This document shows positions 1 to 64,000 of a DNA stretch of 64,000 nt, in pieces. The stretch covers positions 2,723 through 66,722 of the forward strand of contig JACPPT010000006.1 in NCBI GenBank assembly GCA_016190815.1, written 5' to 3'. The notes under the pieces were generated by a model that saw nothing but the letters and a program-made list of their open reading frames with translations, was not told the DNA's origin and searched no databases. The translations under genes and the position numbers were made by a program. Position 1 is the first letter of the stretch. The number at the start of each line of letters is the position of its first letter. The stretch is from Chloroflexota bacterium. GTDB taxonomy: Bacteria > Chloroflexota > Dehalococcoidia > JACPPT01.

Positions 1-1
1 C

Positions 2-730
2 GCTCGCCATATCACCGATGCCCTGGATGCGGTGGGGAACACCACCAAAGCCCTGACCAAGGGATACGCCATGGCGTCTGCCGCTCTTTCCGCCTTCCTC
101 CTCTTCAGCGCCTATATGAAGGAGGTAGCAGATACCACTGGCAAACCCTTCACCATAGTCAACATCTCCAAAGTCGAGGTTTTCGTAGGCGCGCTTCTGG
201 CTGTTATGCTGGTCTTCCTCTTCAGCTCCCTCGCCATGAGGGCGGTTGGGCGCACGGCCAGCAAAGTAATAGAGGAGGTGCGACGTCAGTTCAAAGCAGA
301 CCCTGGGATTATGGCAGGGACCTCCAGGCCAGACTTCGCACGCTGTGTGGATATAACAGCCAGGGCTGGTCTTAGAGAGATGATAGCCCCAGGGCTTCTC
401 CCCGTTATTGGGCCTGTAGTTGTCGGGGTTCTGCTCAAGGCTGAAGCTGTAGCTGCTTTCCTTATGGTGGGCACCATCGCTGGAATAATCCTTGCCACCT
501 TTATGAACAACGCCGGAGGCGCATGGGACAACGCCAAGAAGTTCATCGAGTCAGGCGGACTCAAAGACGATGAGGGGAAACCGATAATGAAGGGCACCCC
601 TACCCACGCCGCTGCGGTAGTGGGTGACACCGTGGGCGACCCCTTCAAGGATACCGCCGGGCCTTCCCTCCATGTGCTGGTCAAACTTCTGAGCACAATA
701 ACGCTGGTTCTTGCCCCGTTATTTATTTAG
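2..730 (+). CDS. hppA: K+-insensitive pyrophosphate-energized proton pump (membrane-bound H+-PPase), C-terminal portion; the 5' end lies outside the window
   Basis: The reading frame stays open to the window edge. It carries V-PPase C-terminal motifs (HITDALDAVGNTTKA, DTVGDPFKDTAGPSL) and is strongly hydrophobic. Confidence 0.85.
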   Translation, partial: ARHITDALDAVGNTTKALTKGYAMASAALSAFLLFSAYMKEVADTTGKPFTIVNISKVEVFVGALLAVMLVFLFSSLAMRAVGRTASKVIEEVRRQFKADPGIMAGTSRPDFARCVDITARAGLREMIAPGLLPVIGPVVVGVLLKAEAVAAFLMVGTIAGIILATFMNNAGGAWDNAKKFIESGGLKDDEGKPIMKGTPTHAAAVVGDTVGDPFKDTAGPSLHVLVKLLSTITLVLAPLFI

Positions 731-742
731 AAGACGAAGCAA

Positions 743-1372
743 TTAGATAGTAGAGCGCAGGAAGGTGTTCTGCCTCTTCTCCTGACCAATGGTGGAATGA
801 GGGCCATGCCCAGGTAGAATAACGGTCTCCTCTGGTAAGATCAGAAGTTTGCTCTTTATGCTGTTCATGAGATGGGCCCAGCTTCCGCCTGGAAGGTCGG
901 TTCTTCCAACGCCCATATTGAAGAGGGTATCGCCTGTAAAGACCACCCCGTGCCCGTAGAGACAAACTGCCCCAGGAGTATGGCCCGGAGTCTCTATAAC
1001 TGTGAAACGGAGAGTCCCGATTTCCAGGACATCTCCGCCTTTCAGGAATGTGTCCGGCTTTGGAGCCTCTATAAAATCAGGAATCACGCTGCTGCCATAG
1101 AGGGCACTCCCTTTCATCACCGCGATTTCCTTTTCATGAATGGCAAAAATTGCCTTCGTCCTTTCCTTTACAGTCGCCACCGCTCCAATGTGATCCACAT
1201 GACCGTGCGTGTTGATCAGCAGCTTTACTTTAACCCCCAGCTCGTCGACAAGCTTCAGAATGCGCCCGGCTTCAGCACCCGCATCGACAACAGCCGCCTC
1301 TTTTGTTGTTTCACATCCCACCACGTATGTGTTCTCAGAAAAAGGCCCAACGGGCAGCACTTTCAAAATCAT
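743..1372 (-). CDS. MBL-fold metallo-hydrolase (glyoxalase II-like)
   Basis: 209 aa with an HGHVDH metal-binding motif and the overall beta-lactamase-fold pattern. Confidence 0.75.
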   Translation of the reverse strand: MILKVLPVGPFSENTYVVGCETTKEAAVVDAGAEAGRILKLVDELGVKVKLLINTHGHVDHIGAVATVKERTKAIFAIHEKEIAVMKGSALYGSSVIPDFIEAPKPDTFLKGGDVLEIGTLRFTVIETPGHTPGAVCLYGHGVVFTGDTLFNMGVGRTDLPGGSWAHLMNSIKSKLLILPEETVILPGHGPHSTIGQEKRQNTFLRSTI

Positions 1373-1463
1373 CTATATACCTCCAATACACAGTATTTTA
1401 AATAATACAATGGTTGTCAACAAACAGGTCCTGTCCAAGAAGCAACGATTGGCCTGTAAGTAG

Positions 1464-1946
1464 CCATGACACAGACTGGGGACACCCCCTCTAGCTCCCC
1501 CTCTTAGGCGTAAGAGGGGGAGAAAAAAGAAGAAAACTTGGGGCACATCCCCAAACTCCTGCCATAAGGGGAGTTCCCCTTCTGGACTTCTCCCCCAAAA
1601 AGTAAATAAGGCTCCCCCTCCCTCTTCAGCAGAGGAGAGGAAGAAAGCTCAAGGGGGACACCCCCTGGAACCCCCGGAAGGGAACTAGGGTTCCCTTCAC
1701 CCTCCCGTAAAAGACACGGCTGGAGGGATGTTAAGAGGGTGTGGTATCACCACATCAAGAGGTCAGACCAAAAGAATCACCCATTGGGTGAAGCTAGCAG
1801 TATGCGAATCGCCGTTTTGGGGTATCCAAACTTTGGTTGCAGGCTTATGGATGGAGTGTTATCATTGTCTAAATTTGGACTTTGCAGAAGAAGCAATCTA
1901 TAGTGGAGGGGATATTTTGACAGACGAGTCGAAAAACAAGGTTGAC
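1464..1946 (+). promoter_or_regulatory. Long structured 5' leader upstream of glyQS, with multiple perfect G/C palindromes (candidate T-box or other attenuator, unconfirmed)
   Basis: About 480 nt of non-coding sequence before the conserved GlyRS start. Perfect stems include ctccccctctta/taagagggggag (about 1488-1519) and gaagggaac/gttcccttc. There is an imperfect T-box-like 'agggtgtggtatcacc' near 1735. Confidence 0.3.
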
Positions 1947-3407
1947 ATGAATGAAATCGTTTCCCTTTGCAAACGCAGAGGGATAATCTTTCCCTCCAGC
2001 GAGATATATGGCGGTCTGGGCAGCACCTGGGACTATGGCCCCCTGGGAGTGGAGCTTAAGCGCAACGTAAAGGACGCCTGGTGGAAGGCTGTGGTCCAGG
2101 AGCGGGAGGACATGGTAGGGCTGGACGCAGCCATCTTGATGCACCCGAAAACGTGGGAAGCCAGCGGCCACCTGGAGAGCTTCACCGACCCCCTGGTGGA
2201 GTGCAGGTTCTGCAACCAACGTTTTAGAGCAGACCAGATCTGGAGGGTCGAGTTTGTAGGGCAGGATGGAAAACCAGTTCACCGAACTACACTCGGAACG
2301 AGCCAAAAAGAAGTGATAGAATCATTTCGTGAGGAAGCGCGGCGGCATCAGCCGAATGGACTATTCTCTGTAAAAGGCCTTACTGAACTCACTGAAGAAG
2401 ACTATCGCACTCTTCGCTGCCCTTCTTGCGATTCTGTCGACAGTCTGACAAAGTCTCGTATGTTCAACCTGATGTTCAAGACCTTTATGGGCCCCGTGGA
2501 GGATGAGGCTTCCCAGATTTACCTCCGTCCTGAGACCGCCCAGGGCATATTCGTTAACTTTGAAAACGTGCTCAATAGCTCCCGAAGGAAGATGCCGTTC
2601 GGCATAGCACAAATAGGCAAGTCCTTCCGAAACGAGATAACCCCAGGCAACTTCACCTTTAGAAGCCGGGAGTTTGAGCAGATGGAGATCGAGTACTTCG
2701 TCAAGCCCGGCACCGACGAGGAGCAGCTTAAGTCCTGGGTAGAGGAGCGATTCCAATGGTACATAAATCTGGGGATAAAGAGGGAAAACCTGCGCATCAG
2801 GCCTCACGGGAAAGAAGAGCTTGCCCACTACGCCAAGGCCTGCTATGACATCGAGTACTCATTCCCCATGGGCTGGTCTGAGCTGGAGGGAATTGCCAAC
2901 CGAAGCGATTACGACCTGAAACAGCACACACAGTATAGCGGCAGAGACCTGAGCTACTTCGATGAGGAGACAGGCGAGCGCTATGTGCCATACGTAATTG
3001 AGCCATCGGGGGGCGTTGACCGAGCCATCCTTGCTTTCCTCGTTGATGCATATTATCAGGAAGAGGTGCGCGGTGAGACCCGGGTGATCCTGCGCCTGCA
3101 CAAGGCCCTGGCACCTGTAAAGGTAGCCGTCCTGCCGTTGAGTCGGAACGAAAAGCTCCTGCCCATGTCCCAGGAGGTCTACAAAAGTCTGAAGAGACAC
3201 TGGATGGTGAGCTACGATGATGCCCAGAGCATTGGCAGAAGATACAGAAGACAGGATGAGATAGGCACCCCCTTGTGTGTAACAATAGACTTCCAGTCCC
3301 TGGAGGACAAAGCGGTTACCATAAGGGATAGGGACAGTATGGAGCAGATAAGGGTGAGGGTGGAGGAACTTAAAGACGTTCTGCATCAAAAGCTGAGTGA
3401 GGAATAA
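1947..3407 (+). CDS. glyQS: Glycine--tRNA ligase (alpha2 homodimeric type)
   Basis: Full-length class II GlyRS homology. The conserved N-terminus [23 protein letters not shown] begins at the internal ATG at 1947. The ORF-track start at 1728 lies in the leader. Confidence 0.9.
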
Positions 3408-4665
3408 CCTGGTCAGATTCATTCACTTTTCAGACCTGCACATCGGGGTAGAAAACTACGGGCCTGTGAATCCAGAGAGCGGTTTTTCCTTCCGCCTGGA
3501 GGACTTCCTCGGGGTCTTTGACGAACTTGTGGATTTCGCTCTGGGGAACGACGTGGAGCTCGTCCTTTTCTGTGGAGATGCCTATAAAGGGAGAGAGCCC
3601 AGCCCAACACACCAGAGGGAGTTTGCCAAGAGGGTAGCAAGGCTTGCCCACAATGGCGTCAAAGTCTTTCTACTGGCGGGCAACCACGATATCCCTAACG
3701 CCAGAAACTACGCATCTGCGATAGAGATTTTTCAGACCCTCTCCACACCGAATGTGATCATTGCAGACAGGCCGGAAATATACCGAATTAAAACTAAAGA
3801 AGCCGTTTTACAGGTGGCAGCACTCCCCTGGCTTAAACGCAGCGGCCTTCTAAGTCGAGAGGAATACAAGGGTGTAACCTTCGAGGAGATGAACAGGGCC
3901 CTTGAGGAGACCCTCGCCAATAGTCTCATCACACATATAGAGAAACTAGATAGAGGTCTTCCCTCATTGCTTGCGGCCCATGTCACTGTCTCAACTGCCA
4001 AACTTGGCTCCGAGCGGAGCATGATGGTAGGCCAGGACCCCGTGCTCCTTCTGAGCAACCTGATGAACCCCGCCTTTGACTACGTTGCCCTGGGGCACAT
4101 CCACAAAGCCCAGGTGCTCTGCCAGAAGCCTCCTGTGGTCTACCCGGGAAGCCTGGAGCGGGTTGATTTCAGCGAAGAGGCTGACGATAAGGGGTTCTTC
4201 GTTGTAGATATGGACCCCAGAGGAAGCCCCGGCGAGAGGGTCATAGAATACCGCTTCCACAAGGTAAAAGCTCGCCCCTTCGTAACAATTGATGTGGAGA
4301 TCCCCGAAGGAGAAGACAACCCCACTGCGTTTGCGCTTAAGAGCATATCACAGAAGGACCTGTCCCAAGCCGTTGTCAGGGTAAACATAAAGGTTCCAGC
4401 TTCTATTGAAGGTCTTATTCGGGAGACTGAAGTCCGAAGAGCCATTCTTGAGAGAGGCGCCTTTTTCGTTGCCTGTGTGGCAAAAGAGATACAGACTCGC
4501 TCACAGCGGAGCGCCCGCCTGGGAGATCTTCCCGCGGAGAAGTTGACCCCTATAGAAACACTGAAACTATATCTGGAGCTAAAGAAGGTTCCTCATGAAA
4601 GGATTCCGCTTATCCTGGAATACGGAAGGAAATTAGTATCGGGTTCCCTGGCTCAGAGGGAATGA
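3397..4665 (+). CDS. sbcD: DNA double-strand-break repair nuclease SbcD/Mre11-family metallophosphoesterase
   Basis: Phosphoesterase motifs FSDLHIG, GDAYK, GNHD, GHIH and VVYPGS are present. The GTG start overlaps the glyQS stop. No sbcC follows. Confidence 0.7.
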
Positions 4666-4678
4666 GAAAGGAGACTTC

Positions 4679-5041
4679 ATGCCAGAGTTATTTTGGGATG
4701 TCCAGAAAGTTGCAAAGGAAAAGACACCTTCCCCCAAAGAACCTATAACATGGACCTACATGCATCAGGGTAAATATGCAACGTTAAATATTGTGCAGGC
4801 TCTGACGGAGATAAAGCCCCACATACACAAAGACCACGATGAGGTCGTATACATATTCTCCGGCAAAGGGAAATTCACCATAGGGGATATAACCCATGAT
4901 ATAGGACCCGGCACCGTATATTTTGTGCCAGCGGGGGTTGTGCATGGTGGAAAGATAGAGAACGGTGTCGCTGTATCGACATATGCCCCTTTCTTCGATT
5001 TCAAAAAGCCCGACAGAGTATGGGTCTCGGAGCAGAAATAA
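4679..5041 (+). CDS. Cupin domain protein
   Basis: 120 aa with a small beta-barrel signature (VPAGVVHGG). An RBS gaaaggag lies upstream. Confidence 0.65.
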   Translation: MPELFWDVQKVAKEKTPSPKEPITWTYMHQGKYATLNIVQALTEIKPHIHKDHDEVVYIFSGKGKFTIGDITHDIGPGTVYFVPAGVVHGGKIENGVAVSTYAPFFDFKKPDRVWVSEQK

Positions 5042-5053
5042 GCAGGCCTATTT

Positions 5054-5170
5054 CGGTTTTGTCCATAAAGCCTATTAGCAAGACCGCTGCCACTCTGAGC
5101 CCTTCGGCCCCAAGCGGGCCTCGAGGACAAGCTCCGCGAAGGGTCTGCCCTTATGACTTTTTGTGCAAGG
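5054..5170. mobile_element. MITE-like element, family B, copy 1 (about 117 bp), flanked by a 10-bp direct repeat ggcctatttc
   Basis: Shares its ends and a core (ctgagcccttcggcccc..ctccgc.aagggtctgc..tgactttttgtgcaaggcg) with the copy at 35774-35940. A direct repeat sits at 5044-5053 and 5171-5180. It lies between convergent gene ends. Confidence 0.6.
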
Positions 5171-5174
5171 CGGC

Positions 5175-6131
5175 CTATTTCAGAGAGGAAAGGATGGCTT
5201 CAGCGCCCTTCACCAAGTCCTGTACTACCTTATCGGCGCCGACTACGTCTGTTATTAGCCCTGCGTCCTCCCCACAATATAAGGGCCCATCCTCCAGCTT
5301 CCCATCAAGTAAAACAGCGCGGGCCCTTTCTGCCGACATGAGATCGATTACACCATCCCGAGCAGCCCCTTCTGACTCCAAAGAGAGAACTTTGGCAACA
5401 AACTTGCCCTTCAACACACGGCTATGTGTTAGGCTGCGGGTCAGTACAGTGGTGCCCGTATCTATCGCCTTTGCTATGGCTTCTTTGACATTCCTGTGAG
5501 CTATGCACTCAGTTGTTGTAATAAAACGAGTCCCGATCTGAATCCCATCAGCACCCAGGGCCAGGGCTGCTGCGAACCCTCTTCCATCGGCAATGCCCCC
5601 GGCGGCAATAACAGGTATTTCAACTGCATCCACAATTTGTGGAACCAGCACAAAGGTCGTCAGTTCGTCAAAACCGGTGTTCCCGCCGGCCTCATATCCT
5701 TCAGCTATGACGGCGTCCACTCCTGTTGCTTCTGCACGCTTGGCATGCCTAACCGAGGCCACCACATGCAACACCTTGACATTTGCGTTCTTGAGGTAGC
5801 TGGTGTAGAGTGCCGGATTGCCCGCGGATGTTATGGCCACTCGAATTCCACCCTCAACAGCCGCGTACATAAGCTTCTGGATATTGGGTAGATTGAGGTT
5901 AAAGGTAACACCAAAGGGTTTCTCAGTGAGGCGCTTTACCCTTTTCATCTGTTCTCGCAAGTTCTTTACTTCATCCCCACGCGCAGACATGCCGGCATTG
6001 GGAATGATAACCCCAAGGGCACCAGCGTTGGAAACGGCTGCTGCCAGCTCCGCACTGGATATCCATGCCATCCCCGCCTGGATGATGGGATATTCTATGC
6101 CCAGAAGCTGACAAACTCTTGTCCGTTTCAT
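5175..6131 (-). CDS. NAD(P)H-dependent flavin oxidoreductase of the nitronate monooxygenase / 2-nitropropane dioxygenase (FabK-like) family
   Basis: TIM-barrel FMN protein homology. The conserved start MKRTRVCQLLGIEYPIIQAGM is taken as the start. The ORF track begins 9 codons earlier. Confidence 0.75.
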   Translation of the reverse strand: MKRTRVCQLLGIEYPIIQAGMAWISSAELAAAVSNAGALGVIIPNAGMSARGDEVKNLREQMKRVKRLTEKPFGVTFNLNLPNIQKLMYAAVEGGIRVAITSAGNPALYTSYLKNANVKVLHVVASVRHAKRAEATGVDAVIAEGYEAGGNTGFDELTTFVLVPQIVDAVEIPVIAAGGIADGRGFAAALALGADGIQIGTRFITTTECIAHRNVKEAIAKAIDTGTTVLTRSLTHSRVLKGKFVAKVLSLESEGAARDGVIDLMSAERARAVLLDGKLEDGPLYCGEDAGLITDVVGADKVVQDLVKGAEAILSSLK

Positions 6132-6216
6132 TGTGGACTCTCCTTTCCAAACTACCATAGCTGGGTTTGGCTTTAGATTCTATTGACAAAGGAGCCGTCT
6201 GTCAATGCTGCGTGTC

Positions 6217-6780
6217 TTAATTCCCCTGCAAATCGTCAAGGTGCGGGCTGCTTCTCCAGGCCAACCTCTTCACCCTGCCTGCTTTTATGAGGTTTTCGAG
6301 AAGTGTCTCCAGGGGAACCCCCCTCTTGGGGCATATAAGACCAGGTGCTATTTCAATCAGCGGGATAAGGACAAAGGCCCGCTCATCTATCCTGGGGTGT
6401 GGGATGACAAGCTGCGGCGTCTCCATAACCAGGTCCCCATAAAAGACGATATCTATGTCTATGATTCTGGACGCGTTGGGAAAGCTAGGCTTTCTGCCCA
6501 TGGAGAGTTCAATTTCCTTGGCAAACGCCAATAGCGAAAATGGCTCTAATTGAGTGATGGCACGGCAGCAGGCATTTAAGAACCATGGTTGCTCTTTATA
6601 ACCAACAGGTTCCGTCTCATAGGGAGAGGAGAGCTTCTCCACTTGAATTTTATCCGCAAGCCTTTCCACCGCCATCAAAAGGTTCAGTTCTCTATCCCCT
6701 AGATTAGAGCCAAGGCAGAGGTACACCGTTGCAGGTCCTGACAACTCATGCTCCTGACTTGAACCTTCGAACAATGGCAT
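6217..6780 (-). CDS. folK: 2-amino-4-hydroxy-6-hydroxymethyldihydropteridine pyrophosphokinase (HPPK)
   Basis: Carries the LGSNLGDR signature and an HPPK-length core. It has an N-terminal extension of about 15 aa relative to typical HPPK. Confidence 0.85.
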   Translation of the reverse strand: MPLFEGSSQEHELSGPATVYLCLGSNLGDRELNLLMAVERLADKIQVEKLSSPYETEPVGYKEQPWFLNACCRAITQLEPFSLLAFAKEIELSMGRKPSFPNASRIIDIDIVFYGDLVMETPQLVIPHPRIDERAFVLIPLIEIAPGLICPKRGVPLETLLENLIKAGRVKRLAWRSSPHLDDLQGN

Positions 6781-6985
6781 CAGCCATTCTGTAAACCCTT
6801 ACCATCTCCTTGACGTCATGCACCCGAACTATGTCCGCGCCTTTCGCTATGGCTATAGCAACGGTCGCAGCCGTCCCTTCCAAGCGCTCATCGACGGGGA
6901 GAGCGAGGGTTAGGCCAATCATTGTCTCCACTAAAACCTGCTTCCCCCCCATCCCAATTCAGCCACAGTCTCTTAAATTTTAACA
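6746..6985 (-). pseudogene. folP: Decayed remnant of dihydropteroate synthase (C-terminal about 70 aa only)
   Basis: The 68-aa ORF matches the DHPS C-terminus (ERLEGTAATVAIAIAKGADIVRVHDV). Upstream in the same frame there are residual DHPS-like residues (NL.., ..IGMGGK) interrupted by TGA and TAA stops. Only 172 bp remain before the next gene. Confidence 0.55.
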
Positions 6986-7124
6986 CATAGCAAAGATGGG
7001 GGGCATAACCAGGGGTAACTCCTCTTGGAAACACCCAACGTCATCATCTACCTCGCCTTGCGCTCATGGAGATAATCTGTTAGGATGTAACAGGTTAAAA
7101 ACTTCACAACCTGCCACTTAAGGA

Positions 7125-8675
7125 ATGTCAAAAGAAAATAGGCTTGAAAAGCTCAAAAAACTGAGAGAGGCTTCCAGGCTGGGAGGTGGTGAGGAGCGAA
7201 TAAAACAGCAGCACACCCGAGGGAAGCTCACTTCCAGGGAGAGAATCGCTCAGCTTCTGGACGAAGGCACTTTTGAGGAAGTGGATGCCTTCGTGACTCA
7301 TAGAGCTACCGAGTTTGGCCTCGCTGAAAGGAAATTCCCCGGGGATGCGGTGGTTACTGGCTATGGACAGATCAATGGAAGGCTGGTCTACATTTTTTCC
7401 CAAGATTTTACCGTGTTTGGGGGATCCCTTTCGGAGGTGGTCTCTGAAAAGATATGCAAGATTATGGACCTTGCAATGAAGAATGGAGCACCAGTAATAG
7501 GGATAAATGATTCGGGCGGGGCTCGAATCCAAGAGGGGGTCGTGAGCCTGGCCGGATACGGCAATATATTTTTGCGCAACACCATTGCATCCGGCGTAGT
7601 CCCTCAGATTTCCATAATTGCAGGACCCTGCGCCGGTGGCGCTGTGTACTCCCCAGCCCTCACCGACTTCATATTCATGGTTGAGGGCACTGGCCAGATG
7701 TATATAACCGGCCCCGATGTTATAAAGGCCGTCACGGGGGAAGATGTCACCCATGAGCAGCTAGGTGGTGCGCTGGCCCATGCCACAAAGAGCGGAGTAG
7801 CCCACTTTTCCATGGAAAGCGAAGCCATCTGTCTCCAGGCGGTCCGCCGCCTCCTGGCTTTCCTACCTCAGAACAACACTGAGGACCCGCCGTCGATAGA
7901 GCCAACAGACGATCCAAATCGAAGAGAGGAGCGCCTTCTAGATATAGTGCCGGAAGACCCGAACCTGCCATACAATATGAAGGAGGTTATCTCTCTTATA
8001 GTGGACAACAGCGATTTTATGGAGGTTCATCAGGGATACGCCCAGAACATAATTGTGGGATTTGCCAGACTTGACGGCCGCTCTGTAGGCATTGTAGCCC
8101 AGCAACCCACTCACCTTTCGGGCGTAATCGACATAGACTCCTCTCTTAAAGCAGCGCGTTTCGTCCGCTTCTGTGATGCCTTCAATATCCCTCTTGTAAC
8201 CTTTGCCGATGTGCCAGGGTTTATGCCAGGAACACAGCAGGAATATGGAGGGATAATAAAGCACGGTGCCAAGCTCATATATGCCTATTCGGAGGCGACG
8301 GTTCCAAAGGTCAGCGTCATCACTCGAAAGGCCTACGGCGGCGCATACGATGTTATGAGTAGCAAACACCTCCGCGGCGACATAAACTACGCTTGGCCAA
8401 CAGCGGAGATCGCTGTAATGGGACCTGAGGGTGCCGTCAATATAATCTTCAGGGACAAAATAGCCAGATCGTCAAACCCCGAGGAAACACGCAAGAAGCT
8501 CATCGAGGACTACAGGAACACCTTTGCAAATCCATACATTGCTGCCTCCAGGGGATATATCGATGATGTAATAGACCCCAGGGAGACTCGCCCCAAGCTC
8601 ATCAGAGCCCTGGCCATGCTCCAAAACAAACGAGATACCGACCCACCCAAAAAACACGGGAATATTCCGTTATGA
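7125..8675 (+). CDS. Methylmalonyl-CoA carboxyltransferase 12S subunit / propionyl-CoA carboxylase beta chain (acyl-CoA carboxyltransferase)
   Basis: 516 aa with full-length carboxyltransferase homology (both CoA-carboxylase CT domains). Confidence 0.9.
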
Positions 8676-8884
8676 AGAACATGGGAAATAAAGCACTGGC
8701 GGCTACTACAGCCGCCGTCGCTGCCTATATAGAGGAAAGCGAGGAGATAGTGGCCATCGTGGCCGCCGTAAATTCTTGCCTGGAGGAAGAGGTACTTGCC
8801 TCTCGGAAGGGTGCGCCTCCTGAGTATGCCCGGCGGCTTCCGGCACGTTTGGGTGCCATAAGGATAAGGCAACTTAACCCCTAG
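8672..8884 (+). CDS. Small (70 aa) Ala-rich protein, possibly an OadG/MmdD/PccE-like small subunit of the carboxylase complex
   Basis: It is translationally coupled (ATGA overlap) to the 12S gene and lies immediately before the 5S gene. Its composition resembles small carboxylase subunits. No direct motif proof. Confidence 0.4.
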
Positions 8885-8906
8885 CCCCAAAAGTGATGGC
8901 AACATA

Positions 8907-10847
8907 ATGGAGGCGCAGATGAAAGCCAGGAAAAGCCTGAAAGACAAACCCCTGAAAATAACCGACACCACATTTCGAGATGGACACCAGTCCATCCTGG
9001 CCACTAGAATGCGCACACCCGATATGGAGCCCATCGCCTCTGAAATGGACAAGGCCGGATTCTACTCTATGGAGGTGTGGGGTGGAGCTACCTTCGATGT
9101 GTGCACCAGGTTCCTCAATGAAGACCCTTGGGAAAGAGTTAGAACCCTGAAACGCCTAATGCCCAATACACCATTGCAAATGCTTCTCAGAGGGCAGAAC
9201 CTTACAGGATATCGCAACTACGCCGATGATGTGGTAAGGGCCTTCGTCCACTATGCCGCCGAGGTGGGGATAGACATATTCAGGGTTTTCGACTGTCTCA
9301 ATGACGAGCGAAACATGGAGGTGGCCTTCAAGGCCATAAAGGAGTGCGGCAAGCACGTTCAGGGTACTATCTGTTATTCCCTTACAGAGAGCAAGCTGGG
9401 AGGCCCTGTTTACAACCTGGATTACTTTGTAAAGAAGGCCCTAACCCTGCAGGATATGGGTGCAGATAGTATCTGCGTGAAGGACATGGCCGGTCTCATT
9501 GCCCCCTATGATGCCTACGAACTCATAGGCACTCTCAAAGAAAAGCTGAAGCTACCAGTCCAACTGCACACCCACTACACCAGTGGAATGGGCTCTATGA
9601 GTGCCCTGATGGCTGCCGAAGCGGGTGTGGATATTATCGATACCTCTCTCACCCCCCTCGCCCTGCGCACCAGCCAGCCCGCTGTGGAGCCCATTGTCGT
9701 AGCTCTACAGCGCACGCCCAGAGACACAGGCCTGAACCTGGAGCACCTTCTCAAACTTAGTCAGTACATCGAGTCCATTTGGCCTAAATACAGAGACTTA
9801 CTTGACACCACGAGGATATCAGTAATAGATACCATGGTGCTGAGCCATCAAATCCCAGGTGGCATGGCCAGCAATTTTGTTGCGCAGCTTGCGGAAGCGG
9901 GTGCCCTGGACAAGTTGCAAGAGGTGTACCGGGAACTGCCGCAGACAAGAAGAGACCTGGGGTATCCACCGCTGGTAACCCCATCAAGCCAGATAGTTGG
10001 AATTCAAGCGGTGAGCAATGTCCTCTTCGGCAGATACAAAAATATCTCTGCTCAGGTAAAAGACTACGTCTATGGGCTTTACGGTCATCCACCAGCACCC
10101 ATAGACCCGGAGGTTATCAAGGTAGCCCTCAAGGACTACCAGCGCGGTCACGAGCCCATAACCTGCAGGCCCGCCGATATTTTGGAGCCTGAGATGGAGA
10201 AGGCAAAGGAGGCCACAAAGGGCATAGCTAAAAATATGGGCGACATCCTTATCTACGCCCTCTACCCTGTTACAGGTATGCGCTTCCTTAAGTGGAAATA
10301 CGGCCTGGAGAAGCCACCTGACGATGTTAAACCCAAGACAATGGAGGATGTAAAGAGGGAGAACGAGCTTATAACCAAGGCTAAGAAGGGGCTACTGGTA
10401 GAAAAAGAAGGGAAAGAGGTAAAGGAGATACGAGTCCCAGGTACCAGAGCTCGCAGCTTCAATGTTTACGTAGGAGATGAGTACTTCAGAGTGGATGTGG
10501 AACCCATCCAGCCATCGGGGGCGTCAGGCACCCCTGCGACAGCTCCAGCTTCTGTGCAGACAGTGCTGCCAAGGCCTTCCCTTGTTGATGGGAAGATTGT
10601 ATCCTCTTCAGAGGTTCCACCCCAAGATAAAGGCACACCTGTCATAGCTCCCATGCCTGGCATCGTCCTTCGCTACGAGGCACAGGTAGGTCAAAAGGTC
10701 AAGGCTGGAGACAAGTTCGTTATCTTCGAAGCGATGAAAATGGAGACCGTGATCTCAGCGCCAATAGACGGCATCGTAAAATCCATAAACTTTGCCCCCG
10801 GAACAAAGGTAAATAAAAACGAGGTCCTCGCTGTTATTGTGAGCTAA
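8907..10847 (+). CDS. Transcarboxylase 5S subunit / oxaloacetate decarboxylase alpha-type carboxyltransferase with a fused C-terminal biotinyl (AMKM) domain
   Basis: HMGL-like TIM barrel (TDTTFRDGHQS) with a C-terminal biotin attachment motif EAMKMET. Confidence 0.9.
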   Translation: MEAQMKARKSLKDKPLKITDTTFRDGHQSILATRMRTPDMEPIASEMDKAGFYSMEVWGGATFDVCTRFLNEDPWERVRTLKRLMPNTPLQMLLRGQNLTGYRNYADDVVRAFVHYAAEVGIDIFRVFDCLNDERNMEVAFKAIKECGKHVQGTICYSLTESKLGGPVYNLDYFVKKALTLQDMGADSICVKDMAGLIAPYDAYELIGTLKEKLKLPVQLHTHYTSGMGSMSALMAAEAGVDIIDTSLTPLALRTSQPAVEPIVVALQRTPRDTGLNLEHLLKLSQYIESIWPKYRDLLDTTRISVIDTMVLSHQIPGGMASNFVAQLAEAGALDKLQEVYRELPQTRRDLGYPPLVTPSSQIVGIQAVSNVLFGRYKNISAQVKDYVYGLYGHPPAPIDPEVIKVALKDYQRGHEPITCRPADILEPEMEKAKEATKGIAKNMGDILIYALYPVTGMRFLKWKYGLEKPPDDVKPKTMEDVKRENELITKAKKGLLVEKEGKEVKEIRVPGTRARSFNVYVGDEYFRVDVEPIQPSGASGTPATAPASVQTVLPRPSLVDGKIVSSSEVPPQDKGTPVIAPMPGIVLRYEAQVGQKVKAGDKFVIFEAMKMETVISAPIDGIVKSINFAPGTKVNKNEVLAVIVS

Positions 10848-10922
10848 TGTTCTATGAAAAATCCGGGGGAAATTAAAAAGAACAAGGTAAGACTTAAATA
10901 AAGATTTAAGGAGGTATTTCGG

Positions 10923-12943
<2,021 letters not shown>

Positions 12944-12948
12944 ATAAC

Positions 12949-13791
12949 ATGAGGGATATAAAGGCACCGGATATTGCAGAGACAGTGACTCGCCTCTGCA
13001 AAGAGGCCAACTACTATCTGCCTAAAGACGTGCTGGATGCCCTGCGACAGGCCAGAGAGAAGGAGGAGGCGCCAGCGGCAAAGCAGGTTCTTGATACCGT
13101 TATGAAGAACGCAGAGATAGCTTCCAAAGAGCAGATGCCCCTCTGCCAGGATACAGGCACCACCGTGATTTTCCTGGAGATAGGTCAAAATGTTCACATA
13201 GTGGGGGACCTTCACAAGGCCCTGGAGGAAGGGGTCAGGCAGGGTTACACCCAGGGCCTGCTGCGAGCCTCTATGGTGCGGCAACCTCTCTCCAAGAGAG
13301 TGAACACCAAGGATAATACCCCTCCAGTCGTTCACACAGAAATAGTGCCGGGCGATAAACTGAAGATCGTGGTGTTGCCCAAAGGAGGCGGCTGCGAAAA
13401 CATGAGCAGAATGGCCATTCTCATGCCCGCCGAAGGCCGCAAGGGGGTTATTGATTTCGTGGTTAAGGCTGTGGAGGACGCTGGAGGCAACCCCTGCCCG
13501 CCGGTCATTCTGGGCGTGGGGATAGGTGGAACGTCAGAGCACGTTATGTATCTGGCCAAAAAGGCTATCCTGCGCAAGGTGGGAGAGCCAAACCCTGACC
13601 CAGAGGTGGCCGAACTGGAAAGGGAGCTTCTGGAGCGCGTCAACGCAACGGGCATAGGGCCTCAGGCGTGGGGCGGGAGAGCCACTGCTCTGGCTGTGCA
13701 CGTGGAGACCTATCCCACACATATAACCGCTCTACCAGTCGCGGTCAACTTCCAGTGCCACAGCGCCAGGCAAAGAGAAGCTGTTCTTTGA
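12949..13791 (+). CDS. fumA: Fumarate hydratase class I (Fe-S type), alpha subunit
   Basis: Homology to the L(+)-tartrate dehydratase/fumarase alpha subunit. The start MRDIKAPDIAET was chosen at the ATG after the mdh stop. Confidence 0.85.
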   Translation: MRDIKAPDIAETVTRLCKEANYYLPKDVLDALRQAREKEEAPAAKQVLDTVMKNAEIASKEQMPLCQDTGTTVIFLEIGQNVHIVGDLHKALEEGVRQGYTQGLLRASMVRQPLSKRVNTKDNTPPVVHTEIVPGDKLKIVVLPKGGGCENMSRMAILMPAEGRKGVIDFVVKAVEDAGGNPCPPVILGVGIGGTSEHVMYLAKKAILRKVGEPNPDPEVAELERELLERVNATGIGPQAWGGRATALAVHVETYPTHITALPVAVNFQCHSARQREAVL

Positions 13792-13806
13792 GGAGGAAAG
13801 AAGAGA

Positions 13807-14366
13807 TGGATATTAGTCCTCCGCTAACTGAGGAAGTCCTTGAAAAGCTGAAAGCTGGCGACCAGATAACCATCACAGGAGTCATTTACACGGCCCGGGA
13901 TGCAGCCCATAAGCGCCTCTTCGAGGCTCTGGAAAAAGGTGAAAAGCTTCCCATCGACATCCGGGGGCAAATCCTTTACTACGTAGGCCCTACTCCTCCA
14001 AAGCCGGGACAGGCCATTGGCTCAGCAGGCCCAACCACTTCCGTCCGAATGGACGTTTACACACCCCGTCTTCTGGCCGCAGGACTCAAGGGAACCATTG
14101 GCAAGGGGGCAAGGAGGCCTCCTGTCCGAGAGGCTATGGTCAAGTATAAGGCTGTGTACCTGGGAGCCATCGGCGGGGCCGGCGCCCTGCTCTCCAAACA
14201 TGTTAAGAGAGCAGAGGTAGTAGCCTATGAGGAACTGGGCACCGAGGCTATAAGGCGTCTGGAGGTCGAAAAATTCCCAGTGATCGTGGTGAACGACATC
14301 TACGGCAAGGATGTTTACGAAGAGGGGAAGAAGAAGTATCGGCAGGAGACACCGCTGAAGGCTTAG
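13807..14366 (+). CDS. fumB: Fumarate hydratase class I, beta subunit
   Basis: Homology to the beta subunit. The start MDISPPLTEEV follows the RBS gaggaggaaag. Confidence 0.85.
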
Positions 14367-14387
14367 GCAAGACTGCGTTGAAAGAAG

Positions 14388-14436
14388 AGAAGGCACAAGC
14401 CCCTTGGTCAGCCCAGGGGGCTTGTGCCTTCTTACA
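14388..14436 (+). terminator. Stem-loop downstream of fumB (14-bp perfect stem) with a weak U-tract
   Basis: aaggcacaagcccc/ggggcttgtgcctt followed by tcttac. Confidence 0.45.
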
Positions 14437-14457
14437 GAGGATGGAGGATAATCCGTA

Positions 14458-15342
14458 ATGGGTGAGCTGGCTGCGCTGGGCTCGGCCCTCGTCTGGGCAG
14501 CTAACGGCGTTCTGGTCAAGTCCATGACAAGAGTGTTCAGCGCTCTGCCATTCAATGCTCTGAGGTGTCTTTTTACCGCCCTGCTCTTCTGGGCAATACT
14601 TCTGGCGACAGGTAGAACCGCCACACTCCTGGAGACTCCACTCTGGACAGTTATTGGACTCCTGTTCTCAGCCACCATAGGCATAGGGATTGGAGATACC
14701 GTTTACCTGGTAGGCCTGACAAGTGTAGAGGCATCCAGGGCATACCCCATATCCCTTAGCTCTTATCCCGTCATCACTATGGTTATAGCAGCCCTCTTTC
14801 TGGGCGAGTCCATCACCTTGCCAACGATATTGGGAGCCTTTGCTGTTATTCTTGGTGTTTATCTCGTGGCTTCCTCCCAGCAGAGAGGCAAGGGGCTAGA
14901 TAAGGCCCCAAAAGGACAATTTAGAGGGCTTTTTCTCATATTTGTAGCAGCTTTCTGCTGGGCTGTCTCCATTTCCATTCTCAAGGTTGTATTGGGAAAG
15001 ACCGATGTCCTGATAGTAAACGCCATACGTCTTTCCTGGGTTGTTATTTTGCTTCTGGGACTGTCGGCAAGGGAAATGAAGAAGATGGGCACGTGGCATG
15101 CAAAGAAGTTGGACCTGGGTCTAGGAGCCTTAACCGGCGTTCTGGACTACGTTGTTGGCGGGCTGCTCTTCCTGGTAGCCATTCAAATGGCCGGCGCCGC
15201 CAAAACCTCAATCCTCTTCAGCACGTCGCCTTTATTCCTGCTCCCTATCTCGGCCATTTTTCTTAAAGAAAGAATTGGCCCAAAACACATCCTGGGAGTG
15301 GTTTCAAGCATAGCTGGGATAGCGCTGCTTATGTATAAGTAA
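14458..15342 (+). CDS. DMT-superfamily (EamA-like) transporter
   Basis: 294 aa, about 10 TM segments, with the duplicated EamA pattern. Confidence 0.75.
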   Translation: MGELAALGSALVWAANGVLVKSMTRVFSALPFNALRCLFTALLFWAILLATGRTATLLETPLWTVIGLLFSATIGIGIGDTVYLVGLTSVEASRAYPISLSSYPVITMVIAALFLGESITLPTILGAFAVILGVYLVASSQQRGKGLDKAPKGQFRGLFLIFVAAFCWAVSISILKVVLGKTDVLIVNAIRLSWVVILLLGLSAREMKKMGTWHAKKLDLGLGALTGVLDYVVGGLLFLVAIQMAGAAKTSILFSTSPLFLLPISAIFLKERIGPKHILGVVSSIAGIALLMYK

Positions 15343-16221
15343 CTATGTGGCCACTTTTGCTATGACGCCCCGAGCAGAGACGATGTGGCGCTGGAGCCCC
15401 AAGGCCTTCGGCTCAAACCCCATGGCCAAACCGATGAGCTGCGGCAGGTGCAGAACAGGAAGGTCTATCTTTGCTCCCTTTTGCGCCGAGGCTTTGGGCT
15501 GATAGCCATCCAGATTCAAATGGCAGAGGGGACACGGAGTTACCATGCAGTCTGCGCCCTTGCTCTTTGCCTCTATGGTATGGTCTCCCACCATGGCCAC
15601 CGAGTTCCTTTCGTTGATGGTCAGGATGGGGAAGCCACAACATTTGGTCTTTCCCGTGTAATCCACAGACTCGCCGCCGAGGATGGACACAACCTGCTCT
15701 ATATAGGTCATTCTTGCGGGGTGCTCGTCATAGCCCAGGACACTGCTCGGGCGCAGGATGTAGCATCCATAAAAAGGGGCCACCTTTAATCCCTTAAGGG
15801 GTCTAGACACCAGCGTCTTGAGCTTCTCCAAGCCCATATCCTCCACCAGAATCCATAGAAGGTGTTTTATGAGGGTTCCGCCTTTGTATTCAAACCCCTC
15901 CCCTGCAAGGTTGCTGTTCACCTTTGCCAGGTAGCTCTTGTCAGACTGTAGCTTATGATTTGTCTGGGTCATTACACCCTGACAGGTGCTGCAAATGGTC
16001 ATGATGGGCAGTCCTAAACGCTCAGCCATAGCGAAAGTCCTGGCGTTGAGAGTATCAGCCAGCTCTGGATTCTTCTCGTTAAGGACACCCGCCCCTGTGC
16101 AGGCAGCCTCTTTCAGTTCCACCAGTTCCAGCCCCAGTTTCTGCGCCACAGCCGTAGTGGAGGTGTAAAGCTCCGGGCAGCCGCCTTTGGAAACACAGCC
16201 TGGATAGAAAGCGTATTTCAC
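15343..16221 (-). CDS. Succinate dehydrogenase/fumarate reductase HdrB-like subunit with two CCG domains (type-E SdhE/MfrE-like)
   Basis: Cys-rich CCG motifs (CxxCH-like GCYILRP..CCGFP..CPLCHLN). Immediately downstream of sdhB. Confidence 0.8.
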   Translation of the reverse strand: MKYAFYPGCVSKGGCPELYTSTTAVAQKLGLELVELKEAACTGAGVLNEKNPELADTLNARTFAMAERLGLPIMTICSTCQGVMTQTNHKLQSDKSYLAKVNSNLAGEGFEYKGGTLIKHLLWILVEDMGLEKLKTLVSRPLKGLKVAPFYGCYILRPSSVLGYDEHPARMTYIEQVVSILGGESVDYTGKTKCCGFPILTINERNSVAMVGDHTIEAKSKGADCMVTPCPLCHLNLDGYQPKASAQKGAKIDLPVLHLPQLIGLAMGFEPKALGLQRHIVSARGVIAKVAT

Positions 16222-17168
16222 TTCCTCACCTCCAGCTTCTCGAATATCCTCTTTACACTGTCCGCACCTGGCCTGGGCCTATGTATTATGGGTGGCACCT
16301 TCCCTTTTACCAGAGCTCTAAAGCCCACGGGGATATACCCTATCAAGGCTTTGATGTTGAAGAGGCCAGCGGATTCTATAGGCACACGCAATTCGTCCAG
16401 CCAGCCGCTATGCTTTACGGAACGTGCTATGCTCTCGCTGTGACGAGAGCCGATATTATTGGTGAACCCAACCTCCATTGCCTTGGCGCGAAGGGCCAGA
16501 ATTCTCTCCATGGGTGCTACATTCTTGGGGCATTGCTGAACGCACTCGAAACAGCGAGTGCAATCCCATATGCCCGATCTCTTACTCAGCTCCCTGAGTC
16601 TCTCCTCGCTTACGCCATCTCTTGGATCAGCAACGAACCTGTAGGCTTTGGCAAGAGCCGCTGGGGCCAGGAAGCTCTTATCCACTGTAAGAACGGTGCA
16701 ATCGGATACACAGCACCCACACATTATGCAGTTCATTACACCTGCGAGCTCCAGCATAGCCGAGTTGGGCACAACATATTCCCTTTGCGGCGGTGGGCCC
16801 TCTGGGATGAGCCATGGTGTTACAGCTTGCACCTTACTCCAGAAAGGCTTCATCTCCACAACCAGGTCCTTGATAACAGGCATATTGCCCATAGGCTCGA
16901 CGACTATCTCCCCAGTCTTGGATGCAAAGTTCTGGATTCTGCTCTTACACGCCAGATGGGCATGGCCATTTATATGCATGGCGCAGGAACCGCAAATGGC
17001 GCTGCGACACGAGCAGCGCAAAGCGAGAGAGCCATCTACCTCATCCCGAACTTGAAGGAGAGCATCCAGGACAGTGAAATAATCTGGGACATCCAGAGTG
17101 TACTGATCATAATAGGGTGGCTTTCCGGCTTCGGGGTCGAACCTTCTTACCTTGAAGCTTACTTGCAT
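16218..17168 (-). CDS. sdhB: Succinate dehydrogenase/fumarate reductase iron-sulfur subunit
   Basis: 2Fe-2S and 4Fe-4S cysteine clusters (CSCRSAICGSC, CIMCGCC, CTRCFEC). Confidence 0.9.
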   Translation of the reverse strand: MQVSFKVRRFDPEAGKPPYYDQYTLDVPDYFTVLDALLQVRDEVDGSLALRCSCRSAICGSCAMHINGHAHLACKSRIQNFASKTGEIVVEPMGNMPVIKDLVVEMKPFWSKVQAVTPWLIPEGPPPQREYVVPNSAMLELAGVMNCIMCGCCVSDCTVLTVDKSFLAPAALAKAYRFVADPRDGVSEERLRELSKRSGIWDCTRCFECVQQCPKNVAPMERILALRAKAMEVGFTNNIGSRHSESIARSVKHSGWLDELRVPIESAGLFNIKALIGYIPVGFRALVKGKVPPIIHRPRPGADSVKRIFEKLEVRK

Positions 17169-18841
17169 CAGTAAGTCCTCCTCTCGGGTTGCCAGCGGGT
17201 GATGGTCACCGGCCTGTATTCCAGCCTCGGGCCGTCAGCGGTGCAAAAGGCAAGGGTGTGTTTCAGCCAGTTGTTATCGTCCCGTTGTGGGAAATCCATC
17301 CGGGAGTGAGCACCTCGGCTCTCCTGCCTGGCCAGAGCGCCCGTAGATATAACCTCGGCCAGGTCCAACATAAAGCCTAGCTCTATTGCAGCCAAAAGAT
17401 TTGTGTTGAATACTCTTCCCTTGTGCTGAATATGGACTCCCTTGTAGCGCTCCTTCAGTTCTTTGATTTTATCCACAGCTTTGGCGAGGTTTTCCCTTGT
17501 TCGAAAGATACCCACATTGGCTTTCATTGTGGTTCCCATCTCAAGTCTCAGCTTAGCCGCGGTCTCCCCCCGGTCTTCCCTGGCAAAAAGGGATTTTATG
17601 CGCTTCTCTTCCTCGGCCACAGCGCTCTCAGAGACTGCTGTTGCCGGAACATCGTTCACATAGTCGGCTGCGCCTGCCCCTGCTCTTCTGCCAAAGACCA
17701 CCGTCTCCAGAAGTGAGTTGCCGCCCAGTCTATTGGCTCCGTGAACACTTACACATGCACACTCGCCTGCCGCAAAAAGCCCGGGCAGAGGCGCCTTGCC
17801 TTGTGCGTCAGTCTTGACCCCACCCATCTGGTAGTGCATGCCCGGCCTGACTGGTATCGGCTCTTTTAGCGCATCTATGTCAGCGTAGTCCAAGGCCAGT
17901 TCACGAATCTGCCCTAGCTTTTGCATTATCAATTCTTTCCCCAGATGCCTTAGATCCAGGAGAATACACTCATCAACACCACGACCTTCATCTATCTCCG
18001 TCTGCTCACCCCTGGAGACGACGTCTCGCGCAGCCAGCTCCATCCTCTGGGGAGCATAGCGTCCCATGAACCTCTCCCCCTTGGCATTCACGAGGTAGCC
18101 ACCCTCTCCCCTGGCACCCTCCGTTATCAGAACGCCGCTGGTCTTAAGAGTTGTGGGATGAAACTGCACGAACTCCATATCCATGAGAGGCGAGCCTGCC
18201 CTGTAGGCCAGACTCATGCCGTCTCCGGTGCATATCAGCCCGTTGGTAGTGGGGTGATACACCCTCCCCAGCCCTCCTGTGGCCATGATAACAGCCTTTG
18301 ACCTGATGGCTTCGAGCTTGCCTGTGAGCATATCCATGGCAACGACCCCACAGCAAACTCCGTTTTCTACAATTAGAGAAAGGCAGAACCACTCCTCGTA
18401 GACCTGCACCCCCATCTTCAAAAGCTGCTCATACATCACGTGAAGAATGACCTGGCCCGTTATATCGGAAACAAAGCAGGTCCGTGCGAATCCAGCACCT
18501 CCGAAGGGCCTCTGAGCCAGCTTCCCGTCCTCCCTCCTGTTAAAGGCAACCCCCATATTCTCAAGTTCGATGATGTCAGCAGGTGCTTCTCTGCACAGGG
18601 TTTCTACGGCGTCCTGGTCTCCCAGGTAGTCGCTGCCCTTAACGGTGTCAAAGGAATGATTCTCCCAGGAGTCATTCTCCCCCAGAGCAGCGTTTATGCC
18701 TCCCTGCGCGGCAGCGGAGTGGCTTCTTACCGGGTGGACCTTGGATATGATGGCTACATCAACATTTTTCTTCTTTGCTTCGTAGGCCGCCCGCATACCT
18801 GCCAAGCCTGCGCCTATAATCAGGACATCATGCTGCAACAT
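17168..18841 (-). CDS. sdhA: Succinate dehydrogenase/fumarate reductase flavoprotein subunit
   Basis: FAD-binding N-terminus DVLIIGAGLAG, RSHSAAAQGG His-FAD region, and full length. No signal peptide. Confidence 0.9.
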   Translation of the reverse strand: MLQHDVLIIGAGLAGMRAAYEAKKKNVDVAIISKVHPVRSHSAAAQGGINAALGENDSWENHSFDTVKGSDYLGDQDAVETLCREAPADIIELENMGVAFNRREDGKLAQRPFGGAGFARTCFVSDITGQVILHVMYEQLLKMGVQVYEEWFCLSLIVENGVCCGVVAMDMLTGKLEAIRSKAVIMATGGLGRVYHPTTNGLICTGDGMSLAYRAGSPLMDMEFVQFHPTTLKTSGVLITEGARGEGGYLVNAKGERFMGRYAPQRMELAARDVVSRGEQTEIDEGRGVDECILLDLRHLGKELIMQKLGQIRELALDYADIDALKEPIPVRPGMHYQMGGVKTDAQGKAPLPGLFAAGECACVSVHGANRLGGNSLLETVVFGRRAGAGAADYVNDVPATAVSESAVAEEEKRIKSLFAREDRGETAAKLRLEMGTTMKANVGIFRTRENLAKAVDKIKELKERYKGVHIQHKGRVFNTNLLAAIELGFMLDLAEVISTGALARQESRGAHSRMDFPQRDDNNWLKHTLAFCTADGPRLEYRPVTITRWQPERRTY

Positions 18842-18954
18842 TCTGCACCATCCTTAGCCCTGGATTTGCATTTCCCTATGAGGCAATATTAACCACGAAA
18901 CACCATCGAGGAAGTGTATCACATATGAACACAATCTACAAGCTTTTTTATGAC

Positions 18955-19052
18955 ATCGTTTACAAACCCCGTTCGCCCTGAGCTTTGTCGAAGGGCCGTT
19001 CATGGTTCGACAAGCTCACCACGAACGACTAGAACAGTTGTTAAACGCTCTC
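18955..19052. mobile_element. MITE-like element, family A, copy 1 (about 98 bp, 58-bp identical core, internal extended hairpin)
   Basis: About 93% identical to 37195-37290. The core ccgttcgccctgagctttgtcgaagggccgttcatggttcgacaagctcaccacgaacg contains a nested inverted repeat. Near-direct flank repeats are ttttatgac and ttttgtgac. Confidence 0.6.
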
Positions 19053-19065
19053 TTTTGTGACGGTT

Positions 19066-19623
19066 TCATTTGCGAGGGTCTCTTTCCGTCAATACCATCA
19101 AGAGGCCGGCTATGCTCTTGGAATCTTGAATCTCCCCTTGCCGAATCATCTCAGATATCCTGCTCAAAGGGACGCGAACCACCTCTATCTTTTCATCGAT
19201 ATCCGCTTCAAGAGAGCTTGGTATTAACTGGGTCGCCAAATATAGGTGCATAAGCTCAGTGCTATACCCTGGACTTATATAGAAGGCGCCGATTCTCTCT
19301 ATTTTTTGCGCAGTATGCCCTGTCTCCTCTTGAAGCTCCCTTATTACAGTTTCCTCAGGTTTTTCTCCAGGCTCAACACCCCCTGCGGGCACTTCCAGAA
19401 GGACACGCTCTGCCGGTTTACGGTACTGTCTCACTAGAAGAACGTTCCCCTGGGAGTCCACCGGGATTATAGAGACCGACTCGCTGTGCTCAACTATCTC
19501 TCGCTGGGTAGTTCGGCCGTCAGGCAGCTCAACAGTGTCTATTCTAAGTCCTACGACGTGTCCCTTGTAGATGCGTCGGATCCTAAGTGTCGGCTCTTTA
19601 GACAATTCTTTTTCAGACGCCAA
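19066..19623 (-). CDS. NUDIX hydrolase (ADP-ribose pyrophosphatase-like)
   Basis: Nudix box GGVEPGEKPEETVIRELQEETG. Confidence 0.8.
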   Translation of the reverse strand: MASEKELSKEPTLRIRRIYKGHVVGLRIDTVELPDGRTTQREIVEHSESVSIIPVDSQGNVLLVRQYRKPAERVLLEVPAGGVEPGEKPEETVIRELQEETGHTAQKIERIGAFYISPGYSTELMHLYLATQLIPSSLEADIDEKIEVVRVPLSRISEMIRQGEIQDSKSIAGLLMVLTERDPRK

Positions 19624-19628
19624 CTCAG

Positions 19629-20102
19629 CTAGTCCATATGCCGAATCATAGCGATTTCATCGCAGTCAGGGAACTTCGGGCAGCGGGCACACTCCCCGAA
19701 GACCTTCCTGGGCAGTGTCATTATGTCAACTGTTTGAAACCCGAAGCGCTCGAAGAAACCCGGCCTGTAGGTAAGACAGAACACTAAAGGTATTCCCAGG
19801 GCTTTTGCTTCCTTAAGGCACGCTTCCACTATTTTAGAGCCGACGCCCTGGGACTGGCGTTCCTCTGACACCGCTACAGATTTAACCTCTGCCAAGTCAG
19901 ACCACAATATATGAAGAGCCCCACACCCCAGAACATCCCCCCCATCTCTGACTACAAAGTAGTCTCTCAGGTTTTCGTATATGTCTGTGATGGGGCGATG
20001 CAGCATCTCCCCCTTATCCGCATAATGGTTTACCATCTCATGGATTTTGGGGGCATCCGCAACACTGGCCTTTTCTGCCTTGAGATCCTTCCCTACTTTC
20101 AT
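19629..20102 (-). CDS. GNAT-family N-acetyltransferase (short ArgA-like amino-acid N-acetyltransferase)
   Basis: Acetyl-CoA binding pattern VAVSEERQSQGVGSKIV, 157 aa. Confidence 0.7.
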   Translation of the reverse strand: MKVGKDLKAEKASVADAPKIHEMVNHYADKGEMLHRPITDIYENLRDYFVVRDGGDVLGCGALHILWSDLAEVKSVAVSEERQSQGVGSKIVEACLKEAKALGIPLVFCLTYRPGFFERFGFQTVDIMTLPRKVFGECARCPKFPDCDEIAMIRHMD

Positions 20103-20111
20103 TGTTCCAAG

Positions 20112-20960
20112 CTACTCCCTGTAAGCTAGCCTTTTTGTTAAGGTGGTGAAGAAGTGAGAGGCCGGATTGGCCCTCAGGAATCTGGCACAATGAGGCCCCA
20201 GCATTACTCTGACAATGGCACCGCTCTGAAGCTCCAGATCTATCTGGCCGTCCACGCTGATCATCGCTTGATGACCGGTTCTCACCCTCAACTCCACCTC
20301 TGTCGTTGACGGAAGAATCAGTGCATTCCCCATACTCAGATGGGGTGATATGGGTTTTATGAGCAGGTCTTTGGACTGTGGATACAGGATGGGGCCACCC
20401 GCCGCCAAAGAATACCCAGTGCTCCCTGTAGCGGTGGCAACAATAATTCCGTCTGCCCTATAAGTGGTGAGAAGCCCTCCATCTATGTAGGTCTCTACGT
20501 GTACAACTCTGGAGATGGCGCTCCGCCCAACGACAACGTCGTTTAAGGCGTCGAACACCTTTGAGCCGGGACCAACAGACACGCCTTCACCGGGCGAGAC
20601 AATCTCCACCCTTAGCATAACACGCTCTTCCACCCAGCCCCTGCTTTCAAGGAAGAGGGGCAGCTTCTTCAGAGCATCCTCAGCCCCTAACTCCGTCATA
20701 AAGCCCAGGTGCCCCATATTTATTCCCAGTATGGGTATCGACCAAGGGACTGCCACCCGGGCGACCCTCAGAATGGTGCCATCCCCCCCCACGCTAAGAA
20801 GCAGGTCTGTCCCGTCCATCTGTGCCCGAGCCTTATCCGCTTCCCAAGCAGAACAGACCCAAACCGAACCCTCGCCACTACCCAAGAGCCTTGCCAACTC
20901 GTCAGCTAGAGCCTTGGCCCTGGATAGCCTGGGCTGATATAGTATGCCAAATCTTTTCAC
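20112..20960 (-). CDS. nadK: NAD+ kinase
   Basis: GGDGT motif, NE/D..DG and conserved C-terminal block, 282 aa. Confidence 0.9.
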   Translation of the reverse strand: MKRFGILYQPRLSRAKALADELARLLGSGEGSVWVCSAWEADKARAQMDGTDLLLSVGGDGTILRVARVAVPWSIPILGINMGHLGFMTELGAEDALKKLPLFLESRGWVEERVMLRVEIVSPGEGVSVGPGSKVFDALNDVVVGRSAISRVVHVETYIDGGLLTTYRADGIIVATATGSTGYSLAAGGPILYPQSKDLLIKPISPHLSMGNALILPSTTEVELRVRTGHQAMISVDGQIDLELQSGAIVRVMLGPHCARFLRANPASHFFTTLTKRLAYRE

Positions 20961-21113
20961 TTACCCTTCCCTTTTCTTTCCATTTTATCAAAAGCCAGGA
21001 AGAGAAATCGTGATGAATTCTTCTATGTGGAAGTAATGAATCACCTTGCGAAGTCTAGCATCGCCAATCTGCATTGTCAATGAAAAGAGAACAACTGTAG
21101 CAGAGGAGGTCTT

Positions 21114-22592
21114 TCAGGGAACGGGCAGTACACTCACCGCAATGTTGGCAAGGCGCATAAGGGGTCCAGGTAAAATGCCCAGGAGGAAAACTCCAGCAAC
21201 GCTTATCAAAAGGGCGCTGCGAAGGGCCATGGTGGAGGGCACAGCCTCCTCAGAGGCAGCCGGCCTCAAATACATCACTCTCACCACATTAATATAGTAA
21301 TAGGCAGAGATGACGCTGTTGACGACTCCGATTATGGCCAGCCAGACCAGGCCATTCTGAACTGCGGCGTTAAATATGTATATTTTTGCGACAAAGCCCG
21401 CCGTTGGCGGTATGCCCACCAGGGAAATCAGGCAGAAGGCCAGGGCAAAGGCCAGGGCTGGAGTCCGCCGGGCCATTCCTGCGTAGTCAGCTATTAGGTC
21501 GCTCCCTGTCTTGTTGGATATGGCAATGACAGCTATAAAGGCTCCCAGATTTGTCATTGCGTAGGCACCAAGATAGAAAAGAACACCGCTCGGCCCAAGG
21601 AATTCCCCCCCTATACCCAGGGCCGACACAGATGCCAGGCCAGCCATGAGATAGCCTGCATGGGCAATCGTGCTGTAGCCCAGCATCCTCTTGATGTTTG
21701 ACTGAGCTATGGCCACGATGTTTCCTATAGTCATAGAAACGGCGCTGAGCACTGCAAAGAGCATACCCCAGTCCAGGTCCATACCCCCGAAGGCTATGTA
21801 GAAGACTCTGAGAATAACGGCAAAGCCCGCTGCCTTGCTCGCCACCGAGAGATAGGCAGTGATGGGCGTGGGCGCTCCCTCATAGACATCAGGCACCCAC
21901 ATCTGGAATGGCACAGTGGAAATCTTGAACCCGAAGCCTGCAACTATCAGTGTTAGCCCCAACAGCAATGCCGGCTCGTCCAGAAGACGCTTCAAGGGCA
22001 CAAGCCCTGCGGCAATGTCTCTGAGACTTGTGCTCCCTGTCAGACCGAATACCAGAGCCATCCCATACAGCATTACGGCAGAACTTATGGCGCTCAGCAG
22101 AAGGAACTTGAGGCTGGCCTCGCTGGACCTGGCGTCTCTCAAGAAACAGACCAGGGCACAAAGGGAAAGGGCGTTTAGCTCAAGAGCTATGTAAATGGTG
22201 ATCAGCTCTCCACTGGCTGCCATGAGCATCATTCCAACTGCAGCAAGGAGCACCAGCGCATAATATTCTCCCTGCATCCTCGGGAATTTTGACACGTAAT
22301 CCTGAGAGGCCAAAATCACAAGGGCAGCCACAACTATAAATAAGAGCTTGAAGAAAAGGCTGAACTCATCCACTATTAGGAAACCATTGAAGGCCGTGGT
22401 TCGCACTCCCCAGAGAGCCAGAGTCAAGGCTGTGGGTACGAATAACCCCAGCAGGCTTACAGTGGCAAGCCATCCCTTTCTTTGCACGAATAAATCCAGA
22501 ATAATGACAGCAAAAGCCAGGATAGAAAGGCTTATCTCCGGGGAAAGATAGTACAGGTCTACCGTTCTCATACCTCTATATAACCCCCGCAA
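21114..22592 (-). CDS. nuoN: NADH-quinone oxidoreductase subunit N
   Basis: Polytopic ND2-family antiporter-like subunit. The start is uncertain: TTG at 22592 or ATG at 22571. Confidence 0.85.
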   Translation of the reverse strand: MRGLYRGMRTVDLYYLSPEISLSILAFAVIILDLFVQRKGWLATVSLLGLFVPTALTLALWGVRTTAFNGFLIVDEFSLFFKLLFIVVAALVILASQDYVSKFPRMQGEYYALVLLAAVGMMLMAASGELITIYIALELNALSLCALVCFLRDARSSEASLKFLLLSAISSAVMLYGMALVFGLTGSTSLRDIAAGLVPLKRLLDEPALLLGLTLIVAGFGFKISTVPFQMWVPDVYEGAPTPITAYLSVASKAAGFAVILRVFYIAFGGMDLDWGMLFAVLSAVSMTIGNIVAIAQSNIKRMLGYSTIAHAGYLMAGLASVSALGIGGEFLGPSGVLFYLGAYAMTNLGAFIAVIAISNKTGSDLIADYAGMARRTPALAFALAFCLISLVGIPPTAGFVAKIYIFNAAVQNGLVWLAIIGVVNSVISAYYYINVVRVMYLRPAASEEAVPSTMALRSALLISVAGVFLLGILPGPLMRLANIAVSVLPVP

Positions 22593-23004
22593 GCTTCAGA
22601 AGTCTTTGAGTATCCTCGTGAAGTTCTCCCCATATCAGTGGCAGGTCCTTTTTGGCTACCCACCGTGCCTCGCCAACATCGCTTCCTGGTCTGAGCTCCC
22701 CGCCTATGGGTCTTGCCAAAAAATCCACGTAGACAACATGCAGGGTTGTCCTGCCGTTGGACTTGACTATCCTTGCAAAGGGTATCAAAGGCCTGATGAT
22801 ATTTACCTTCAGATGCGTTTCCTCGCTGACCTCTCGTTTGACGGCCTCCTCTATTTCCTCACCCATTTTTAGCTTCCCACCTGGACATATCCACTTCCCC
22901 TGCCAGAACCCTCTCCGCTGCGGTAGATGTTTTACCAAGAGGATTCTTCCCATTTCATCCTCGATGACAGCCCCCACAGCAATAGTTACTCCCCTTGAGT
23001 CCAT
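22576..23004 (-). CDS. NUDIX hydrolase embedded in the nuo operon
   Basis: Nudix box GGKLKMGEEIEEAVKREVSEETHL. There are 3-nt and 4-nt gaps to nuoM and nuoN. Confidence 0.7.
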   Translation of the reverse strand: MDSRGVTIAVGAVIEDEMGRILLVKHLPQRRGFWQGKWICPGGKLKMGEEIEEAVKREVSEETHLKVNIIRPLIPFARIVKSNGRTTLHVVYVDFLARPIGGELRPGSDVGEARWVAKKDLPLIWGELHEDTQRLLKLAGVI

Positions 23005-23007
23005 GCC

Positions 23008-24459
23008 TCAGCCCAGCCTCCCTATGATGGGCGCGATGCCTGCGGAGAAAACATCCAAAAGGAGCCTGGGGTAGATGCCTACCACCATTATAGCCGCCAC
23101 CAGGGCTAGCATCGGTACGGTTTCCACGGCAGTGGCGTCTCCAATCTTGGCAAAGCGCTCCTTTTCAGGCCCGAACATAATCCGCTGAAGCATCCAGAGC
23201 ATATAGCCTGCGGTCAAGACAATGCCGATAACGCCTAGAATCGTTGCGACACGCCACACGGAGAAAGTGCCCAGGAAGACTGTAAGCTCGGCAACAAAAC
23301 CGCTGGTGGTGGGCAGGCCAAGGGAGGCCAGCCCGGCAATGGTGAATACTACAGCCATAAGTGGCATGCGAGAAGCCAACCCCCCAAGGTCAGGAATGTG
23401 GCGGGTGTGAGCCTTATCGTAGATGAGACCTGCCATCAAGAATAAGAGACCGGTTATGGTTCCATGGGTGAACATCTGAAGAGAGGCCCCTGTCAGGCCT
23501 ATTTTGCCCATGGAAGAGATTCCCAAGAGCACATAGCCCATGTGGCTTACGCTGCTGTACGCTATCATCCGCTTCATGTCCTGCTGCTTCATCGTTACCA
23601 CAGCGCCGTATAGAATGTTTATCACAGCCAGAGATGCAAAGAGCCAGGAATAGCTGCTCGCTACCTCAGGGAACATATTGACTGAAACCCTTATCATAGC
23701 GTAGCCCCCCATCTTCAGAAGCACACCGGCCAGCATTATGCTCACCGCTGTGGGTGCATCGGTGTGGGCGTCAGGGAGCCATGTATGCAGGGGCCAAACA
23801 GGCAGTTTTACAGCATATGCGAAGAAAAGGAGAAAGAAGACGGCCTGGGAGGTAAGCAGGGCTGGTTGCGCTCCGCTTTCCGCTAGCTGCAACATATCAA
23901 AGGTGCGAGCCGGTGAAGAGAAGTAGAGCACGAGTATGCCCACCAGCATCAGCGCGCTGCCAGTGATGGTGTATATAAGAAACTTCATCGCAGAATATTC
24001 TTTTCGGCCGCTTCCCCAGATGGAGATCAGAAGATACATGGGTATTAGCTCCACCTCCCAGAAGAGGAAGAAAAGAAAGAAGTCCAGAGCCGTGAAAACC
24101 CCCATGACTCCCGTCTCCAGCACCAGTAGCCAGATGAAGTACTCTTTAACCCTTAGCTGAATGTTCCATGAGGCCAGCACAGCACAGAAGCCAAGGAGGG
24201 CAGTCAGAAGCACCAGGGGCAAGCTAAGGCCATCAACATCCAGATAGTACTGAATGCCCATCGTAGGAATCCAGGAATATTTCTCTATGAATGGGGAGGG
24301 TGACTGCGATGGGTCAACCTGGGCAAAGACATAGATGGAAAGAGCAAAGACAACGAAGGTGAGAAAAGCCGCTGTAAACCTTATCTTTCGCGGCTCTCTG
24401 AGGAAGAGAGCTATGATCACAGCCCCCAGAGCTGGTAAAAAGACTATGGTTGAGAGCAA
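23008..24459 (-). CDS. nuoM: NADH-quinone oxidoreductase subunit M
   Basis: ND4-family homology, 483 aa. Confidence 0.9.
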   Translation of the reverse strand: MLSTIVFLPALGAVIIALFLREPRKIRFTAAFLTFVVFALSIYVFAQVDPSQSPSPFIEKYSWIPTMGIQYYLDVDGLSLPLVLLTALLGFCAVLASWNIQLRVKEYFIWLLVLETGVMGVFTALDFFLFFLFWEVELIPMYLLISIWGSGRKEYSAMKFLIYTITGSALMLVGILVLYFSSPARTFDMLQLAESGAQPALLTSQAVFFLLFFAYAVKLPVWPLHTWLPDAHTDAPTAVSIMLAGVLLKMGGYAMIRVSVNMFPEVASSYSWLFASLAVINILYGAVVTMKQQDMKRMIAYSSVSHMGYVLLGISSMGKIGLTGASLQMFTHGTITGLLFLMAGLIYDKAHTRHIPDLGGLASRMPLMAVVFTIAGLASLGLPTTSGFVAELTVFLGTFSVWRVATILGVIGIVLTAGYMLWMLQRIMFGPEKERFAKIGDATAVETVPMLALVAAIMVVGIYPRLLLDVFSAGIAPIIGRLG

Positions 24460-24479
24460 AGTTCCTCCTTAACCATATA

Positions 24480-26399
24480 TCATCTTCCAAATATGATAAA
24501 GGCCGCCAGAATCAGAAGAATGCCAAGGGATATCCCGATGCCGTACACCTGAACCTGCCCGGTTTGAACCCTGGACACAGGCCTGCCCACGTTTCGTCCT
24601 AACCAGGCCATCCCGTCCACCACGTTATCGATGATGTTTCGGTCGAACCAGTCCAGGGCAAAGGAAAGGTTTCTGTAAAGTCCCCGGGTAACGATGAGGT
24701 CCTCATACAGCTCGTCAAAGTAATATTTCCTGTAGACGAGGGTATATATGGGGCCAAATAGCTTCCCCACCCTCTCTGCAGATAGCCATCTGGCGCTGTA
24801 AATAGCATAGGCTAAAAATATTCCCAGAGCCGCCACCAGGCTGGAGGTCCCAGCCAGATTGACGTCGAATCCCGCCGCCTCTCCACCCAAGAAATCCGCC
24901 AGCCAGTGAGGCGGCAGGCCAAACGACCAAGGCAAGTTTACCACACCCGATATGACGGACAACACGCCAAGGACTAACATGGGAACCACCATAACTGGAG
25001 GAGACTCGTGGAGAGCATGGCTATGAGCGCTATGCTGAGTGACATGCTCGGCCGACGCCCCGCCTCTGTACTTTCCTCCAAAGGCCATGAACATCATCCT
25101 GAAAACGTAGAATGCCGTCATAAACACTCCCACCAAAGCTAGCCAGAAGAGGGCCTGATTTTTGTGCAAGGTCTCTAAGAGAATCTCGTCTTTGCTCCAG
25201 AACCCAGAGAAAGGCGGAATACCAGCCAGGCTCAAGGAAGCCACTGTGAGAGTGGCGAAGGTCCAGGGCATGTACCGGCGGAGTCCCCCCATAAAGCGCA
25301 TATCAAAGGTGCCCGTGGTATGATTGGCGCTGCCTGCCCCCAAAAAGAGGAGCGCTTTGAAGAAAGCATGGTTGAAAAGGTGGAAAATACCCGCCGCATA
25401 GGCGCCAACACCCAGCCCCAGCATCATATAGCCAAGCTGGCTAATGGTGGAGTAGGCCATAACTCGCTTCATGTCGTACACCACAAGGCCCATGGTGGCT
25501 GCAAAGACCGCTGTTACTCCGCCAATTACAGATACCGTCGTCATAGCCTGGGGTGAGGCCTCAAAAACAGGAAACATGCGCGCAACCAGAAACACACCCG
25601 CTGCGACCATGGTGGCGGCATGTATTAAGGCGCTGACGGGCGTGGGGCCCTCCATGGCATCGGGCAACCATGTATGCAGGGGAAACTGGGCCGACTTGCC
25701 CATTGCACCAGCGAAAACGCCCAGGGCAAGCAGGGTGATGGCAGTGCCTCCTAGCGTGCCAGCTACAGCCAGAGAATGAAGTCTTTCAATATCGAAGGTG
25801 GGCGGGTCTGTCTGGAAAACCACAAAAAGAATGGCCAGGAGAAACCCCAGGTCGCCAAAGCGGGTGACGATGAATGCTTTTTTTGCCGCCGCGGCGGCCG
25901 CGGGGCGATGGTACCAGAAGCCTATAAGAAGATATGAACAAAGTCCCACCATCTCCCAGAAAACGTAGAGCATGATGAGGTTATCAGCCATCACCAGACC
26001 CAGCATCGAGCCTGTGAACAGGGACATGAAGGCAAAGTAGCGATGATAGCCAGGGTCACCATGCATATAGCCCTGGGAGTATATCTGAACCATAAGGCTC
26101 ACAAGGGTAACCACTATGAGCATTACCGCAGTCAGAGAGTCAACAATGAGACCTACTCTTATCGTCAGGTTCCCCACCATTGCCCATTCGTGGTCGGGGA
26201 GAGAAAGTCTATGCCCGGGGGCATTTATGACCTCGGAGAGCACCCAGAAGGAGAGAAGGAGAGAACCAGCTATGGAAAGAACTGCCAAGTAGCCGCTGAG
26301 CCTGGGCTTATCGTTCAGGAAAGGCCTTAGTAGAAAGGATATGACAAGAAAAGATATTATTGGAAGAAAGAAAATAGACCAGATGGCGAGCTCGGGCAT
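24480..26399 (-). CDS. nuoL: NADH-quinone oxidoreductase subunit L
   Basis: ND5-family homology with a long C-terminal helix region, 639 aa. Confidence 0.9.
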   Translation of the reverse strand: MPELAIWSIFFLPIISFLVISFLLRPFLNDKPRLSGYLAVLSIAGSLLLSFWVLSEVINAPGHRLSLPDHEWAMVGNLTIRVGLIVDSLTAVMLIVVTLVSLMVQIYSQGYMHGDPGYHRYFAFMSLFTGSMLGLVMADNLIMLYVFWEMVGLCSYLLIGFWYHRPAAAAAAKKAFIVTRFGDLGFLLAILFVVFQTDPPTFDIERLHSLAVAGTLGGTAITLLALGVFAGAMGKSAQFPLHTWLPDAMEGPTPVSALIHAATMVAAGVFLVARMFPVFEASPQAMTTVSVIGGVTAVFAATMGLVVYDMKRVMAYSTISQLGYMMLGLGVGAYAAGIFHLFNHAFFKALLFLGAGSANHTTGTFDMRFMGGLRRYMPWTFATLTVASLSLAGIPPFSGFWSKDEILLETLHKNQALFWLALVGVFMTAFYVFRMMFMAFGGKYRGGASAEHVTQHSAHSHALHESPPVMVVPMLVLGVLSVISGVVNLPWSFGLPPHWLADFLGGEAAGFDVNLAGTSSLVAALGIFLAYAIYSARWLSAERVGKLFGPIYTLVYRKYYFDELYEDLIVTRGLYRNLSFALDWFDRNIIDNVVDGMAWLGRNVGRPVSRVQTGQVQVYGIGISLGILLILAAFIIFGR

Positions 26400-26402
26400 T
26401 TC

Positions 26403-26597
26403 TTAGACCTTTCTCAGAATCTCTTCCGCCACGTGCTCCCTCCCCTTCGGTACATAAACTATAAATGGCACGCTCTCACCCCAGGAACGGATGTCCCCCT
26501 CTGGCAAAATGCGAGCGGGTAGCCCCTCTCCCTCGAGAAGGTCCTTCCACATCTCCGCCAGCATTAAATTAGGAACCCGCTTGAACTCCACCCACAT
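26403..26597 (-). CDS. Small DUF2007-like protein inserted between nuoK and nuoL
   Basis: 64 aa with the pattern VEFKRVPNLMLAEMWKDLLEGEGLPARI typical of DUF2007. There is a 3-nt gap to nuoL. Confidence 0.4.
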   Translation of the reverse strand: MWVEFKRVPNLMLAEMWKDLLEGEGLPARILPEGDIRSWGESVPFIVYVPKGREHVAEEILRKV

Positions 26598-26601
26598 GCC
26601 G

Positions 26602-26910
26602 TCACCATTTCATCAAATCTATCTTTCCCACGTCCACGGTCTCCCTTGCCCGGTAAATGGCCATAATTATGGCCAGGCCAAGGGCAACCTCAGCAGCGGC
26701 AACAGTTATTATGAAAATAGCAAATATCTGCCCCGTAAGCAGGGTTGGCGTTACGTAGCGAGAGAAGGCCACCATGGCTATGTTCACGGCATTGAACATG
26801 ATCTCTATTGACATGAGAATGGTAACGATGTTCCTTTTCGCAAGGGCACCTACCATCCCTATGCAAAACAGGAGTCCAGAGAGTATCAAGTAGTGCTCTA
26901 GTCCGACCAT
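26602..26910 (-). CDS. nuoK: NADH-quinone oxidoreductase subunit K
   Basis: ND4L-family, 102 aa, 3 TM. Confidence 0.9.
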   Translation of the reverse strand: MVGLEHYLILSGLLFCIGMVGALAKRNIVTILMSIEIMFNAVNIAMVAFSRYVTPTLLTGQIFAIFIITVAAAEVALGLAIIMAIYRARETVDVGKIDLMKW

Positions 26911-26917
26911 CTCCTCC

Positions 26918-27406
26918 TTATTTCTCCTTAACCAAGACTATGGCTCCGACAATGGCCGCAAGAAGAAGCACAGAGGCCAGCTCGAAGGGAAGGACATACT
27001 TGTTGAATATGAAATCGGCCAGAGGGCCTGTGGTTGCCTCTAAAGGCGCCTCTTTGGCCTGGGGCCAATGAGTGTTAAGCGCCACGTAAACTATTGCCGC
27101 TAGAAGAATGGCAGAAAGAAAAGACACAGCACCCAGAAGGCGGTTGGAGGGGTTGCCACTCTGCACATTTCGGGTGAGCATTATAGCGAAGATTATCAGG
27201 ATAGCTATAGCACCAGCGTAAATAAGCACCTGAACCGCTGCAAGGAAATCGGCTCTCAGGGTAACGAAAAGGCCAGCAACAGCAAGAAAGGTCAGGACCA
27301 AGAAAAGTGCGGCGCGGAAGACATCCCTGAGAAGGATGACCGCAAGAGCGGACATCACGCTTGTTGCCGCAAGGATCCAGAAGGCTATAGACGCACCTAA
27401 TTCCAT
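26918..27406 (-). CDS. nuoJ: NADH-quinone oxidoreductase subunit J
   Basis: ND6-family, position in the operon. Confidence 0.85.
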   Translation of the reverse strand: MELGASIAFWILAATSVMSALAVILLRDVFRAALFLVLTFLAVAGLFVTLRADFLAAVQVLIYAGAIAILIIFAIMLTRNVQSGNPSNRLLGAVSFLSAILLAAIVYVALNTHWPQAKEAPLEATTGPLADFIFNKYVLPFELASVLLLAAIVGAIVLVKEK

Positions 27407-27961
27407 TTACTCCTCTGTCTTGGGAGCCTGTGGGGCAGGTTTCTCACCCCCCGCCCATCTGCCTTGCCACATTCGTCCAGCGCGTTCTGGAGTTAGAGAC
27501 GTATCCTCTTCATACTTTACATCCAGCAGATGTGGTCTCATAAAGGCGCTGGGCTGCTTTTTGGCCTTCTTTAGTTGGTCAACGTTGATCACCAGTTTCT
27601 GTCGGGTATAAGATGCCATCTCGTAGTGGGTTCCCATAAAGAGGGCATCATATGGGCAGGCCTCTACGCAAAGCCCGCAAAACATACACCTGGCAATCTC
27701 GATATCAAAAACATCTACATAGTAGTCGAAGCCCTCGGCAGGGTTGCCCACAGGATGCGTCACTATTTTGATTATGCCCAGCGGACAGTATTTGGCGCAA
27801 GTGGCACATCCAGTGCATCTCTCCTCATACCAGACGAACTCCTGGCCCCGATAGCGAGGGTAGACTTTCAGGCGTTCCTCAGGATACTGGACTGTGAATG
27901 TCCTCCTGAAAAGGTGCTTTATGGTTACAAGCATTCCCTTGGCGATTCCAATTCCGTACAC
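27407..27961 (-). CDS. nuoI: NADH-quinone oxidoreductase subunit I (2x[4Fe-4S])
   Basis: Two CxxCxxCxxxCP ferredoxin motifs. Confidence 0.9.
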   Translation of the reverse strand: MYGIGIAKGMLVTIKHLFRRTFTVQYPEERLKVYPRYRGQEFVWYEERCTGCATCAKYCPLGIIKIVTHPVGNPAEGFDYYVDVFDIEIARCMFCGLCVEACPYDALFMGTHYEMASYTRQKLVINVDQLKKAKKQPSAFMRPHLLDVKYEEDTSLTPERAGRMWQGRWAGGEKPAPQAPKTEE

Positions 27962-27963
27962 AG

Positions 27964-29136
27964 CTAACCCCTCCCCACCAAAGCTTGAGGGACAACGTGT
28001 CTGGTTGCCCCTGGAAATCTGAACAGTACCTGCATGACCACCAAAAGGCCCAGGGCTACACCTAGATTGACCACCACGAGCCAGGCAGGAAACCCCTCAG
28101 GCCAGAGCAGGACCTCCAGCGCTGTTATAAATATATTTATCAAGGCCAGAGGAAAGAGGAACTTCCAGGCAAAGCCCATAATCTGGTCTATCCTGACCCT
28201 GGGCAACGTGGCCCGTATCCATATTAAAACAGCGAAAACAAGGAGCACCTTAGCAACAAACCATACATACTGCGGCAATATGGGGCCTTTCCATCCACCA
28301 AGGAAAAGGGTAGTGATGACAGCAGAATAAGCCAGCCCTGCTATATACTCAACAAGGTAGAACATCCCGAACTTCATTCCGCTGTATTCAATATGATACC
28401 CTGTAACAAGCTCTGACTCAGCCTCCAGAAGGTCAAAAGGACTCCTGTTGAGCTCTGCAGAGACAGCCACGATGAAAACCAGGAATCCAAGGGGCTGGAG
28501 AAGAATAAACGGAATGCTCTGCTTGTCCACGATCTCTCTCATGGAGAGAGATCCCACGACAAGCACCACCCCAACGATGGAAAGCACCAAGGGCACCTCA
28601 TAGCTGATGAGCTGAGCAACAGAGCGCATGGCGCCAATTAGAGAGTATTTGTTGTTGGAAGCCCAGCCTGCCATAAAAACAAATATAGTGCTCGTTGCTG
28701 TAAGAGCCACTATGTACAGTATTCCTATGTTCAAATCCGTCAGATAAATCTCCTCACCAAACGGTACAACAGCGAAAACAAGCAGAACGGGGATAGCAAA
28801 AAGAACCGGGGCCAGATTGTAAACCCACCTGTCTACGTTGGCAGGTATTATGTCTTCCTTTGTCAACAGTTTTATGCCATCCGCTATCACCTGAAGCGTT
28901 CCCTGCCATCCAACCCTGTTGGGCCCCAAGCGATGCTGGAAACGACCCAGAAGCCGCCGTTCCATGTATATAAGAACCATCACTAATATGAGCGGGACGT
29001 TTATCAGGAGAAAAGCAGAGAGTACACCCATAACAATATATACACCGGCGCTCTCAATGGAAGGAGGCAGAATGCTCCTGAGCCATCCCTCGATTGCCGC
29101 GTGCAGTTTTGGGAACAAGTCATATACCCAGTCCAT
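27964..29136 (-). CDS. nuoH: NADH-quinone oxidoreductase subunit H
   Basis: ND1-family homology, 390 aa. Confidence 0.9.
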   Translation of the reverse strand: MDWVYDLFPKLHAAIEGWLRSILPPSIESAGVYIVMGVLSAFLLINVPLILVMVLIYMERRLLGRFQHRLGPNRVGWQGTLQVIADGIKLLTKEDIIPANVDRWVYNLAPVLFAIPVLLVFAVVPFGEEIYLTDLNIGILYIVALTATSTIFVFMAGWASNNKYSLIGAMRSVAQLISYEVPLVLSIVGVVLVVGSLSMREIVDKQSIPFILLQPLGFLVFIVAVSAELNRSPFDLLEAESELVTGYHIEYSGMKFGMFYLVEYIAGLAYSAVITTLFLGGWKGPILPQYVWFVAKVLLVFAVLIWIRATLPRVRIDQIMGFAWKFLFPLALINIFITALEVLLWPEGFPAWLVVVNLGVALGLLVVMQVLFRFPGATRHVVPQALVGRG

Positions 29137-30239
29137 CAGCGATCGACCTCACCCATATTAACATCCAGGCTTCCAAATATGACTATCATATCTGCCAGCT
29201 TCCATCCCAAAACCATGTCCCTAAGAACAGTCAGGTTTATAAAGGATGGAGAGCGTATCTTGCAGCGATAAGGCGCAATGGAGTTGTCACTAACAACGTA
29301 AAAGCCAAGCTCACCCTTAGGCGCCTCCACATGGGCGTAAGCATCGCCTATCGGTGGGCGCACCAGCATGGGAACGCTAGCCCGAACTGGACCCTTTGGA
29401 ATCTGCTCCATGGCCTGGTTCAGGATACGCACGCTCTGGCGCATCTCCTCAAGCCTGACCAGAAACCGGTCATAGGTATCCCCCACCTTCCCCAATGGCA
29501 GATCGAACTCAAATCTATCATAAATTTCATACGGGTCTGCCCTGCGCAGGTCCCACGGCACTCCGCTTCCTCTGAGGTTTGGCCCGCTCACCGAGCCGTT
29601 TATTGCCTTATCTGGCTGAAGAATGCCCACATTTTTCGTCCTAGCAAGGAGGATCTCGTTCTCTCGCAGCAGCGCCTCATACTCATCTATATACCCGGGC
29701 ATCTCCTTGAGAAATCTGGTCATTGCCGGGTAAAACTCAGGTGGCAGGTCCTCGGCCACGCCACCTATGCGCATATAGCTAAAGGTGATCCTCGCACCAC
29801 AGACCATTTCAAAAAGGTCCATGATCTTCTCGCGCTCCCTGAACATATACATCAAGGGAGTGGCAAAGGCGCCGAGGTCGTTCAGGAGAAAGCCCAAGCC
29901 CATCAGGTGGCTTGCTATCCTCACAAGCTCGGCCATTATGACTCTTATGTATTGCGCTCGCTCTGGAGGATTTATCCCACAGAGCTTCTCCACCGCGAGC
30001 ACATAGGCCAGGTTGTTCGACATAGAGGCTACATAGTCCAGCCTGTCCGTCAGGGTTATGACCTGGGTGTATGTGCGCTCCTCAGCCAGTTTCTCCGAGC
30101 CTCGATGCAAATAGCCAAAGACCGGCTCCATATCCACAATAACCTCACCATCGAAGGTCACCCTCATACGGAAGACCCCGTGAGTGCTGGGGTGCTGTGG
30201 CCCGAAATTTACTGTTATTGGTTCAGTTCGGAACGCCAT
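29136..30239 (-). CDS. nuoD: NADH-quinone oxidoreductase subunit D (49 kDa)
   Basis: NiFe-hydrogenase-large-subunit-like fold with conserved [10 protein letters not shown]. Confidence 0.9.
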
Positions 30240-30242
30240 AGC

Positions 30243-30692
30243 TTAAAGGTAATCCTTGCGCAAAGGATGGCCCTGAAATCCCTCCCAGAGCATTATCCTC
30301 TTGAGATTGGGATGCCCAACGAAGGCTATCCCCATGAGGTCGCATACCTCCCTTTCCTGGAGGTCTGCACCCTGCCAGACAGAGACCACGGAGGGCACCG
30401 AGGGTTTCTCTCTGTCATAGACCCGCGTTTTAAGGATGACGCTGTGGTTGTGCTTTAAGGAGGTGAGATGATAAACAACCTCCAGGTGATCTATGTAGTC
30501 AACACCTGTAATAGCCACCAGGAAGTCGAACTCCAGGCCAGGCTCTCTTTTAAGGAAACGGCAAATCTCCAGCACCGCCTCCGGTTTCACGAGAACCGCT
30601 GGGTCCTTTCCAGAAACAACACCCAGAGTCGTTCCCGGAATACGTGCCTCGATTTGCGCTGAAATGTCCCTAGCTTCCAAGAGCCTTGTCAT
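30243..30692 (-). CDS. nuoC: NADH-quinone oxidoreductase subunit C (30 kDa)
   Basis: Homology and position in the operon. Confidence 0.85.
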
Positions 30693-31329
30693 TTATTCGT
30701 GCCTTTTCCCTAGCGATGGAGTCCCTCTTTATCTTGTCGTGGAGTTGCATAATCCCGTAGAGAAGGGCCTCTGGTCTTGGAGGACAGCCCGGCACGTAAA
30801 CATCCACAGGTACAATTCGGTTCACGCCGGGCACCACGCTGTAGACCTCGTAATAGGGCCCTCCGCTGGTAGCACACACCCCCATCGATATGACCCACTT
30901 TGGCTCAGGCATTTGGTCGTAAATTCGCCGAATGGCTGGCGCCATCTTCCAGGTTACCGTGCCTGCCACTATCATAAGGTCAGCCTGTCTGGGCGAGGGT
31001 CTGAAGGCCTCCATGCCGAAGCGAGCAATGTCGAATCGGGACATTGCGGTGGCTATCATCTCGAAGGCGCAACATGCCAGGCCAAAGGTGAGAGGCCAGA
31101 CAGAGGAACGCCTTCCCCAGTTGAGAAGGGCGTCCACCGAAGTAACCATGACGTTGCGTCTGAGTCCCTCAGGCACAACGATGGCAGGGTCTTCATCAGG
31201 AAAAGGCTCCTTGGATGCCTCTTTCAGGGCGTTGATCTCTTCGCCCTCCGTTCTATCCAACTCGGAGGTCGTCAAATAAAGGGGAAGCCTTTCGGCCTTG
31301 TCTTTCTCTTCAGTCAAATCTAGCTCCAC
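30670..31329 (-). CDS. nuoB: NADH-quinone oxidoreductase subunit B (20 kDa, N2 cluster)
   Basis: CCAFEM...GPYY motifs. Confidence 0.9.
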
Positions 31330-31691
31330 TCTAGGGCTTTCTTCTTCCAGGCGTAAACGAAAGCCACGAGAAGGATGAGGATGAACACCAGCATCTCAAT
31401 GAAGCCAAACAGCTTGAGCTGCTTGAAATAGACTGCCCAGGGGTAGAGAAAAACCGTCTCTATATCGAACACAACGAAGAGGAGGGCGTACAGGTAATAG
31501 CGGAAATTGAACTGAATCCAAGAGCCACCGATGGTCTGCATACCACACTCGTACGTGGTGTATTTTACGGGGTTGGGCTTTCGGGGGCGCACTCTAACAA
31601 AGGTCAATGCCCAGGAAAGAAGCAGCATGCCCGCAGGGATGGCGATTGCGAAGAGGAGAAAGATGCCTATGTATCCAAAGTCCTTAAGCAA
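31320..31691 (-). CDS. nuoA: NADH-quinone oxidoreductase subunit A
   Basis: ND3-family, 123 aa, first gene of the operon. Confidence 0.85.
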
Positions 31692-31722
31692 TCTACCTCG
31701 CTCCTCCAGTGAAAGTCAAAAA

Positions 31723-31751
31723 AGTATAGCACAAAAAATTGGCAGAGGCAA
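31723..31751 (-). promoter_or_regulatory. Putative sigma70-type promoter of the nuo operon (-35 TTGCCT, 17-nt spacer, -10 TATACT on the minus strand)
   Basis: Read on the reverse complement. It lies about 30 nt upstream of the nuoA start. Confidence 0.45.
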
Positions 31752-31773
31752 GTGAAATATACCACAATTCTAT

Positions 31774-31801
31774 TTGACAGAGCGTAGATGCCGTCTAATA
31801 T
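31774..31801 (+). promoter_or_regulatory. Putative divergent sigma70-type promoter (-35 TTGACA, 16-nt spacer, -10 TAATAT) firing toward the GC-palindrome leader and the PHP gene
   Basis: Near-consensus hexamers on the + strand. Confidence 0.45.
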
Positions 31802-31889
31802 CCTCTTGAACCCCTTTATTAAACCCCAATCCGTGAGTCTAGATTCAGAAGAGCACCTGATGGGTGTAATCCCAGATTCGCGGATTCCC

Positions 31890-32035
31890 TATCCCCTGTT
31901 CAACAGCAGGAGAAGGGGAAATGTGTTTTTAAGAGGGCAGGGGGCAAAGCCCCCTTCCCTCTTTCTATTCTCTCCCCCCTCTCCTTGCCAAGGAGAGGGG
32001 GGAGGGGGTGAGGTCTTCAATGCCAAAGGAATGTG
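31890..32035. repeat. Cluster of G/C-tract palindromes (CCCCCTCT..AGAGGGGG type) in a 340-nt leader, same style as 1480-1720
   Basis: Includes gggggcaaagccccc and ccccctctccttg/ccaaggagaggggg. Similar to ccccctctta/taagaggggg near 1490. Confidence 0.5.
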
Positions 32036-32151
32036 AAGGGGAAAACTCTCATAACCCCATGCTAGTGATATGTCCTGCATCCTCGCCATGACACCCCTCT
32101 TCGTCAGATAATCCACGGATTAAGGCTAACGTACCCGCTTGACTTTGTACC

Positions 32152-32832
32152 ATGCCGGTGGAAGACTATTGGCTGTTGCTGATCGACATTCACACCCATA
32201 CTTGGCCCCTCTCCAGTGATAGCCTTCTAACGCCGGAAGAACTGATCGCCCGTGCCAAGGCCTCAGGTCTGGATGGCATATGTCTAACTGACCATGACCA
32301 GTTCTGGGACAAAAATGCCCTGGCCGCCCTCACCGCCAAATATGATTTTCTGGTTCTGCCTGGGGTTGAACTGACTACAGAGGAGGGGCACCTCTTGGTT
32401 TTCGGTCTTGAAAAATACGTCTTTGGAATGCACAAAGCCTCTTTTGTAAGAGAAGTCGTTGACGCAGTCGGGGGAGCTATAGTTGTAGCTCACCCCTATA
32501 GAAAAGAGCTTGCTGAGACTGACAGCGCTTCACCTGAGGGCTTTCGCCAGGCCATGTCCCGAGCCTGTGCTAGCCCTATCTATCAGATGGCCGAGGCCGT
32601 GGAGGTTCTCAATGGGAGAGGCTCAGCCAAAGAGAACGCCTTCTCCCTTGAGGTCTGCCAGAACCTAAAAAAGAAAGGCACTGCGTCAAGCGACGCCCAC
32701 GCCCCGTCTGACCTGGGTATTTGTGCCACATATTTTGAAAGGAAAATACAGAGCCTACAGGAACTCATACAGGAATTAAAAGCCGGAAGGTTTTATCCCT
32801 TCGACCTTAGAAGCAAAATACCATCTCTCTAG
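32152..32832 (+). CDS. PHP-domain metal-dependent phosphoesterase
   Basis: IDIHTHT..HP motifs of the PHP family. Confidence 0.7.
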   Translation: MPVEDYWLLLIDIHTHTWPLSSDSLLTPEELIARAKASGLDGICLTDHDQFWDKNALAALTAKYDFLVLPGVELTTEEGHLLVFGLEKYVFGMHKASFVREVVDAVGGAIVVAHPYRKELAETDSASPEGFRQAMSRACASPIYQMAEAVEVLNGRGSAKENAFSLEVCQNLKKKGTASSDAHAPSDLGICATYFERKIQSLQELIQELKAGRFYPFDLRSKIPSL

Positions 32833-33044
32833 CCGCTCTTTCTCTTCCTGGTCCCCCTTCTCGTGGGAACGGTTGGAGCCTTTGAGGCCTGAGGCTCCCG
32901 AGGCAACTGTGCTATCTGCGTTGCTTCGCGCTCGGCGATTATGTGCTCAGCTTTGAAATAATGTTCCACGTCTTTGCCTCGTGGGCGTCCTTCATTCTCC
33001 CAGATAAAGTATGCAACCTTCTTTGTCTCCTCTTCTTTATTCAT
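32829..33044 (-). CDS. DUF2934-family small protein
   Basis: 71 aa with the pattern AYFIWE..GRP.G.D.EHYF.AE. Confidence 0.5.
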   Translation of the reverse strand: MNKEEETKKVAYFIWENEGRPRGKDVEHYFKAEHIIAEREATQIAQLPREPQASKAPTVPTRRGTRKRKSG

Positions 33045-33066
33045 CGCAGCTCTCCTTTGCTACTGT

Positions 33067-34065
33067 TCAGCTACATAATTTAGCAACCAAAATGTCGAGG
33101 GCAAGCTCGTCTCTAAGCTGTCCCGTTTTCATCGACAGGTCTGCCTCAAGGAGCTGGGCATAGGTCTTTCTCAGGCGCTCCATAGAGTATTCTCCTGCCC
33201 TGGCAAGGGTCTTCTTTAAAACGAAGCTCTGGGTCAGTCCCAGCCTCCCTGATATGTCCTGGGAGGATGCCTTCCTGTAAACCATCTCCTTGCACTGAAT
33301 AAGCATCCGAAACTGGCGTGTAAGCATGGCCAAAATATAAGGAGCAACCGCACCTTCGTCCATCAGTTTATGAAGGATGCGCGTAGCCTTAGGAAGATTG
33401 CGAGCTGCCGCTGCGTCCACCAGGGCAAATATGTTCCCCTCTTGAGCGTCAGCCACAAGAAGCTCCACATCCTTTTCCTCAATGCGCCTCCCCTGAACGT
33501 AGAGGCACAGCTTTTCTATCTCGTTGTTCATGGCCCAGAGATTCCCGCCCACAAGGTTGGCCAGCGTCTGCGTTGCCTGGGTTGATATAGAGCACCCTTT
33601 TGCACCCATCCTCGACCTGATCCACCCGATCAATTCCACCCCTTTGAGGACGGGAAATTCCTGCACGTTGGCCAGAGGATATAGCTCCCGAAGAAGGGGG
33701 TTAGCCTTGTTCAGTCGCCCCCCTACAAGCACCAGCACCGTGGTAGAAGGCATACGCTGCACATAGTCTTTGAGAGCGCGCCACTCCTCAAGCCCCTTTT
33801 TTCGGGATACAGTGCGCGCCGCTGGAAGATGCTCCTCCCTCTTCTCCTCCCAGCGCTCCAGAAGCCCTTGAACAATGACAAGTCTCTTTTCAGAGAGAAA
33901 CGGCGCTGTATCGCAAACAGAGATTAGTTGGGCAGGTACAAGCTCACGCCCATCTAGCAACAGTGTGTTGGAATCTAGCATCTCCCTTGACCCCAGGCTG
34001 TCCTTGATGCCGTCCAGGGCCACCTTCAGGGAGAATTCGTCCTCTCCGTAAAGAATATAAAACAT
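33067..34065 (-). CDS. holA: DNA polymerase III delta subunit
   Basis: 332 aa, begins MFYILYGEDEFS, with the delta-subunit clamp-loader fold pattern. Confidence 0.8.
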   Translation of the reverse strand: MFYILYGEDEFSLKVALDGIKDSLGSREMLDSNTLLLDGRELVPAQLISVCDTAPFLSEKRLVIVQGLLERWEEKREEHLPAARTVSRKKGLEEWRALKDYVQRMPSTTVLVLVGGRLNKANPLLRELYPLANVQEFPVLKGVELIGWIRSRMGAKGCSISTQATQTLANLVGGNLWAMNNEIEKLCLYVQGRRIEEKDVELLVADAQEGNIFALVDAAAARNLPKATRILHKLMDEGAVAPYILAMLTRQFRMLIQCKEMVYRKASSQDISGRLGLTQSFVLKKTLARAGEYSMERLRKTYAQLLEADLSMKTGQLRDELALDILVAKLCS

Positions 34066-34161
34066 CTCAACTCTTACATCATAAATTTTATCACAGTCCT
34101 AACCCCAACACATTGTTGACACTTGAAGATTCAAGACTTAGAATCGCCTTGGGGGTGAGCG

Positions 34162-35262
34162 GTGGAGATAGGAATAATTGGATTACCTAAAAGCGGCAAA
34201 ACCACCATATTCAATGCCCTCACCAGAGGTAAGGCTGAAACCCAAGCACACCTCTCGGCAGCGGAAAAGCCCAACATAGGTATAGCCAAGGTACCGGACC
34301 CACGCCTCAAAACCCTCGAAGATATTTTCAAACCCAAGAAGACCATTCCAGCCGAGGTCAAATACGTAGACATACCCGGGGCACCGGGCAGTTTAGGTAA
34401 AGGGGAAGGCATCGGTGGAAAGTTTCTCATAACCCTCAGCACGGCAGATGCCCTCCTCCACGTTGTCAGGGCTTTCGAGGACCCCAGAGTCCCCCACATA
34501 GAGGGCAACGTAGACCCACACAGAGATATGGCCACGATGAACCTCGAGCTTGCCTTTGCTGACCTGGCACTTCTGGAGAAACGTCTGCTTCGCCTAAGTG
34601 AGTCCCTCAAGGGTGCTAAGGCCTTAGAAAAGGATGCGATCCATAAAGAACAGGCGCTTCTTGCCAGGATAAAGGAAAACCTGGAGCAAGAAAAACCAGT
34701 GAGAGAGCAAGATTTCACGGAAGATGAGAGCAAGCTTATCCAGAACTATCAGTTCCTCACCGCCAAGCCTCTGTTGCCGGTGCTGAACATTGGAGAGGAG
34801 AATGTCGAGAGAATCCCCTCCCTGGATGCTGAATTTGCTTCTCGCTACTCTCGACCTCATGTAAAAACAGCAGTCCTCTGTGGCAAGCTGGAGATGGAGT
34901 TGACAGAGCTGCCAGATGCTGAGGCTCAGGAGTTTCGTACGTCTATGGGACTGAAGGAATCAGGCCTCAATCTCATGATTCGCCTATCCTATGATCTCCT
35001 CGGGCTTATCTCCTTCTTCACTGTGGTTTCAGGAGAGGCAAGAGCCTGGACCATTCGCCGAGGGGAACCAGCACAGAAGGCGGCTGGTAAAGTTCACAGC
35101 GATATGGAAAGGGGGTTCATAAGGGCAGAGGTCGTGGGTTATAACGACCTGGTTAAATGCGGGAGCATTGCCGAGGCGCGCCGCCACGGCCTTCTGAGGC
35201 CAGAGGGCAAGGGCTACATCGTCCAGGATGGCGACATAATTACGTTTCTCTTCAACGTATAA
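34162..35262 (+). CDS. ychF: Ribosome-binding ATPase YchF (Obg-family GTPase-like)
   Basis: GLPKSGKTT P-loop, TGS C-terminal domain, GTG start. Confidence 0.9.
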   Translation: MEIGIIGLPKSGKTTIFNALTRGKAETQAHLSAAEKPNIGIAKVPDPRLKTLEDIFKPKKTIPAEVKYVDIPGAPGSLGKGEGIGGKFLITLSTADALLHVVRAFEDPRVPHIEGNVDPHRDMATMNLELAFADLALLEKRLLRLSESLKGAKALEKDAIHKEQALLARIKENLEQEKPVREQDFTEDESKLIQNYQFLTAKPLLPVLNIGEENVERIPSLDAEFASRYSRPHVKTAVLCGKLEMELTELPDAEAQEFRTSMGLKESGLNLMIRLSYDLLGLISFFTVVSGEARAWTIRRGEPAQKAAGKVHSDMERGFIRAEVVGYNDLVKCGSIAEARRHGLLRPEGKGYIVQDGDIITFLFNV

Positions 35263-35340
35263 GGCAGTATTATGATACAATTGGGCATTAGTTAGAGCTT
35301 AAAAGCTACCGACACTCAAGGAAAGGGGGTAATTATAGAA

Positions 35341-35751
35341 ATGCTTGAGGACTTGTTGGGAGGATTTGATAGTTGGGCTCCCCTGGCGCTGAGAATAGCA
35401 GTGGGTGTGATATTCATAGCCCACGGCTGGCCCAAGCTGAAAGCGCCCAAACAAACAGCCCAGTTCGTCGGAAGCATAGGGCTGCGCCCAGCCCTCTTCT
35501 GGGCAATGGTAGTTGGGCTGGTGGAGTTCCTTGGAGGACTCGGGCTTGTTGTGGGACTTCTTACCCGCTGGGCTGCACTTTTCCTCGCCATTAACATGAT
35601 AGGAGCCATAGTAACAGTCAAGTGGAAGAAGGGGCTTGTGAACGGCTATGAACTAGACCTGGCGCTCCTTGCAGCCAGTATTGCCCTTATGCTCACCGGA
35701 GGCGGTAGCTTTTCCGTGGACGCGAACATCCTGAGCGACATCAAGTTCTAG
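35341..35751 (+). CDS. DoxX-family membrane protein
   Basis: 136 aa, 4 TM, DoxX pattern. Confidence 0.7.
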   Translation: MLEDLLGGFDSWAPLALRIAVGVIFIAHGWPKLKAPKQTAQFVGSIGLRPALFWAMVVGLVEFLGGLGLVVGLLTRWAALFLAINMIGAIVTVKWKKGLVNGYELDLALLAASIALMLTGGGSFSVDANILSDIKF

Positions 35752-35773
35752 CCCTGTCCTGGGGAAGAAACCT

Positions 35774-35940
35774 AGCTTTGCACATAAAGCCCCTTAGAAA
35801 GGCTGTTGTCACCCTGAGCCCTTCGGCCCCGAGTGGGCCTCGAGAGCCTGCCCTGAATATAATGAAGGGGCAGGCTCCGCAAGGGTCTGCTTCTTAGCTA
35901 GATTCTTCGCTGCGCTCAGAATGACTTTTTGTGCAAGGCG
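35774..35940. mobile_element. MITE-like element, family B, copy 2 (about 167 bp), flanked by a perfect 10-bp target-site duplication gaagaaacct. It is inserted into the 3' end of hemW.
   Basis: Direct repeat at 35764-35773 and 35941-35950. Terminal inverted repeats cttTGCACAtAAAG / CTTTtTGTGCAagg. Internal 9-bp hairpin agcctgccc/gggcaggct. Homologous to copy 1 at 5054-5170. Confidence 0.7.
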
Positions 35941-37141
35941 GAAGAAACCTCACAAACACCTCATTGCCCAGGAGTCGGCCTCTCTGGGTGAGGTATAGGT
36001 ATCCGTTTGCCTGTGCCAGGAGCCCCAGAACCTTGAATTCCCCTATCTGCGTTTCGTAGATGGATGTGACCTCTTTCCCAAAGCGCTGGGCAAAAGCTGC
36101 CAGTTCCACGCCTCTAACAAGCCTCAGGCCGAGAATCATCGTCTCCGCCATCTCCAGCGATTCATCTATATTTTCCGAATCCCTTACTGGGCCAAGCTTT
36201 CGAATAGTTTCCGCAGAAAGAGCACCCTGTATACCCTGGGTAGCTTCCCGTGCCAGATCGCCTGTTTTTTCAATATATGTCCTGGGTCTCAGAACGTTGG
36301 AGAAACGAAAGCGACCCAAAAAGGAGTGGGCACCTGCACCCAGACCGAGATAGGGTCTGTTCAGCCAGTATGTCATATTGTGAAGGCACTCCTTTTGAGG
36401 TTTTGCCCAGTTTGAGATTTCGTAGTGGGTGTAGCCGGCCTTTCCCAGCATTTCCTCAGCCATTACGTACATGTCAGCCGCCAGGTCCTGATCAGGCTCC
36501 GCCACAGAGCCAGAGCGCACCTCTTTCCACATGGGGGTGTCTTCTTCAATCTGAAGGGCATACAGAGACAAATGCTCCGTCTCCAGAACCAGGGACTGCT
36601 TCAGGGTTGCCTCCCACTCGCCGAGGGTCTGGCCTGGCAAACCGTAGATCAAGTCCAAATTTGTGTTGATAAAGCCGGCCCTTCTGGCAAGGCGGCAGGC
36701 ATCTATCGCTTCTTGTGAGGTGTGTCGGCGACCGAGGGCCTTTAAATGGCCGTCATTGAAAATCTGGACACCGATGCTCAGCCGATTCACACCCAGGGAA
36801 AGCAATCCCCTTAGAAACCCAAAGCTCAGGTCGCCGGGGTTGGACTCGATGGTTATCTCAGCATCTGGCGAGACGTTCATGAACCTACGGCATTGTCCCA
36901 GCACACGCCCGACATCGCCAAGAGACAAAAGGGATGGCGTTCCACCGCCAAAGAAGATGGTCCTGACATCGGCCCGGCCTTTCAGGGCTTGGCCCCAGAG
37001 ACCTATCTCCTCCTCCAAAGCATCTACGTATTGGGGAATCAACCCCTCAAGGCCTGCGTAGGTATTGAAGTGGCAATAGTTGCACCTGGAGGCACAGAAC
37101 GGGATATGCAAATAAAGGCCCAGGTTTTCTCTAAAGGTCAT
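35894..37141 (-). CDS. hemW: Radical SAM heme chaperone HemW (coproporphyrinogen III oxidase-like); the C-terminal 16 aa are read from the inserted MITE
   Basis: CASRCNYCHF radical-SAM motif and HemN-like C-terminal domain. The stop codon lies inside repeat element B. Confidence 0.8.
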   Translation of the reverse strand: MTFRENLGLYLHIPFCASRCNYCHFNTYAGLEGLIPQYVDALEEEIGLWGQALKGRADVRTIFFGGGTPSLLSLGDVGRVLGQCRRFMNVSPDAEITIESNPGDLSFGFLRGLLSLGVNRLSIGVQIFNDGHLKALGRRHTSQEAIDACRLARRAGFINTNLDLIYGLPGQTLGEWEATLKQSLVLETEHLSLYALQIEEDTPMWKEVRSGSVAEPDQDLAADMYVMAEEMLGKAGYTHYEISNWAKPQKECLHNMTYWLNRPYLGLGAGAHSFLGRFRFSNVLRPRTYIEKTGDLAREATQGIQGALSAETIRKLGPVRDSENIDESLEMAETMILGLRLVRGVELAAFAQRFGKEVTSIYETQIGEFKVLGLLAQANGYLYLTQRGRLLGNEVFVRFLPPCTKSHSERSEESS

Positions 37142-37194
37142 CTCAGGGAAAGAATATCACCAACGGAAGCTCTCCTCAATGGCCCACGCAAGAG

Positions 37195-37290
37195 ATCGTT
37201 TATAGACCCGTTCGCCCTGAGCTTTGTCGAAGGGCCGTTCATGGTTCGACAAGCTCACCACGAACGGCTAGACAGTTTTTAAACGCTCTC
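37195..37290. mobile_element. MITE-like element, family A, copy 2
   Basis: About 93% identical to 18955-19052 over about 96 bp. It lies in the divergent hemW/selB intergenic region. Confidence 0.6.
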
Positions 37291-37374
37291 TATGCAAGCC
37301 TCAGCTACAAGATACCCCGGAAATGGATTGCGTGCGTAGCTGGCATTATGTTATATTTGAACCACCGAGGTATT

Positions 37375-39233
<1,859 letters not shown>

Positions 39234-39237
<4 letters not shown>

Positions 39238-41258
39238 AAAGTGAAAACGCAGGAGCAACCAGTGAAGAAATGCCCTACAAGCTAAGCAACAAGGTGCACG
39301 CCTGGATAATCCTGGGCATGATGGTGGTGGGCGCCGCCTTCTACTACCACAACTTTATTCCCGGCTTCCACCAAGTTGTCGAGCAGTTACCCATAATCAG
39401 ATACCGCGATTTCCTGCGTGTCTTGAATCTTGTCCCAATAATCTATGTCACCTATATCTTTGGATTCAGAGGAGGCCTTTTAATCACTGTCATCACTACA
39501 CTTTCTGTCCTGCCAGATGCCGTTCTAGAAGCCCTAGAGGGGCTTGGCGAGCATGCTATCGCTGAAGTCCTGGGAGTTGCAGCCCTCGGACTGGGTATAA
39601 CCTGGCTGGTGGACAGGCTTCAAACCAGTCGCAAACGACTGGAGGAAACGCAGCAGGAGTTGGAAACAGCGCTGGAGAATCTTCGTCACCACGCTCACCA
39701 GCTTGAGGCTGAGAAAAGACGCCTGGAGGCGATTCATATAGTCAACTACACCGTAACCCAGTATTTGGAAACAGAAAAGGTCCTGAACTATGCCCTGGAT
39801 AAGACGCTTGAGACAACAGGCCTTGAGCTTGGAGCCATCTTTTTGCTGGAGGATAAAACAAGGCTTGCCCTGAAGGCACACAGGGGCTTTTCACCCCAGC
39901 TTGCCGCCGAAATGCAACTAGTATCCCTTGGCCAGAGCTTCTCGCGCGGGGTTGTTCAGTCTGGGGAGCCTCTGGTTATTCCAGATTACACAGCCGCAGA
40001 AGGGGGCATCCCCATTTTAAAAAAGGAAGGCGTGAGATTTACCTCCATAGTGCCAATAAGGGCCGCGGGTACGATCATCGGCGTCTTCTGTGTTGGCACA
40101 AGAAGCACACAAAAACTAGAGCCGCAAGATGTATCCATGATGGAGACCATAGCCCTGGATATTGGAACTACCGTAAAGAACAGTCTCCTCTATGCTCAGC
40201 TTCAAGAGCATGAGGAGGAGCACAGGACACTCATTGAGGAGGCAGGAGATGCCATATTCATCCTGGAGCCTTCCACCGGCCATGTCCTGGACGCCAATTC
40301 CAAAGCTGCAGAATTGACAGGCTACGAAAAGGCAGAGCTCTGTGAAAAGACCATACTGGAACTTGCCCACCCTGAAGGGCGTGAAAAGGCCAGCCTTGCC
40401 TTTGAAGAGGCCGTCCAGAAAGGGCACGGGGTTTTCCCAGACATACCTGGGCTGCGAAAAAACGGCAGCCGCGTCGATGTGGAGGTGGTAGCCAGGACTA
40501 TCTCGCTACGGGGGCGGACGGTGATTATGGCCATCGTCAGGGATATAAGCCTCCGTAAGCAGATGGAGGACACCATCCATCGTCTGGCAGAGAATGAAAG
40601 GATTGCAAAAGAAACTGCCCTGAACCTGGTGCGGCACACCAACGAGGAGAAGAACAGGCTACAGGATACGATCCTTGAAAAGCTTACGGATATGGTTTCT
40701 TATTGGGAAGCACGCATGCCCGCTACAGTTGGACATTCGGAAAAGGTGCGCCGCTACGCCAAATCCATCGCCAGAAGCATGAACCTCTCTGAGAATGAGA
40801 TTGCTGTCATAGAAAGGGCGGCCCGCCTCCACGCGCTGGGGCTTTACGCCCTCCAGGATCCCTCTTTTCACCTCACCTCACCCATGTCCTGGCCTCCATC
40901 CCCTGCCGATGAGCGCAACATCAAGCTCGTCCTTGAGCGAACCCTGGACGTCATAGATCCCCTGGGCTTTCTAGGCAAAGAGGCTGCGATAATCCGTGCT
41001 ATGGTCGAGACCTATGATGGCCGCGGCCTTCCTGAGAGGCTCAGAGGCGAAAACATCCCCCTGGGGGCACGCATTTTCGCCATCGCCCACGCCTTTGATA
41101 TACTCACAAGAGAAGGCCTTGCGAAAAGGGTGCTAAGCCCCTCTGAGGCGCTGATGGAAATGGGGAAGCATGCAGGAACCCTTTTCGACCCCAAAGTGCT
41201 GGATGCCCTGGAGGTGACATACGAATCAGCTCAAGCTGAAATCGACGAGGGAATATGA
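39234..41258 (+). CDS. Membrane-anchored sensor protein with GAF and PAS domains and a C-terminal HD-GYP-type phosphohydrolase domain (degenerate GYP = GLP)
   Basis: N-terminal TM helices and a coiled coil. GAF and PAS blocks. HD motif HSEKVRRYA..H and YDGRGLPERLRGENIPLGARIFAIAHAFD. ATGA overlap with selB. Confidence 0.65.
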
Positions 41259-42466
41259 GCCTTGACCTCTCCAAGATAATCAGCCAGGTCGAAGGGCTGG
41301 CAGCCAAACTCCAAAGGGATGCATCCCTCCGGGAGGAGCGATTGGCTCTGGCCATCAGAACGCTGAGCTCTACCGACCTCGAAAGTCTCAGGGCCAAGGC
41401 CAAAGCGAGCGAGGGAAAAGTCACCTGGCTTGTTGCGGGATTGGGGGATGGCCTCGACCTGCACTTTTCGCCTCAAGAGCTGCCAACAAACTACAGTGTC
41501 GTTGCAACCGACGGCTCCCACATTGATGTAGATAGGCACATGCCGCCCCCCTGCTATGTAATCAACATCGGGGGTGTAGTGTTAAGGTACGGGGAATCTC
41601 CAGCCTGCCATCTCTTGAGCGAGCCGACCCTCTATGCTCAGGAAAATGACCTTTTTCTCAAAGACCCCAGAAGCAACCACACACAGGCCATCGAAGGCGC
41701 TCTTCTGGGGATCAAGCGCACAGTCAAAGAGTGCGAGATGCTGGGGGAGTTGCTCAAAGAAGCACCCCATGATTTACCAACCCTGGCCCTCCTGGACGGC
41801 TCCCTGATTCTCTGGGGTTTGAGCGGGAAAGAATACCAGGATTTTGTGAAGCAAGAGTTTTTGGAAAAAGGCTTGCTCAAGGCAATGGAGGCCATTAAGG
41901 AAACAGACCATGCACACGGGCTTGCCCTCGCCAGCTACATAAGCTTCCCCCGCAACACAGACGTGGTCAACTGTCTCAGGCTTTCCCTTTGCCCGTACGA
42001 GCCGGTTGCCGACTGCGACCGCTTCTGTGGTGAGAAGGCCCATGGGCAGAGAGAATGCGACGGCGTCTCCGGGCTTACCGATAGAGACATCCTCCAGGAG
42101 ATTCTAAAGGCGGGCGAACGCTCTGCTGTCTTTGCAAACCAGTCTTCGATAGTCCGCGAGCACTACGGAGACAATTGGATTCACTTTTTCTATCTCAACG
42201 TGGGCGATGAACTGGCCAGGGTAGAGTTCCCAGGGTGGGTGGAGGAAAGACCCGAATTGGTGGAACTCCTGCACAGCCTCACGCTGGAGCAGTGCCACAA
42301 GGGGCAGGGATATCCGGTTAGCCTGATGGAGGCACACGAGAAAGCAGTCATAAGCACGCAGGACCGTGCTCTATTCACCCAAATGCTGGAGCATGCCCTT
42401 GCGGGCAGGCGCATTCCTGCGGTAACATCAGCCAAGAGCAACTCCAAACGGATTAGATGGACGTAG
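41255..42466 (+). CDS. NurA-like nuclease (RNase-H-fold 5'-3' DNA nuclease partner of HerA)
   Basis: 403 aa with the VVATDGSHID motif characteristic of the NurA domain and a second LLDGSL block. It is translationally coupled to the flanking genes and sits adjacent to herA. Confidence 0.5.
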   Translation: MSLDLSKIISQVEGLAAKLQRDASLREERLALAIRTLSSTDLESLRAKAKASEGKVTWLVAGLGDGLDLHFSPQELPTNYSVVATDGSHIDVDRHMPPPCYVINIGGVVLRYGESPACHLLSEPTLYAQENDLFLKDPRSNHTQAIEGALLGIKRTVKECEMLGELLKEAPHDLPTLALLDGSLILWGLSGKEYQDFVKQEFLEKGLLKAMEAIKETDHAHGLALASYISFPRNTDVVNCLRLSLCPYEPVADCDRFCGEKAHGQRECDGVSGLTDRDILQEILKAGERSAVFANQSSIVREHYGDNWIHFFYLNVGDELARVEFPGWVEERPELVELLHSLTLEQCHKGQGYPVSLMEAHEKAVISTQDRALFTQMLEHALAGRRIPAVTSAKSNSKRIRWT

Positions 42467-42520
42467 AGAAGGTATGCAAGTCTAAAGGGAACCCGGAGGG
42501 ATTCGCCCTCTGGCAGGAGG

Positions 42521-43105
42521 TGAAGCATAAGAGTCGGAGAGGTCATAGAAGCCAGCACGCTGGAGTTTCTGGCCCAGTGCTATGAACTTCACTCCGCACC
42601 TCCCCTGGGCGCCCTTGTGAAGACGGGCGAAGGGGAACTGGACATCCTAGCCATCGTGCACAACGCCTCTACCAGAAGCATAGACCCGACGCGAAGGCCG
42701 ATTGCCCGCGGCGAAGGGGAACTGTCAGAAGAAGATGTTTTTGCCAGGAACCCCCAGCTTGAGAAGCTCCTGCGTACTGAGTTTCAGGCCCTGGTGGTGG
42801 GCTATGTGAGGGACGGCGCTCATCGCTTTTACCTGCCCCCGAGGCCAGCACGACTTCATGCCTTTGTCTACCTTTGCGAGCCAGAAGAGATCCAGGAGTT
42901 CAGCCGCTCCCTGGACTTCCTGAGCATCCTTACCACCTCCAGGATTGCTTCAGGAGACGAGCTTGTGAGCGCCTGCTTACGGCTGGCAAGCGAAGCCCAG
43001 CCAGATAAAGAGGCTTTTCTGGTGACGGCGGGAAAGGAGCTTTCCCTTCTCCTGGGCCGAGAGCCTCAGAGGCTGAATGCCATTCTGCGGAGACTCAGGA
43101 CATGA
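42521..43105 (+). CDS. Hypothetical protein between the NurA-like and HerA genes (GTG start; the ORF track starts at 42617)
   Basis: The open frame runs from GTG 42521. There is an ATGA overlap with herA at 43102. No recognisable motifs. Confidence 0.4.
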
Positions 43106-44727
43106 GCGAGGAAATACTGAACGCTTATGAGCAGGGCAAGCGCCTTGGCATTGTAGTCGAAGGCTCCCTCTCTCAAGGCGTTGAAGTAAAGCTGGACCCC
43201 GAGATCTCCGTGGAGGATATGGCGGTTGGAAGGTATGTAACAATAGACGGGAAGAATCGGCGGTTCTTCGGTATACTAACTGACGTTTCTCTCGGTGCCA
43301 TTGACAGGAGTCTTTCCATCACACCACCGGATGTCTCCGACCCATTTATAGCCAAGGTGGTCTCCGGCACAAGCGTCTATGGGAAGCTACACGTTCTCCC
43401 TATGCTTGCCGTTGCGGGCATTCTGGGCATAGATGAAAAACCTCAGCCCGCCAAGACGGTTCCACCTCACTTCTCCACAGTGCGCACCGCCTCAGACGAG
43501 GACATCGCATTGATCTTTGGGCGTGAGGATGAACACCACTTCTATGTGGGCAACCCTCTGGACATGGAGACCAAGGTGTGCCTGAATCTGGCAGAATTAG
43601 TAAAGCGCTCCAACGGCGTCTTCGGCAAGAGCGGCACAGGCAAGACCTTCCTCACCCGCATCCTTCTCGTAGGAATGCTCCAGAAGAACGCGGCAACCAA
43701 CCTCATCTTCGATATGCACAACGAATACGGATGGGAGGGCACAAAGGAAGGTGGAGGCAAGGTCAAGGGCCTGAAGCAGCATTTCTCCTCCCAGGTAGCT
43801 GTGTTCACCCTAGACGAAGAAAGCTCCCGGCGCAGAGGAGTCAGCACAGACTTTGTGGTGGAGATAGGCTACGACGAGATTGAGCCTGAAGATATAGAGA
43901 TTCTCAGGGACACCCTGAAGCTCACGGAGAGGGCAGCACAGGCGGCATACAGGTTTCGCAGGAGGCTGGGAGGTAGCTGGCTTGAGAAGTTTGTGAATGA
44001 AGAGTCCAGAGACGAAATAAACGCCTTAGCTAAAGAGTGGGACGAGCACGAGGCGACCATCGCTAACCTGCACCGCGGGCTGGAGGGTTTGATGAGGCTC
44101 CCCTTCTTCAAGCCCAAAGCCCGCGAGGACTCGGTGAGGAGAATACTGGAATACCTGGACAGGGGCCTGAACGTGGTCCTGGAGTTTGGGCGCTACGGGG
44201 ACAACATAGCCGCCTATGTGCTTGTGGCAAACCTCCTGAGCCGGCGCATCCATCAGAGGTACCGAGAACGTACCGAGCGCTCCCTGGGAGAAGGCGCTCA
44301 GAAGCCTCATCCCCTGGTCATCACCATTGAGGAGGCACACAAGTTCCTCAACCCCGCGGTGGCCAGTCAGACAATCTTCGGGACCATCGCCAGGGAGATG
44401 CGAAAATACAACGTAACCCTTCTAATAATAGACCAGCGCCCCAGCGGCATAGACGAGGAGGTAATGTCTCAGCTTGGTACCAAAATCACCTGCCTTCTGG
44501 AGAACGAGAAGGACATCGATGCTGTTCTCGCTGGGGTTTCGGGGCGGAGCGAGCTGCGCTCAGTCCTGGCAAAGCTTGAGCCGCAGCAGCAGGCCCTCAT
44601 ATTCGGCCATGCCGTCCCCATGCCCGTGGTTATAAGAACCAGAGAATACGGCTCGGCGGAGTCATATAGAGAGTTAGGCCGAGGGGAGAAGAGGGGCGTC
44701 ACAAAAGACAAAGACCTCTGGGAATAG
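43102..44727 (+). CDS. herA: HerA-family (FtsK/HerA superfamily, DUF87) hexameric ATPase/helicase
   Basis: N-terminal HAS-barrel-like region. Walker A GKSGTGKT, Walker B VITIEEAH and IIDQRP block. 541 aa. Confidence 0.8.
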   Translation: MSEEILNAYEQGKRLGIVVEGSLSQGVEVKLDPEISVEDMAVGRYVTIDGKNRRFFGILTDVSLGAIDRSLSITPPDVSDPFIAKVVSGTSVYGKLHVLPMLAVAGILGIDEKPQPAKTVPPHFSTVRTASDEDIALIFGREDEHHFYVGNPLDMETKVCLNLAELVKRSNGVFGKSGTGKTFLTRILLVGMLQKNAATNLIFDMHNEYGWEGTKEGGGKVKGLKQHFSSQVAVFTLDEESSRRRGVSTDFVVEIGYDEIEPEDIEILRDTLKLTERAAQAAYRFRRRLGGSWLEKFVNEESRDEINALAKEWDEHEATIANLHRGLEGLMRLPFFKPKAREDSVRRILEYLDRGLNVVLEFGRYGDNIAAYVLVANLLSRRIHQRYRERTERSLGEGAQKPHPLVITIEEAHKFLNPAVASQTIFGTIAREMRKYNVTLLIIDQRPSGIDEEVMSQLGTKITCLLENEKDIDAVLAGVSGRSELRSVLAKLEPQQQALIFGHAVPMPVVIRTREYGSAESYRELGRGEKRGVTKDKDLWE

Positions 44728-44786
44728 TAGAATAGGACTAAGGGTATTTTCGGTGACGGCTAAAATACATCCTCAAAGGAGGAGCG

Positions 44787-45851
44787 ATGAAACTCATCGA
44801 GTATATGGACAGGTATGAATATGAGCAGGTTGCCTTCTACACTGACAGGGGGGCGGGGCTGAAGTCCATAATAGCCATCCATGACACAACATTGGGCCCA
44901 GCACTGGGGGGTATTCGTATGTGGCCATATAACTCGGAGGAAGATGCCCTGATGGATGTGCTGCGGTTAGCCAGGGCTATGACTTACAAGTCCTCAGCGG
45001 CAGGTCTTCCCCTTGGAGGAGGCAAGGCTGTAATAATTGGAGACCCGCGCAAAGATAAAAGCGAAGCGCTGTTCCGCTCCTTCGGGCGATTTGTGGAATC
45101 CCTTGGAGGAAGGTACATAACCACTGAGGACGTAGGGAGCGCGCCCCAGGATATGGAATGGATTTCCTGGGAGACAACCCATGTGACGGGCCTCCCTGTG
45201 AACCAGGGGGGGAGCGGTGACCCGTCAATAGTCACAGCCTATGGAGTCTACCAGGGAATGAAGGCGTGCGCAAAAGAGGTGTTTGGCTCCGATTCCCTTG
45301 AGGGAAGAAGAATAGCTCTCCAGGGCTTTGGAAAGGTCTCTTCCTACCTGGCTCCCTACCTGAAAAAGGAGAAGGCCAGGATCATTGCCACCGACATAAA
45401 TGAGGCGGCGTTAGAAAGGGCTAAAAAGGAGATCGGTGCAACTGCGGTGGAGCCAGACCGAATCTATGATGTGGAGTGCGACATTTTCTCGCCCAATGCC
45501 CTCGGCGGCGTACTCAACGATAAGACCATTCCCAGAATAAAAGCGCCCATTGTAGCAGGCCCCGCCAATAACCAGCTACTGGAGGATAGGCACGGGGAAG
45601 AGCTACAGCGACGAGGCATTCTCTACGCTCCCGACTACATCATCAACGCAGGTGGCGTCATAAACATCTCCTTTGAGCTCACCATGTATGATCAGGACGC
45701 AGCAATGGAGAAGACAGGACGCATCTACAATACCCTTGAGCAGATATTCGCCATTTCCAAAGCCGAGGGTATCTCAACAGCCAAGGCAGCCGACAGGCTT
45801 GCCGAGGAGCGTATTCAGCACGCCAGACGAGTCAGGCACATATACTTATAG
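44787..45851 (+). CDS. Leucine (branched-chain amino acid) dehydrogenase
   Basis: Glu/Leu/Phe/Val dehydrogenase family. Conserved GG.K active-site region and GFGKV Rossmann, 354 aa, RBS aaaggagg. Confidence 0.85.
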   Translation: MKLIEYMDRYEYEQVAFYTDRGAGLKSIIAIHDTTLGPALGGIRMWPYNSEEDALMDVLRLARAMTYKSSAAGLPLGGGKAVIIGDPRKDKSEALFRSFGRFVESLGGRYITTEDVGSAPQDMEWISWETTHVTGLPVNQGGSGDPSIVTAYGVYQGMKACAKEVFGSDSLEGRRIALQGFGKVSSYLAPYLKKEKARIIATDINEAALERAKKEIGATAVEPDRIYDVECDIFSPNALGGVLNDKTIPRIKAPIVAGPANNQLLEDRHGEELQRRGILYAPDYIINAGGVINISFELTMYDQDAAMEKTGRIYNTLEQIFAISKAEGISTAKAADRLAEERIQHARRVRHIYL

Positions 45852-45858
45852 AGCTAAA

Positions 45859-46239
45859 GTGAAACCTTGTATTAAGAGCATCCTTGTTTGCATAGCCCTG
45901 CTTGGACTTCTGGGGCTTTCGGCATGCTCTGTCCCTAAAAAGGAAAACCAGCTAAAGTCGCCAACGCCGTCATATACACCTCTGCCCTCACCCCTGAGCG
46001 ACATTGTCTACGACGCCGACACCCCCGAACAGATGCTAGAAGAGGGGAAGCAGGTCTTTCAGAACTCGTGTGGAAGATGTCATAAACTACCTGTTGTCCG
46101 GCAGATAAAGGCGTTTCCCTCAGACGGCGCTATGGTGGTGGGAACCCTCCAGATGGCTGAGTTGGCAAAGGTCCCCCAGGAGGACTTGGAAAAGCTCATC
46201 CGGTACCTCCTGGCACTGCGCCACGACAGGAGCCCGTGA
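45859..46239 (+). CDS. Small c-type cytochrome lipoprotein (single CxxCH heme site)
   Basis: GTG start, signal peptide with lipobox LSAC, CGRCH heme-binding motif, about 126 aa. Confidence 0.5.
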   Translation: MKPCIKSILVCIALLGLLGLSACSVPKKENQLKSPTPSYTPLPSPLSDIVYDADTPEQMLEEGKQVFQNSCGRCHKLPVVRQIKAFPSDGAMVVGTLQMAELAKVPQEDLEKLIRYLLALRHDRSP

Positions 46240-46253
46240 CCGGGCACCGAATT

Positions 46254-47165
46254 CTACTCGTGCGTAGCGGCTTTCCCCTGACACCTGGGACATGTCACTG
46301 AGGCAAGGTTACAGGGCTCCACGTGAATATTGACGACACACTTAGGCAACCTTGACTTGATCTCGTCCTCCAGCTTTTCGGTCAAGTTATGAGATTCCCC
46401 AACGCTCATGGTCTTGCACAATAAGAGGTGCAAGTCTACCTGACGCTCCCTGCCGGATTTGCGGGTACGAAGCTCGTGAAACTCCACTATGTCATCCTTA
46501 TAGCGGGCAATCGCTCTTCTTATGATGTCCAACTCCTCCTCAGGTAGCCTGACATCCATCAGGTCGACAAAGGATTTCCCCACGAGTTTAAAAGCGGTTC
46601 TTGTAATCATAACAGCAACAGCCAGGGCTATTATGGGGTCTAATATATGAATGCCCGTAACCTGCACAACGATCAAGCCAACGAAGACCCCCAGAGAGGT
46701 GTAAACATCTGCGGTGAGATGTCTGGCGTCCGCCTCCAGAGCCAGAGAATCCTCTCTTCTGGCGACCTTAAGCAAGTGCCTAGATACAAGGATGTTGGCT
46801 ACAAAGGACACCCCCATAACGGCTATTCCCGGATAGGTAGAGATCAATACGGTGCCTTTCATAATCCTGTTCACAGCCTCATAAACTATGAAAGCAACAC
46901 CTACAAGTATGAGCAAGGCCTCCACAAAGCCACTTATGCCTTCCGCCTTGCCATGTCCAAAGGGGTGAGACTCGTCAGCCGGCCTAACCGCTATCCTCAG
47001 GCTAAAGAAGGCGATGAAGGATGCCAGAAGGTCTGTCCCACTATGGAGAGCCTCAGAGATAACGCTCACGCTTCCTATGGCGAGGCCCACTCCCAGCTTG
47101 AGGACGACCAGAACGGAGTTGGATATTATAGAGAGACCTGCGGCTCCTGTGCTGGTCTTAAACAT
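46254..47165 (-). CDS. Cation diffusion facilitator family metal efflux transporter
   Basis: 6-TM CDF fold with conserved HSGTD and HE/D pairs and a C-terminal cytoplasmic domain. Confidence 0.85.
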   Translation of the reverse strand: MFKTSTGAAGLSIISNSVLVVLKLGVGLAIGSVSVISEALHSGTDLLASFIAFFSLRIAVRPADESHPFGHGKAEGISGFVEALLILVGVAFIVYEAVNRIMKGTVLISTYPGIAVMGVSFVANILVSRHLLKVARREDSLALEADARHLTADVYTSLGVFVGLIVVQVTGIHILDPIIALAVAVMITRTAFKLVGKSFVDLMDVRLPEEELDIIRRAIARYKDDIVEFHELRTRKSGRERQVDLHLLLCKTMSVGESHNLTEKLEDEIKSRLPKCVVNIHVEPCNLASVTCPRCQGKAATHE

Positions 47166-47233
47166 TCTTCCCCTGGAATAAAGGTCTTCAGGCGCTTATC
47201 AAAGATATGCCAGGAATAAAAGTGACCACAGAG

Positions 47234-48241
47234 CTAAGCGCCAGTTCCACCCCTACTTGGTGCAAAGCGCAAACGCACTTGCTTGAAAAAGCTCCCTATT
47301 TCATTTCTTTCCCAGACCACAAGAAGCTGGCTCGCTATGGCTATGGAGCTATATGTTCCGGTTATTATCCCTATAGTCATAGCCAGAACAAAGTTGCGGA
47401 TGCTGGCGCCGCCAAACAGTAGAAGCGCAAGGAGGGTGAAAAGCACTGTCAGGCTGGTGTTGAGGGAGCGTCCCAAAGTCTGAAGGATACTGGCGTTTAT
47501 TGTGGCCGCCAGGCTCTGGCCAGCAGCGCCTTTCAAAATGTTCTCCCTGATGCGATCAAACACCACGATTGTATCGTGGACGCTAAAGCCAATTATGGTG
47601 AGGGCGGCTGTAACAAACATCACGTTCACCTCCAGATTCATAACCCTTCCGAGAAGGGAGAAGAGACCCAAGACAACAAGAACATCGTGAACAAGAGTTA
47701 TAACAGCGCAGACACCCCACCTGAAGGGCTTGGGCATTTTCCTGAACGCCCAGGTTATGTAAAGAAGAATGCCCACAGACGCCGCTATGACCGCGAAAAT
47801 AGAGTTCCGCACCGTCTCGGCCGCAACTGCGGGGTGAACAAAGTCGGCGTTGAAGCTTCCCAAGGCCCCAAAGCGCTCCTCAAGGGCAGACTTTATCTCG
47901 AAGTCCTCAGAGGGCCTTATTACTTTGCCCTCGCTGTCTTTCTCCTCCTCCTTTAAAGCCCTTGTCGTCACAAAAAAGGATTTCTCGCCATAGCCCCGAA
48001 TGACGGCATCTCCATGTCCCAAAGAGGTAAACACCTCCTCTAGGGCGACTTTGTCCACCTTTCCAGAGAATTCAATGGTTATGGCGGAGCCTCCTGTAAA
48101 ATCCAGCCCCCATCTAAGGCCAGGTGGGAACATAGGCGAGGCTACGCTCGGGATGGGGATAAGAAGAGAGAGCACGCCTGGAATAATTATCAGCGCTGAC
48201 ACTAGGAAGTACCAGTATTTCTTACCTACAAAATTTATCAT
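47234..48241 (-). CDS. secF: Protein translocase subunit SecF
   Basis: Full-length homology, downstream of secD. Confidence 0.9.
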   Translation of the reverse strand: MINFVGKKYWYFLVSALIIIPGVLSLLIPIPSVASPMFPPGLRWGLDFTGGSAITIEFSGKVDKVALEEVFTSLGHGDAVIRGYGEKSFFVTTRALKEEEKDSEGKVIRPSEDFEIKSALEERFGALGSFNADFVHPAVAAETVRNSIFAVIAASVGILLYITWAFRKMPKPFRWGVCAVITLVHDVLVVLGLFSLLGRVMNLEVNVMFVTAALTIIGFSVHDTIVVFDRIRENILKGAAGQSLAATINASILQTLGRSLNTSLTVLFTLLALLLFGGASIRNFVLAMTIGIITGTYSSIAIASQLLVVWERNEIGSFFKQVRLRFAPSRGGTGA

Positions 48242-48253
48242 GCGTTGATTCTC

Positions 48254-49591
48254 CTAAAGTACAGTGAACAGGTTTAGCTTCTTTGCCAGAGGCGTTCCCC
48301 CTATGGCCCGCAACATAGACCTGCTTACAAAGAGAGCGGTGAACATACTCAGAGCTACGCCGATGAAGAGGGTGATGGCAAATCCCATTATGGAGCTTTC
48401 AGCAAGCCTATCGCCAAACCAGTAAAGTATGATGCAGGTTATGAAAGTTGATACGTTGCTGTCCCTAATGGAAGGCCATGCTCTGTCGAACCCTGCTTCA
48501 ATAGCTGCTCCGAGCGTCCTTCCGGTCCGCAGCTCCTCCTTTGTCCGCTCGAAGATGAGAATGTTGGCATCCACCGCCATACCGACAGAAAGGATGAACG
48601 CAGCCAGTCCAGCCAGCGTCAAAGTAACAGGAATCAATTTGAATATGGCAAGCACCAGCACCGCATACATAATCAGGGCGAGATTTGCGATGACGCCGGG
48701 CAGCTTGTAGTAGACTATCATGAAGAAAAGAACAAGACCCAGGCCGATTATCCCCGCTATGTAGCTCTTCCGCAGATGCTCTGAACCCAGGGTCGGGTCT
48801 ATACGGTCTTCCTCGAATTTCTCCAAGGGTACAGGCAGGGCACCGGCGTTAAGCTGTATAGAAACAAGTTGTGCCTCATTAAGAGTCAGACCTTCGATTA
48901 CTCCGCTCCCCTCAATCTCACCCTTCACCTGAGGGGCCAGCACAAGTTTATTGTCCAAAAAGATAGCAAGCCTGTTTAAAGGATATTGTCTTGTTACCAG
49001 CCGGCCTGTGATTTGCTTGAAGATCTTGCCGCCTTCTTCGTTCAGGGTGAAATCCACCACTGGCTCACTTGTAGTCTGACTGACCACTGTGGTTGCAGAC
49101 TTCAGATACCCCCCGGTGAGATGAACCTCTTTCCCACTGGTGTCGACCCCCACAGCCGGCGTCCACATATCATTTCCTTGCTCATCCTTCTTCTGGTTGC
49201 CGTTCTCATCCAAGAGGGGCTCCCTGTAGTCTAGCTGTGCTGTCTCTCCGATAAGCCGCCTTGCTGTAGCTATGTCCGTGATTCCAGGAAGCTCCACAAG
49301 GATCTGGTTTGCCCCCTTCTGCTGGATAACTGGCTCCGTTACGCCAAAGGCATTTACCCTTCGCTCTATAACGTTCACAACCCCCTTCATCTGCTCGGCG
49401 GTTACATTGGGGTCTTTAGCTCTGTATACCATGTGAACGCCACCTTTGAGGTCAAGCCCCATGGTCAACCCATTGCGTTCAAAGGTGAAGCTGCCCAGGC
49501 TGAAGCTTATGTCCTGGGTTAGAACAAACCACGCCGAAATAGCAACCAGTATAACAATGCCTGTGAGAATTTGGATGTTTCTTCTTCGCAT
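48254..49591 (-). CDS. secD: Protein translocase subunit SecD
   Basis: Full-length homology, 445 aa. Confidence 0.9.
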   Translation of the reverse strand: MRRRNIQILTGIVILVAISAWFVLTQDISFSLGSFTFERNGLTMGLDLKGGVHMVYRAKDPNVTAEQMKGVVNVIERRVNAFGVTEPVIQQKGANQILVELPGITDIATARRLIGETAQLDYREPLLDENGNQKKDEQGNDMWTPAVGVDTSGKEVHLTGGYLKSATTVVSQTTSEPVVDFTLNEEGGKIFKQITGRLVTRQYPLNRLAIFLDNKLVLAPQVKGEIEGSGVIEGLTLNEAQLVSIQLNAGALPVPLEKFEEDRIDPTLGSEHLRKSYIAGIIGLGLVLFFMIVYYKLPGVIANLALIMYAVLVLAIFKLIPVTLTLAGLAAFILSVGMAVDANILIFERTKEELRTGRTLGAAIEAGFDRAWPSIRDSNVSTFITCIILYWFGDRLAESSIMGFAITLFIGVALSMFTALFVSRSMLRAIGGTPLAKKLNLFTVL

Positions 49592-49610
49592 CTTATCCTT
49601 CCCAAAAAAT

Positions 49611-51140
49611 TCAGGATTCTGTACCTGCCTTTAGACTTCTTTCCACCAAAGCCAGCGCTTCTTCCCTGGTCCCGACTTCTCCAGATGCCTGCGCCTCCCT
49701 GACAACTTCCAGAAGCCGGCCTACGGCTTTCCCTGGCTTCATTCCAAAGATATTTATCAGGTCATGGCCATCAATAAGTTTAGACGTTGGCCTCAATTTC
49801 ATCAACCCCTGCTCTTTCAGATGAATGGAAAGGGTGTAAGAAAGCCTCTCTGTATGCTCGCGCCAATCCCCTATCTCTAAGGAAGGGCCCCTTGCTGCAA
49901 GGTAGTCAGCCAGATTCAAATAGAGGAGGTCTATGCCCACACCTTCGGTATCCCTAAAATAGCGATAGATGGCCCTCTGAGTGGGCATCTCACCGGGACT
50001 GCAAAGCTGCCCAGGTCTGAGATGATGAAGGATCATTGCCTGTACCATTCTGACTTCGTGCCTGCTGAACCTCAGACGTTCCATTATGTTTACAGCCATC
50101 TTAGCCCCGAGCTGGGAATGGCCTAAAAATCTGATTCTGCCATCCTCATCGGCACCCTTTGTCTGGGGCTTGGCTATATCATGGAGCAGCCCCGCCAGCA
50201 AAAGCAAGGTCTTCCTGGAGCGACCAGCGCTCACCTCTTCCGCAAGATGCGTCTGGACGGCCGGCAACCAGGGAACGCAGCTCAGGACATTGTCTGTTGT
50301 ACTGGTCTTCCCCAAAATCTTCACAAGATTTGCAACAGTTTCGATAGAGTGATTGAAGACGTCCCAGAAGTGCTCCTTGGGTTGCTCGACTCCTTTTGTT
50401 CCCTCAAGCTCAGGGATTATAGCTGTAAGAAGCCCCAGCGAGTCCAGCGAACGTAGACCCTGGTCCGGTGTGGACGCAGACAGAATGCGCCAAAGCTCAT
50501 CTCTCACACGCTCGCCTGCAACGTCAGATACGAGATGCGCATCTCTCTTTATAATGTCAAAGGTCTCCTCCTCTATGGAAAAGCCCAGTTCACAGGCCAG
50601 GCGAACAGCCCGCATCAATCTGGCAGGGTCTTTGCGGAAGGCGCTTTCACCCAATGCCCTGACCAACTTTTCCCGCACGTCTCTTTGCCCATCGTATGGG
50701 TCTATGACCGTCGGGCTGAAAGCCCGGTCTTTTACATCATCAATGCGAATTGCCATGGCGTCAATGGCGAAGTCCCGTCGGGCAAGGTCGGACTTTAAAT
50801 CATCGAATATCGTGGTAATATCCAGGTGCTTGCCTTCTGGCAGGGCCACCCTCGCAACCCCATTGGTCTCGTCCATCACAAAAAAGCCTGTACCCAGTTC
50901 ATCGGCAAGCTCCCGCCCCGTTTTAATGGCATCAGCCTCTAACGCAATATCCAGGTCCCTCGTGGGTCGCCCGAGGAGTATGTCCCGTACACAACCCCCC
51001 ACAAGATAACCCGTGATGTCGCAGCGTCTAAGGAAGCCTGCGACTCTTTCGAGGGCAAGAACCATGTCTTCCTGAAGTTTTGGCAAATCTCTTCTTACAG
51101 TCTTTGCTCTCGCAGTACCTTGATTCAACCCCGAGGTCAT
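49611..51140 (-). CDS. cca: tRNA nucleotidyltransferase (CCA-adding enzyme) with HD domain; start uncertain
   Basis: GGCVRD and DLD nucleotidyltransferase motifs plus a C-terminal HD domain. Confidence 0.8.
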   Translation of the reverse strand: MTSGLNQGTARAKTVRRDLPKLQEDMVLALERVAGFLRRCDITGYLVGGCVRDILLGRPTRDLDIALEADAIKTGRELADELGTGFFVMDETNGVARVALPEGKHLDITTIFDDLKSDLARRDFAIDAMAIRIDDVKDRAFSPTVIDPYDGQRDVREKLVRALGESAFRKDPARLMRAVRLACELGFSIEEETFDIIKRDAHLVSDVAGERVRDELWRILSASTPDQGLRSLDSLGLLTAIIPELEGTKGVEQPKEHFWDVFNHSIETVANLVKILGKTSTTDNVLSCVPWLPAVQTHLAEEVSAGRSRKTLLLLAGLLHDIAKPQTKGADEDGRIRFLGHSQLGAKMAVNIMERLRFSRHEVRMVQAMILHHLRPGQLCSPGEMPTQRAIYRYFRDTEGVGIDLLYLNLADYLAARGPSLEIGDWREHTERLSYTLSIHLKEQGLMKLRPTSKLIDGHDLINIFGMKPGKAVGRLLEVVREAQASGEVGTREEALALVERSLKAGTES

Positions 51141-51637
51141 ATCTCCACAGCCTCGGGCTTTTCTTCTTCAGGCTCCACCTTCACCAGCTTGTCCAGGCTT
51201 TCCAACCGGTCGGTGTAAAGGATACCATCGAGATGGTCGATTTCGTGTTCAATAGCCTGTGCCAGAAGCTCATCAGCCTTGATGCGCACCTCTTTCCCAT
51301 CCAGGTCCAGCGCCCTTGCGAGCACACGCTCTGAACGCTTAACCTCACCCCTGTAGCCTGGTATGCTCAAGCAGCCTTCGGGAATGATACGTTCTCCACT
51401 CCTTTTGACTATTTTAGGGTTAACCAGAACCAATGGATCTTGCTCTGGAATCTGGATAACTATGAGACGCAAGAGAACCCCAACCTGGTTAGCCGCCAAC
51501 CCAACTCCTAGGGCGCTATGCATCGTTTCCAGCATGTCCGCTGCCAGCTTTCGGATGGAGTCGTCTATCCTTCGTATCCTCTTGGCCTTCTCCCTCAGAA
51601 CACGGTCTGGCACGACTCGAATGGGCAAAACAGCCAC
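51137..51637 (-). CDS. def: Peptide deformylase
   Basis: Motifs GVGLAANQ, EGCLS and QHEIDHLDG. Confidence 0.9.
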   Translation of the reverse strand: MAVLPIRVVPDRVLREKAKRIRRIDDSIRKLAADMLETMHSALGVGLAANQVGVLLRLIVIQIPEQDPLVLVNPKIVKRSGERIIPEGCLSIPGYRGEVKRSERVLARALDLDGKEVRIKADELLAQAIEHEIDHLDGILYTDRLESLDKLVKVEPEEEKPEAVEI

Positions 51638-51721
51638 GGGGTTTCCTCACGTTAATAACCAAACTTCGGCCGTCAATCGGCCGATATGTTATTATAATTC
51701 AAACTAAACGAGGCGTAAAGC

Positions 51722-53947
51722 TCATAGCAAGCTCACAGGGTCCATATCCAAAGTCCACCCCCGTGGAAGGCGTAAGTCCTCAAGGATGGGACTGGGATCC
51801 GGTGAGCGCAGGATGATGTGCCAGCGAAAGCGACCCCTCACCTTCTGCATATATGCAGGGCTGGGGCCTAGAATGCCCACGTCGGTAATCCCTTTGGAAG
51901 AGACCCTTTCCTCAAGGGCTCCACGCAGCTTCAGTCCCTCCCTCTGGCACGCAACAACATTGGGGTGCGTGTAGAGCAGACGAGCAAGCCGATTGAATGG
52001 CGGATAGCCATGCTCTCTACGAAACAGGCTTTCCCTCTCGTAAAAGAAGGCGTAATCGTGTCTGGCCGCAGCGAGAACAGCGTAGTGCTGAGGCGAATAC
52101 GTCTGAATAACGACTTTTCCACCCTTCTCCCCCCTGCCTGCCCTGCCAGCTACCTGGCTGAGAACTTGGAATACCCTCTCACCCACACGGAAATCTGGCA
52201 AATGTAGCCCGATGTCAGCGTTGACTATCCCTACAAGGGTTACCAGAGGCATATGCAAGCCCTTGGCTATCATCTGAGTTCCGATGAGGATGTCAGCCTC
52301 GTGGGAAAGAAATTTGCCCATTATTGTATCGTGGGAGCGCCAGTCCATTGTTGTGTCTCTATCCCAGCGCAGAAGTCGAGCTTCAGGGAAAAAGGCTCGC
52401 ACCTCCTCCTCAATCCTCTGCGTACCACTCCCCATATACCGAATTCGTCTTCCGCCACAGGAAGGACATAGCTCAGGCAGAGGTGCTTTGCCATTGCAAT
52501 AATGGCAGACAAGCCCTCCCATCGTTGAGTGATAGGTATAGGATACGTCACACCTTTTACATCTCAAGACAAAACCGCAATCGCGGCACTGAACAAATGT
52601 CGCGGTTCCCCGACGATTAAGGAAAAGGATGGCTTGCTCCTTTTGAGCCAAGGTGGAAGCCAGGGCAGACCTCAAAGCTCGGCTGAAAATGTTCCGGTTC
52701 CCCTCTCTGAGCTCCCTGCGCATATCCACCACTTCCACCCGGGGAAGCCGCGTGTCCTCTGGTACCCTTTCAGGAAGCTCAAGAAGCCTGTACACCCCAC
52801 TTCTGGCGAGATGATAGCTCCCCAGATCCGGGGTTGCACTTCCGAGGATTACCACTGCACCTGTGAGTTCCGAAAGACGTACAGCCACATCCCGTGCGTG
52901 ATAACAGGGAGGCACATCCTGTTGTTTATATGTCCATTCATGCTCTTCATCAATGACAATGAGTTTTAAATCAGGCTGGGGAGCAAAAATTGCGCTTCTT
53001 GACCCTATCACAACATCAAAGGCACCCTCTTTTATGCGCCACCACTCATCGAACCGCTCTCCTGGAGTCAGCCCACTATGTAGAACGGCAATTCTCCCGG
53101 GGAAGCGGGAACCAAAGCGCTCGATGGTCTGAGGAGTGAGGGCCAGCTCAGGCACCAGCACAATCCCCTTCTTTCCCAGCTTGATGATACTGGCAAGGGC
53201 ACGAAGGTATATCTCCGTCTTTCCACTTCCCGTTACCCCGTGGAGAAGGAATACGGCGGCTTCGTTCTGGCCTTTTCTTGAGTTTACCAAGGTTTTCTCA
53301 ATCTCAGACCAGACCTTTTCCTGTGCGGGAGTCAGGTTGTGTGGAGATGTGGGCTTGAAGCTTCTGCCCCTAAGGGGGTCTCGCACCACCTGAACCGACT
53401 CGACACCCACAAGCCCCTTCTTCTCCAGGGCAGCAACCGTTGCTCTGGTGCAACCCGTTCTGCGCACCAACTCCGCCAGGGCAAGACCAGAAGTCTCCTC
53501 CGAGAGAAGCTCGAAGACATCGCCCTGTTTCGTGGCCCTTTTCTCACGCAGGTGCTGCGCCTCAGCCTGAGCCTGCTCCTTAGGGACAAGCAAACGGACA
53601 AGCGAGGTGTACTTGGGCCCCAGCCTGCGCCCCCCCCTGAACTCGGGAGGCAGCATGGGGGCCACAGATTCGAAAAGGGATGACATATAGCGGGCGCTTA
53701 TCCAGCGGGCCAGTTGCAGTTGAACGGAGGATAGAAGTGGTTGGGATTCTATCGGGGATATAACCTTTTTGGTTTCCTCTACCGATGGGGAAGGCGTTAG
53801 CTCAAATACGACGCCCTGAAGAACCTTATCGCCGAAGGGCACCGAGACGCCCTGCCCAGGGCGAAGCTCCATCCCCTCCGGGATTTCATAGCTGAAGGTG
53901 CTCCTGGTAGGCCATGGGGAATCGACGGCAACTTCAGCGTATTTCAT
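51722..53947 (-). CDS. priA: Primosomal protein N' (replication restart helicase PriA)
   Basis: DEAH-type helicase with GSGKT and DEEH motifs and Cys-rich zinc-binding insertions, 741 aa. Confidence 0.9.
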   Translation of the reverse strand: MKYAEVAVDSPWPTRSTFSYEIPEGMELRPGQGVSVPFGDKVLQGVVFELTPSPSVEETKKVISPIESQPLLSSVQLQLARWISARYMSSLFESVAPMLPPEFRGGRRLGPKYTSLVRLLVPKEQAQAEAQHLREKRATKQGDVFELLSEETSGLALAELVRRTGCTRATVAALEKKGLVGVESVQVVRDPLRGRSFKPTSPHNLTPAQEKVWSEIEKTLVNSRKGQNEAAVFLLHGVTGSGKTEIYLRALASIIKLGKKGIVLVPELALTPQTIERFGSRFPGRIAVLHSGLTPGERFDEWWRIKEGAFDVVIGSRSAIFAPQPDLKLIVIDEEHEWTYKQQDVPPCYHARDVAVRLSELTGAVVILGSATPDLGSYHLARSGVYRLLELPERVPEDTRLPRVEVVDMRRELREGNRNIFSRALRSALASTLAQKEQAILFLNRRGTATFVQCRDCGFVLRCKRCDVSYTYHSTMGGLVCHYCNGKAPLPELCPSCGGRRIRYMGSGTQRIEEEVRAFFPEARLLRWDRDTTMDWRSHDTIMGKFLSHEADILIGTQMIAKGLHMPLVTLVGIVNADIGLHLPDFRVGERVFQVLSQVAGRAGRGEKGGKVVIQTYSPQHYAVLAAARHDYAFFYERESLFRREHGYPPFNRLARLLYTHPNVVACQREGLKLRGALEERVSSKGITDVGILGPSPAYMQKVRGRFRWHIILRSPDPSPILEDLRLPRGWTLDMDPVSLL

Positions 53948-54025
53948 AGTTTCAGGCTTTCACTGTGGAAAGGAGAAAGCGGTTACAGTTAAAAGAAGTG
54001 CAGCGGCATCGCCTTATGTTTCTGG

Positions 54026-54481
54026 CTATGTTTGGGGTTGCCCCTCTGTTTCGTCGGCCTGCCTCTCCTGCTCTTCCGCTCCACCTTCCTCGCCGATTTG
54101 CTGGCCCTCTGCTCCTGCTTCGACCACCTCCACCCCCCTTGCCCTTACCTTCTCCCTTATCCTTGCCGCCTTTCCTGAAAGGCCTCGCAGGTAATACAGC
54201 TTGGCACGTCTGACATCACCTCTACGCAGGACCTCCACCTTTTCCAGGCGAGGAGAGTAAAGCATAAAGGTTCGTTCCACGCCAACTCCATGAGAAATTC
54301 GCCTGACGGTGACGTTGGCACCTACTCCACCACGTCTGATCTTCAGGACAACGCCCTGAAAGACCTGAATTCGCTCCCTATCCCCCTCAATGACCTTAAG
54401 ACTTACCTTCACGGTGTCGCCAGGCCTTGCATCCGAAACGGTGGGCTTGCGTTCATAAGATACCACTGACTTTATGTCCAT
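54026..54481 (-). CDS. rplS: 50S ribosomal protein L19 with a roughly 40-aa acidic C-terminal extension
   Basis: Conserved RPGDTV..GVERTF..KLYYLR core. The start is at ATG 54481 with an RBS gagggag. The tail [32 protein letters not shown] follows the core. Confidence 0.85.
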
Positions 54482-54570
54482 ATTAGGATTCTCCCTCGTT
54501 TTAGCCACAGTTAAATGCTATGCACAATTGGGCATAATACCATTGGCTTATTCAGGCGTCAAGCATCCGT

Positions 54571-55335
54571 TCACTTGCTTGCATCCCTTCGCATTTCCTC
54601 CACCATTCTTTTCTCCTGAGGAGAGAAAAGGGCATTCTCCAGAAGGTCTGGACGCCTCTTCAACGTTCGAAGGATGGATTGCTCTCTCCTCCACCTGGCT
54701 ATCTGAGCATGATTTCCAGAGAGGAGAGGCTGGGGGACATCCCATCCCCTAAAGCTTTGAGGACGAGTATAGAGAGGGTGTTGCAGAAGACCGCTCATAT
54801 GAGAATCACCTAAAGCTGACTCCTCCGATCCCAAGACTCCAGGCACAAGTCTTACAACCGCGTCCACTATCACCATGGCCGCCAGCTCCCCACCGCTAAG
54901 CACATAGTCTCCTATGCTTATCTCATCTGTGGCCAAGTGCTCTCGAATCCTTTCATCCACACCCCCATAATGCCCACATATGAGGATCAGTTCCTTCTCC
55001 GCGGCCAGCGTCACGGCCGATTTTTGGCTAAAGAGGCGGCCCTGGGGCGTGAGAAGAATGATAGGCCCATCTTCAGTTGCGCCCTCCTCCGTGCCTGAAG
55101 CGATCTCCTTTCGAACTGCTTCTACCGCTGCAAACAACGGCTCAGGCTTCATCACCATCCCTGCGCCTCCACCGTATGGATAGTCGTCTACGGTGCGATG
55201 CCTGTCTGTAGCATAGTCCCTTATGTTTCTAATGACGATCTCCACAATACCCTTGTCCTGAGCGCGTCCGAGCACGCTTTCACTAAAAGGCCCCTCAAAC
55301 ATTTTGGGGAAAAGGGTTAGAACGTAGATACGCAC
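54571..55335 (-). CDS. trmD: tRNA (guanine37-N1)-methyltransferase
   Basis: SPOUT fold, conserved [11 protein letters not shown] and GHYGG blocks. Confidence 0.9.
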
Positions 55336-55337
55336 AG

Positions 55338-55850
55338 CTAGCTTTCACCCTTTGCCTTTTTCAACGGCGGGTGCTCGTCCGCTTCTCCCTTTAGAAGCCT
55401 GACAGCATGTGGCAACACAGGGAGAATCACCTCAAGGCACTCCCGCACCGCCCTGGGGCTCCCCGGGAGGTTCACAATGAGGCAGCGGCCTCGAACACCG
55501 GCCACTTGCCGGCTTACCATTGAAAAGGGCGTCTTCTTCAAGCCATCCGCTCTCATAGCCTCGGCCAGTCCCGGGACAAGTCTATCCACCACAGCCAAGG
55601 TCGCCTCAGGGGTCACATCCCTGGGACCCAGCCCGGTTCCTCCTGTGGTCAGTATGATATCCAAAGAACCTTCATCGGCCCACTGGGCAAGCTTCCTAGA
55701 AATAAGGTCTTTTTCATCAGGGAGAATCTCATACTTAATGGCCTGCCAGTCCAATTTTGAAATCATCTCTTTGACGACCCTGGCGCTTTCATCCAGCCGC
55801 AGCCCTCTGGCACCCATGTCGCTGAGGGTGAGAATGCCTATCTGGAACAT
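55338..55850 (-). CDS. mog: Molybdopterin adenylyltransferase MogA/MoaB-family protein
   Basis: GGTG motif [13 protein letters not shown]. The start is at [11 protein letters not shown]. Confidence 0.75.
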
Positions 55851-55961
55851 CTTGCAAACCCCTTCACTACTACTATGCATATCATACCACACAGAGGGGC
55901 AGTTAGAGGCCAGTTTCGTGAAAAAAGTTCAAAATTAGTCCAAAAATCGTCTGAAAACCCA

Positions 55962-55990
55962 TTGACAAAATAACCCTTGGTGCTTAATAT
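55962..55990 (+). promoter_or_regulatory. Near-consensus sigma70 promoter of mraZ (-35 TTGACA 55962-55967, 17-nt spacer, -10 TAATAT 55985-55990)
   Basis: Exact hexamer spacing on the + strand, 55 nt before mraZ. Confidence 0.6.
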
Positions 55991-56025
55991 TGGGGCGTAT
56001 TGGTAAAAAGTGGGGACTTGTGGGG
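55991..56025 (+). promoter_or_regulatory. MraZ operator: four TGGNN repeats phased exactly 10 bp apart (TGGGG, TGGTA, TGGGG, TGGGG)
   Basis: Repeats start at 55991, 56001, 56011 and 56021. MraZ is known to bind direct TGGGN repeats with 5-nt spacers. Confidence 0.6.
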
Positions 56026-56044
56026 ACACGACCAAGGGAGAGAG

Positions 56045-56470
56045 ATGTTCCTCGGGGAACACGAATACAGACTCGACCAAAAGGGCAGGGTCACCATCCC
56101 CGCCAGATTTCGAGAAGCTCTTAAGGAAGGGTTTGTCCTCTGTCGAGGCCTTGAGAGGTGCATCAATGTATACCATCTCTCCGAGTGGAACAGACTGTCA
56201 GAACGGCAGTTGGATTTACCCGCTAACCGGGAGAAGACCAGACGAATCAACAGGTTCACCTTTTCCAGTGCATTCCCTGGAGAGATGGATAATCTGGGGA
56301 GGGTGGTCCTGCCAGGAGCGCTTAGAGAATACGCACAAATAAAGGACGAGGTGACCATCGCAGGGATAGGGAGACACATAGAGATATGGGACAAGGGATT
56401 TTGGTTAGCAGAAAAGAAGCGTATGGAGGAACAGGCCTGGCATATAGCCGAGGGCTTAGAGGAAAGGTGA
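56045..56470 (+). CDS. mraZ: Transcriptional regulator MraZ
   Basis: Duplicated MraZ fold (MFLGEHEYRLD..; GEMDNLGRVVLP). Confidence 0.85.
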   Translation: MFLGEHEYRLDQKGRVTIPARFREALKEGFVLCRGLERCINVYHLSEWNRLSERQLDLPANREKTRRINRFTFSSAFPGEMDNLGRVVLPGALREYAQIKDEVTIAGIGRHIEIWDKGFWLAEKKRMEEQAWHIAEGLEER

Positions 56471-57405
56471 TGATCCTTTCCGAACCCGACTTCCACCACA
56501 CACCTGTCCTCCTCAAAGAAGTCGTTGAAGCCCTGGGCATTCAGTCCGGCGGTCGCTATATAGATTGCACCGTTGGCGAGGGCGGCCACTCAGAGGCCAT
56601 ACTTCGAGCAAGCTCCCCTGGGGGCCAGCTCTTAGGCATCGACGCAGACCCCGACGCCATCAGGGCGGCCGAAAAGCGCCTTCAAGCCTACGAAGGCTCC
56701 TATCTCCTAGTTAACGATAACTTCTCCACGCTGGAGAGAATCGCTTCCGAATACAACTTCAAACCTGTTCATGGTGTGCTCTTCGACCTGGGGTTATCCT
56801 CATTGCAACTCGAGGCCAAGGGCAGAGGGTTCAGCTTCCGTCATGACGAACCACTGGATATGCGTTTCGGCCCGGGCCAGGGGATTACTGCGGAGCAGAT
56901 CGTGAATACTTACAGTCAGGACAAGTTGGCTTCCATATTCAGGGAATATGGCGAAGAGCGAAGAGGTCGACAAATAGCCCGCCGAATAGTGGAAAGCCGG
57001 CCCATCAGGACCTCGCTGGAGCTTGCTAAGGCGGTGGAAAAGGCAGTGGGTGGAGTGAGGGGAAGGATTCATCCAGCCACGAAGGTCTTCATGTCCTTGA
57101 GAATAGCAGTGAATCAGGAGCTGGCAAACCTGGAAGAAGTGTTGCCCCAGGCTTTAAGGCTTCTAGGATACGAGGGCAGGCTCGTTATTATCTCATACCA
57201 TTCTCTGGAAGACCGTATTATTAAGGCTTTCATTAAAAGGGAGTCTCAGGACTGCATTTGTCCTCCAAAGACCCCCGTCTGTATTTGTGGTCACAAGGCC
57301 ACCCTCAGGCCTATAACTAAAAAGGCGATCTTCCCCTCTGAGAGTGAACGCCTGGCGAACCCCAGAAGTCGAAGCGCCAGGATGAGGGTAGCTGAACATG
57401 TTTAA
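56470..57405 (+). CDS. rsmH: 16S rRNA (cytosine1402-N4)-methyltransferase
   Basis: The start ATG overlaps the mraZ stop (ATGA). Conserved HTPVLL, DCTVGEGGHS and SAM-binding blocks. Confidence 0.9.
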   Translation: MILSEPDFHHTPVLLKEVVEALGIQSGGRYIDCTVGEGGHSEAILRASSPGGQLLGIDADPDAIRAAEKRLQAYEGSYLLVNDNFSTLERIASEYNFKPVHGVLFDLGLSSLQLEAKGRGFSFRHDEPLDMRFGPGQGITAEQIVNTYSQDKLASIFREYGEERRGRQIARRIVESRPIRTSLELAKAVEKAVGGVRGRIHPATKVFMSLRIAVNQELANLEEVLPQALRLLGYEGRLVIISYHSLEDRIIKAFIKRESQDCICPPKTPVCICGHKATLRPITKKAIFPSESERLANPRSRSARMRVAEHV

Positions 57406-57518
57406 AGTTGAGGAGGTCGTCCAATACCAAGGGGAGGTGAGATAGAAAAAAGCTTTGTTCCAGAGTGTTATTAAACATTTCAAAGGCTAAAAACAAAATC
57501 TAGAGAAAGGAGACAACC

Positions 57519-58655
57519 GTGGCAGATAGTACTCAGACAAATTCAGGGAAGCAGTTCGGCGTTTGCAATATCAAGATCATCGGCTGCGGCGGCGGCGGCA
57601 GCAATACAGTAAGGAGAATGCTGAAAGAGACCGTCCCCCACGTTGAGATGGTAGCCGTAAACACAGATGCCCAGGCCCTCCTCATGGTCGAGGGTGCGAA
57701 GCTGGTCCGCATCGGAGACAAGCTCACCCGAGGGCTGGGAGCAGGCGGCGACCCCAATTTGGGCAAGCTTGCTGCCGAGGAAAGCCGGGCAGAGCTGGCG
57801 GAGACGGTCAGTGGGGCTGACATGGTATTCGTAACAGCCGGCATGGGCGGCGGCACAGGAACAGGGGCAGCCCCCGTAGTCGCTGAGCTGGCCAAAGAGG
57901 CGGGCGCTCTCACCATATCTGTGGTGACCAAGCCCTTCTCCTTCGAGGGTGCCAGGCGGATGAAAGCGGCCGAGGAGGGGATAACACGCCTTAAGGAGAA
58001 ATGCGACACCATCATAGCTGTTCCCAACGACCGTCTTCTGGGCATCTGCGACAAGAAAGTAACAATGGAAGAGGCCTTCAAGCTGGCTGACGAGATTGTC
58101 TTTCAGGGCATTAGCTCCATCTCTCACATTGTCAATATGCCCGGGCAGGTCAACGTAGACTTTGCCGATATCAAATCAATAATGAACAACGCCGGCCCAG
58201 CGCTGATGGCTATCGGCAAGGGGAAAGGCGAAAACAGGGCCATAGATGCCGCCAAGGCCGCCCTGAACTGCCCTCTTTTGGATGTTTCCGTAGAGGGAGC
58301 CAGGGGAATCATCTTCAATATGATTGGAGGAAACGACCTGACACTCTCTGAGGTGAACCAGGCGGCAGAGCTCATCACCAAGGCCGCTGACCCGGATGCA
58401 ATGGTATTCTTTGGAATGGTCAACGACCCTACCCTGGACAAAGAGAGCGAGGTCAAGATAGTCCTCGTGGCAGCTGGTGTTTCCATGGGCTATGATAGCT
58501 CCAAGGCAGTTTCCAACTATAGAAGCACCGATGCCCGAATCTATCAGCTCCTCCCTGACGCCTCAGCACCAGCCGAAAGAGCCCTGCCTCCATTTCTCCA
58601 GAGCTCTCGACCCCCAGTCCGCAAGGACTCCTGGTCGAAGAAATTGGTCATGTAG
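57519..58655 (+). CDS. ftsZ: Cell division GTPase FtsZ
   Basis: GGGTGTG tubulin signature, T7 loop, conserved C-terminal peptide LPPFLQ. Confidence 0.95.
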   Translation: MADSTQTNSGKQFGVCNIKIIGCGGGGSNTVRRMLKETVPHVEMVAVNTDAQALLMVEGAKLVRIGDKLTRGLGAGGDPNLGKLAAEESRAELAETVSGADMVFVTAGMGGGTGTGAAPVVAELAKEAGALTISVVTKPFSFEGARRMKAAEEGITRLKEKCDTIIAVPNDRLLGICDKKVTMEEAFKLADEIVFQGISSISHIVNMPGQVNVDFADIKSIMNNAGPALMAIGKGKGENRAIDAAKAALNCPLLDVSVEGARGIIFNMIGGNDLTLSEVNQAAELITKAADPDAMVFFGMVNDPTLDKESEVKIVLVAAGVSMGYDSSKAVSNYRSTDARIYQLLPDASAPAERALPPFLQSSRPPVRKDSWSKKLVM

Positions 58656-58826
58656 CTTCAATCACCTCCCTCATATGCCCCCTGGATAGTGGGGGGACGA
58701 GAAGAGGCCTCCAATTTCTTGGAGGCCTCCCTTTGTCCTGCCGTTCCACCGCCACACACGAATAAAAGACCCTGGCGCATTCTTGCGCAAAAATCCCCGA
58801 AAGTCCCTCCAAAACTATTGAAAAAC

Positions 58827-58871
58827 CCAACAAGTTGTGGTAGCATTATAATCATCCACAAGATGTTGTGT
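58827..58871 (+). promoter_or_regulatory. Two candidate NrdR boxes about 30 bp apart (ccaacaagttgtgg and ccacaagatgttgtgt), with a TATAAT at 58847-58852 between them
   Basis: The second site matches acaCwAtATaTwGtgt at 14 of 16 positions. Both are imperfect palindromes immediately upstream of nrdR-nrdJ. Confidence 0.5.
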
Positions 58872-58893
58872 TGTGGTTTTTGGTGAAACAACT

Positions 58894-59469
58894 ATGAAAT
58901 GCCCGTATTGCGGTTACATAGATTCCAAAGTCATCGACTCCCGGGACGCCGGCGACGTAATACGCCGCAGGAGAGAGTGCCTCCGCTGCGCCCTGCGATT
59001 CACCACCCATGAGAAGGTGCAGACAACTACCCTCCTGGTTATCAAGCGAGACGGAAGGCGGGAGGAGTTCGACAGGGAGAAACTAAGCAGTGGCATTAGA
59101 AAGGCTTGCGCCAAGCGACCCCTGCCCATGGGAACGATAGAAAAGGTAGTCGATGACATTGAGGCCCAACTCCTGAAACTGGGCAAGGCAGAGGTGTCCA
59201 GCTCCCTCATTGGGGAAATGGTGATGGAAAAGCTCAGAACTCTGGACCGGGTCGCCTATGTGCGATTTGCCAGCGTCTATCGCGAGTTTGCAGATATAAA
59301 AACTTTCAAACGGGAAATAGATGCTCTTCTTGAGGCCAGGGAGCCGGCTCGGCCTAAGACTGCCCAACTGCCCTTGATAGTGGGAGGTGAAGTTGCGCCG
59401 AAGCCGCCAAAAGCCGGAAAACGCAGGGGTTCTTCTGCACGTCCCATTCATTCAAGGAGTGCGACTTAA
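58894..59469 (+). CDS. nrdR: Transcriptional repressor NrdR with a roughly 40-aa basic Pro/Lys-rich C-terminal tail
   Basis: MKCPYCG zinc ribbon and ATP-cone. The start is at the conserved MKCP, not the upstream GTG. Confidence 0.9.
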   Translation: MKCPYCGYIDSKVIDSRDAGDVIRRRRECLRCALRFTTHEKVQTTTLLVIKRDGRREEFDREKLSSGIRKACAKRPLPMGTIEKVVDDIEAQLLKLGKAEVSSSLIGEMVMEKLRTLDRVAYVRFASVYREFADIKTFKREIDALLEAREPARPKTAQLPLIVGGEVAPKPPKAGKRRGSSARPIHSRSAT

Positions 59470-59494
59470 ACCTGACATAGAAGGGAGAATAATT

Positions 59495-61840
59495 ATGCCC
59501 AACGCTCGTAAAAAAGCGAGGGGTGAAGGCTTCAGCAGTCTGCCATCCGCAGCGAGGGGTGCACCCTCTGCGGAATCCCCTGCTGGACTCCAGCTATCCC
59601 CCAGCGCCCTCACCGTCCTCCAAAAGAGATACCTTGCCAAAAACAGCGAAGGTAGAGTCATGGAGACGCCAGAGGAGATGTTCCAGCGAGTGGCCCAAAA
59701 CCTCTCCCTAGCTGAACGCAAATATAGCCGCCATGCCGATATAAAGGCTGTGGAGCAGGAGTTCTACAAGGCTATGGCCAGCCTGGAGTTTCTGCCTAAC
59801 TCTCCCACTATTATGAACGCCGGGCGGGAGCTTCAGCAACTTTCTGCCTGCTTCGTCCTACCTATAGAGGACTCCATAGAAGCTATCTTCGATGCCGTTA
59901 AACATACAGCCCTCATCCACAAGAGCGGCGGTGGCACGGGCTTTTCATTCTCAAGGCTCCGCCCGGCAGGGGATGTCGTAGGCTCGACTGGCGGAGTGGC
60001 CAGCGGTCCCGTTTCCTTCGCCAAAATCTTCGACGCCACAACAGAGCAGATAAAGCAAGGGGGCACACGTCGTGGGGCCAATATGGGCATTCTCAGCGTG
60101 AACCACCCTGACATCCTGGACTTCATACGTTCCAAACAGAACGGAGCAAGCCTTCAGAACTTCAACATCTCCGTGGCAGCAAACGAGGAGTTTATGAGGG
60201 CTGTGGAGAAAGGAGAGGACTACGACATCATCAACCCCCGTACCCGAAAGCCTGAAAGAAAGCTCAACGCAAGAAAGGTCTTTAACCTGATAGCGGAATT
60301 GGCTTGGCAGACAGGCGACCCAGGTCTGGTATTCCTTGACCGCATCAACAGGGACAACCCCACACCCGCGCTTGGAGAGATAGAAAGCACCAACCCGTGC
60401 GGGGAACAGCCCCTTCTGCCATTCGAATCCTGCAACCTCGGCTCCGTAAATCTGGCAAAGATGCTGCGCCAGGAAGGAAACACCTATGCTATTGACTGGG
60501 ATAAGCTGGCGAAAACAGTAAGGACCGCCGTTAGACTTCTGGACAACGTCATAGAAATGAATAAATACCCTGTACACCAGATCGAAGAGATGACCAAAAA
60601 GACCAGAAAGATAGGTCTGGGGGTAATGGGTTTCGCCGATATGCTCATTCTACTGGGGATCCCGTATGATTCTGAGGAGGCCTTGGCCATAGGGGAGCGC
60701 ATCATGGCCTTCATCAGCGAAAAATCCAACGAGGCATCCGCCATGCTTGCCCAGGAGAGAGGAGCCTTCCCAGCATGGGAGGATAGCATATACAATCGCC
60801 CGGGCGGAATGAAATACCGGAACGCCACACGCACAACCATAGCACCCACAGGCACGCTAAGCATCATCGCCGACTGCTCCAGCGGGATAGAGCCTCTTTT
60901 CGCCCTCAGCTATGTAAGGAATGTCCTTGACAACAACCGTCTCATTGAGGTGAACCCATACTTTGAGGAAGTCGCCAGGCGAGAGGGTTTCTACAGCAAG
61001 GAGCTGATGGAGGCACTTGCAGAGAAAGGAAGCGTTAGAGACATAGCGGGGGTGCCTGAGTGGATCAAGCGCATCTTCGTCTCCGCACACGACATCAGCC
61101 CCGAGTGGCATATTCGGATGCAGGCAGCGTTCCAGCGTCACACCGACAACGCTGTCTCCAAGACCGTGAACTTCCCCCATCGCGCTACAGTTGAAGATGT
61201 AGCCAAGGTCTACATGCTGGCCTATAAAGAGGGCTGCAAAGGCATAACCATCTTCCGAGACGGCAGCAAAGACAAGCAGGTCCTCAGCACGGGCCTGACC
61301 GAGAAGCTCAAAGAAACAGATGCCCGGACGGGCACATCTCTCGTCCCCAGAGAACGCCCCCAGCTCATTCAGGGCGTAACAGAGCGTATACGCACAGGAC
61401 ACGGCAATATGTACATAACCATAAACTTCGACGAGTCGGGGCGGCCCTTCGAGGTATTCTCGACCCTGGGAAAGGCCGGCGGGTGCGACTCGGCACAGCT
61501 AGAGGCCATTTCGCGCCTTATCTCCCTCGCCCTTCGCTCTGGCATACCTACCGAGCAAATAATAGAGCAGCTACGAGGCATCACGTGCTGTCCCTCCTGG
61601 GACAGAGGCGTGCAGGTCAAATCCGCCCCGGATGCAGTAGCAATAGCGCTGAGCCACGCTCTTCAGCAGTGGAAAGAGCTGCCCAGACTGGAGAAGGCCT
61701 TTGCGGCACAACTCGGGCTCCTGGTAGAGGATAATGGCAACGGCAAAAGACCGTTGCCATGTCCTGAGTGCTCAGGCCAGTTGATATACCAGGAGGGGTG
61801 TTTCGTGTGCAGGGCCTGCGGCTACAACAAATGTGGATGA
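59495..61840 (+). CDS. nrdJ: Adenosylcobalamin-dependent (class II) ribonucleotide reductase
   Basis: Class II RNR homology along the whole length, with a C-terminal Cys pair. It has a 37-aa low-complexity N-terminal extension and an RBS aagggag. Confidence 0.9.
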
Positions 61841-61879
61841 TTTTCAAGCTCGAGGCAAAGTGAAAGGAGGTGATAGTTG

Positions 61880-61924
61880 ATGGCCAAAAAAAAGCCAGCG
61901 AAGCCGGCCCCCAAGAAGAAATAG
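61880..61924 (+). other. Tiny ORF MAKKKPAKPAPKKK (14 aa) preceded by a near-perfect Shine-Dalgarno aaaggaggtga; coding status unknown
   Basis: The ATG lies 8 nt after GGAGGTGA and 40 nt downstream of the nrdJ stop. It sits ahead of the terminator at 62028. Confidence 0.3.
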
Positions 61925-62027
61925 CTTGGTATAGCCGCAGAACGGCCAGCGTTGTCTTGACCTTTCTGCAAGGTTCATATCGGTGGAAACCATTTACGCA
62001 GCGCATCAGTTTGTAGTGCGCCCCAGA

Positions 62028-62066
62028 AGGCACCTAAACCTCAAAAGTCTAGGTGCCTTTTTTATG
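62028..62066 (+). terminator. Rho-independent terminator (9-bp perfect stem aggcaccta/taggtgcct followed by TTTTTTAT)
   Basis: Hairpin plus U-tract on the + strand after nrdJ and the tiny ORF. Confidence 0.7.
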
Positions 62067-62080
62067 GGAGGCATTTAAAG

Positions 62081-62116
62081 GGAATAAGAAACAGCCTCTC
62101 TTTCAGAAGGGAGGCC
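62081..62116 (-). terminator. Stem-loop (gcctctc/gggaggc) with a U-rich tail on the minus strand, downstream of the collagen-like gene
   Basis: Together with 62028-62066 it forms a convergent bidirectional terminator pair. Confidence 0.45.
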
Positions 62117-62144
62117 GTTTCTTAAGTAAACCCTCTTAAACTAC

Positions 62145-62756
62145 TTACTTCTTGATTGGAGTTGGTGTCGGAGTTGGAGTTGCGGGAGCTGCCACATGTA
62201 TTGGAGCGCTGGCAATAGAGCCAAGATTGCCAATCGCCCTCACAGTATAAAGCCCTTCCTTGACAGCCGCTGGCAACGCCAGGCTGTGCGTCGCGAAGGC
62301 ACCCGATTCGTTGGACTTGAACTCCTTCCACGTTCGGGTGAGGCCTGAAATGCCAGCGACAATCTCCACCACAATGGTCTCATTTGGTGCAAAGCCAGAT
62401 CCATGAATGGACACCGAGCTACCTACAGGTACATGTGGAAATCTTTCCAGATCGCTTGTCATTATGACTATAGTGGCCTCTACCTGGGGAGCTGGCTTGC
62501 CTTCAGGCCCCGCTGCCCCTGCCGGTCCTGTTGCCCCCGCTGGCCCTTGCAGTCCTTGCAAACCTCGCTCACCTGGCGCCCCTTGTGGCCCTGTTGCTCC
62601 TGCTGGTCCCCGTTCACCCTGTGGCCCCGCAGTCCCCCGTTCGCCTTGTGGCCCTGTTTGCCCCGCCGGCCCTGTGCAAGCAGAAGCAAAAACTAGTGCA
62701 AGGAGAGCAACCAGAATGGTTATCCACATCCATTTAGACCGTAACAGTTTATGCAA
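62145..62756 (-). CDS. Collagen-like triple-helix-repeat lipoprotein (signal peptide with lipobox, about 19 G-X-Y triplets, globular domain, Pro/Thr-rich tail)
   Basis: Lipobox LVFASAC. Triplet region [59 protein letters not shown]-terminal [13 protein letters not shown] start with RBS aaggagg. Confidence 0.7.
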
Positions 62757-62854
62757 CTTGACCTCCTTCTGATAAGTGCCTTATCTCTTTTTACGCTAAA
62801 TGGCGAGTCTGTATATCCCCCAGCTCGCAAACCGATAGATTGTTATCGGGCACA

Positions 62855-62884
62855 ATAATATGCCACCTTACCTAGTCTTGTCAA
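62855..62884 (-). promoter_or_regulatory. Putative sigma70 promoter of the collagen-like gene (-35 TTGACA, 18-nt spacer, -10 TATTAT on the minus strand)
   Basis: Read on the reverse complement. It lies about 90 nt upstream of the start codon. Confidence 0.45.
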
Positions 62885-62942
62885 GCCCTTTAGAGCTATA
62901 TATTTTAGGAGTTTCCCTTAACTTAAGCTACCTGGCATCAGC

Positions 62943-63902
62943 TTAGCAAGAATTTTTGATCACCTCATCCTCATACGAGAAATCCCAATCCATTAGGTCA
63001 AGGCCGTTCTCCAAGTACCATTCGAAAGTATGCTTGTGGCCTGAGACGAAATCATAACGAGGAACAACACCCAACTGGCTTTTAGCCTTTTCAATGCTGT
63101 AAACAGCGCTCCTCTGCCAGGCATATGGAAATATCGGCCTCTTCAGAGAGTCCACAACCCTTGGTTCCAGAAAGAGTATATCTGGCTTAACGCCCACTAT
63201 TTTTGCGATGGCTGATATGTATCCCCTTATAGTGATGGCCTCGGGGCCTGTAACGGTGTAGGCCTGTCCCACCACCTGTCTGTTTCCTAAAATAGACGCA
63301 AAATAGCACGCCAGATCATCCACATGCCCAAAATGAAGAAGGGTTAAGCCTTCTCCGGGCACGAGAATCTTCCTTTGTCTCAGAAAACGAGCGAAATAGC
63401 TGAACTCCCTGTCCAGATGATAGTTATGTGGGCCATAGACCATGGACGGCCTGATAATGGAAACGGGAAAGCCCCTTTCCTTGAAAGCACTAAAGAGAAG
63501 CTCCTCACACCTTAATTTACCTGTAGCGTAGGGCGATGCATCTGGCCCCAGGTTCAGAGGAAAGTCCTCACGAATTGGGGCGAAGTCGCTGGTGGCGTAG
63601 ACGAAGGTGGTGCTGCAAAACACGTAGTGCGCAACCATGCCCCCAAAAAGCTCCAGCATAACCCCCAGGTCTTCTTCCACGTAGGCGCTTATGTCAAATA
63701 CCGCATCGAACTCCTGCCCTTCGAGGGCCACCCTTACAGCCTGAGGGTCTTTGCGGTCGGCGTAAAACCGCTTCACCTCCGGAGGCAACCCGCCGCGAGT
63801 CTTCCCACGGTTTAGAATGGACACATCATGGCCCCGGCGCAAAAGCTCATAGACCAGATGCAACCCTACGAACCGCGTTCCACCTAAAACAAGAACCTTC
63901 AT
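62943..63902 (-). CDS. NAD-dependent epimerase/dehydratase (SDR family)
   Basis: GGTRFVG Rossmann motif, 319 aa. Confidence 0.8.
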   Translation of the reverse strand: MKVLVLGGTRFVGLHLVYELLRRGHDVSILNRGKTRGGLPPEVKRFYADRKDPQAVRVALEGQEFDAVFDISAYVEEDLGVMLELFGGMVAHYVFCSTTFVYATSDFAPIREDFPLNLGPDASPYATGKLRCEELLFSAFKERGFPVSIIRPSMVYGPHNYHLDREFSYFARFLRQRKILVPGEGLTLLHFGHVDDLACYFASILGNRQVVGQAYTVTGPEAITIRGYISAIAKIVGVKPDILFLEPRVVDSLKRPIFPYAWQRSAVYSIEKAKSQLGVVPRYDFVSGHKHTFEWYLENGLDLMDWDFSYEDEVIKNSC

Positions 63903-64000
63903 CGGACTGGCATGAATTTAGCATAAATCTTGCTCGATGGGCAAGTATCAGGAGTGTGCCATAATCCGTGCATTATCTGGCGAAGAGCAGTGTCATGGCG

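What the first reader, a model, noticed from the sequence alone, without database searches (positions are those of the whole stretch)
7125..18841. Compact Wood-Werkman (methylmalonyl-CoA/succinate) pathway island with a biotin-domain-fused 5S transcarboxylase and an anchor-less SdhAB-HdrB-like enzyme
One + strand array encodes carboxyltransferase 12S, a small subunit, 5S with a fused biotinyl domain, an ICDH-family dehydrogenase, mdh and fumAB. It faces a convergent sdhA-sdhB-CCG-domain subunit set.

No ATP-dependent biotin carboxylase and no membrane OadB-type pump are present. The carboxyltransferases therefore most plausibly form a methylmalonyl-CoA:pyruvate transcarboxylase. That enzyme links oxaloacetate, malate, fumarate, succinate and propionate, as in propionate fermenters or syntrophic propionate oxidisers (mmc-type clusters).

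The succinate dehydrogenase has an HdrB-like subunit but no hydrophobic anchor gene and no signal peptide, so it is a type-E-like soluble or peripheral enzyme. The ICDH-family member in this context could instead be a decarboxylating D-malate/tartrate dehydrogenase.
Basis: partly seen in the sequence, partly recalled or inferred. Interest (0 to 1): 0.6.

Follow-up and report, generated by a model that had tools for sequence, protein, structure and literature searches.

The report
Dehalococcoidia TCA operon with transcarboxylase-like module
This is the conserved central-carbon (TCA-type) operon of an uncultured Dehalococcoidia bacterium, headed by a three-gene biotin carboxyl-transfer module that most likely moves CO2 between oxaloacetate and propionyl-CoA without ATP; it is an ordinary, already annotated kind of gene cluster, not a self-contained propionate pathway.

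Summary
It missed one gene, an EamA transporter lying between fumB and the sdh genes.

The array is not a compact Wood-Werkman island. It is the local version of an operon conserved across Dehalococcoidia: 12S, a small ORF, 5S fused to a biotin carrier, (aconitase), ICDH, MDH, FumA, (Sdh), FumB. The flanking genes are also the same. The 64-kb window holds no methylmalonyl-CoA mutase, epimerase, CoA-transferase, biotin carboxylase or OadB pump.

The ICDH-family gene has the isocitrate and NADP residues of E. coli ICDH. It is not a D-malate or tartrate dehydrogenase.

The Sdh is a textbook type E complex II. SdhB carries a CxxCxxCxxxCP third cluster and SdhE has two CCG domains.

The transcarboxylase reading is favoured but unproven (about 0.58):
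- No biotin carboxylase lies within 10 kb in 87 related loci.
- Homologous trios sit beside mutase and MeaB in Desulfobacterota and Nitrospirota.
- The window's 12S carries Asp at the PccB-D422 position. Close Asp-type homologues lie in 12S–5S–carrier–mutase–epimerase clusters.
- In one case a biotin carboxylase occupies the slot that 5S holds elsewhere.

The main rival is a pyruvate plus propionyl-CoA carboxylase that uses an unlinked biotin carboxylase.

Verdict: a new member of a known kind, of modest interest.

The parts
7125..8675 (+). 12S-type acyl-CoA carboxyltransferase (PccB/MmdA/12S family). It carries Asp at the position equivalent to S. coelicolor PccB D422, in the motif [11 protein letters not shown].
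   Evidence: PF01039 E=6e-207. TIGR01117 848 bits, cutoff 999. PDB hits: 1vrg 730 bits, 3n6r 721, transcarboxylase 12S 1on3 620. Motif mapping against PDB chains. Named 'acyl-CoA carboxylase subunit beta' by NCBI.
8672..8884 (+). Small 70-aa subunit with no transmembrane segment. Its N-terminal 'AA..AAV.AYIEE' motif is duplicated. It is the counterpart of a small ORF conserved between 12S and 5S in related loci. It is possibly an OadG-C-terminus-like or 'epsilon'-like adaptor.
   Evidence: The ORF overlaps the 12S stop codon. A conserved small ORF occupies the same slot in most related loci. 5 of 28 members weakly match PF04277 OAD_gamma, best E=0.023; the window copy has no hit.
8907..10847 (+). 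5S-type pyruvate/oxaloacetate carboxyltransferase fused to a C-terminal 1.3S/MmdC-like biotin carrier. Motifs present: FRDGHQS, VKDMAG, HTHYTSG and the biotinylation motif EAMKME.
   Evidence: PF00682 + PF02436 + PF00364. NF006761 749 bits (domain-level model). All equivalog models fall below cutoff: oadA 679/757, PycB 589/734, 5S 519/827. PDB hits: 5ks8_C 500 bits, 1rqb 440, 2nx9 433.
10923..12008 (+). NADP-dependent isocitrate dehydrogenase, short 361-aa type.
   Evidence: PF00180. Best NCBIfam models are ICDH. 43% identical to E. coli Icd. [12 protein letters not shown] aligns with the Ser113/Asn115/Arg119 motif, and APKY aligns with Lys344/Tyr345. 60-70% identical to the ICDH that follows aconitase in related clusters. 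The enzyme encoded by the D. mccartyi ICDH gene (DET0450 and its orthologues) has been characterised biochemically (PMC4720418).
12011..12943 (+). Malate dehydrogenase of the LDH-like family.
   Evidence: TIGR01763 478 bits, above its 352 cutoff.
12949..13791 (+). Class I (Fe-S) fumarate hydratase, alpha subunit.
   Evidence: PF05681 E=1e-113. NF004885 401 bits, above its 276 cutoff.
13806..14366 (+). Class I fumarate hydratase, beta subunit.
   Evidence: PF05683. NF005310 269 bits, above its 238 cutoff.
14458..15342 (+). EamA/DMT-family membrane transporter. It was not found in this position in any related locus.
   Evidence: PF00892 E=4e-43, two repeats. The tblastn search found it only in the window.
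15343..16221 (-). SdhE: an HdrB-like subunit with two CCG domains, as in type E complex II.
   Evidence: PF02754 x2. NF042965 MFR SdhE 219 bits and TIGR03288 HdrB 213 bits, both below cutoff. 62-68% identical SdhA/B/E sets occur in L028-L030 and L033.
16218..17168 (-). SdhB iron-sulfur subunit with a C-terminal extension of about 80 aa. Its third cluster motif is CTRCFECVQQCP, with an extra Cys.
   Evidence: PF13085 + PF13183. PRK12577 288 bits. The alignment to E. coli SdhB shows CHSIMNCVSVCP at the same place.
17168..18841 (-). SdhA flavoprotein. It has the RSHS..AQGG histidine used for covalent FAD and no Tat or signal peptide.
   Evidence: TIGR01812 813 bits, above its 567 cutoff. The N-terminus MLQHDVLIIGAGLAG begins directly with the FAD fold.

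Best explanation
The region is the lineage-specific form of the conserved Dehalococcoidia central-carbon operon.

Its first three genes encode one soluble biotin enzyme:
- a 12S hexamer-type acyl-CoA carboxyltransferase;
- a small adaptor without a transmembrane segment;
- a 5S pyruvate/oxaloacetate carboxyltransferase that carries its own 1.3S-like biotin carrier.

The swinging carboxybiotin most likely shuttles CO2 between oxaloacetate/pyruvate at the 5S site and propionyl-CoA/(S)-methylmalonyl-CoA at the 12S site. No ATP would be used. This is methylmalonyl-CoA:pyruvate transcarboxylase, EC 2.1.3.1.

The co-transcribed MDH and class I fumarase, and the convergent type E SdhABE, connect oxaloacetate to succinate. 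The NADP-ICDH serves the 2-oxoglutarate branch.

Shown here: gene content, domain architecture, intact catalytic and biotinylation motifs, synteny, and the absence of a biotin carboxylase or pump subunit in cis.

Inferred: formation of the complex, methylmalonyl-CoA specificity, the direction of flux, and the presence elsewhere in the genome of mutase, epimerase and succinyl-CoA-forming enzymes.
For: 1. The three genes are translationally coupled or closely spaced: a 4-nt overlap and a 22-nt gap.
2. The 12S–small ORF–5S-biotin trio is kept together in about 45 loci from Dehalococcoidia, Desulfobacterota, Nitrospirota and Syntrophaceae. No biotin carboxylase lies within 10 kb in any of 87 loci. 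The AccC seed does detect a biotin carboxylase where one exists, in L092.
3. In L014, L042, L062, L070 and L071 the 12S-5S pair lies beside methylmalonyl-CoA mutase and/or MeaB. In L027 the 5S-biotin gene lies beside mutase and MeaB but no 12S was found. In L045 (Syntrophaceae) the pair lies with fumarase, SdhACDB and MDH. This mirrors the mmc cluster of Pelotomaculum and the MCE-MCM-MDH-5S neighbourhood of S. fumaroxidans (PMC8892533, PMC3570798).
4. The window's 12S has Asp at the PccB-D422/MePCC-D407 position. 19 of its 120 closest homologues share it.
5. Asp-type homologues that are 73-76% identical lie in these contexts:
   - L090: 12S–5S–carrier ... MCM–MCE
   - L091: 12S–5S–carrier–MCM–MCE ... 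MeaB
   - L093: 12S–5S–carrier
   - L095: 12S ... 5S–carrier–ferredoxin oxidoreductase–aconitase
   - L092: 12S–biotin carboxylase–BCCP–MCM–MCE
   So the carboxyl-donor partner is encoded next to 12S. In the window that partner is 5S.
6. The C-terminal 130 aa of the 5S protein matches complete MmdC/1.3S-type carriers.
7. NCBI already names several close 12S homologues 'methylmalonyl-CoA carboxyltransferase'.
Against: 1. No mutase, epimerase, succinyl-CoA synthetase or CoA-transferase lies in the 64-kb window. The rest of the genome could not be searched.
2. The window's 12S belongs to clade A, which is tied to the TCA-type operon. The mutase-linked trios of other phyla belong to clade B. Its Asp arose independently within an Ile/Val-type clade.
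3. The same trio occurs in Dehalogenimonas (L039) and Dehalococcoidaceae (L036). These belong to the terrestrial Dehalococcoidia reported to lack methylmalonyl-CoA mutase (PMC7506110).
4. One Dehalococcoidales subclade keeps 5S-biotin in the same slot without an adjacent 12S. A 70%-identical 5S-biotin protein therefore functions with some other partner.
5. The best PDB and NCBIfam matches of the 5S protein are pyruvate carboxylase subunit B.
6. The D422-equivalent residue is not a clean specificity marker. It is Leu in P. shermanii 12S and Val in R. pomeroyi PCC.
Confidence: 0.58

Rival explanations
1. Split ATP-dependent carboxylases. The 5S-biotin protein is PycB and works with an unlinked PycA/AccC biotin carboxylase as the anaplerotic pyruvate carboxylase that heads the TCA operon. 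The 12S uses the same carboxybiotin carrier, or another one, as a propionyl-CoA carboxylase beta subunit. Both reactions feed C4 units into the cycle.
For: - NCBI names the proteins 'pyruvate carboxylase subunit B' and 'acyl-CoA carboxylase subunit beta'.
- NF006761 scores 749 bits. The best PDB match is the two-subunit pyruvate carboxylase beta chain 5ks8_C.
- The operon context is aconitase/ICDH/MDH/fumarase, where an anaplerotic enzyme is expected. Pyruvate carboxylase is taken as the sole oxaloacetate source in Dehalococcoides models (PMC2930330).
- Some Dehalococcoidales have 5S-biotin without 12S.
- The trio is present in lineages reported to lack mutase (PMC7506110).
- L092 shows that an Asp-type 12S can pair with a biotin carboxylase.
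Against: - No biotin carboxylase lies within 10 kb in 87 loci, or in the 64-kb window.
- Where a close 12S homologue does use a biotin carboxylase, that gene is adjacent and replaces 5S.
- The equivalog models for PycB are below cutoff, 589 against 734.
- Tight three-gene coupling of two different carboxyltransferases around a single carrier is the transcarboxylase architecture.
Confidence: 0.28
2. The 12S acts on acetyl-CoA/malonyl-CoA rather than propionyl-CoA. The module would then be a malonyl-CoA:pyruvate transcarboxylase or the carboxyltransferase of acetyl-CoA carboxylase, supplying malonyl-CoA for lipid synthesis.
For: - Most clade A homologues carry Ile or Val at the D422 position, as in acetyl-CoA-accepting S. 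coelicolor AccB (my own knowledge).
- The trio occurs in small-genome organohalide respirers that are reported to lack mutase.
Against: - The window's own 12S has Asp. In PccB, Asp excludes acetyl-CoA (my own knowledge of Diacovich et al. 2004, not re-read here).
- Asp-type homologues are linked to mutase and epimerase.
- Ile, Val or Leu also occur in genuine propionyl-CoA enzymes.
Confidence: 0.08
3. A biotin-dependent decarboxylase: a Na+-pumping or soluble oxaloacetate or methylmalonyl-CoA decarboxylase.
For: - The 5S protein scores 679 bits on TIGR01108 oadA and the 12S scores 848 bits on mmdA.
- The small ORF family weakly resembles OadG.
Against: - No OadB/MmdB-type membrane subunit is encoded in the window or in the Pfam-annotated relatives L001-L007.
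- The small ORF has no transmembrane helix.
- Both equivalog scores are below cutoff.
Confidence: 0.03

Closest known systems
Methylmalonyl-CoA:pyruvate transcarboxylase of Propionibacterium freudenreichii (12S/5S/1.3S; PDB 1on3, 1rqb)
   Same: It has a 12S-type carboxyltransferase (620 bits to 1on3), a 5S-type carboxyltransferase (440 bits to 1rqb), a 1.3S-like biotin carrier with the AMKM motif, and no biotin carboxylase in the gene cluster.
   Different: The carrier is fused to the C-terminus of 5S instead of being a separate 1.3S. An extra small ORF lies between 12S and 5S. The 12S is closer to PccB-type proteins (1vrg, 3n6r) than to 1on3. The genes are embedded in a TCA-type operon. Activity is untested.
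mmc (methylmalonyl-CoA pathway) clusters of syntrophic propionate oxidisers (Pelotomaculum thermopropionicum mmcA-M; S. fumaroxidans Sfum_0455-0461 + Sfum_1223)
   Same: It has a 12S ('MmdA-like'), a small 'epsilon' gene, a biotin carrier, MDH, a 5S and split fumarase subunits in one neighbourhood (PMC8892533, PMC3570798). 59-69% identical 5S-biotin genes lie beside mutase and MeaB in Desulfobacterota and Nitrospirota.
   Different: The window lacks mutase, epimerase, succinyl-CoA synthetase, PFOR and the regulator. It contains an ICDH. Related clusters contain aconitase, so the scaffold is a TCA operon, not a dedicated propionate operon.
Two-subunit pyruvate carboxylase (PycA/PycB, e.g. Methylobacillus flagellatus 5ks8)
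   Same: The beta subunit has the same carboxyltransferase + carrier architecture and gives the best structural-database match, 500 bits over residues 17-642.
   Different: No PycA gene is linked. A 12S acyl-CoA carboxyltransferase and a small ORF are co-transcribed instead.
Type E succinate:quinone oxidoreductase / methylmenaquinol:fumarate reductase (Acidianus/Sulfolobus SdhABEF, Campylobacter MfrABE)
   Same: It has SdhA with the covalent-FAD histidine, SdhB with the CxxCxxCxxxCP third cluster and a C-terminal extension, and SdhE with two CCG domains replacing the hydrophobic SdhC/D.
   Different: No SdhF gene is present. SdhA has no Tat signal, so it is cytoplasmic, unlike Mfr. All equivalog scores are below cutoff. 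Many relatives carry SdhACDB in the operon instead.
Dehalococcoides/Dehalococcoidales incomplete-TCA gene cluster (aconitase–ICDH–MDH–fumarase; DmIDH of D. mccartyi)
   Same: Gene order and flanks are the same (HPPK upstream; NUDIX, GNAT and NAD kinase downstream). ICDH is 60-70% identical across the class. The enzyme encoded by the D. mccartyi ICDH gene (DET0450 and its orthologues) is a proven NADP-ICDH (PMC4720418).
   Different: The window has lost the two aconitase genes from the cluster. It has gained an EamA transporter and a convergent type E Sdh.

Membership tests
Methylmalonyl-CoA:pyruvate transcarboxylase (EC 2.1.3.1) | 12S-type acyl-CoA carboxyltransferase subunit | tested here: met
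   PF01039 full length. 620 bits to 1on3_A.
Methylmalonyl-CoA:pyruvate transcarboxylase (EC 2.1.3.1) | 5S-type pyruvate/oxaloacetate carboxyltransferase with intact metal and carbamyl-Lys motifs | tested here: met
   PF00682 + PF02436. 440 bits to 1rqb. The motifs DGHQS, KDMAG and HTHYTSG are read directly from the sequence. The 5S equivalog NF008984 scores 519, below its 827 cutoff.
Methylmalonyl-CoA:pyruvate transcarboxylase (EC 2.1.3.1) | Biotin carrier (1.3S-like) with the AMKM biotinylation site | tested here: met
   PF00364 at residues 579-644. EAMKME is present. Residues 515-644 match MmdC and PRK05641 carriers over their whole length. Here the carrier is fused to 5S.
Methylmalonyl-CoA:pyruvate transcarboxylase (EC 2.1.3.1) | No biotin carboxylase component (ATP-independent) | tested here: inconclusive
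   None in the 64-kb window or within 10 kb in 87 related loci. A positive control for the search exists in L092. The rest of the genome could not be searched.
Methylmalonyl-CoA:pyruvate transcarboxylase (EC 2.1.3.1) | Methylmalonyl-CoA/propionyl-CoA specificity and a methylmalonyl-CoA mutase/epimerase in the organism | not testable with these tools
   The evidence is indirect only. The window's 12S has Asp at the D422 position, and Asp-type homologues lie beside MCM and MCE. No MCM or MCE is in the window.
Two-subunit pyruvate carboxylase (PycA/PycB) | PycB: carboxyltransferase + BCCP beta subunit | tested here: inconclusive
   The domain-level model NF006761 scores 749, above its 402 cutoff. 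The equivalogs NF010644 (589/734) and NF010645 (499/1182) are below cutoff.
Two-subunit pyruvate carboxylase (PycA/PycB) | PycA biotin carboxylase subunit | tested here: inconclusive
   Absent from the window and from all flanks examined. Genome-wide status is unknown.
Na+-translocating oxaloacetate / methylmalonyl-CoA decarboxylase | Integral membrane beta subunit (OadB/MmdB, PF03977) and a membrane-anchored gamma/delta subunit | tested here: not met
   No such Pfam hit among the window ORFs or the called genes of L001-L007. The small ORF lacks a transmembrane helix, and only relatives give weak OAD_gamma hits.
mmc-type methylmalonyl-CoA pathway cluster | Mutase, epimerase, succinyl-CoA synthetase/CoA-transferase and PFOR clustered with the transcarboxylase genes | tested here: not met
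   None of these is in the window.
Type E succinate:quinone oxidoreductase | SdhE with duplicated CCG (HdrB-like) domain instead of hydrophobic SdhC/D | tested here: met
   PF02754 in two stretches. NF042965 219 bits and TIGR03288 213 bits. No Sdh_cyt gene is adjacent.
Type E succinate:quinone oxidoreductase | SdhB third cluster motif with an extra Cys (CxxCxxCxxxCP, giving a 4Fe-4S cluster in place of 3Fe-4S) | tested here: met
   CTRCFECVQQCP aligns to E. coli CHSIMNCVSVCP. Reading this as a 4Fe-4S cluster rests on my own knowledge of the published type E definition.
Type E succinate:quinone oxidoreductase | Small SdhF subunit | tested here: not met
   No candidate ORF flanks the sdh genes. 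Three-subunit type E enzymes such as MfrABE are known, so this does not exclude membership.
NADP-dependent isocitrate dehydrogenase | Isocitrate gamma-carboxylate residues (Ser113, Asn115) and NADP determinants (Lys344, Tyr345) in E. coli numbering | tested here: met
   The BLASTP alignment to E. coli Icd shows [12 protein letters not shown] against GGGIRSLNVALR, and SAPKYTG against TAPKYAG. NCBIfam ICDH equivalogs give the best hits but are below cutoff, 406 against 510.

The most novel reading that the evidence does not exclude
The single biotin carrier fused to 5S may serve as a hub for two carboxyltransferases at the head of the Dehalococcoidia TCA operon.

Together with one unlinked biotin carboxylase, the complex would be at once a pyruvate carboxylase, an acyl-CoA carboxylase and a transcarboxylase. 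In mutase-less, genome-streamlined Dehalococcoidales it would make malonyl-CoA from acetyl-CoA at the expense of oxaloacetate or ATP.

The Ile/Val versus Asp switch at the D422 position would re-tune it between acetyl-CoA and propionyl-CoA in different lineages. A soluble, OadG-derived small subunit would hold 12S and 5S together.
Probability: 0.15. Interest if true: 0.6.

Novelty: new member of a known kind. Interest (0 to 1): 0.3.

Why it matters
If the module is a transcarboxylase, this widespread group of uncultured subsurface Chloroflexota can couple oxaloacetate decarboxylation to propionyl-CoA carboxylation without spending ATP. That affects how their propionate and odd-chain fatty-acid turnover and their energy budgets are modelled.

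Automatic annotation currently calls the genes 'pyruvate carboxylase subunit B' and 'acyl-CoA carboxylase beta', which implies ATP-dependent anaplerosis. Resolving the question would correct many MAG-based metabolic reconstructions.

It would not reveal a new type of enzyme or pathway.

Tried and rejected
1. **D422-equivalent residue as a specificity marker.** PDB alignments show Leu in the genuine 12S (1on3), Val in R. pomeroyi PCC, Ile in T. maritima and Asp in M. extorquens PCC. The residue alone is not diagnostic. It became useful only in combination with the genomic contexts of Asp-type homologues.

2. **PDB similarity ranking to separate transcarboxylase from carboxylase 12S.** A mutase-linked clade B 12S (L071) gives the same ranking as the window protein: 1vrg first, 1on3 about 618 bits. 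This is uninformative.

3. **NCBIfam equivalogs for the 5S protein.** OadA, PycB, 5S and full-length pyruvate carboxylase models are all below cutoff. They do not discriminate.

4. **Small ORF.** The window copy has no Pfam hit. Only relatives give weak OAD_gamma hits. A profile search of the PDB found nothing.

5. **Promoter and terminator scan of 6500-19500.** The number of sites was not above the shuffled expectation.

6. **Literature on the Dehalococcoides pyruvate carboxylase genes.** The metabolic-model paper names the reaction but not its subunits. Its held supplements had no matches. Marco-Urrea 2011 and Tang 2009 are not held. No paper combines 'transcarboxylase' with 'Dehalococcoidia'.

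7. **2-oxoglutarate carboxylase (CfiAB-like) plus oxalosuccinate reductase.** I considered this because ICDH directly follows 5S. I rejected it as the main reading. In most relatives two aconitase genes intervene, no biotin carboxylase is linked, and the ICDH has the normal decarboxylating-ICDH residues.

8. **Exact-sequence look-up of the 5S protein's contig.** It returned nothing, so the other contigs of this MAG could not be reached.

Full report
**What is there.**
- On the + strand:
  - a 516-aa 12S-type carboxyltransferase (7125-8675);
  - a 70-aa ORF that overlaps its stop codon (8672-8884);
  - a 646-aa HMGL-like/PYC_OADA carboxyltransferase with a C-terminal biotinyl domain (8907-10847);
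  - an Iso_dh-family protein (10923-12008);
  - malate dehydrogenase (12011-12943);
  - the two subunits of class I fumarase (12949-13791 and 13806-14366).
- On the − strand: SdhA (17168-18841), SdhB (16218-17168) and a protein with two CCG domains (15343-16221).
- The 5S and 12S proteins are identical to NCBI records from a 'Chloroflexi bacterium' MAG contig of 67,304 bp. Those records are annotated 'pyruvate carboxylase subunit B' and 'acyl-CoA carboxylase subunit beta'.

**What is not there.** Pfam scans of essentially all ORFs of 150 aa or more in the window found only housekeeping genes and an 11-subunit-type nuo operon.
- The housekeeping genes include ProRS-like, HPPK, NUDIX, GNAT, NAD kinase, SelB, HerA/NurA, SecDF, PriA, FtsZ and NrdJ-like.
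- The nuo operon has NuoB, D, H, I, J, L, M and N, and no NuoEFG.
- No biotin carboxylase, OadB-type pump subunit, methylmalonyl-CoA mutase, MeaB, epimerase, succinyl-CoA synthetase or CoA-transferase is present.
- A tblastn search with E. coli AccC, ScpA and ArgK found nothing in the window. The same AccC seed finds a biotin carboxylase at 50% identity in L092, so the search does work.

**The cluster is a conserved Dehalococcoidia TCA-type operon.**
- Neighbourhoods of 62-71%-identical 5S-biotin proteins were taken from public assemblies and from 80 GTDB species genomes. Across the class they show the same order: 12S – small ORF – 5S-biotin – aconitase large and small subunits – ICDH – MDH – FumA – (SdhA-C-D-B) – FumB.
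- The flanks match those of the window: HPPK upstream, and NUDIX, GNAT and NAD kinase downstream.
- The window therefore differs from the common form in three ways. The two aconitase genes are missing. The operon-internal SdhACDB is replaced by a convergent SdhA-B-E set. An EamA gene has been added.
- The same variant occurs in L028-L030 and L033. It has no aconitase genes, and its SdhABE proteins are 62-68% identical to the window's. These loci include two complete MAG chromosomes.
- In several relatives a CitE-like lyase gene precedes 12S, and in L003 CODH/ACS genes follow.

**ICDH.**
- The protein is 43% identical to E. coli Icd.
- It conserves the isocitrate-specific GGG(F/I)RS(V/L)NVALR motif (Ser113, Asn115, Arg119) and the NADP determinants APKY (Lys344, Tyr345).
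- The ICDH at the same position in related clusters is 60-70% identical and follows aconitase.
- The enzyme encoded by the D. mccartyi ICDH gene (DET0450 and its orthologues) was shown biochemically to be an NADP-ICDH (PMC4720418).
- The suggestion of a D-malate or tartrate dehydrogenase is therefore not supported. The tartrate dehydrogenase models score far lower, 207 and 184 bits.

**Sdh.**
- SdhA has the RSHS..AQGG histidine and no signal peptide.
- SdhB has a C-terminal extension of about 80 aa. Its third cluster motif is CTRCFECVQQCP where E. coli has CHSIMNCVSVCP.
- The third subunit has two CCG domains and scores best on the MFR SdhE and HdrB models.
- These are the published hallmarks of type E complex II, by my own knowledge of the Lemos et al. 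classification. No SdhF is present.
- This is a known class, not a new 'anchor-less' enzyme.

**What the first three genes do.**

*Architecture.* Two different carboxyltransferases are tightly co-transcribed around a single biotin carrier. This is the transcarboxylase architecture. The catalytic and biotinylation motifs are intact.

*The small ORF.* It belongs to a family conserved between 12S and 5S in both 12S clades. The consensus is AAI.AAV.AY..EE ... W...GR.E.MR.R.LWQ.R. It has no transmembrane segment. 5 of 28 members weakly match OAD_gamma. It occupies the slot of the 'epsilon' gene mmcI in the Pelotomaculum mmc cluster (PMC8892533).

*Two clades of 12S.*
- Clade B has the P. shermanii-like SYLAMC motif. 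It lies beside methylmalonyl-CoA mutase and/or MeaB in Desulfobacterota, Nitrospirota and Thermodesulfovibrio (L014, L042, L062, L070, L071). In Dehalococcoidia it lies in 12S–5S–MDH–Fum–SdhACDB clusters.
- Clade A includes the window's 12S and is tied to the aconitase/ICDH-containing operon.
- PDB similarity does not separate the two clades.

*The D422-equivalent residue.*
- The window's 12S carries Asp. This position corresponds to PccB-D422 and M. extorquens PCC D407, as seen in the alignment.
- 19 of the 120 closest homologues share the Asp.
- I examined six Asp-type homologues:

| Locus | Context |
|---|---|
| L090 | 12S–5S–carrier ... MCM–MCE |
| L091 | 12S–5S–carrier–MCM–MCE ... MeaB |
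| L093 | 12S–5S–carrier |
| L095 | 12S ... 5S–carrier–ferredoxin oxidoreductase–aconitase |
| L092 | 12S–biotin carboxylase–BCCP–MCM–MCE–MCM |
| L094 | 12S followed by a 2-oxoacid oxidoreductase |

- Asp-type 12S proteins are thus associated with the methylmalonyl-CoA pathway.
- The carboxyl-donor partner, 5S or a biotin carboxylase, is encoded next to 12S. In the window that partner is 5S-biotin.
- Together with the complete lack of linked biotin carboxylases in 87 other loci, this favours a methylmalonyl-CoA:pyruvate transcarboxylase.

**Why it is not settled.**
- The window's Asp arose independently inside an Ile/Val-type clade.
- The residue is not a strict specificity marker. It is Leu in the genuine 12S and Val in R. 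pomeroyi PCC.
- The same trio occurs in Dehalogenimonas and Dehalococcoidaceae (L039, L036). Terrestrial Dehalococcoidia are reported to lack methylmalonyl-CoA mutase (PMC7506110), and pyruvate carboxylase is taken as their only route to oxaloacetate (PMC2930330).
- One derived Dehalococcoidales subclade keeps 5S-biotin in the same slot without 12S.
- A 5S-biotin protein of this family can therefore work with another partner, presumably an unlinked biotin carboxylase.
- I could not search the rest of this genome for a biotin carboxylase, mutase or epimerase. That search is the decisive missing test.
- My probabilities are:

| Reading | Probability |
|---|---|
| Transcarboxylase | about 0.58 |
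| Split pyruvate/propionyl-CoA carboxylase with an unlinked biotin carboxylase | about 0.28 |
| Acetyl-/malonyl-CoA-directed function | about 0.08 |
| Decarboxylase | about 0.03 |

**Comparison and novelty.**
- The closest known systems are:
  - the P. freudenreichii transcarboxylase;
  - the mmc clusters of syntrophic propionate oxidisers (PMC8892533, PMC3570798);
  - two-subunit pyruvate carboxylase;
  - type E complex II;
  - the incomplete-TCA cluster of Dehalococcoides.
- Fusion of a biotin carrier to a 5S-type domain is common. It occurs in OadA, in PycB and in more than 50 loci examined here. Split versions exist in close relatives.
- NCBI already labels several near homologues 'methylmalonyl-CoA carboxyltransferase'.
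- The finding is real but is a new member of known kinds. Its value lies in correcting the default 'pyruvate carboxylase' annotation, and in the open question of whether one carrier serves two carboxyltransferases in this class.

Noticed in passing
window 21114-31329 (- strand): A complex I operon lies directly downstream of the NUDIX-GNAT-NAD kinase genes. It contains NuoN, M, L, J, I, H, D and B but no NuoE/F/G genes. This is the 11-subunit type, whose electron donor is unclear.
   Followed up: partly
L001/L002 16578-20523; L007 16581-20508; L015-L022, L026, L031: In many relatives the SdhA-SdhC-SdhD-SdhB genes are inserted between fumA and fumB. The window lineage (with L028-L030 and L033) instead has adjacent fumA-fumB and a separate type E SdhABE set. 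This indicates a lineage-specific replacement of complex II type.
   Followed up: partly
L003/L004 7228-8139; L007 6860-7768; also L008, L009, L013, L026, L035, L072: A CitE-like (citrate lyase beta / citryl- or malyl-CoA lyase family) gene immediately precedes 12S in several relatives. TIGR01588 scores 269 bits, below cutoff. In L003 CODH/ACS genes are adjacent. The gene is absent from the window, and its role next to the carboxyl-transfer module is unexplained.
   Followed up: partly
L029 11989-13251; L033 12058-13260; L028, L030, L054: In the relatives with the closest synteny, the slot after 5S-biotin holds a divergent 400-420-aa Iso_dh-family protein. It is only 35-39% identical to the window ICDH and has an extra N-terminal region. 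Its best NCBIfam ICDH score is 253 bits, far below cutoff. Its substrate is unknown.
   Followed up: partly
window 8672-8884; L039 9827-9985: The small ORF of the window and that of Dehalogenimonas sp. both carry the 'AA..AA...Y.EE' motif twice. Both lack the C-terminal W...GR.E.MRMR..WQ.R motif found in most family members.
   Followed up: partly
L077 8177-11924 (Sporobacter MAG); also L076, L080, L082, L087: Firmicutes relatives have a 587-aa divergent carboxyltransferase (22% identical to 12S), a 509-aa 5S and a separate 138-aa biotin carrier. An acyl-CoA dehydrogenase-like ORF (by sequence resemblance only; not scanned against any family library) and further unannotated ORFs follow. This is another transcarboxylase-like trio without a biotin carboxylase, in a different pathway context.
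   Followed up: no
window 62145-62756 (-): A 203-aa ORF with collagen triple-helix repeats (PF01391, E=5e-10).
   Followed up: no
window 37348-39237 (+) and 41255-44727 (+): A SelB selenocysteine elongation factor is present, so the organism uses selenoproteins. A NurA/HerA nuclease-helicase pair lies nearby.
   Followed up: no
L092 10001-17952: One Asp-type 12S homologue, 73% identical to the window's, sits in a 12S–biotin carboxylase–BCCP–MCM–TrmO–MCE–MCM cluster. Nearly identical 12S proteins are thus used in both ATP-dependent propionyl-CoA carboxylase and transcarboxylase-type gene sets.
   Followed up: partly

Follow-up and report, generated by a model that had tools for sequence, protein, structure and literature searches.

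A short palindromic repeat in a Chloroflexota genome, probably a MITE, is built around a double-hairpin core that occurs across bacterial phyla

The analysed stretch of Chloroflexota DNA, 64,000 nt long and here called the window, contains two nearly identical palindromic repeats, which on the sequence evidence are quite probably copies of a non-autonomous MITE of about 98 bp, formed around a double-hairpin core that crosses the borders between phyla. As a kind of element the window repeats are known, they belong to the MITEs, and it is the conservation of the box in their core between phyla that is the unusual feature. Several of the traits by which MITEs are recognised are present: small size (<300 bp) without coding capacity, terminal inverted repeats, and dispersed copies with unrelated flanks. 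The initial annotation had left the choice between a MITE/REP-like element and a regulatory RNA or operator shared by redox genes; the inverted repeats, the probable 8-bp target duplications and the dispersed relatives favour the MITE, and the evidence speaks against the regulator.

The 59-nt core is an exact match found twice on the plus strand of the 64-kb window, at 18969–19027 and 37208–37266, where shuffled sequences are expected to give none. With the preceding C counted the identical stretch is 60 nt, and the core is therefore 59–60 nt. Aligned together with their flanks, copy A (18954–19052, plus strand, 99 bp) and copy B (37193–37290, plus strand, 97–98 bp) differ at 6 of 98 columns, two of the differences being 1-nt gaps, which gives an identity of about 94%. 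The limits of the repeat are set by this alignment at about 18954 to 19052 and 37193/4 to 37290. Beyond these limits the similarity breaks off at either end and the flanks are unrelated, which makes this a dispersed repeat and rules out a segmental duplication. No third copy was found elsewhere within the 64 kb. Two same-strand copies of about 98 bp had been described before, and the alignment agrees with their coordinates to within 1–2 nt; the near-identity also stands, with the earlier values of 93% and a 58-bp core replaced by those given here. The nested hairpin that had been proposed is predicted on both strands of both copies, with energies of -29.8 to -35.5 kcal/mol and z between -2.5 and -4.5 (for copy A -29.8 kcal/mol on the plus and -35.1 on the minus strand).

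The window element is an imperfect palindrome throughout, and can be read as layers: a shell, the core, and flanking direct repeats. The core, whose layout was taken from a comparison with 139 family members, reads CCGTTCG-CCC-T-GAGCTTTGTCGAA-GGG-CCGTTCA-TGG-TTCGACAAGCTC-A-CCA-CGAACG, that is, two inverted hairpin modules, and the first box has a 1-nt insertion of T. This T-BOX, TGAGCTTTGTCGAA in copy A, lies at 18979–18992 between the complementary triplets CCC and GGG, and at 37218–37231 in copy B. The second box with its following base, BOX'-A (TTCGACAAGCTCA in copy A), lies at 19006–19018 and 37245–37257, all on the plus strand. In copy A the flanks of BOX'-A, CCGTTCATGG and CCACGAACG, form the 9–10 bp stem of hairpin 2.

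The shell consists of terminal inverted repeats of about 13–15 nt, (A)GATCGTTTAYARAC ... TTAAACGCTCTC, or in short form AGATCGTTTA...TAAACGCTCT. In the predicted fold of copy A the left repeat, CATCGTTTACAAACC (18954–18968, plus strand), is paired with the right one, TTGTTAAACGCTCTC (19038–19052, plus strand), about 10–11 of the 15 positions being complementary. The relatives L139 and L144 have these ends in common with the window element. Immediately outside the shell of copy A are putative target-site duplications of 8 bp, TTTTATGA at 18946–18953 and TTTTGTGA at 19053–19060, identical at 7/8 positions. Those of copy B, CACGCAAG at 37185–37192 and TATGCAAG at 37291–37298 (plus strand, like those of copy A), agree at 6/8, with GCAAG exact and the boundary offset by 1 nt relative to copy A. 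In the metagenomic locus L139, also recorded as L141, a relative that shares this shell is flanked by a 7/8 direct repeat, GACATTAG/GACATTAT. We calculated the chance of such direct repeats, with boundaries fixed to within 1 nt, to be about 0.3% for a 7/8 and about 4% for a 6/8 match. Together the direct repeats of copies A and B and of L139 point to a probable 8-bp target-site duplication, of which the two window copies alone would be no proof.

Shells are not restricted to the window. About one tenth of the family copies have a palindromic extension of 30–50 nt beyond the core, and the window copies belong to this class. The clearest case is a 133-bp element of Moraxella type with ends GGTATTGTTAA, found in Moraxella lacunata and a related viral-collection contig (L002 3095–3228 and 5285–5418; L037, L101 and L111). 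All five copies with both ends in the locus are flanked by perfect 8-bp duplications, CAGATTTT, GATTATTT, CAAAAATT, CAAAGCTG and AAAATTCA. Perfect 8-bp duplications are also seen at loci L016 and L018, and a 7/8 match at L017, and these three loci have mutually unrelated inverted-repeat shells. Flanking matches of at least 7/8 are enriched, 47 being observed as compared to about 19 in a control with mismatched flanks. The check for target-site duplications proposed in the initial annotation thus gives imperfect repeats in the window (7/8 and 6/8) and perfect 8-bp ones in sister families with shells. The same annotation had named target-site duplications together with a lack of positional bias as the sign of a purely selfish MITE, and the finding falls on that side, because the probable duplications go together with the unbiased placement described below. 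One of the Moraxella-type insertions was situated directly after the apparent 3' end of a tRNA gene (...GGTTCGAGTCC...ACCA).

The element was probably inserted at both window sites by a staggered cut that left the 8-bp duplications. Such duplications imply a transposase of DDE type, which would have been supplied in trans from elsewhere in the genome. The presence of one core in unrelated shells might be explained if the central foldback palindrome converts a single insertion-sequence end into an inverted pair, and MITEs could in this manner form around the core repeatedly. Against the MITE reading it can be held that no autonomous element with matching ends was found: the 64-kb window has no such transposase gene and no longer element with the ends of the repeat, and a search of plasmids with the Moraxella-type shell matched no parent insertion sequence. 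The two boundaries also disagree by 1 nt, the duplications in the window are imperfect, the window holds two copies, and the near-identity of the core across phyla goes beyond ordinary MITE biology.

Well-known bacterial MITEs are Correia/NEMIS in Neisseria, ERIC/IRU in enterobacteria, RUP in pneumococcus and Nezha in cyanobacteria. Our element resembles them in being about 100 bp, non-coding and palindromic throughout, in its terminal inverted repeats and probable short target duplications, and in its dispersal over intergenic and intra-operon spacers, where MITEs are co-transcribed as stable hairpins. To our knowledge bacterial MITE families are confined to one genus or family. Unlike them, the present family has a central 50–60 nt that is nearly identical across phyla, surrounded by inverted-repeat ends that are wholly different between lineages.

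The genes named in the initial annotation (NUDIX, sdhA, hemW and selB) were all confirmed by the gene context. The stop of the NUDIX gene (19066–19623, minus strand) is followed after 13 nt by copy A, which in turn is 114 nt upstream of the start of an SdhA/FrdA-like flavoprotein gene (17168–18841, minus strand, start 18841), which is followed by genes for an Fe-S subunit and a CCG-domain subunit. After one NCBI entry of 100% identity, the closest homologue of this SdhA is only 71% identical. Copy B makes up about half of the 206-nt divergent gap between the gene for a HemW/HemN-like radical-SAM protein (start 37141, minus strand) and selB (start 37348, plus strand), and is 54 nt upstream of the hemW-like start codon. 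The placement of the copies thus differs, A being just past a stop in a co-directional pair and B in a divergent gap. The only open reading frame across the copies begins MVRQAHHERL (19002–19253) and matched no family in Pfam or NCBIfam. The initial annotation had called the proteins with this beginning spurious, and spurious they are; the repeat is better annotated as a mobile repeat.

A cis-regulatory RNA or operator shared by the anaerobic redox genes sdhABE and hemW would fit the observation that both copies lie upstream of a minus-strand, redox-related start codon, at the distances of 114 and 54 nt given above. However, copy A comes straight after the NUDIX stop, copy B is as near to selB as to hemW, and the same boxes are found on both strands, so that the signal is strand-symmetric. 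No sigma-70-like promoter or intrinsic terminator was predicted in or around copy A or B. The window had no match in Rfam, and a permissive scan of 18900–19100 returned only a chance match to PhrS (E = 8). The family as a whole adjoins unrelated genes and includes 20 copies situated between convergent genes, where 5' regulation is impossible. We therefore regard a shared redox regulator as very improbable, and sdhABE and hemW have no link through the repeat. If the element is a MITE, its effects on sdhA, hemW and selB would be incidental. It is probably transcribed in the NUDIX–sdhA spacer and in the hemW and selB leaders as a hairpin of -30 to -35 kcal/mol, which could alter mRNA stability or read-through without being a dedicated regulator.

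By a crude longest-ORF call, 97 of 143 distinct family copies are clearly intergenic, 32 touch the edge of a reading frame, and 14 lie deep within one; the last are mostly from G+C-rich genomes, where spurious long reading frames are common. The orientation of the flanking genes could be assigned for 88 intergenic copies, of which 60 lie in tandem, 20 in convergent and 8 in divergent gaps. For intergenic copies the upstream stop is at a median distance of 34 nt and the next start at 44 nt. The ORFs around some 150 copies showed no recurrent neighbour beyond generic ABC-F ATPases, MsrA and histidine kinases. Other neighbours are umuDC, narXL, and phage capsid and tail genes; in M. osloensis plasmids, for instance, the element is found in the umuD–umuC and the narX-like/narL intergenic gaps. 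The positional bias that the initial annotation wanted examined is accordingly absent: across genomes, the copies show neither a preference for 5' regions nor a connection to redox genes.

We scanned for the pattern GAGCTT(N0-1)GTCGAA-N5-30-TTCGACAAGCTC, for which we calculated about 0.2 chance matches in the genome collection. The exact double box was found at no fewer than 120 loci in species-representative genomes and at 13 loci in the viral collection, and a separate scan of metagenome contigs gave 20 loci with the T-insertion variant of the box. Relatives of the window element also occur in metagenomes in unrelated contexts. The carriers among the matches listed are Alpha-, Beta- and Gammaproteobacteria, Bacteroidota, Actinomycetota, a Synechococcus (Cyanobacteria), Chloroflexota (Dehalococcoidia, Anaerolineales, Caldilineaceae and Ardenticatenaceae), Nitrospirales, Ignavibacteriales, a Peribacteria (CPR) MAG, a Treponema and a Sulfurovum. 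Among these listed matches the double-hairpin core is thus present in bacteria of about ten phyla, and in addition on plasmids and a phage contig. A BLAST search with the window element found the core on plasmids and chromids of Moraxella osloensis, Sphingobium, Comamonas, Polaromonas and Methylotuvimicrobium, and there was no annotation beneath these plasmid and chromid matches. The sub-type of the window, with CCC/GGG and TGG/CCA triplets and CCGTTCG outer stems, has nearly the same sequence in Dehalococcoidia, Legionella, Methylococcales and one viral-collection contig; among the complete Dehalococcoidia genomes with this sub-type are OY763089.1, OZ252238.1 and OZ244564.1. Such near-identity of a non-coding core between phyla means that vertical descent is insufficient as an explanation, and that horizontal spread or a very strong constraint is needed.

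The box was also observed in a phage contig that is AT-rich and codes for capsid and tail proteins, where 11 kb of the structural module contain at least seven box hairpins, one in nearly every intergenic gap, with outer stems GTCA/TGAC (L005 and L008–L012, IMG/VR contigs, e.g. IMGVR_UViG_3300025154_000037).

The initial annotation had suggested an Rfam search with the hairpin. Apart from the window, Rfam 15 was run on 38 carrier loci from many phyla, and no family matched on the elements. Full-text searches for the box strings and for typical spurious peptides (e.g. PFDKLR) gave nothing relevant, a description outside the searched literature being possible. The peptides encoded by the box are presumably common among the hypothetical proteins of environmental genomes, and the sequence is for that reason probably familiar to annotators, though nameless.

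A comparison of 139 distinct family copies gave the architecture of the core. Each module consists of the 13-nt box TGAGCTTGTCGAA (or its complement), a 3-bp stem that covaries, and a 7-nt outer stem specific to the lineage. In 137 of the 139 copies a T precedes the first box, and in 134 an A follows the second. The triplets on either side of the T-BOX are complementary in 127/139 copies and those around BOX' in 117/139, and since more than 20 different triplets keep this complementarity, it is true covariation. The alternative pairing of the triplets in one long hairpin is at chance level (mean 1.5 of 3). In 93 of the 139 the outer stems are paired at 6–7 of their 7 positions. Their sequence follows lineage, CCGTTCG/CGAACGG being the commonest, TGTCA/TGACA typical of Bacteroidota and the phage contig, and CCGCTCA/TGAGCGG of sphingomonads. 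The unit is accordingly a hairpin of about 33 nt, with a stem of 10–11 bp and a conserved tip of 11–13 nt, and the element is two such units inverted. Full-length copies are found at L016, L118 and L147, but it is more common for the inner halves of the lower stems to be missing, as in hairpin 1 of the window copies. Because the two halves are inverted, the same pair of hairpins, or one long hairpin, appears on either DNA strand and in transcripts read either way. In folding predictions the isolated unit folds as expected and the doublet prefers the long hairpin, so both conformations appear to be available.

The exact boxes were imposed by the scan pattern, and the invariance of the box in this sample is partly by construction. 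Variants that were not imposed nevertheless keep complementary flanks: TGAGC-CTGT-CGAA, in 34 of 37 cases, as well as CCGT, TTGC and the GNA-triloop form TGA-GCGNAGC-GAA. In a Sphingobium variant the closing T...A has changed to C...G, and in a Comamonas copy the box is interrupted by 13 extra bases that separate GAGCTTG from GTCGAA. From these variants we infer that the tip may consist of Y-R and G-C pairs bracketing tandem G.A pairs and a small variable loop. The GNA-type box is predicted to fold with tandem G.A pairs, and its GCGNAGC we take to be an unusually stable DNA mini-hairpin. The box hairpin (13 nt, Y-GAGC-N4-CGA-R, with covarying stem) might then be the recognition element of a widespread protein or mobility system, spread by plasmids and phages and captured repeatedly in unrelated MITE shells, and this we put forward tentatively, as possible rather than likely. 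Other identities were considered from the sequence and rejected, namely a hammerhead-like core, mimicry of a tRNA 3' half, rrn boxA, sigma-54 and sigma-70 boxes, a LexA/Cheo box, an IHF site and the CS-6 single-strand-origin motif; the likeness was limited to one sub-variant, or the consensus failed.

Very stable hairpins on both strands could also mean that the element mainly serves the host, by protecting mRNA 3' ends, attenuating read-through, or binding nucleoid or topology proteins, and that it is kept by selection. The typical placement near stops and inside operons, with its median of 34 nt from the upstream stop, would agree with such a role, as would the density in the phage structural module and the GNA-type box with its mini-hairpin motif. 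A copy also persists at one orthologous site in Sphingobium, with flanks about 85% identical. However, no U-tract terminators were found, and the target duplications, the unrelated shells and the presence on plasmids are left unexplained. A role as a hairpin that stabilises mRNA or modulates read-through is compatible with the data and also with mobility, for REPs and Correia elements combine the two. We consider it quite unlikely that service to the host is the main nature of the element, and return to the MITE as the preferred reading. The hairpins share with intrinsic terminators the G+C-rich stem near gene ends, but differ in the T-run, which is absent after the hairpin on either strand of either window copy.

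The majority of the family are bare cores, much like REP doublets, with a palindromic extension of about 11 nt beyond the box, and no clear target duplication was found at them. Since most members are such cores, without shell or clear duplication, a second, hairpin-based route of spreading may exist. The family further includes single hairpins, nested copies and tandem arrays. In Agromyces sp. NPDC060279 (L043 6086–6215) five half-units (GGTTCGC-TGAGCCYGTCGAA-GCG-TCT) are repeated in tandem every 26 nt ahead of a canonical doublet, which implies that the module is able to form arrays. A chromid of Comamonas endophytica has a tandemly duplicated 70-bp unit with a single box hairpin (L154 29430–29570), and at 19930–20037 the copy with the 13 extra bases, which lie in its first box. 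In the convergent gap between orthologous dhmA and regulator genes on Sphingobium chromids (L155–L160), five strains have the variant doublet C-GAGCGNNGTCGA-G, and in strain TomTYG65 the second half in the same gap has been replaced by a canonical T-BOX hairpin, CCGTTCGCCC-TGAGCTTGTCGAA-GGGCG, which shows turnover at a fixed site. The apical N positions of the copies in this gap vary between strains, and GAGC...CGA is kept.

These observations bear on the possibility that it is the hairpin doublet alone that moves, as in REPINs, with an enzyme of HUH/RAYT type reading the 13-nt box on single-stranded DNA and with shell and 8-bp repeats as secondary additions. Bare doublets without clear duplication, single hairpins, arrays, nested copies and the half-replacement in Sphingobium are all in line with it. 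The order BOX...BOX' is seen 114 times and the reverse 3 times, which also agrees, though it is partly a sampling effect, and a conserved tip on covarying stems is the expected product of recognition by a protein. REP, BIME and REPIN elements with their RAYT (TnpA-REP) transposases have been described (PMC3116915, Bertels & Rainey 2011; PMC3733652, Di Nocera et al. 2013; PMC6006769, Quentin et al. 2018), and the box strings do not occur in these three papers. The present family resembles them in its unit hairpin of about 33 nt, in the inverted doublets that fold as two hairpins or one, and in being extragenic, multi-copy and often situated just past stops. It differs in that the GTAG or CGTC tag is absent from both unit and flanks of the window element, and in that the box is cross-phylum whereas REP families are specific to a species or genus. 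Furthermore, REPs insert without target duplication, and none that is clear is seen at the bare cores, but the shell-type members, probably including those of the window, have 8-bp duplications, which are not made by HUH transposition.

A tblastn search with E. coli RayT as query gave matches on one plasmid from Chloroflexota and on plasmids from Methylomonas. The RAYT-like transposase on the Chloroflexota plasmid CP069395.1 (L162 2393–3426) is 41.5% identical to the query and has on its flanks several REPs of the classical type with a GTAG tag (GTAGGGTGCGC...GCGCACCCTAC), which shows that genuine REP/RAYT systems exist in Chloroflexota and that they are unlike the window element. This RAYT thus adjoins GTAG REPs and not the box, and the RAYTs of the Methylomonas plasmids have neither beside them. 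Nor was there a cognate RAYT or a recurrent Y1 transposase among the ORFs near about 150 family copies, for the latter a weak test. Taken together, we find it unlikely that the doublet alone is the mobile unit. By analogy with both kinds of system, the element is best described as a MITE-like unit built round a REPIN-like doublet. There is also a likeness to integron attC sites, which are imperfect palindromes at gene 3' ends with conserved outer and inner boxes and a variable centre, and for which single-strand folding matters. Unlike in attC, the outer stems CCGTTCG...CGAACGG have the opposite polarity to R'' RYYYAAC ... R' GTTRRRY, and there are no cassette arrays beside an integrase.

REPs, MITEs and other small palindromic repeats are as a rule restricted to one genus. 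What deserves attention is therefore the core of about 50 nt, a double hairpin shared in nearly identical form by Chloroflexota, Legionella, Methylococcales, Moraxella and others. The core family is probably a steady source of false small reading frames and of breaks in metagenome assemblies. If the box is read by a protein, the hairpin would be a pan-bacterial mobile module of a kind that has no entry in the catalogues.

The window has another dispersed repeat family, a larger MITE-like element with copies at 5058–5175 and 35777–35945 and ends TTTGCACA(T)AAAG / CTTTTTGTGCAA. Inside the longer copy, at 35906–35918 on the minus strand, is a related box of the same superfamily, GTCA-TTC-TGAGCGCAGCGAA-GAA, and the shorter copy has a degenerate BOX' (GGACAAGCTCC). 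With the box common to both, the two repeat families of the window seem to be related through the hairpin module. The hemW/HemN-like reading frame (35894–37141, minus strand) runs into the longer copy and has its stop codon inside it (35894–35945), so the annotated C-terminus is probably derived from the element. Finally, a region at 62500–62672 contains imperfect repeats with a 9-nt period (CCTGCTGGTCC-like), among them five 29-nt copies of 69–100% identity, and its pattern is that of a collagen-like Gly-X-Y coding repeat on one strand.

Follow-up and report, generated by a model that had tools for sequence, protein, structure and literature searches.

The 167-bp element at positions 35774–35940 of the window (the whole 64-kb stretch of Chloroflexota DNA that was analyzed), called copy A here, is best read as a MITE bearing the ends of transposons that are related to the IS903 group (IS5 family), a reading to which we assign a probability of roughly 0.85. 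Copy A has the anatomy of such an element, belongs to a family whose members are flanked by target-site duplications, shares its ends with transposase-bearing elements, and has changed the reading frame of hemW; the insertion event is real but of an ordinary kind.

Copy A is non-coding and lacks a transposase gene; in the window sequence and its list of open reading frames, apart from spurious frames, only the run-on tail of hemW touches this element or a second copy (copy B). As an earlier note on this DNA had claimed, the element is flanked by a 10-bp direct repeat, GAAGAAACCT, present at 35764–35773 (left target-site duplication) and 35941–35950 (right target-site duplication); an extra matching G stands to the left of each repeat (35763 and 35940), so that the literal repeat is 11 bp. 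The length of 167 bp and the terminal inverted repeats given in that note are likewise confirmed. The left terminal inverted repeat (35774–35791, + strand; AGCTTTGCACATAAAGCC) matches the family consensus GGCTTTGCACAAAAAGTC at 15 of 18 positions, and the right one (35923–35940, − strand; reverse complement CGCCTTGCACAAAAAGTC; top strand GACTTTTTGTGCAAGGCG) at 16 of 18; the two are imperfect with respect to each other, matching at 14 of 18 positions. Inside the termini lie two subterminal modules: the left module (35808–35819, + strand; GTCACCCTGAGC), which is common to the soil members of the family, is the inverted counterpart of the right module (35900–35925, + strand; AGATTCTTCGCTGCGCTCAGAATGAC), which is conserved in three other family members (loci L006, L007, and L009) and deleted in copy B. 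The center of copy A holds a GC-rich hairpin (35844–35854 paired with 35867–35877) of 11 pairs (10 Watson-Crick and one G-U) around a 12-nt loop, rather than the 9 bp previously described; it is missing from copy B, and other family members have a different hairpin at that position.

The insertion lies at the junction of two convergent genes. doxX (35341–35751, + strand; 136 aa; stop codon at 35749–35751) ends 12 nt before the left duplication, and hemW (35894–37141, − strand; 415 aa; a radical-SAM haem chaperone, identical to NCBI protein MBI2846320.1 from a Chloroflexi MAG) now terminates within the element, at a TAA codon at 35894–35896, as had been noticed before. The right repeat, read on the − strand, encodes the conserved R-F-L of HemW, and the final 14 codons and the stop codon come from copy A (the residues after ...RFLP), so that the protein ends ...RFLPPCTKSHSERSEESS. 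The tail that follows RFL, PPCTKSHSERSEESS, is 15 residues long and derives from copy A; its SHSERSEES portion is encoded by the right subterminal module read on the − strand. HemW homologues end 0–7 residues past the conserved ...NEVFxRFL. Removal in silico of 35774–35950 yields a 407-aa HemW ending ...VFVRFLPQDRART (RFLPQDRART), with its stop at 35741–35743 and an 11-nt overlap with the end of doxX, which bears out the proposal that excision of the element restores a convergent overlap; the two genes are now 142 bp apart. The predicted empty-site junction is ...GGGGAAGAAACCT joined directly to CACAAACACC. No empty hemW/doxX site was found, the nearest HemW homologue being 62% identical and too distant for a comparison of the junction. 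Exact look-ups of HemW and YchF returned no match, and that of DoxX returned a single 1.1-kb Logan contig in which copy A is already present; this contig breaks off inside copy A, as a repeat would be expected to cause.

Copy B, at 5055–5172, is 118 bp long. Its left target-site duplication (5046–5054; GCCTATTTC) is 9 bp in the family register, and its right one (5173–5181) contains the TAG stop (5175–5177, − strand) of a 327-aa gene at 5175–6158. The literal repeat around copy B is the 10-bp GGCCTATTTC at 5045–5054 and 5172–5181, in which G5045 matches G5172; with the ends defined by the family, the duplication is therefore 9 bp plus one coincident G. The earlier note was right that this copy exists and that it lies between convergent genes (4679–5041 on the + strand and 5175–6158 on the − strand), and its boundaries of 5054–5170 are corrected here. 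The left terminus of copy B, GGTTTTGTCCATAAAGCC, is decayed (13 of 18 positions match the consensus), and its terminal inverted repeats agree with each other at 11 of 18 positions. Copies A and B are 82% identical over the left 68 nt, have identical terminal 20 nt, and are separated by two large indels. This divergence, together with the decayed left terminus of copy B, leaves the claim of recent activity undemonstrated; perfect duplications of 9–10 bp are only a weak clock, and selection on the RFL codons protects the right repeat of copy A. Identical 10-mers 100–200 nt apart occur within the window at a computed frequency of 2.5e-6; since two independent copies carry such a repeat, placed in the same register with respect to a terminus that they share, chance is excluded as the origin of the repeats. 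The 64-kb window contains no further copy and no transposase with ends of the copy A or copy B type.

The two copies belong to a large family. The exact 19-nt right end was present at 13 loci in a metagenome scan, with at least seven complete elements of 119–222 nt bearing both termini, and a genome scan with the 17-nt terminus GCYTTGCACAAAAAGTC gave at least 120 loci. Among the matches listed, most were from Pyrinomonadaceae and Blastocatellia and several from Dehalococcoidia or Chloroflexi; Verrucomicrobiota, Planctomycetota, and Abditibacteriaceae were the other hosts. In 133 fetched loci from many MAGs, at least 65 inverted pairs of termini were found 96–340 nt apart; clustering of the open reading frames beside 49 unpaired termini in these loci revealed no recurrent transposase. 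The flanks of the pairs were compared position by position, with the element ends set one base outside GC...GC; this outermost base is usually G at the left end and C at the right end, which gives the consensus GGCTTTGCACAAAAAGTC, beginning GGCTTTGCAC. Among all the pairs in the matches listed, flank identity rises from a background of 0.2–0.3 to 0.60–0.75 at exactly 9 positions. A duplication of at least 80% identity was scored in 28 of 62 members among these matches (9 bp in 25 and 10 bp in three), the remaining 34 having decayed duplications. The view that copy A represents a family of non-autonomous transposable elements thus holds, as does the expectation that the direct repeats, if not fortuitous, would recur around other copies. 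The 10-bp duplication previously ascribed to the family as a whole is found at copy A, which falls in the rarer 10-bp class; the family norm is 9 bp, and copy B is of that class. The termini of the window copies depart from the consensus at 2–5 of 18 positions and start with AGC, GGT, or CGC rather than GGC. Copy A aligns with the elements of L006, L007, and L009 over its first ~47 nt and last ~40 nt. Two of these, the 142-nt elements of L006 and L009, are nearly identical, occupy different sites, and are flanked by different duplications; therefore, the small element itself transposes.

The earlier note had proposed a search for an autonomous insertion sequence that generates 10-bp duplications. 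Transposase-bearing elements with the same ends do exist; their duplications are 9–10 bp, and all of those found are in genomes other than that of the window. A scan of viral contigs recovered a 3890-bp element (L144) with termini GGCTTTGCACCAAAAGTC and GGCTTTGCACAAAAAGTC, flanked by a perfect 9-bp duplication, AGCCTATGC, and encoding a transposase, a 159-aa open reading frame, and an N6_N4 methyltransferase fused to a restriction-endonuclease-like domain. In viral contigs, the relatives of this transposase were confined to the same element on two related contigs; beyond these, it has thousands of relatives of ~400 aa, several of them annotated in Chloroflexi and Dehalococcoidia MAGs, and three such loci were examined. 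One, in Chloroflexi MAG GCA_016179845.1 (L150), is 3360 bp long with a perfect 10-bp duplication, GGGGACTCCC, and its transposase-proximal end, AGCTTTGCACATAAACCCCCGTTAGG, matches the left end of copy A, AGCTTTGCACATAAAGCCCCTTAGAA, at 17 of the first 18 positions. The second, in a Dehalococcoidia MAG (L149), has GGCCTTGCAC at both ends and a 9/10 match in the 10-bp register; the third (L148) has the left end, and a methyltransferase gene comes after its transposase gene. The MAG of the window and that of L150 probably come from the same groundwater study; their proteins belong to the same accession series, and the matching Logan runs SRR12113390 and SRR12113432 are close neighbors.

The transposases of these candidate partners are ~400 aa long and combine an N-terminal SWIM zinc finger (an extension of ~90 aa) with a DDE_Tnp_1 domain (PF01609, E = 2.5e-18). 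Their best NCBIfam model is transpos_IS5_2 (NF033579), which they match over its full length at 120–131 bits; the cut-off of that model is 140 bits, so by the NCBI threshold the partner is a distant relative of the IS903 group and not a member of it. The transposases of IS903 and ISAha2, by comparison, score 339–409 bits on the same model. The catalytic D, D, and E and the Y-R-E-K residues are invariant when the partner proteins are aligned with IS903 and ISAha2. At 3.4–3.9 kb, with passenger genes (N6_N4 methyltransferase, DUF488), the partners are larger than a simple insertion sequence of ~1 kb, and they carry two or three subterminal CTGCACAAAAAGT repeats that the MITEs lack; similarity between MITEs and partners is limited to the terminal ~20–30 nt. 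Transposons of this SWIM-DDE type are probably the actual partner of copies A and B, and it is their transposase family that we infer to have moved the two copies.

The closest described analogue of copy A is MITEAba12 of Acinetobacter, a non-coding element of 113 bp whose terminal inverted repeats are 16 bp long (GGCTTTGTTGCACAAA) and whose target-site duplications are 9 bp (PMC6382973). Its parent is ISAba12, a member of the IS903 group of the IS5 family with ISAha2 and ISAba13 among its relatives; MITEAba12 is mobilized by a DDE transposase acting in trans, and sequence identity between it and its parent does not extend beyond the termini (PMC6382973). The termini of MITEAba12 resemble GGCTTTGCACAAAAAGTC, and the partner transposases described here match transpos_IS5_2, as do ISAha2 and IS903. 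The hosts differ, however: MITEAba12 is found in Moraxellaceae, whereas the window family occurs in Chloroflexota, Acidobacteriota, and other phyla. MITEAba12 is 78% AT, whereas the window family is GC-rich with modular internal hairpins; the duplications of MITEAba12 are 9 bp, as against 9 or 10 bp in the window family. Parents of the ISAba12 type also differ from the candidate partners, which are 3.4–3.9-kb cargo transposons with an extra N-terminal SWIM domain and transposases only 23–27% identical to those of ISAha2 and IS903. Plasmid copies of the IS903 type and of ISAha2 end in GGCTTTGTTGAATAAATCG and GGGCTTTGTTGCACAAACC, and an IS903-type copy on a Klebsiella plasmid (L153) has ends GGCTTTGTTG... 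and a 9-bp duplication, ATACAGACG. IS903 thus resembles the window family in ends that begin GGCTTTG, a 9-bp duplication, and a DDE_Tnp_1 domain with Y-R-E-K; unlike copy A, it is autonomous (~1.06 kb, with a 307-aa transposase), and the probable partner of copy A is larger, with passenger genes and a SWIM domain. The GGC start and 9-bp duplication that characterize the IS903 group are found in the family consensus; the window copies start otherwise, and the duplication of copy A is 10 bp. Judged by these sequence features, copy A would work like a MITE of the IS903 group, and the elements from which it probably derives are distantly related to that group.

The duplication of copy A, 10 bp (literally 11) rather than the usual 9 bp, would also suit mobilization by a transposase of a different family, for example IS4 (IS231 or ISH8 type) or IS481. 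IS231/ISH8-type enzymes of the IS4 family generate duplications of 10–12 bp, and at one locus (L063) a pair of family-type termini 1663 bp apart encloses an IS481-family transposase. IS481 was rejected as the autonomous partner, since the IS481 element of L063 sits nested within a MITE: the homologous element in L135 is bounded by TGT...ACA repeats of its own (1763–3090) and has no GCTTTGCAC termini, the IS481 homologues of L136 and L138 also lack these termini, and the MITE that hosts the IS481 element retains its own perfect 9-bp duplication. IS4 models score only 36–40 bits on the partner enzymes, and elements with the shared termini carry genes for IS903-like enzymes and generate duplications of 9 bp as well as 10 bp. 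Mobilization by a transposase of any such other family is improbable.

Still less likely is that copies A and B were each produced in place, as internal-deletion remnants of full-length transposons. MITEs arise by such deletions, the full-length relatives share only their terminal 20–30 nt with the copies, and copy B resembles an A-like element that has undergone further deletion. Yet the copies have in common an internal core (CTGAGCCCTTCGGCCCC..GGGCCTCGAG, and the motif AAGGGTCTGC) that the transposon ends lack, the subterminal modules of copy A are common to the soil MITEs of L006, L007, and L009, and two independent deletions in place would not yield identical internal sequence. Both copies therefore descend from an ancestor that was already miniature and reached two sites. 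The 26-nt internal core had no match in a scan of the genome contigs of species representatives, a set to which the MAG of the window does not belong; it is private to the lineage of the window.

A host-selected structured element (an intergenic RNA hairpin, a terminator, or a REP-like sequence) with an incidental flanking repeat is the least likely of the alternatives: copy A does fold strongly (−77.4 kcal/mol; z = −5.05 against shuffled sequence) and both copies lie between convergent gene ends, but the pairing of inverted repeats within copy A accounts for its fold, copy B has no folding advantage over shuffled sequence (z = −1.31), the window has no Rfam match at the gathering threshold (one chance-level match, E = 0.067), and the promoter and terminator scan revealed no terminator-like site. 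REP elements and BIMEs of proteobacteria are likewise short, structured, and intergenic, often between convergent genes. REP elements, which are linked to RAYT (IS200/IS605-like) enzymes, have neither target-site duplications nor long terminal inverted repeats, whereas the window family has target-site duplications and terminal inverted repeats.

If copy A is a MITE with IS903-related ends, its insertion can be pictured as follows. A DDE transposase supplied in trans would bind both terminal inverted repeats and cut out or copy the element, by either cut-and-paste or replicative chemistry, and the element would be joined to staggered cuts 9–10 bp apart in the target, with gap repair generating the flanking duplication. 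The mobilizing enzyme would most likely be the ~400-aa SWIM plus IS903-like DDE transposase of the 3.4–3.9-kb cargo transposons. The target would have been the 3′ end of hemW, where that gene overlapped the end of the convergent doxX. The duplication would keep the conserved ...NEVFVRFL end of HemW while the frame runs on into the element, replacing the presumed ancestral 7-residue tail PQDRART with the 15-residue PPCTKSHSERSEESS, and the insertion would have pushed doxX and hemW apart by 177 bp. The altered tail of HemW is presumably neutral, and a regulatory side-effect of copy A on the convergent transcripts is possible.

Literature searches turned up no description of this terminus, of MITEs in Chloroflexi, or of SWIM-IS5 transposases, and the MITE family, which crosses phyla in uncultured soil and groundwater bacteria, is apparently undescribed so far. 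The family has members in Acidobacteriota, Chloroflexota, Verrucomicrobiota, Planctomycetota, and possibly in DPANN archaeal bins; on IMG/VR viral contigs, there are full-length copies with a DNA methyltransferase gene. A tentative and rather doubtful extension of these observations is that the GGCTTTGCAC MITEs and the SWIM-DDE cargo transposons together form an undescribed IS903-related sub-lineage that spreads across phyla, in part by way of phage genomes. Copy A changes no general concept of transposition. It does explain the atypical 15-residue tail of the annotated HemW and the 142-bp spacing between doxX and hemW in place of an overlap. Repeats of this kind break metagenome assemblies and create spurious or extended open reading frames; a defined consensus (GGCTTTGCACAAAAAGTC, with a 9–10-bp duplication) is therefore useful for annotation. 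Just as tentatively, the conserved GTCAYYCTGAGC...GAAGRRTC modules could, across uncultured bacteria, widely supply genes with structured 3′ ends and proteins with short run-on peptides at the C-terminus.

Full-length relatives of the family to which both window MITEs belong (copy A, 167 bp, at the 3' end of hemW; copy B, 118 bp) are cargo transposons. These were found at locus L144 (740–4629), an IMG/VR viral contig whose element recurs in L145–L147, and at loci L148 and L150 (1597–4956 in the latter); contigs classified as viral hold two copies of these transposons. Their transposase consists of a SWIM zinc finger fused to an IS903-like DDE domain, and each end carries two to three subterminal CTGCACAAAAAGT repeats. 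As cargo, L144 and L148 encode an N6_N4 DNA methyltransferase that also has a restriction-endonuclease-like domain, whereas L150 carries a DUF488 gene. The flanks of L150, L149 (another transposase-bearing relative) and L148 contain G/C-rich, partly palindromic targets, GGGGACTCCC, GGGACACCCC/GGGATACCCC and GGGGTGTCCC (n = 3 full-length elements from Chloroflexi and Dehalococcoidia); because these targets resemble each other, they suggest a target preference of the full-length elements, which is absent from the window MITE sites GAAGAAACCT and GCCTATTTC.

One other candidate for the autonomous element, locus L063 (261–1925) in the Acidobacteria MAG RYN_26, was rejected after comparison with its homologue L135 (1763–3090). 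The resemblance is mimicry by a 1.33-kb IS481-family insertion sequence with its own TGT...ACA ends, nested within a MITE of approximately 335 bp from the GGCTTTGCAC family; despite the insertion, this MITE retains a perfect 9-bp duplication, CTCCGACGG.

Within the window, the stops of the convergent genes flanking copy B (5175–5177 and 5039–5041) were just 6 nt apart prior to its insertion; the copy B duplication includes the TAG stop codon that ends the 327-aa gene, so the insertion left that gene unaltered. Beside copy A, the DoxX sequence is found in identical form in only one other public contig (Logan SRR12113390, 1091 bp), which stops 63 nt into the element, just beyond the core common to copies A and B, as would be expected where a repeat has interrupted the assembly. 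A further small repeat family is present in the window as two copies of approximately 100 nt each (18968–19053 and 37207–37291; 98% identity over 86 nt); its hairpin modules are GCCCTGAGCTTTGTCGAAGGGC and GTTCATGGTTCGACAAGCTCACCACGAAC. hemW and a selB-like gene start divergently, at 37141 and 37348 respectively, with one of the copies lying between them. This family could represent a second kind of MITE, or it could be REP-like.

The copy A/copy B family is also represented in MAGs assigned to archaea. A complete 155-nt member with an 8/9 duplication is found in a MAG labelled Candidatus Aenigmatarchaeota (L056, 3269–3423), and a match to the family terminus in a Woesearchaeota MAG (L071) from the same groundwater project; these occurrences could reflect either mis-binning or spread of the family across domains.
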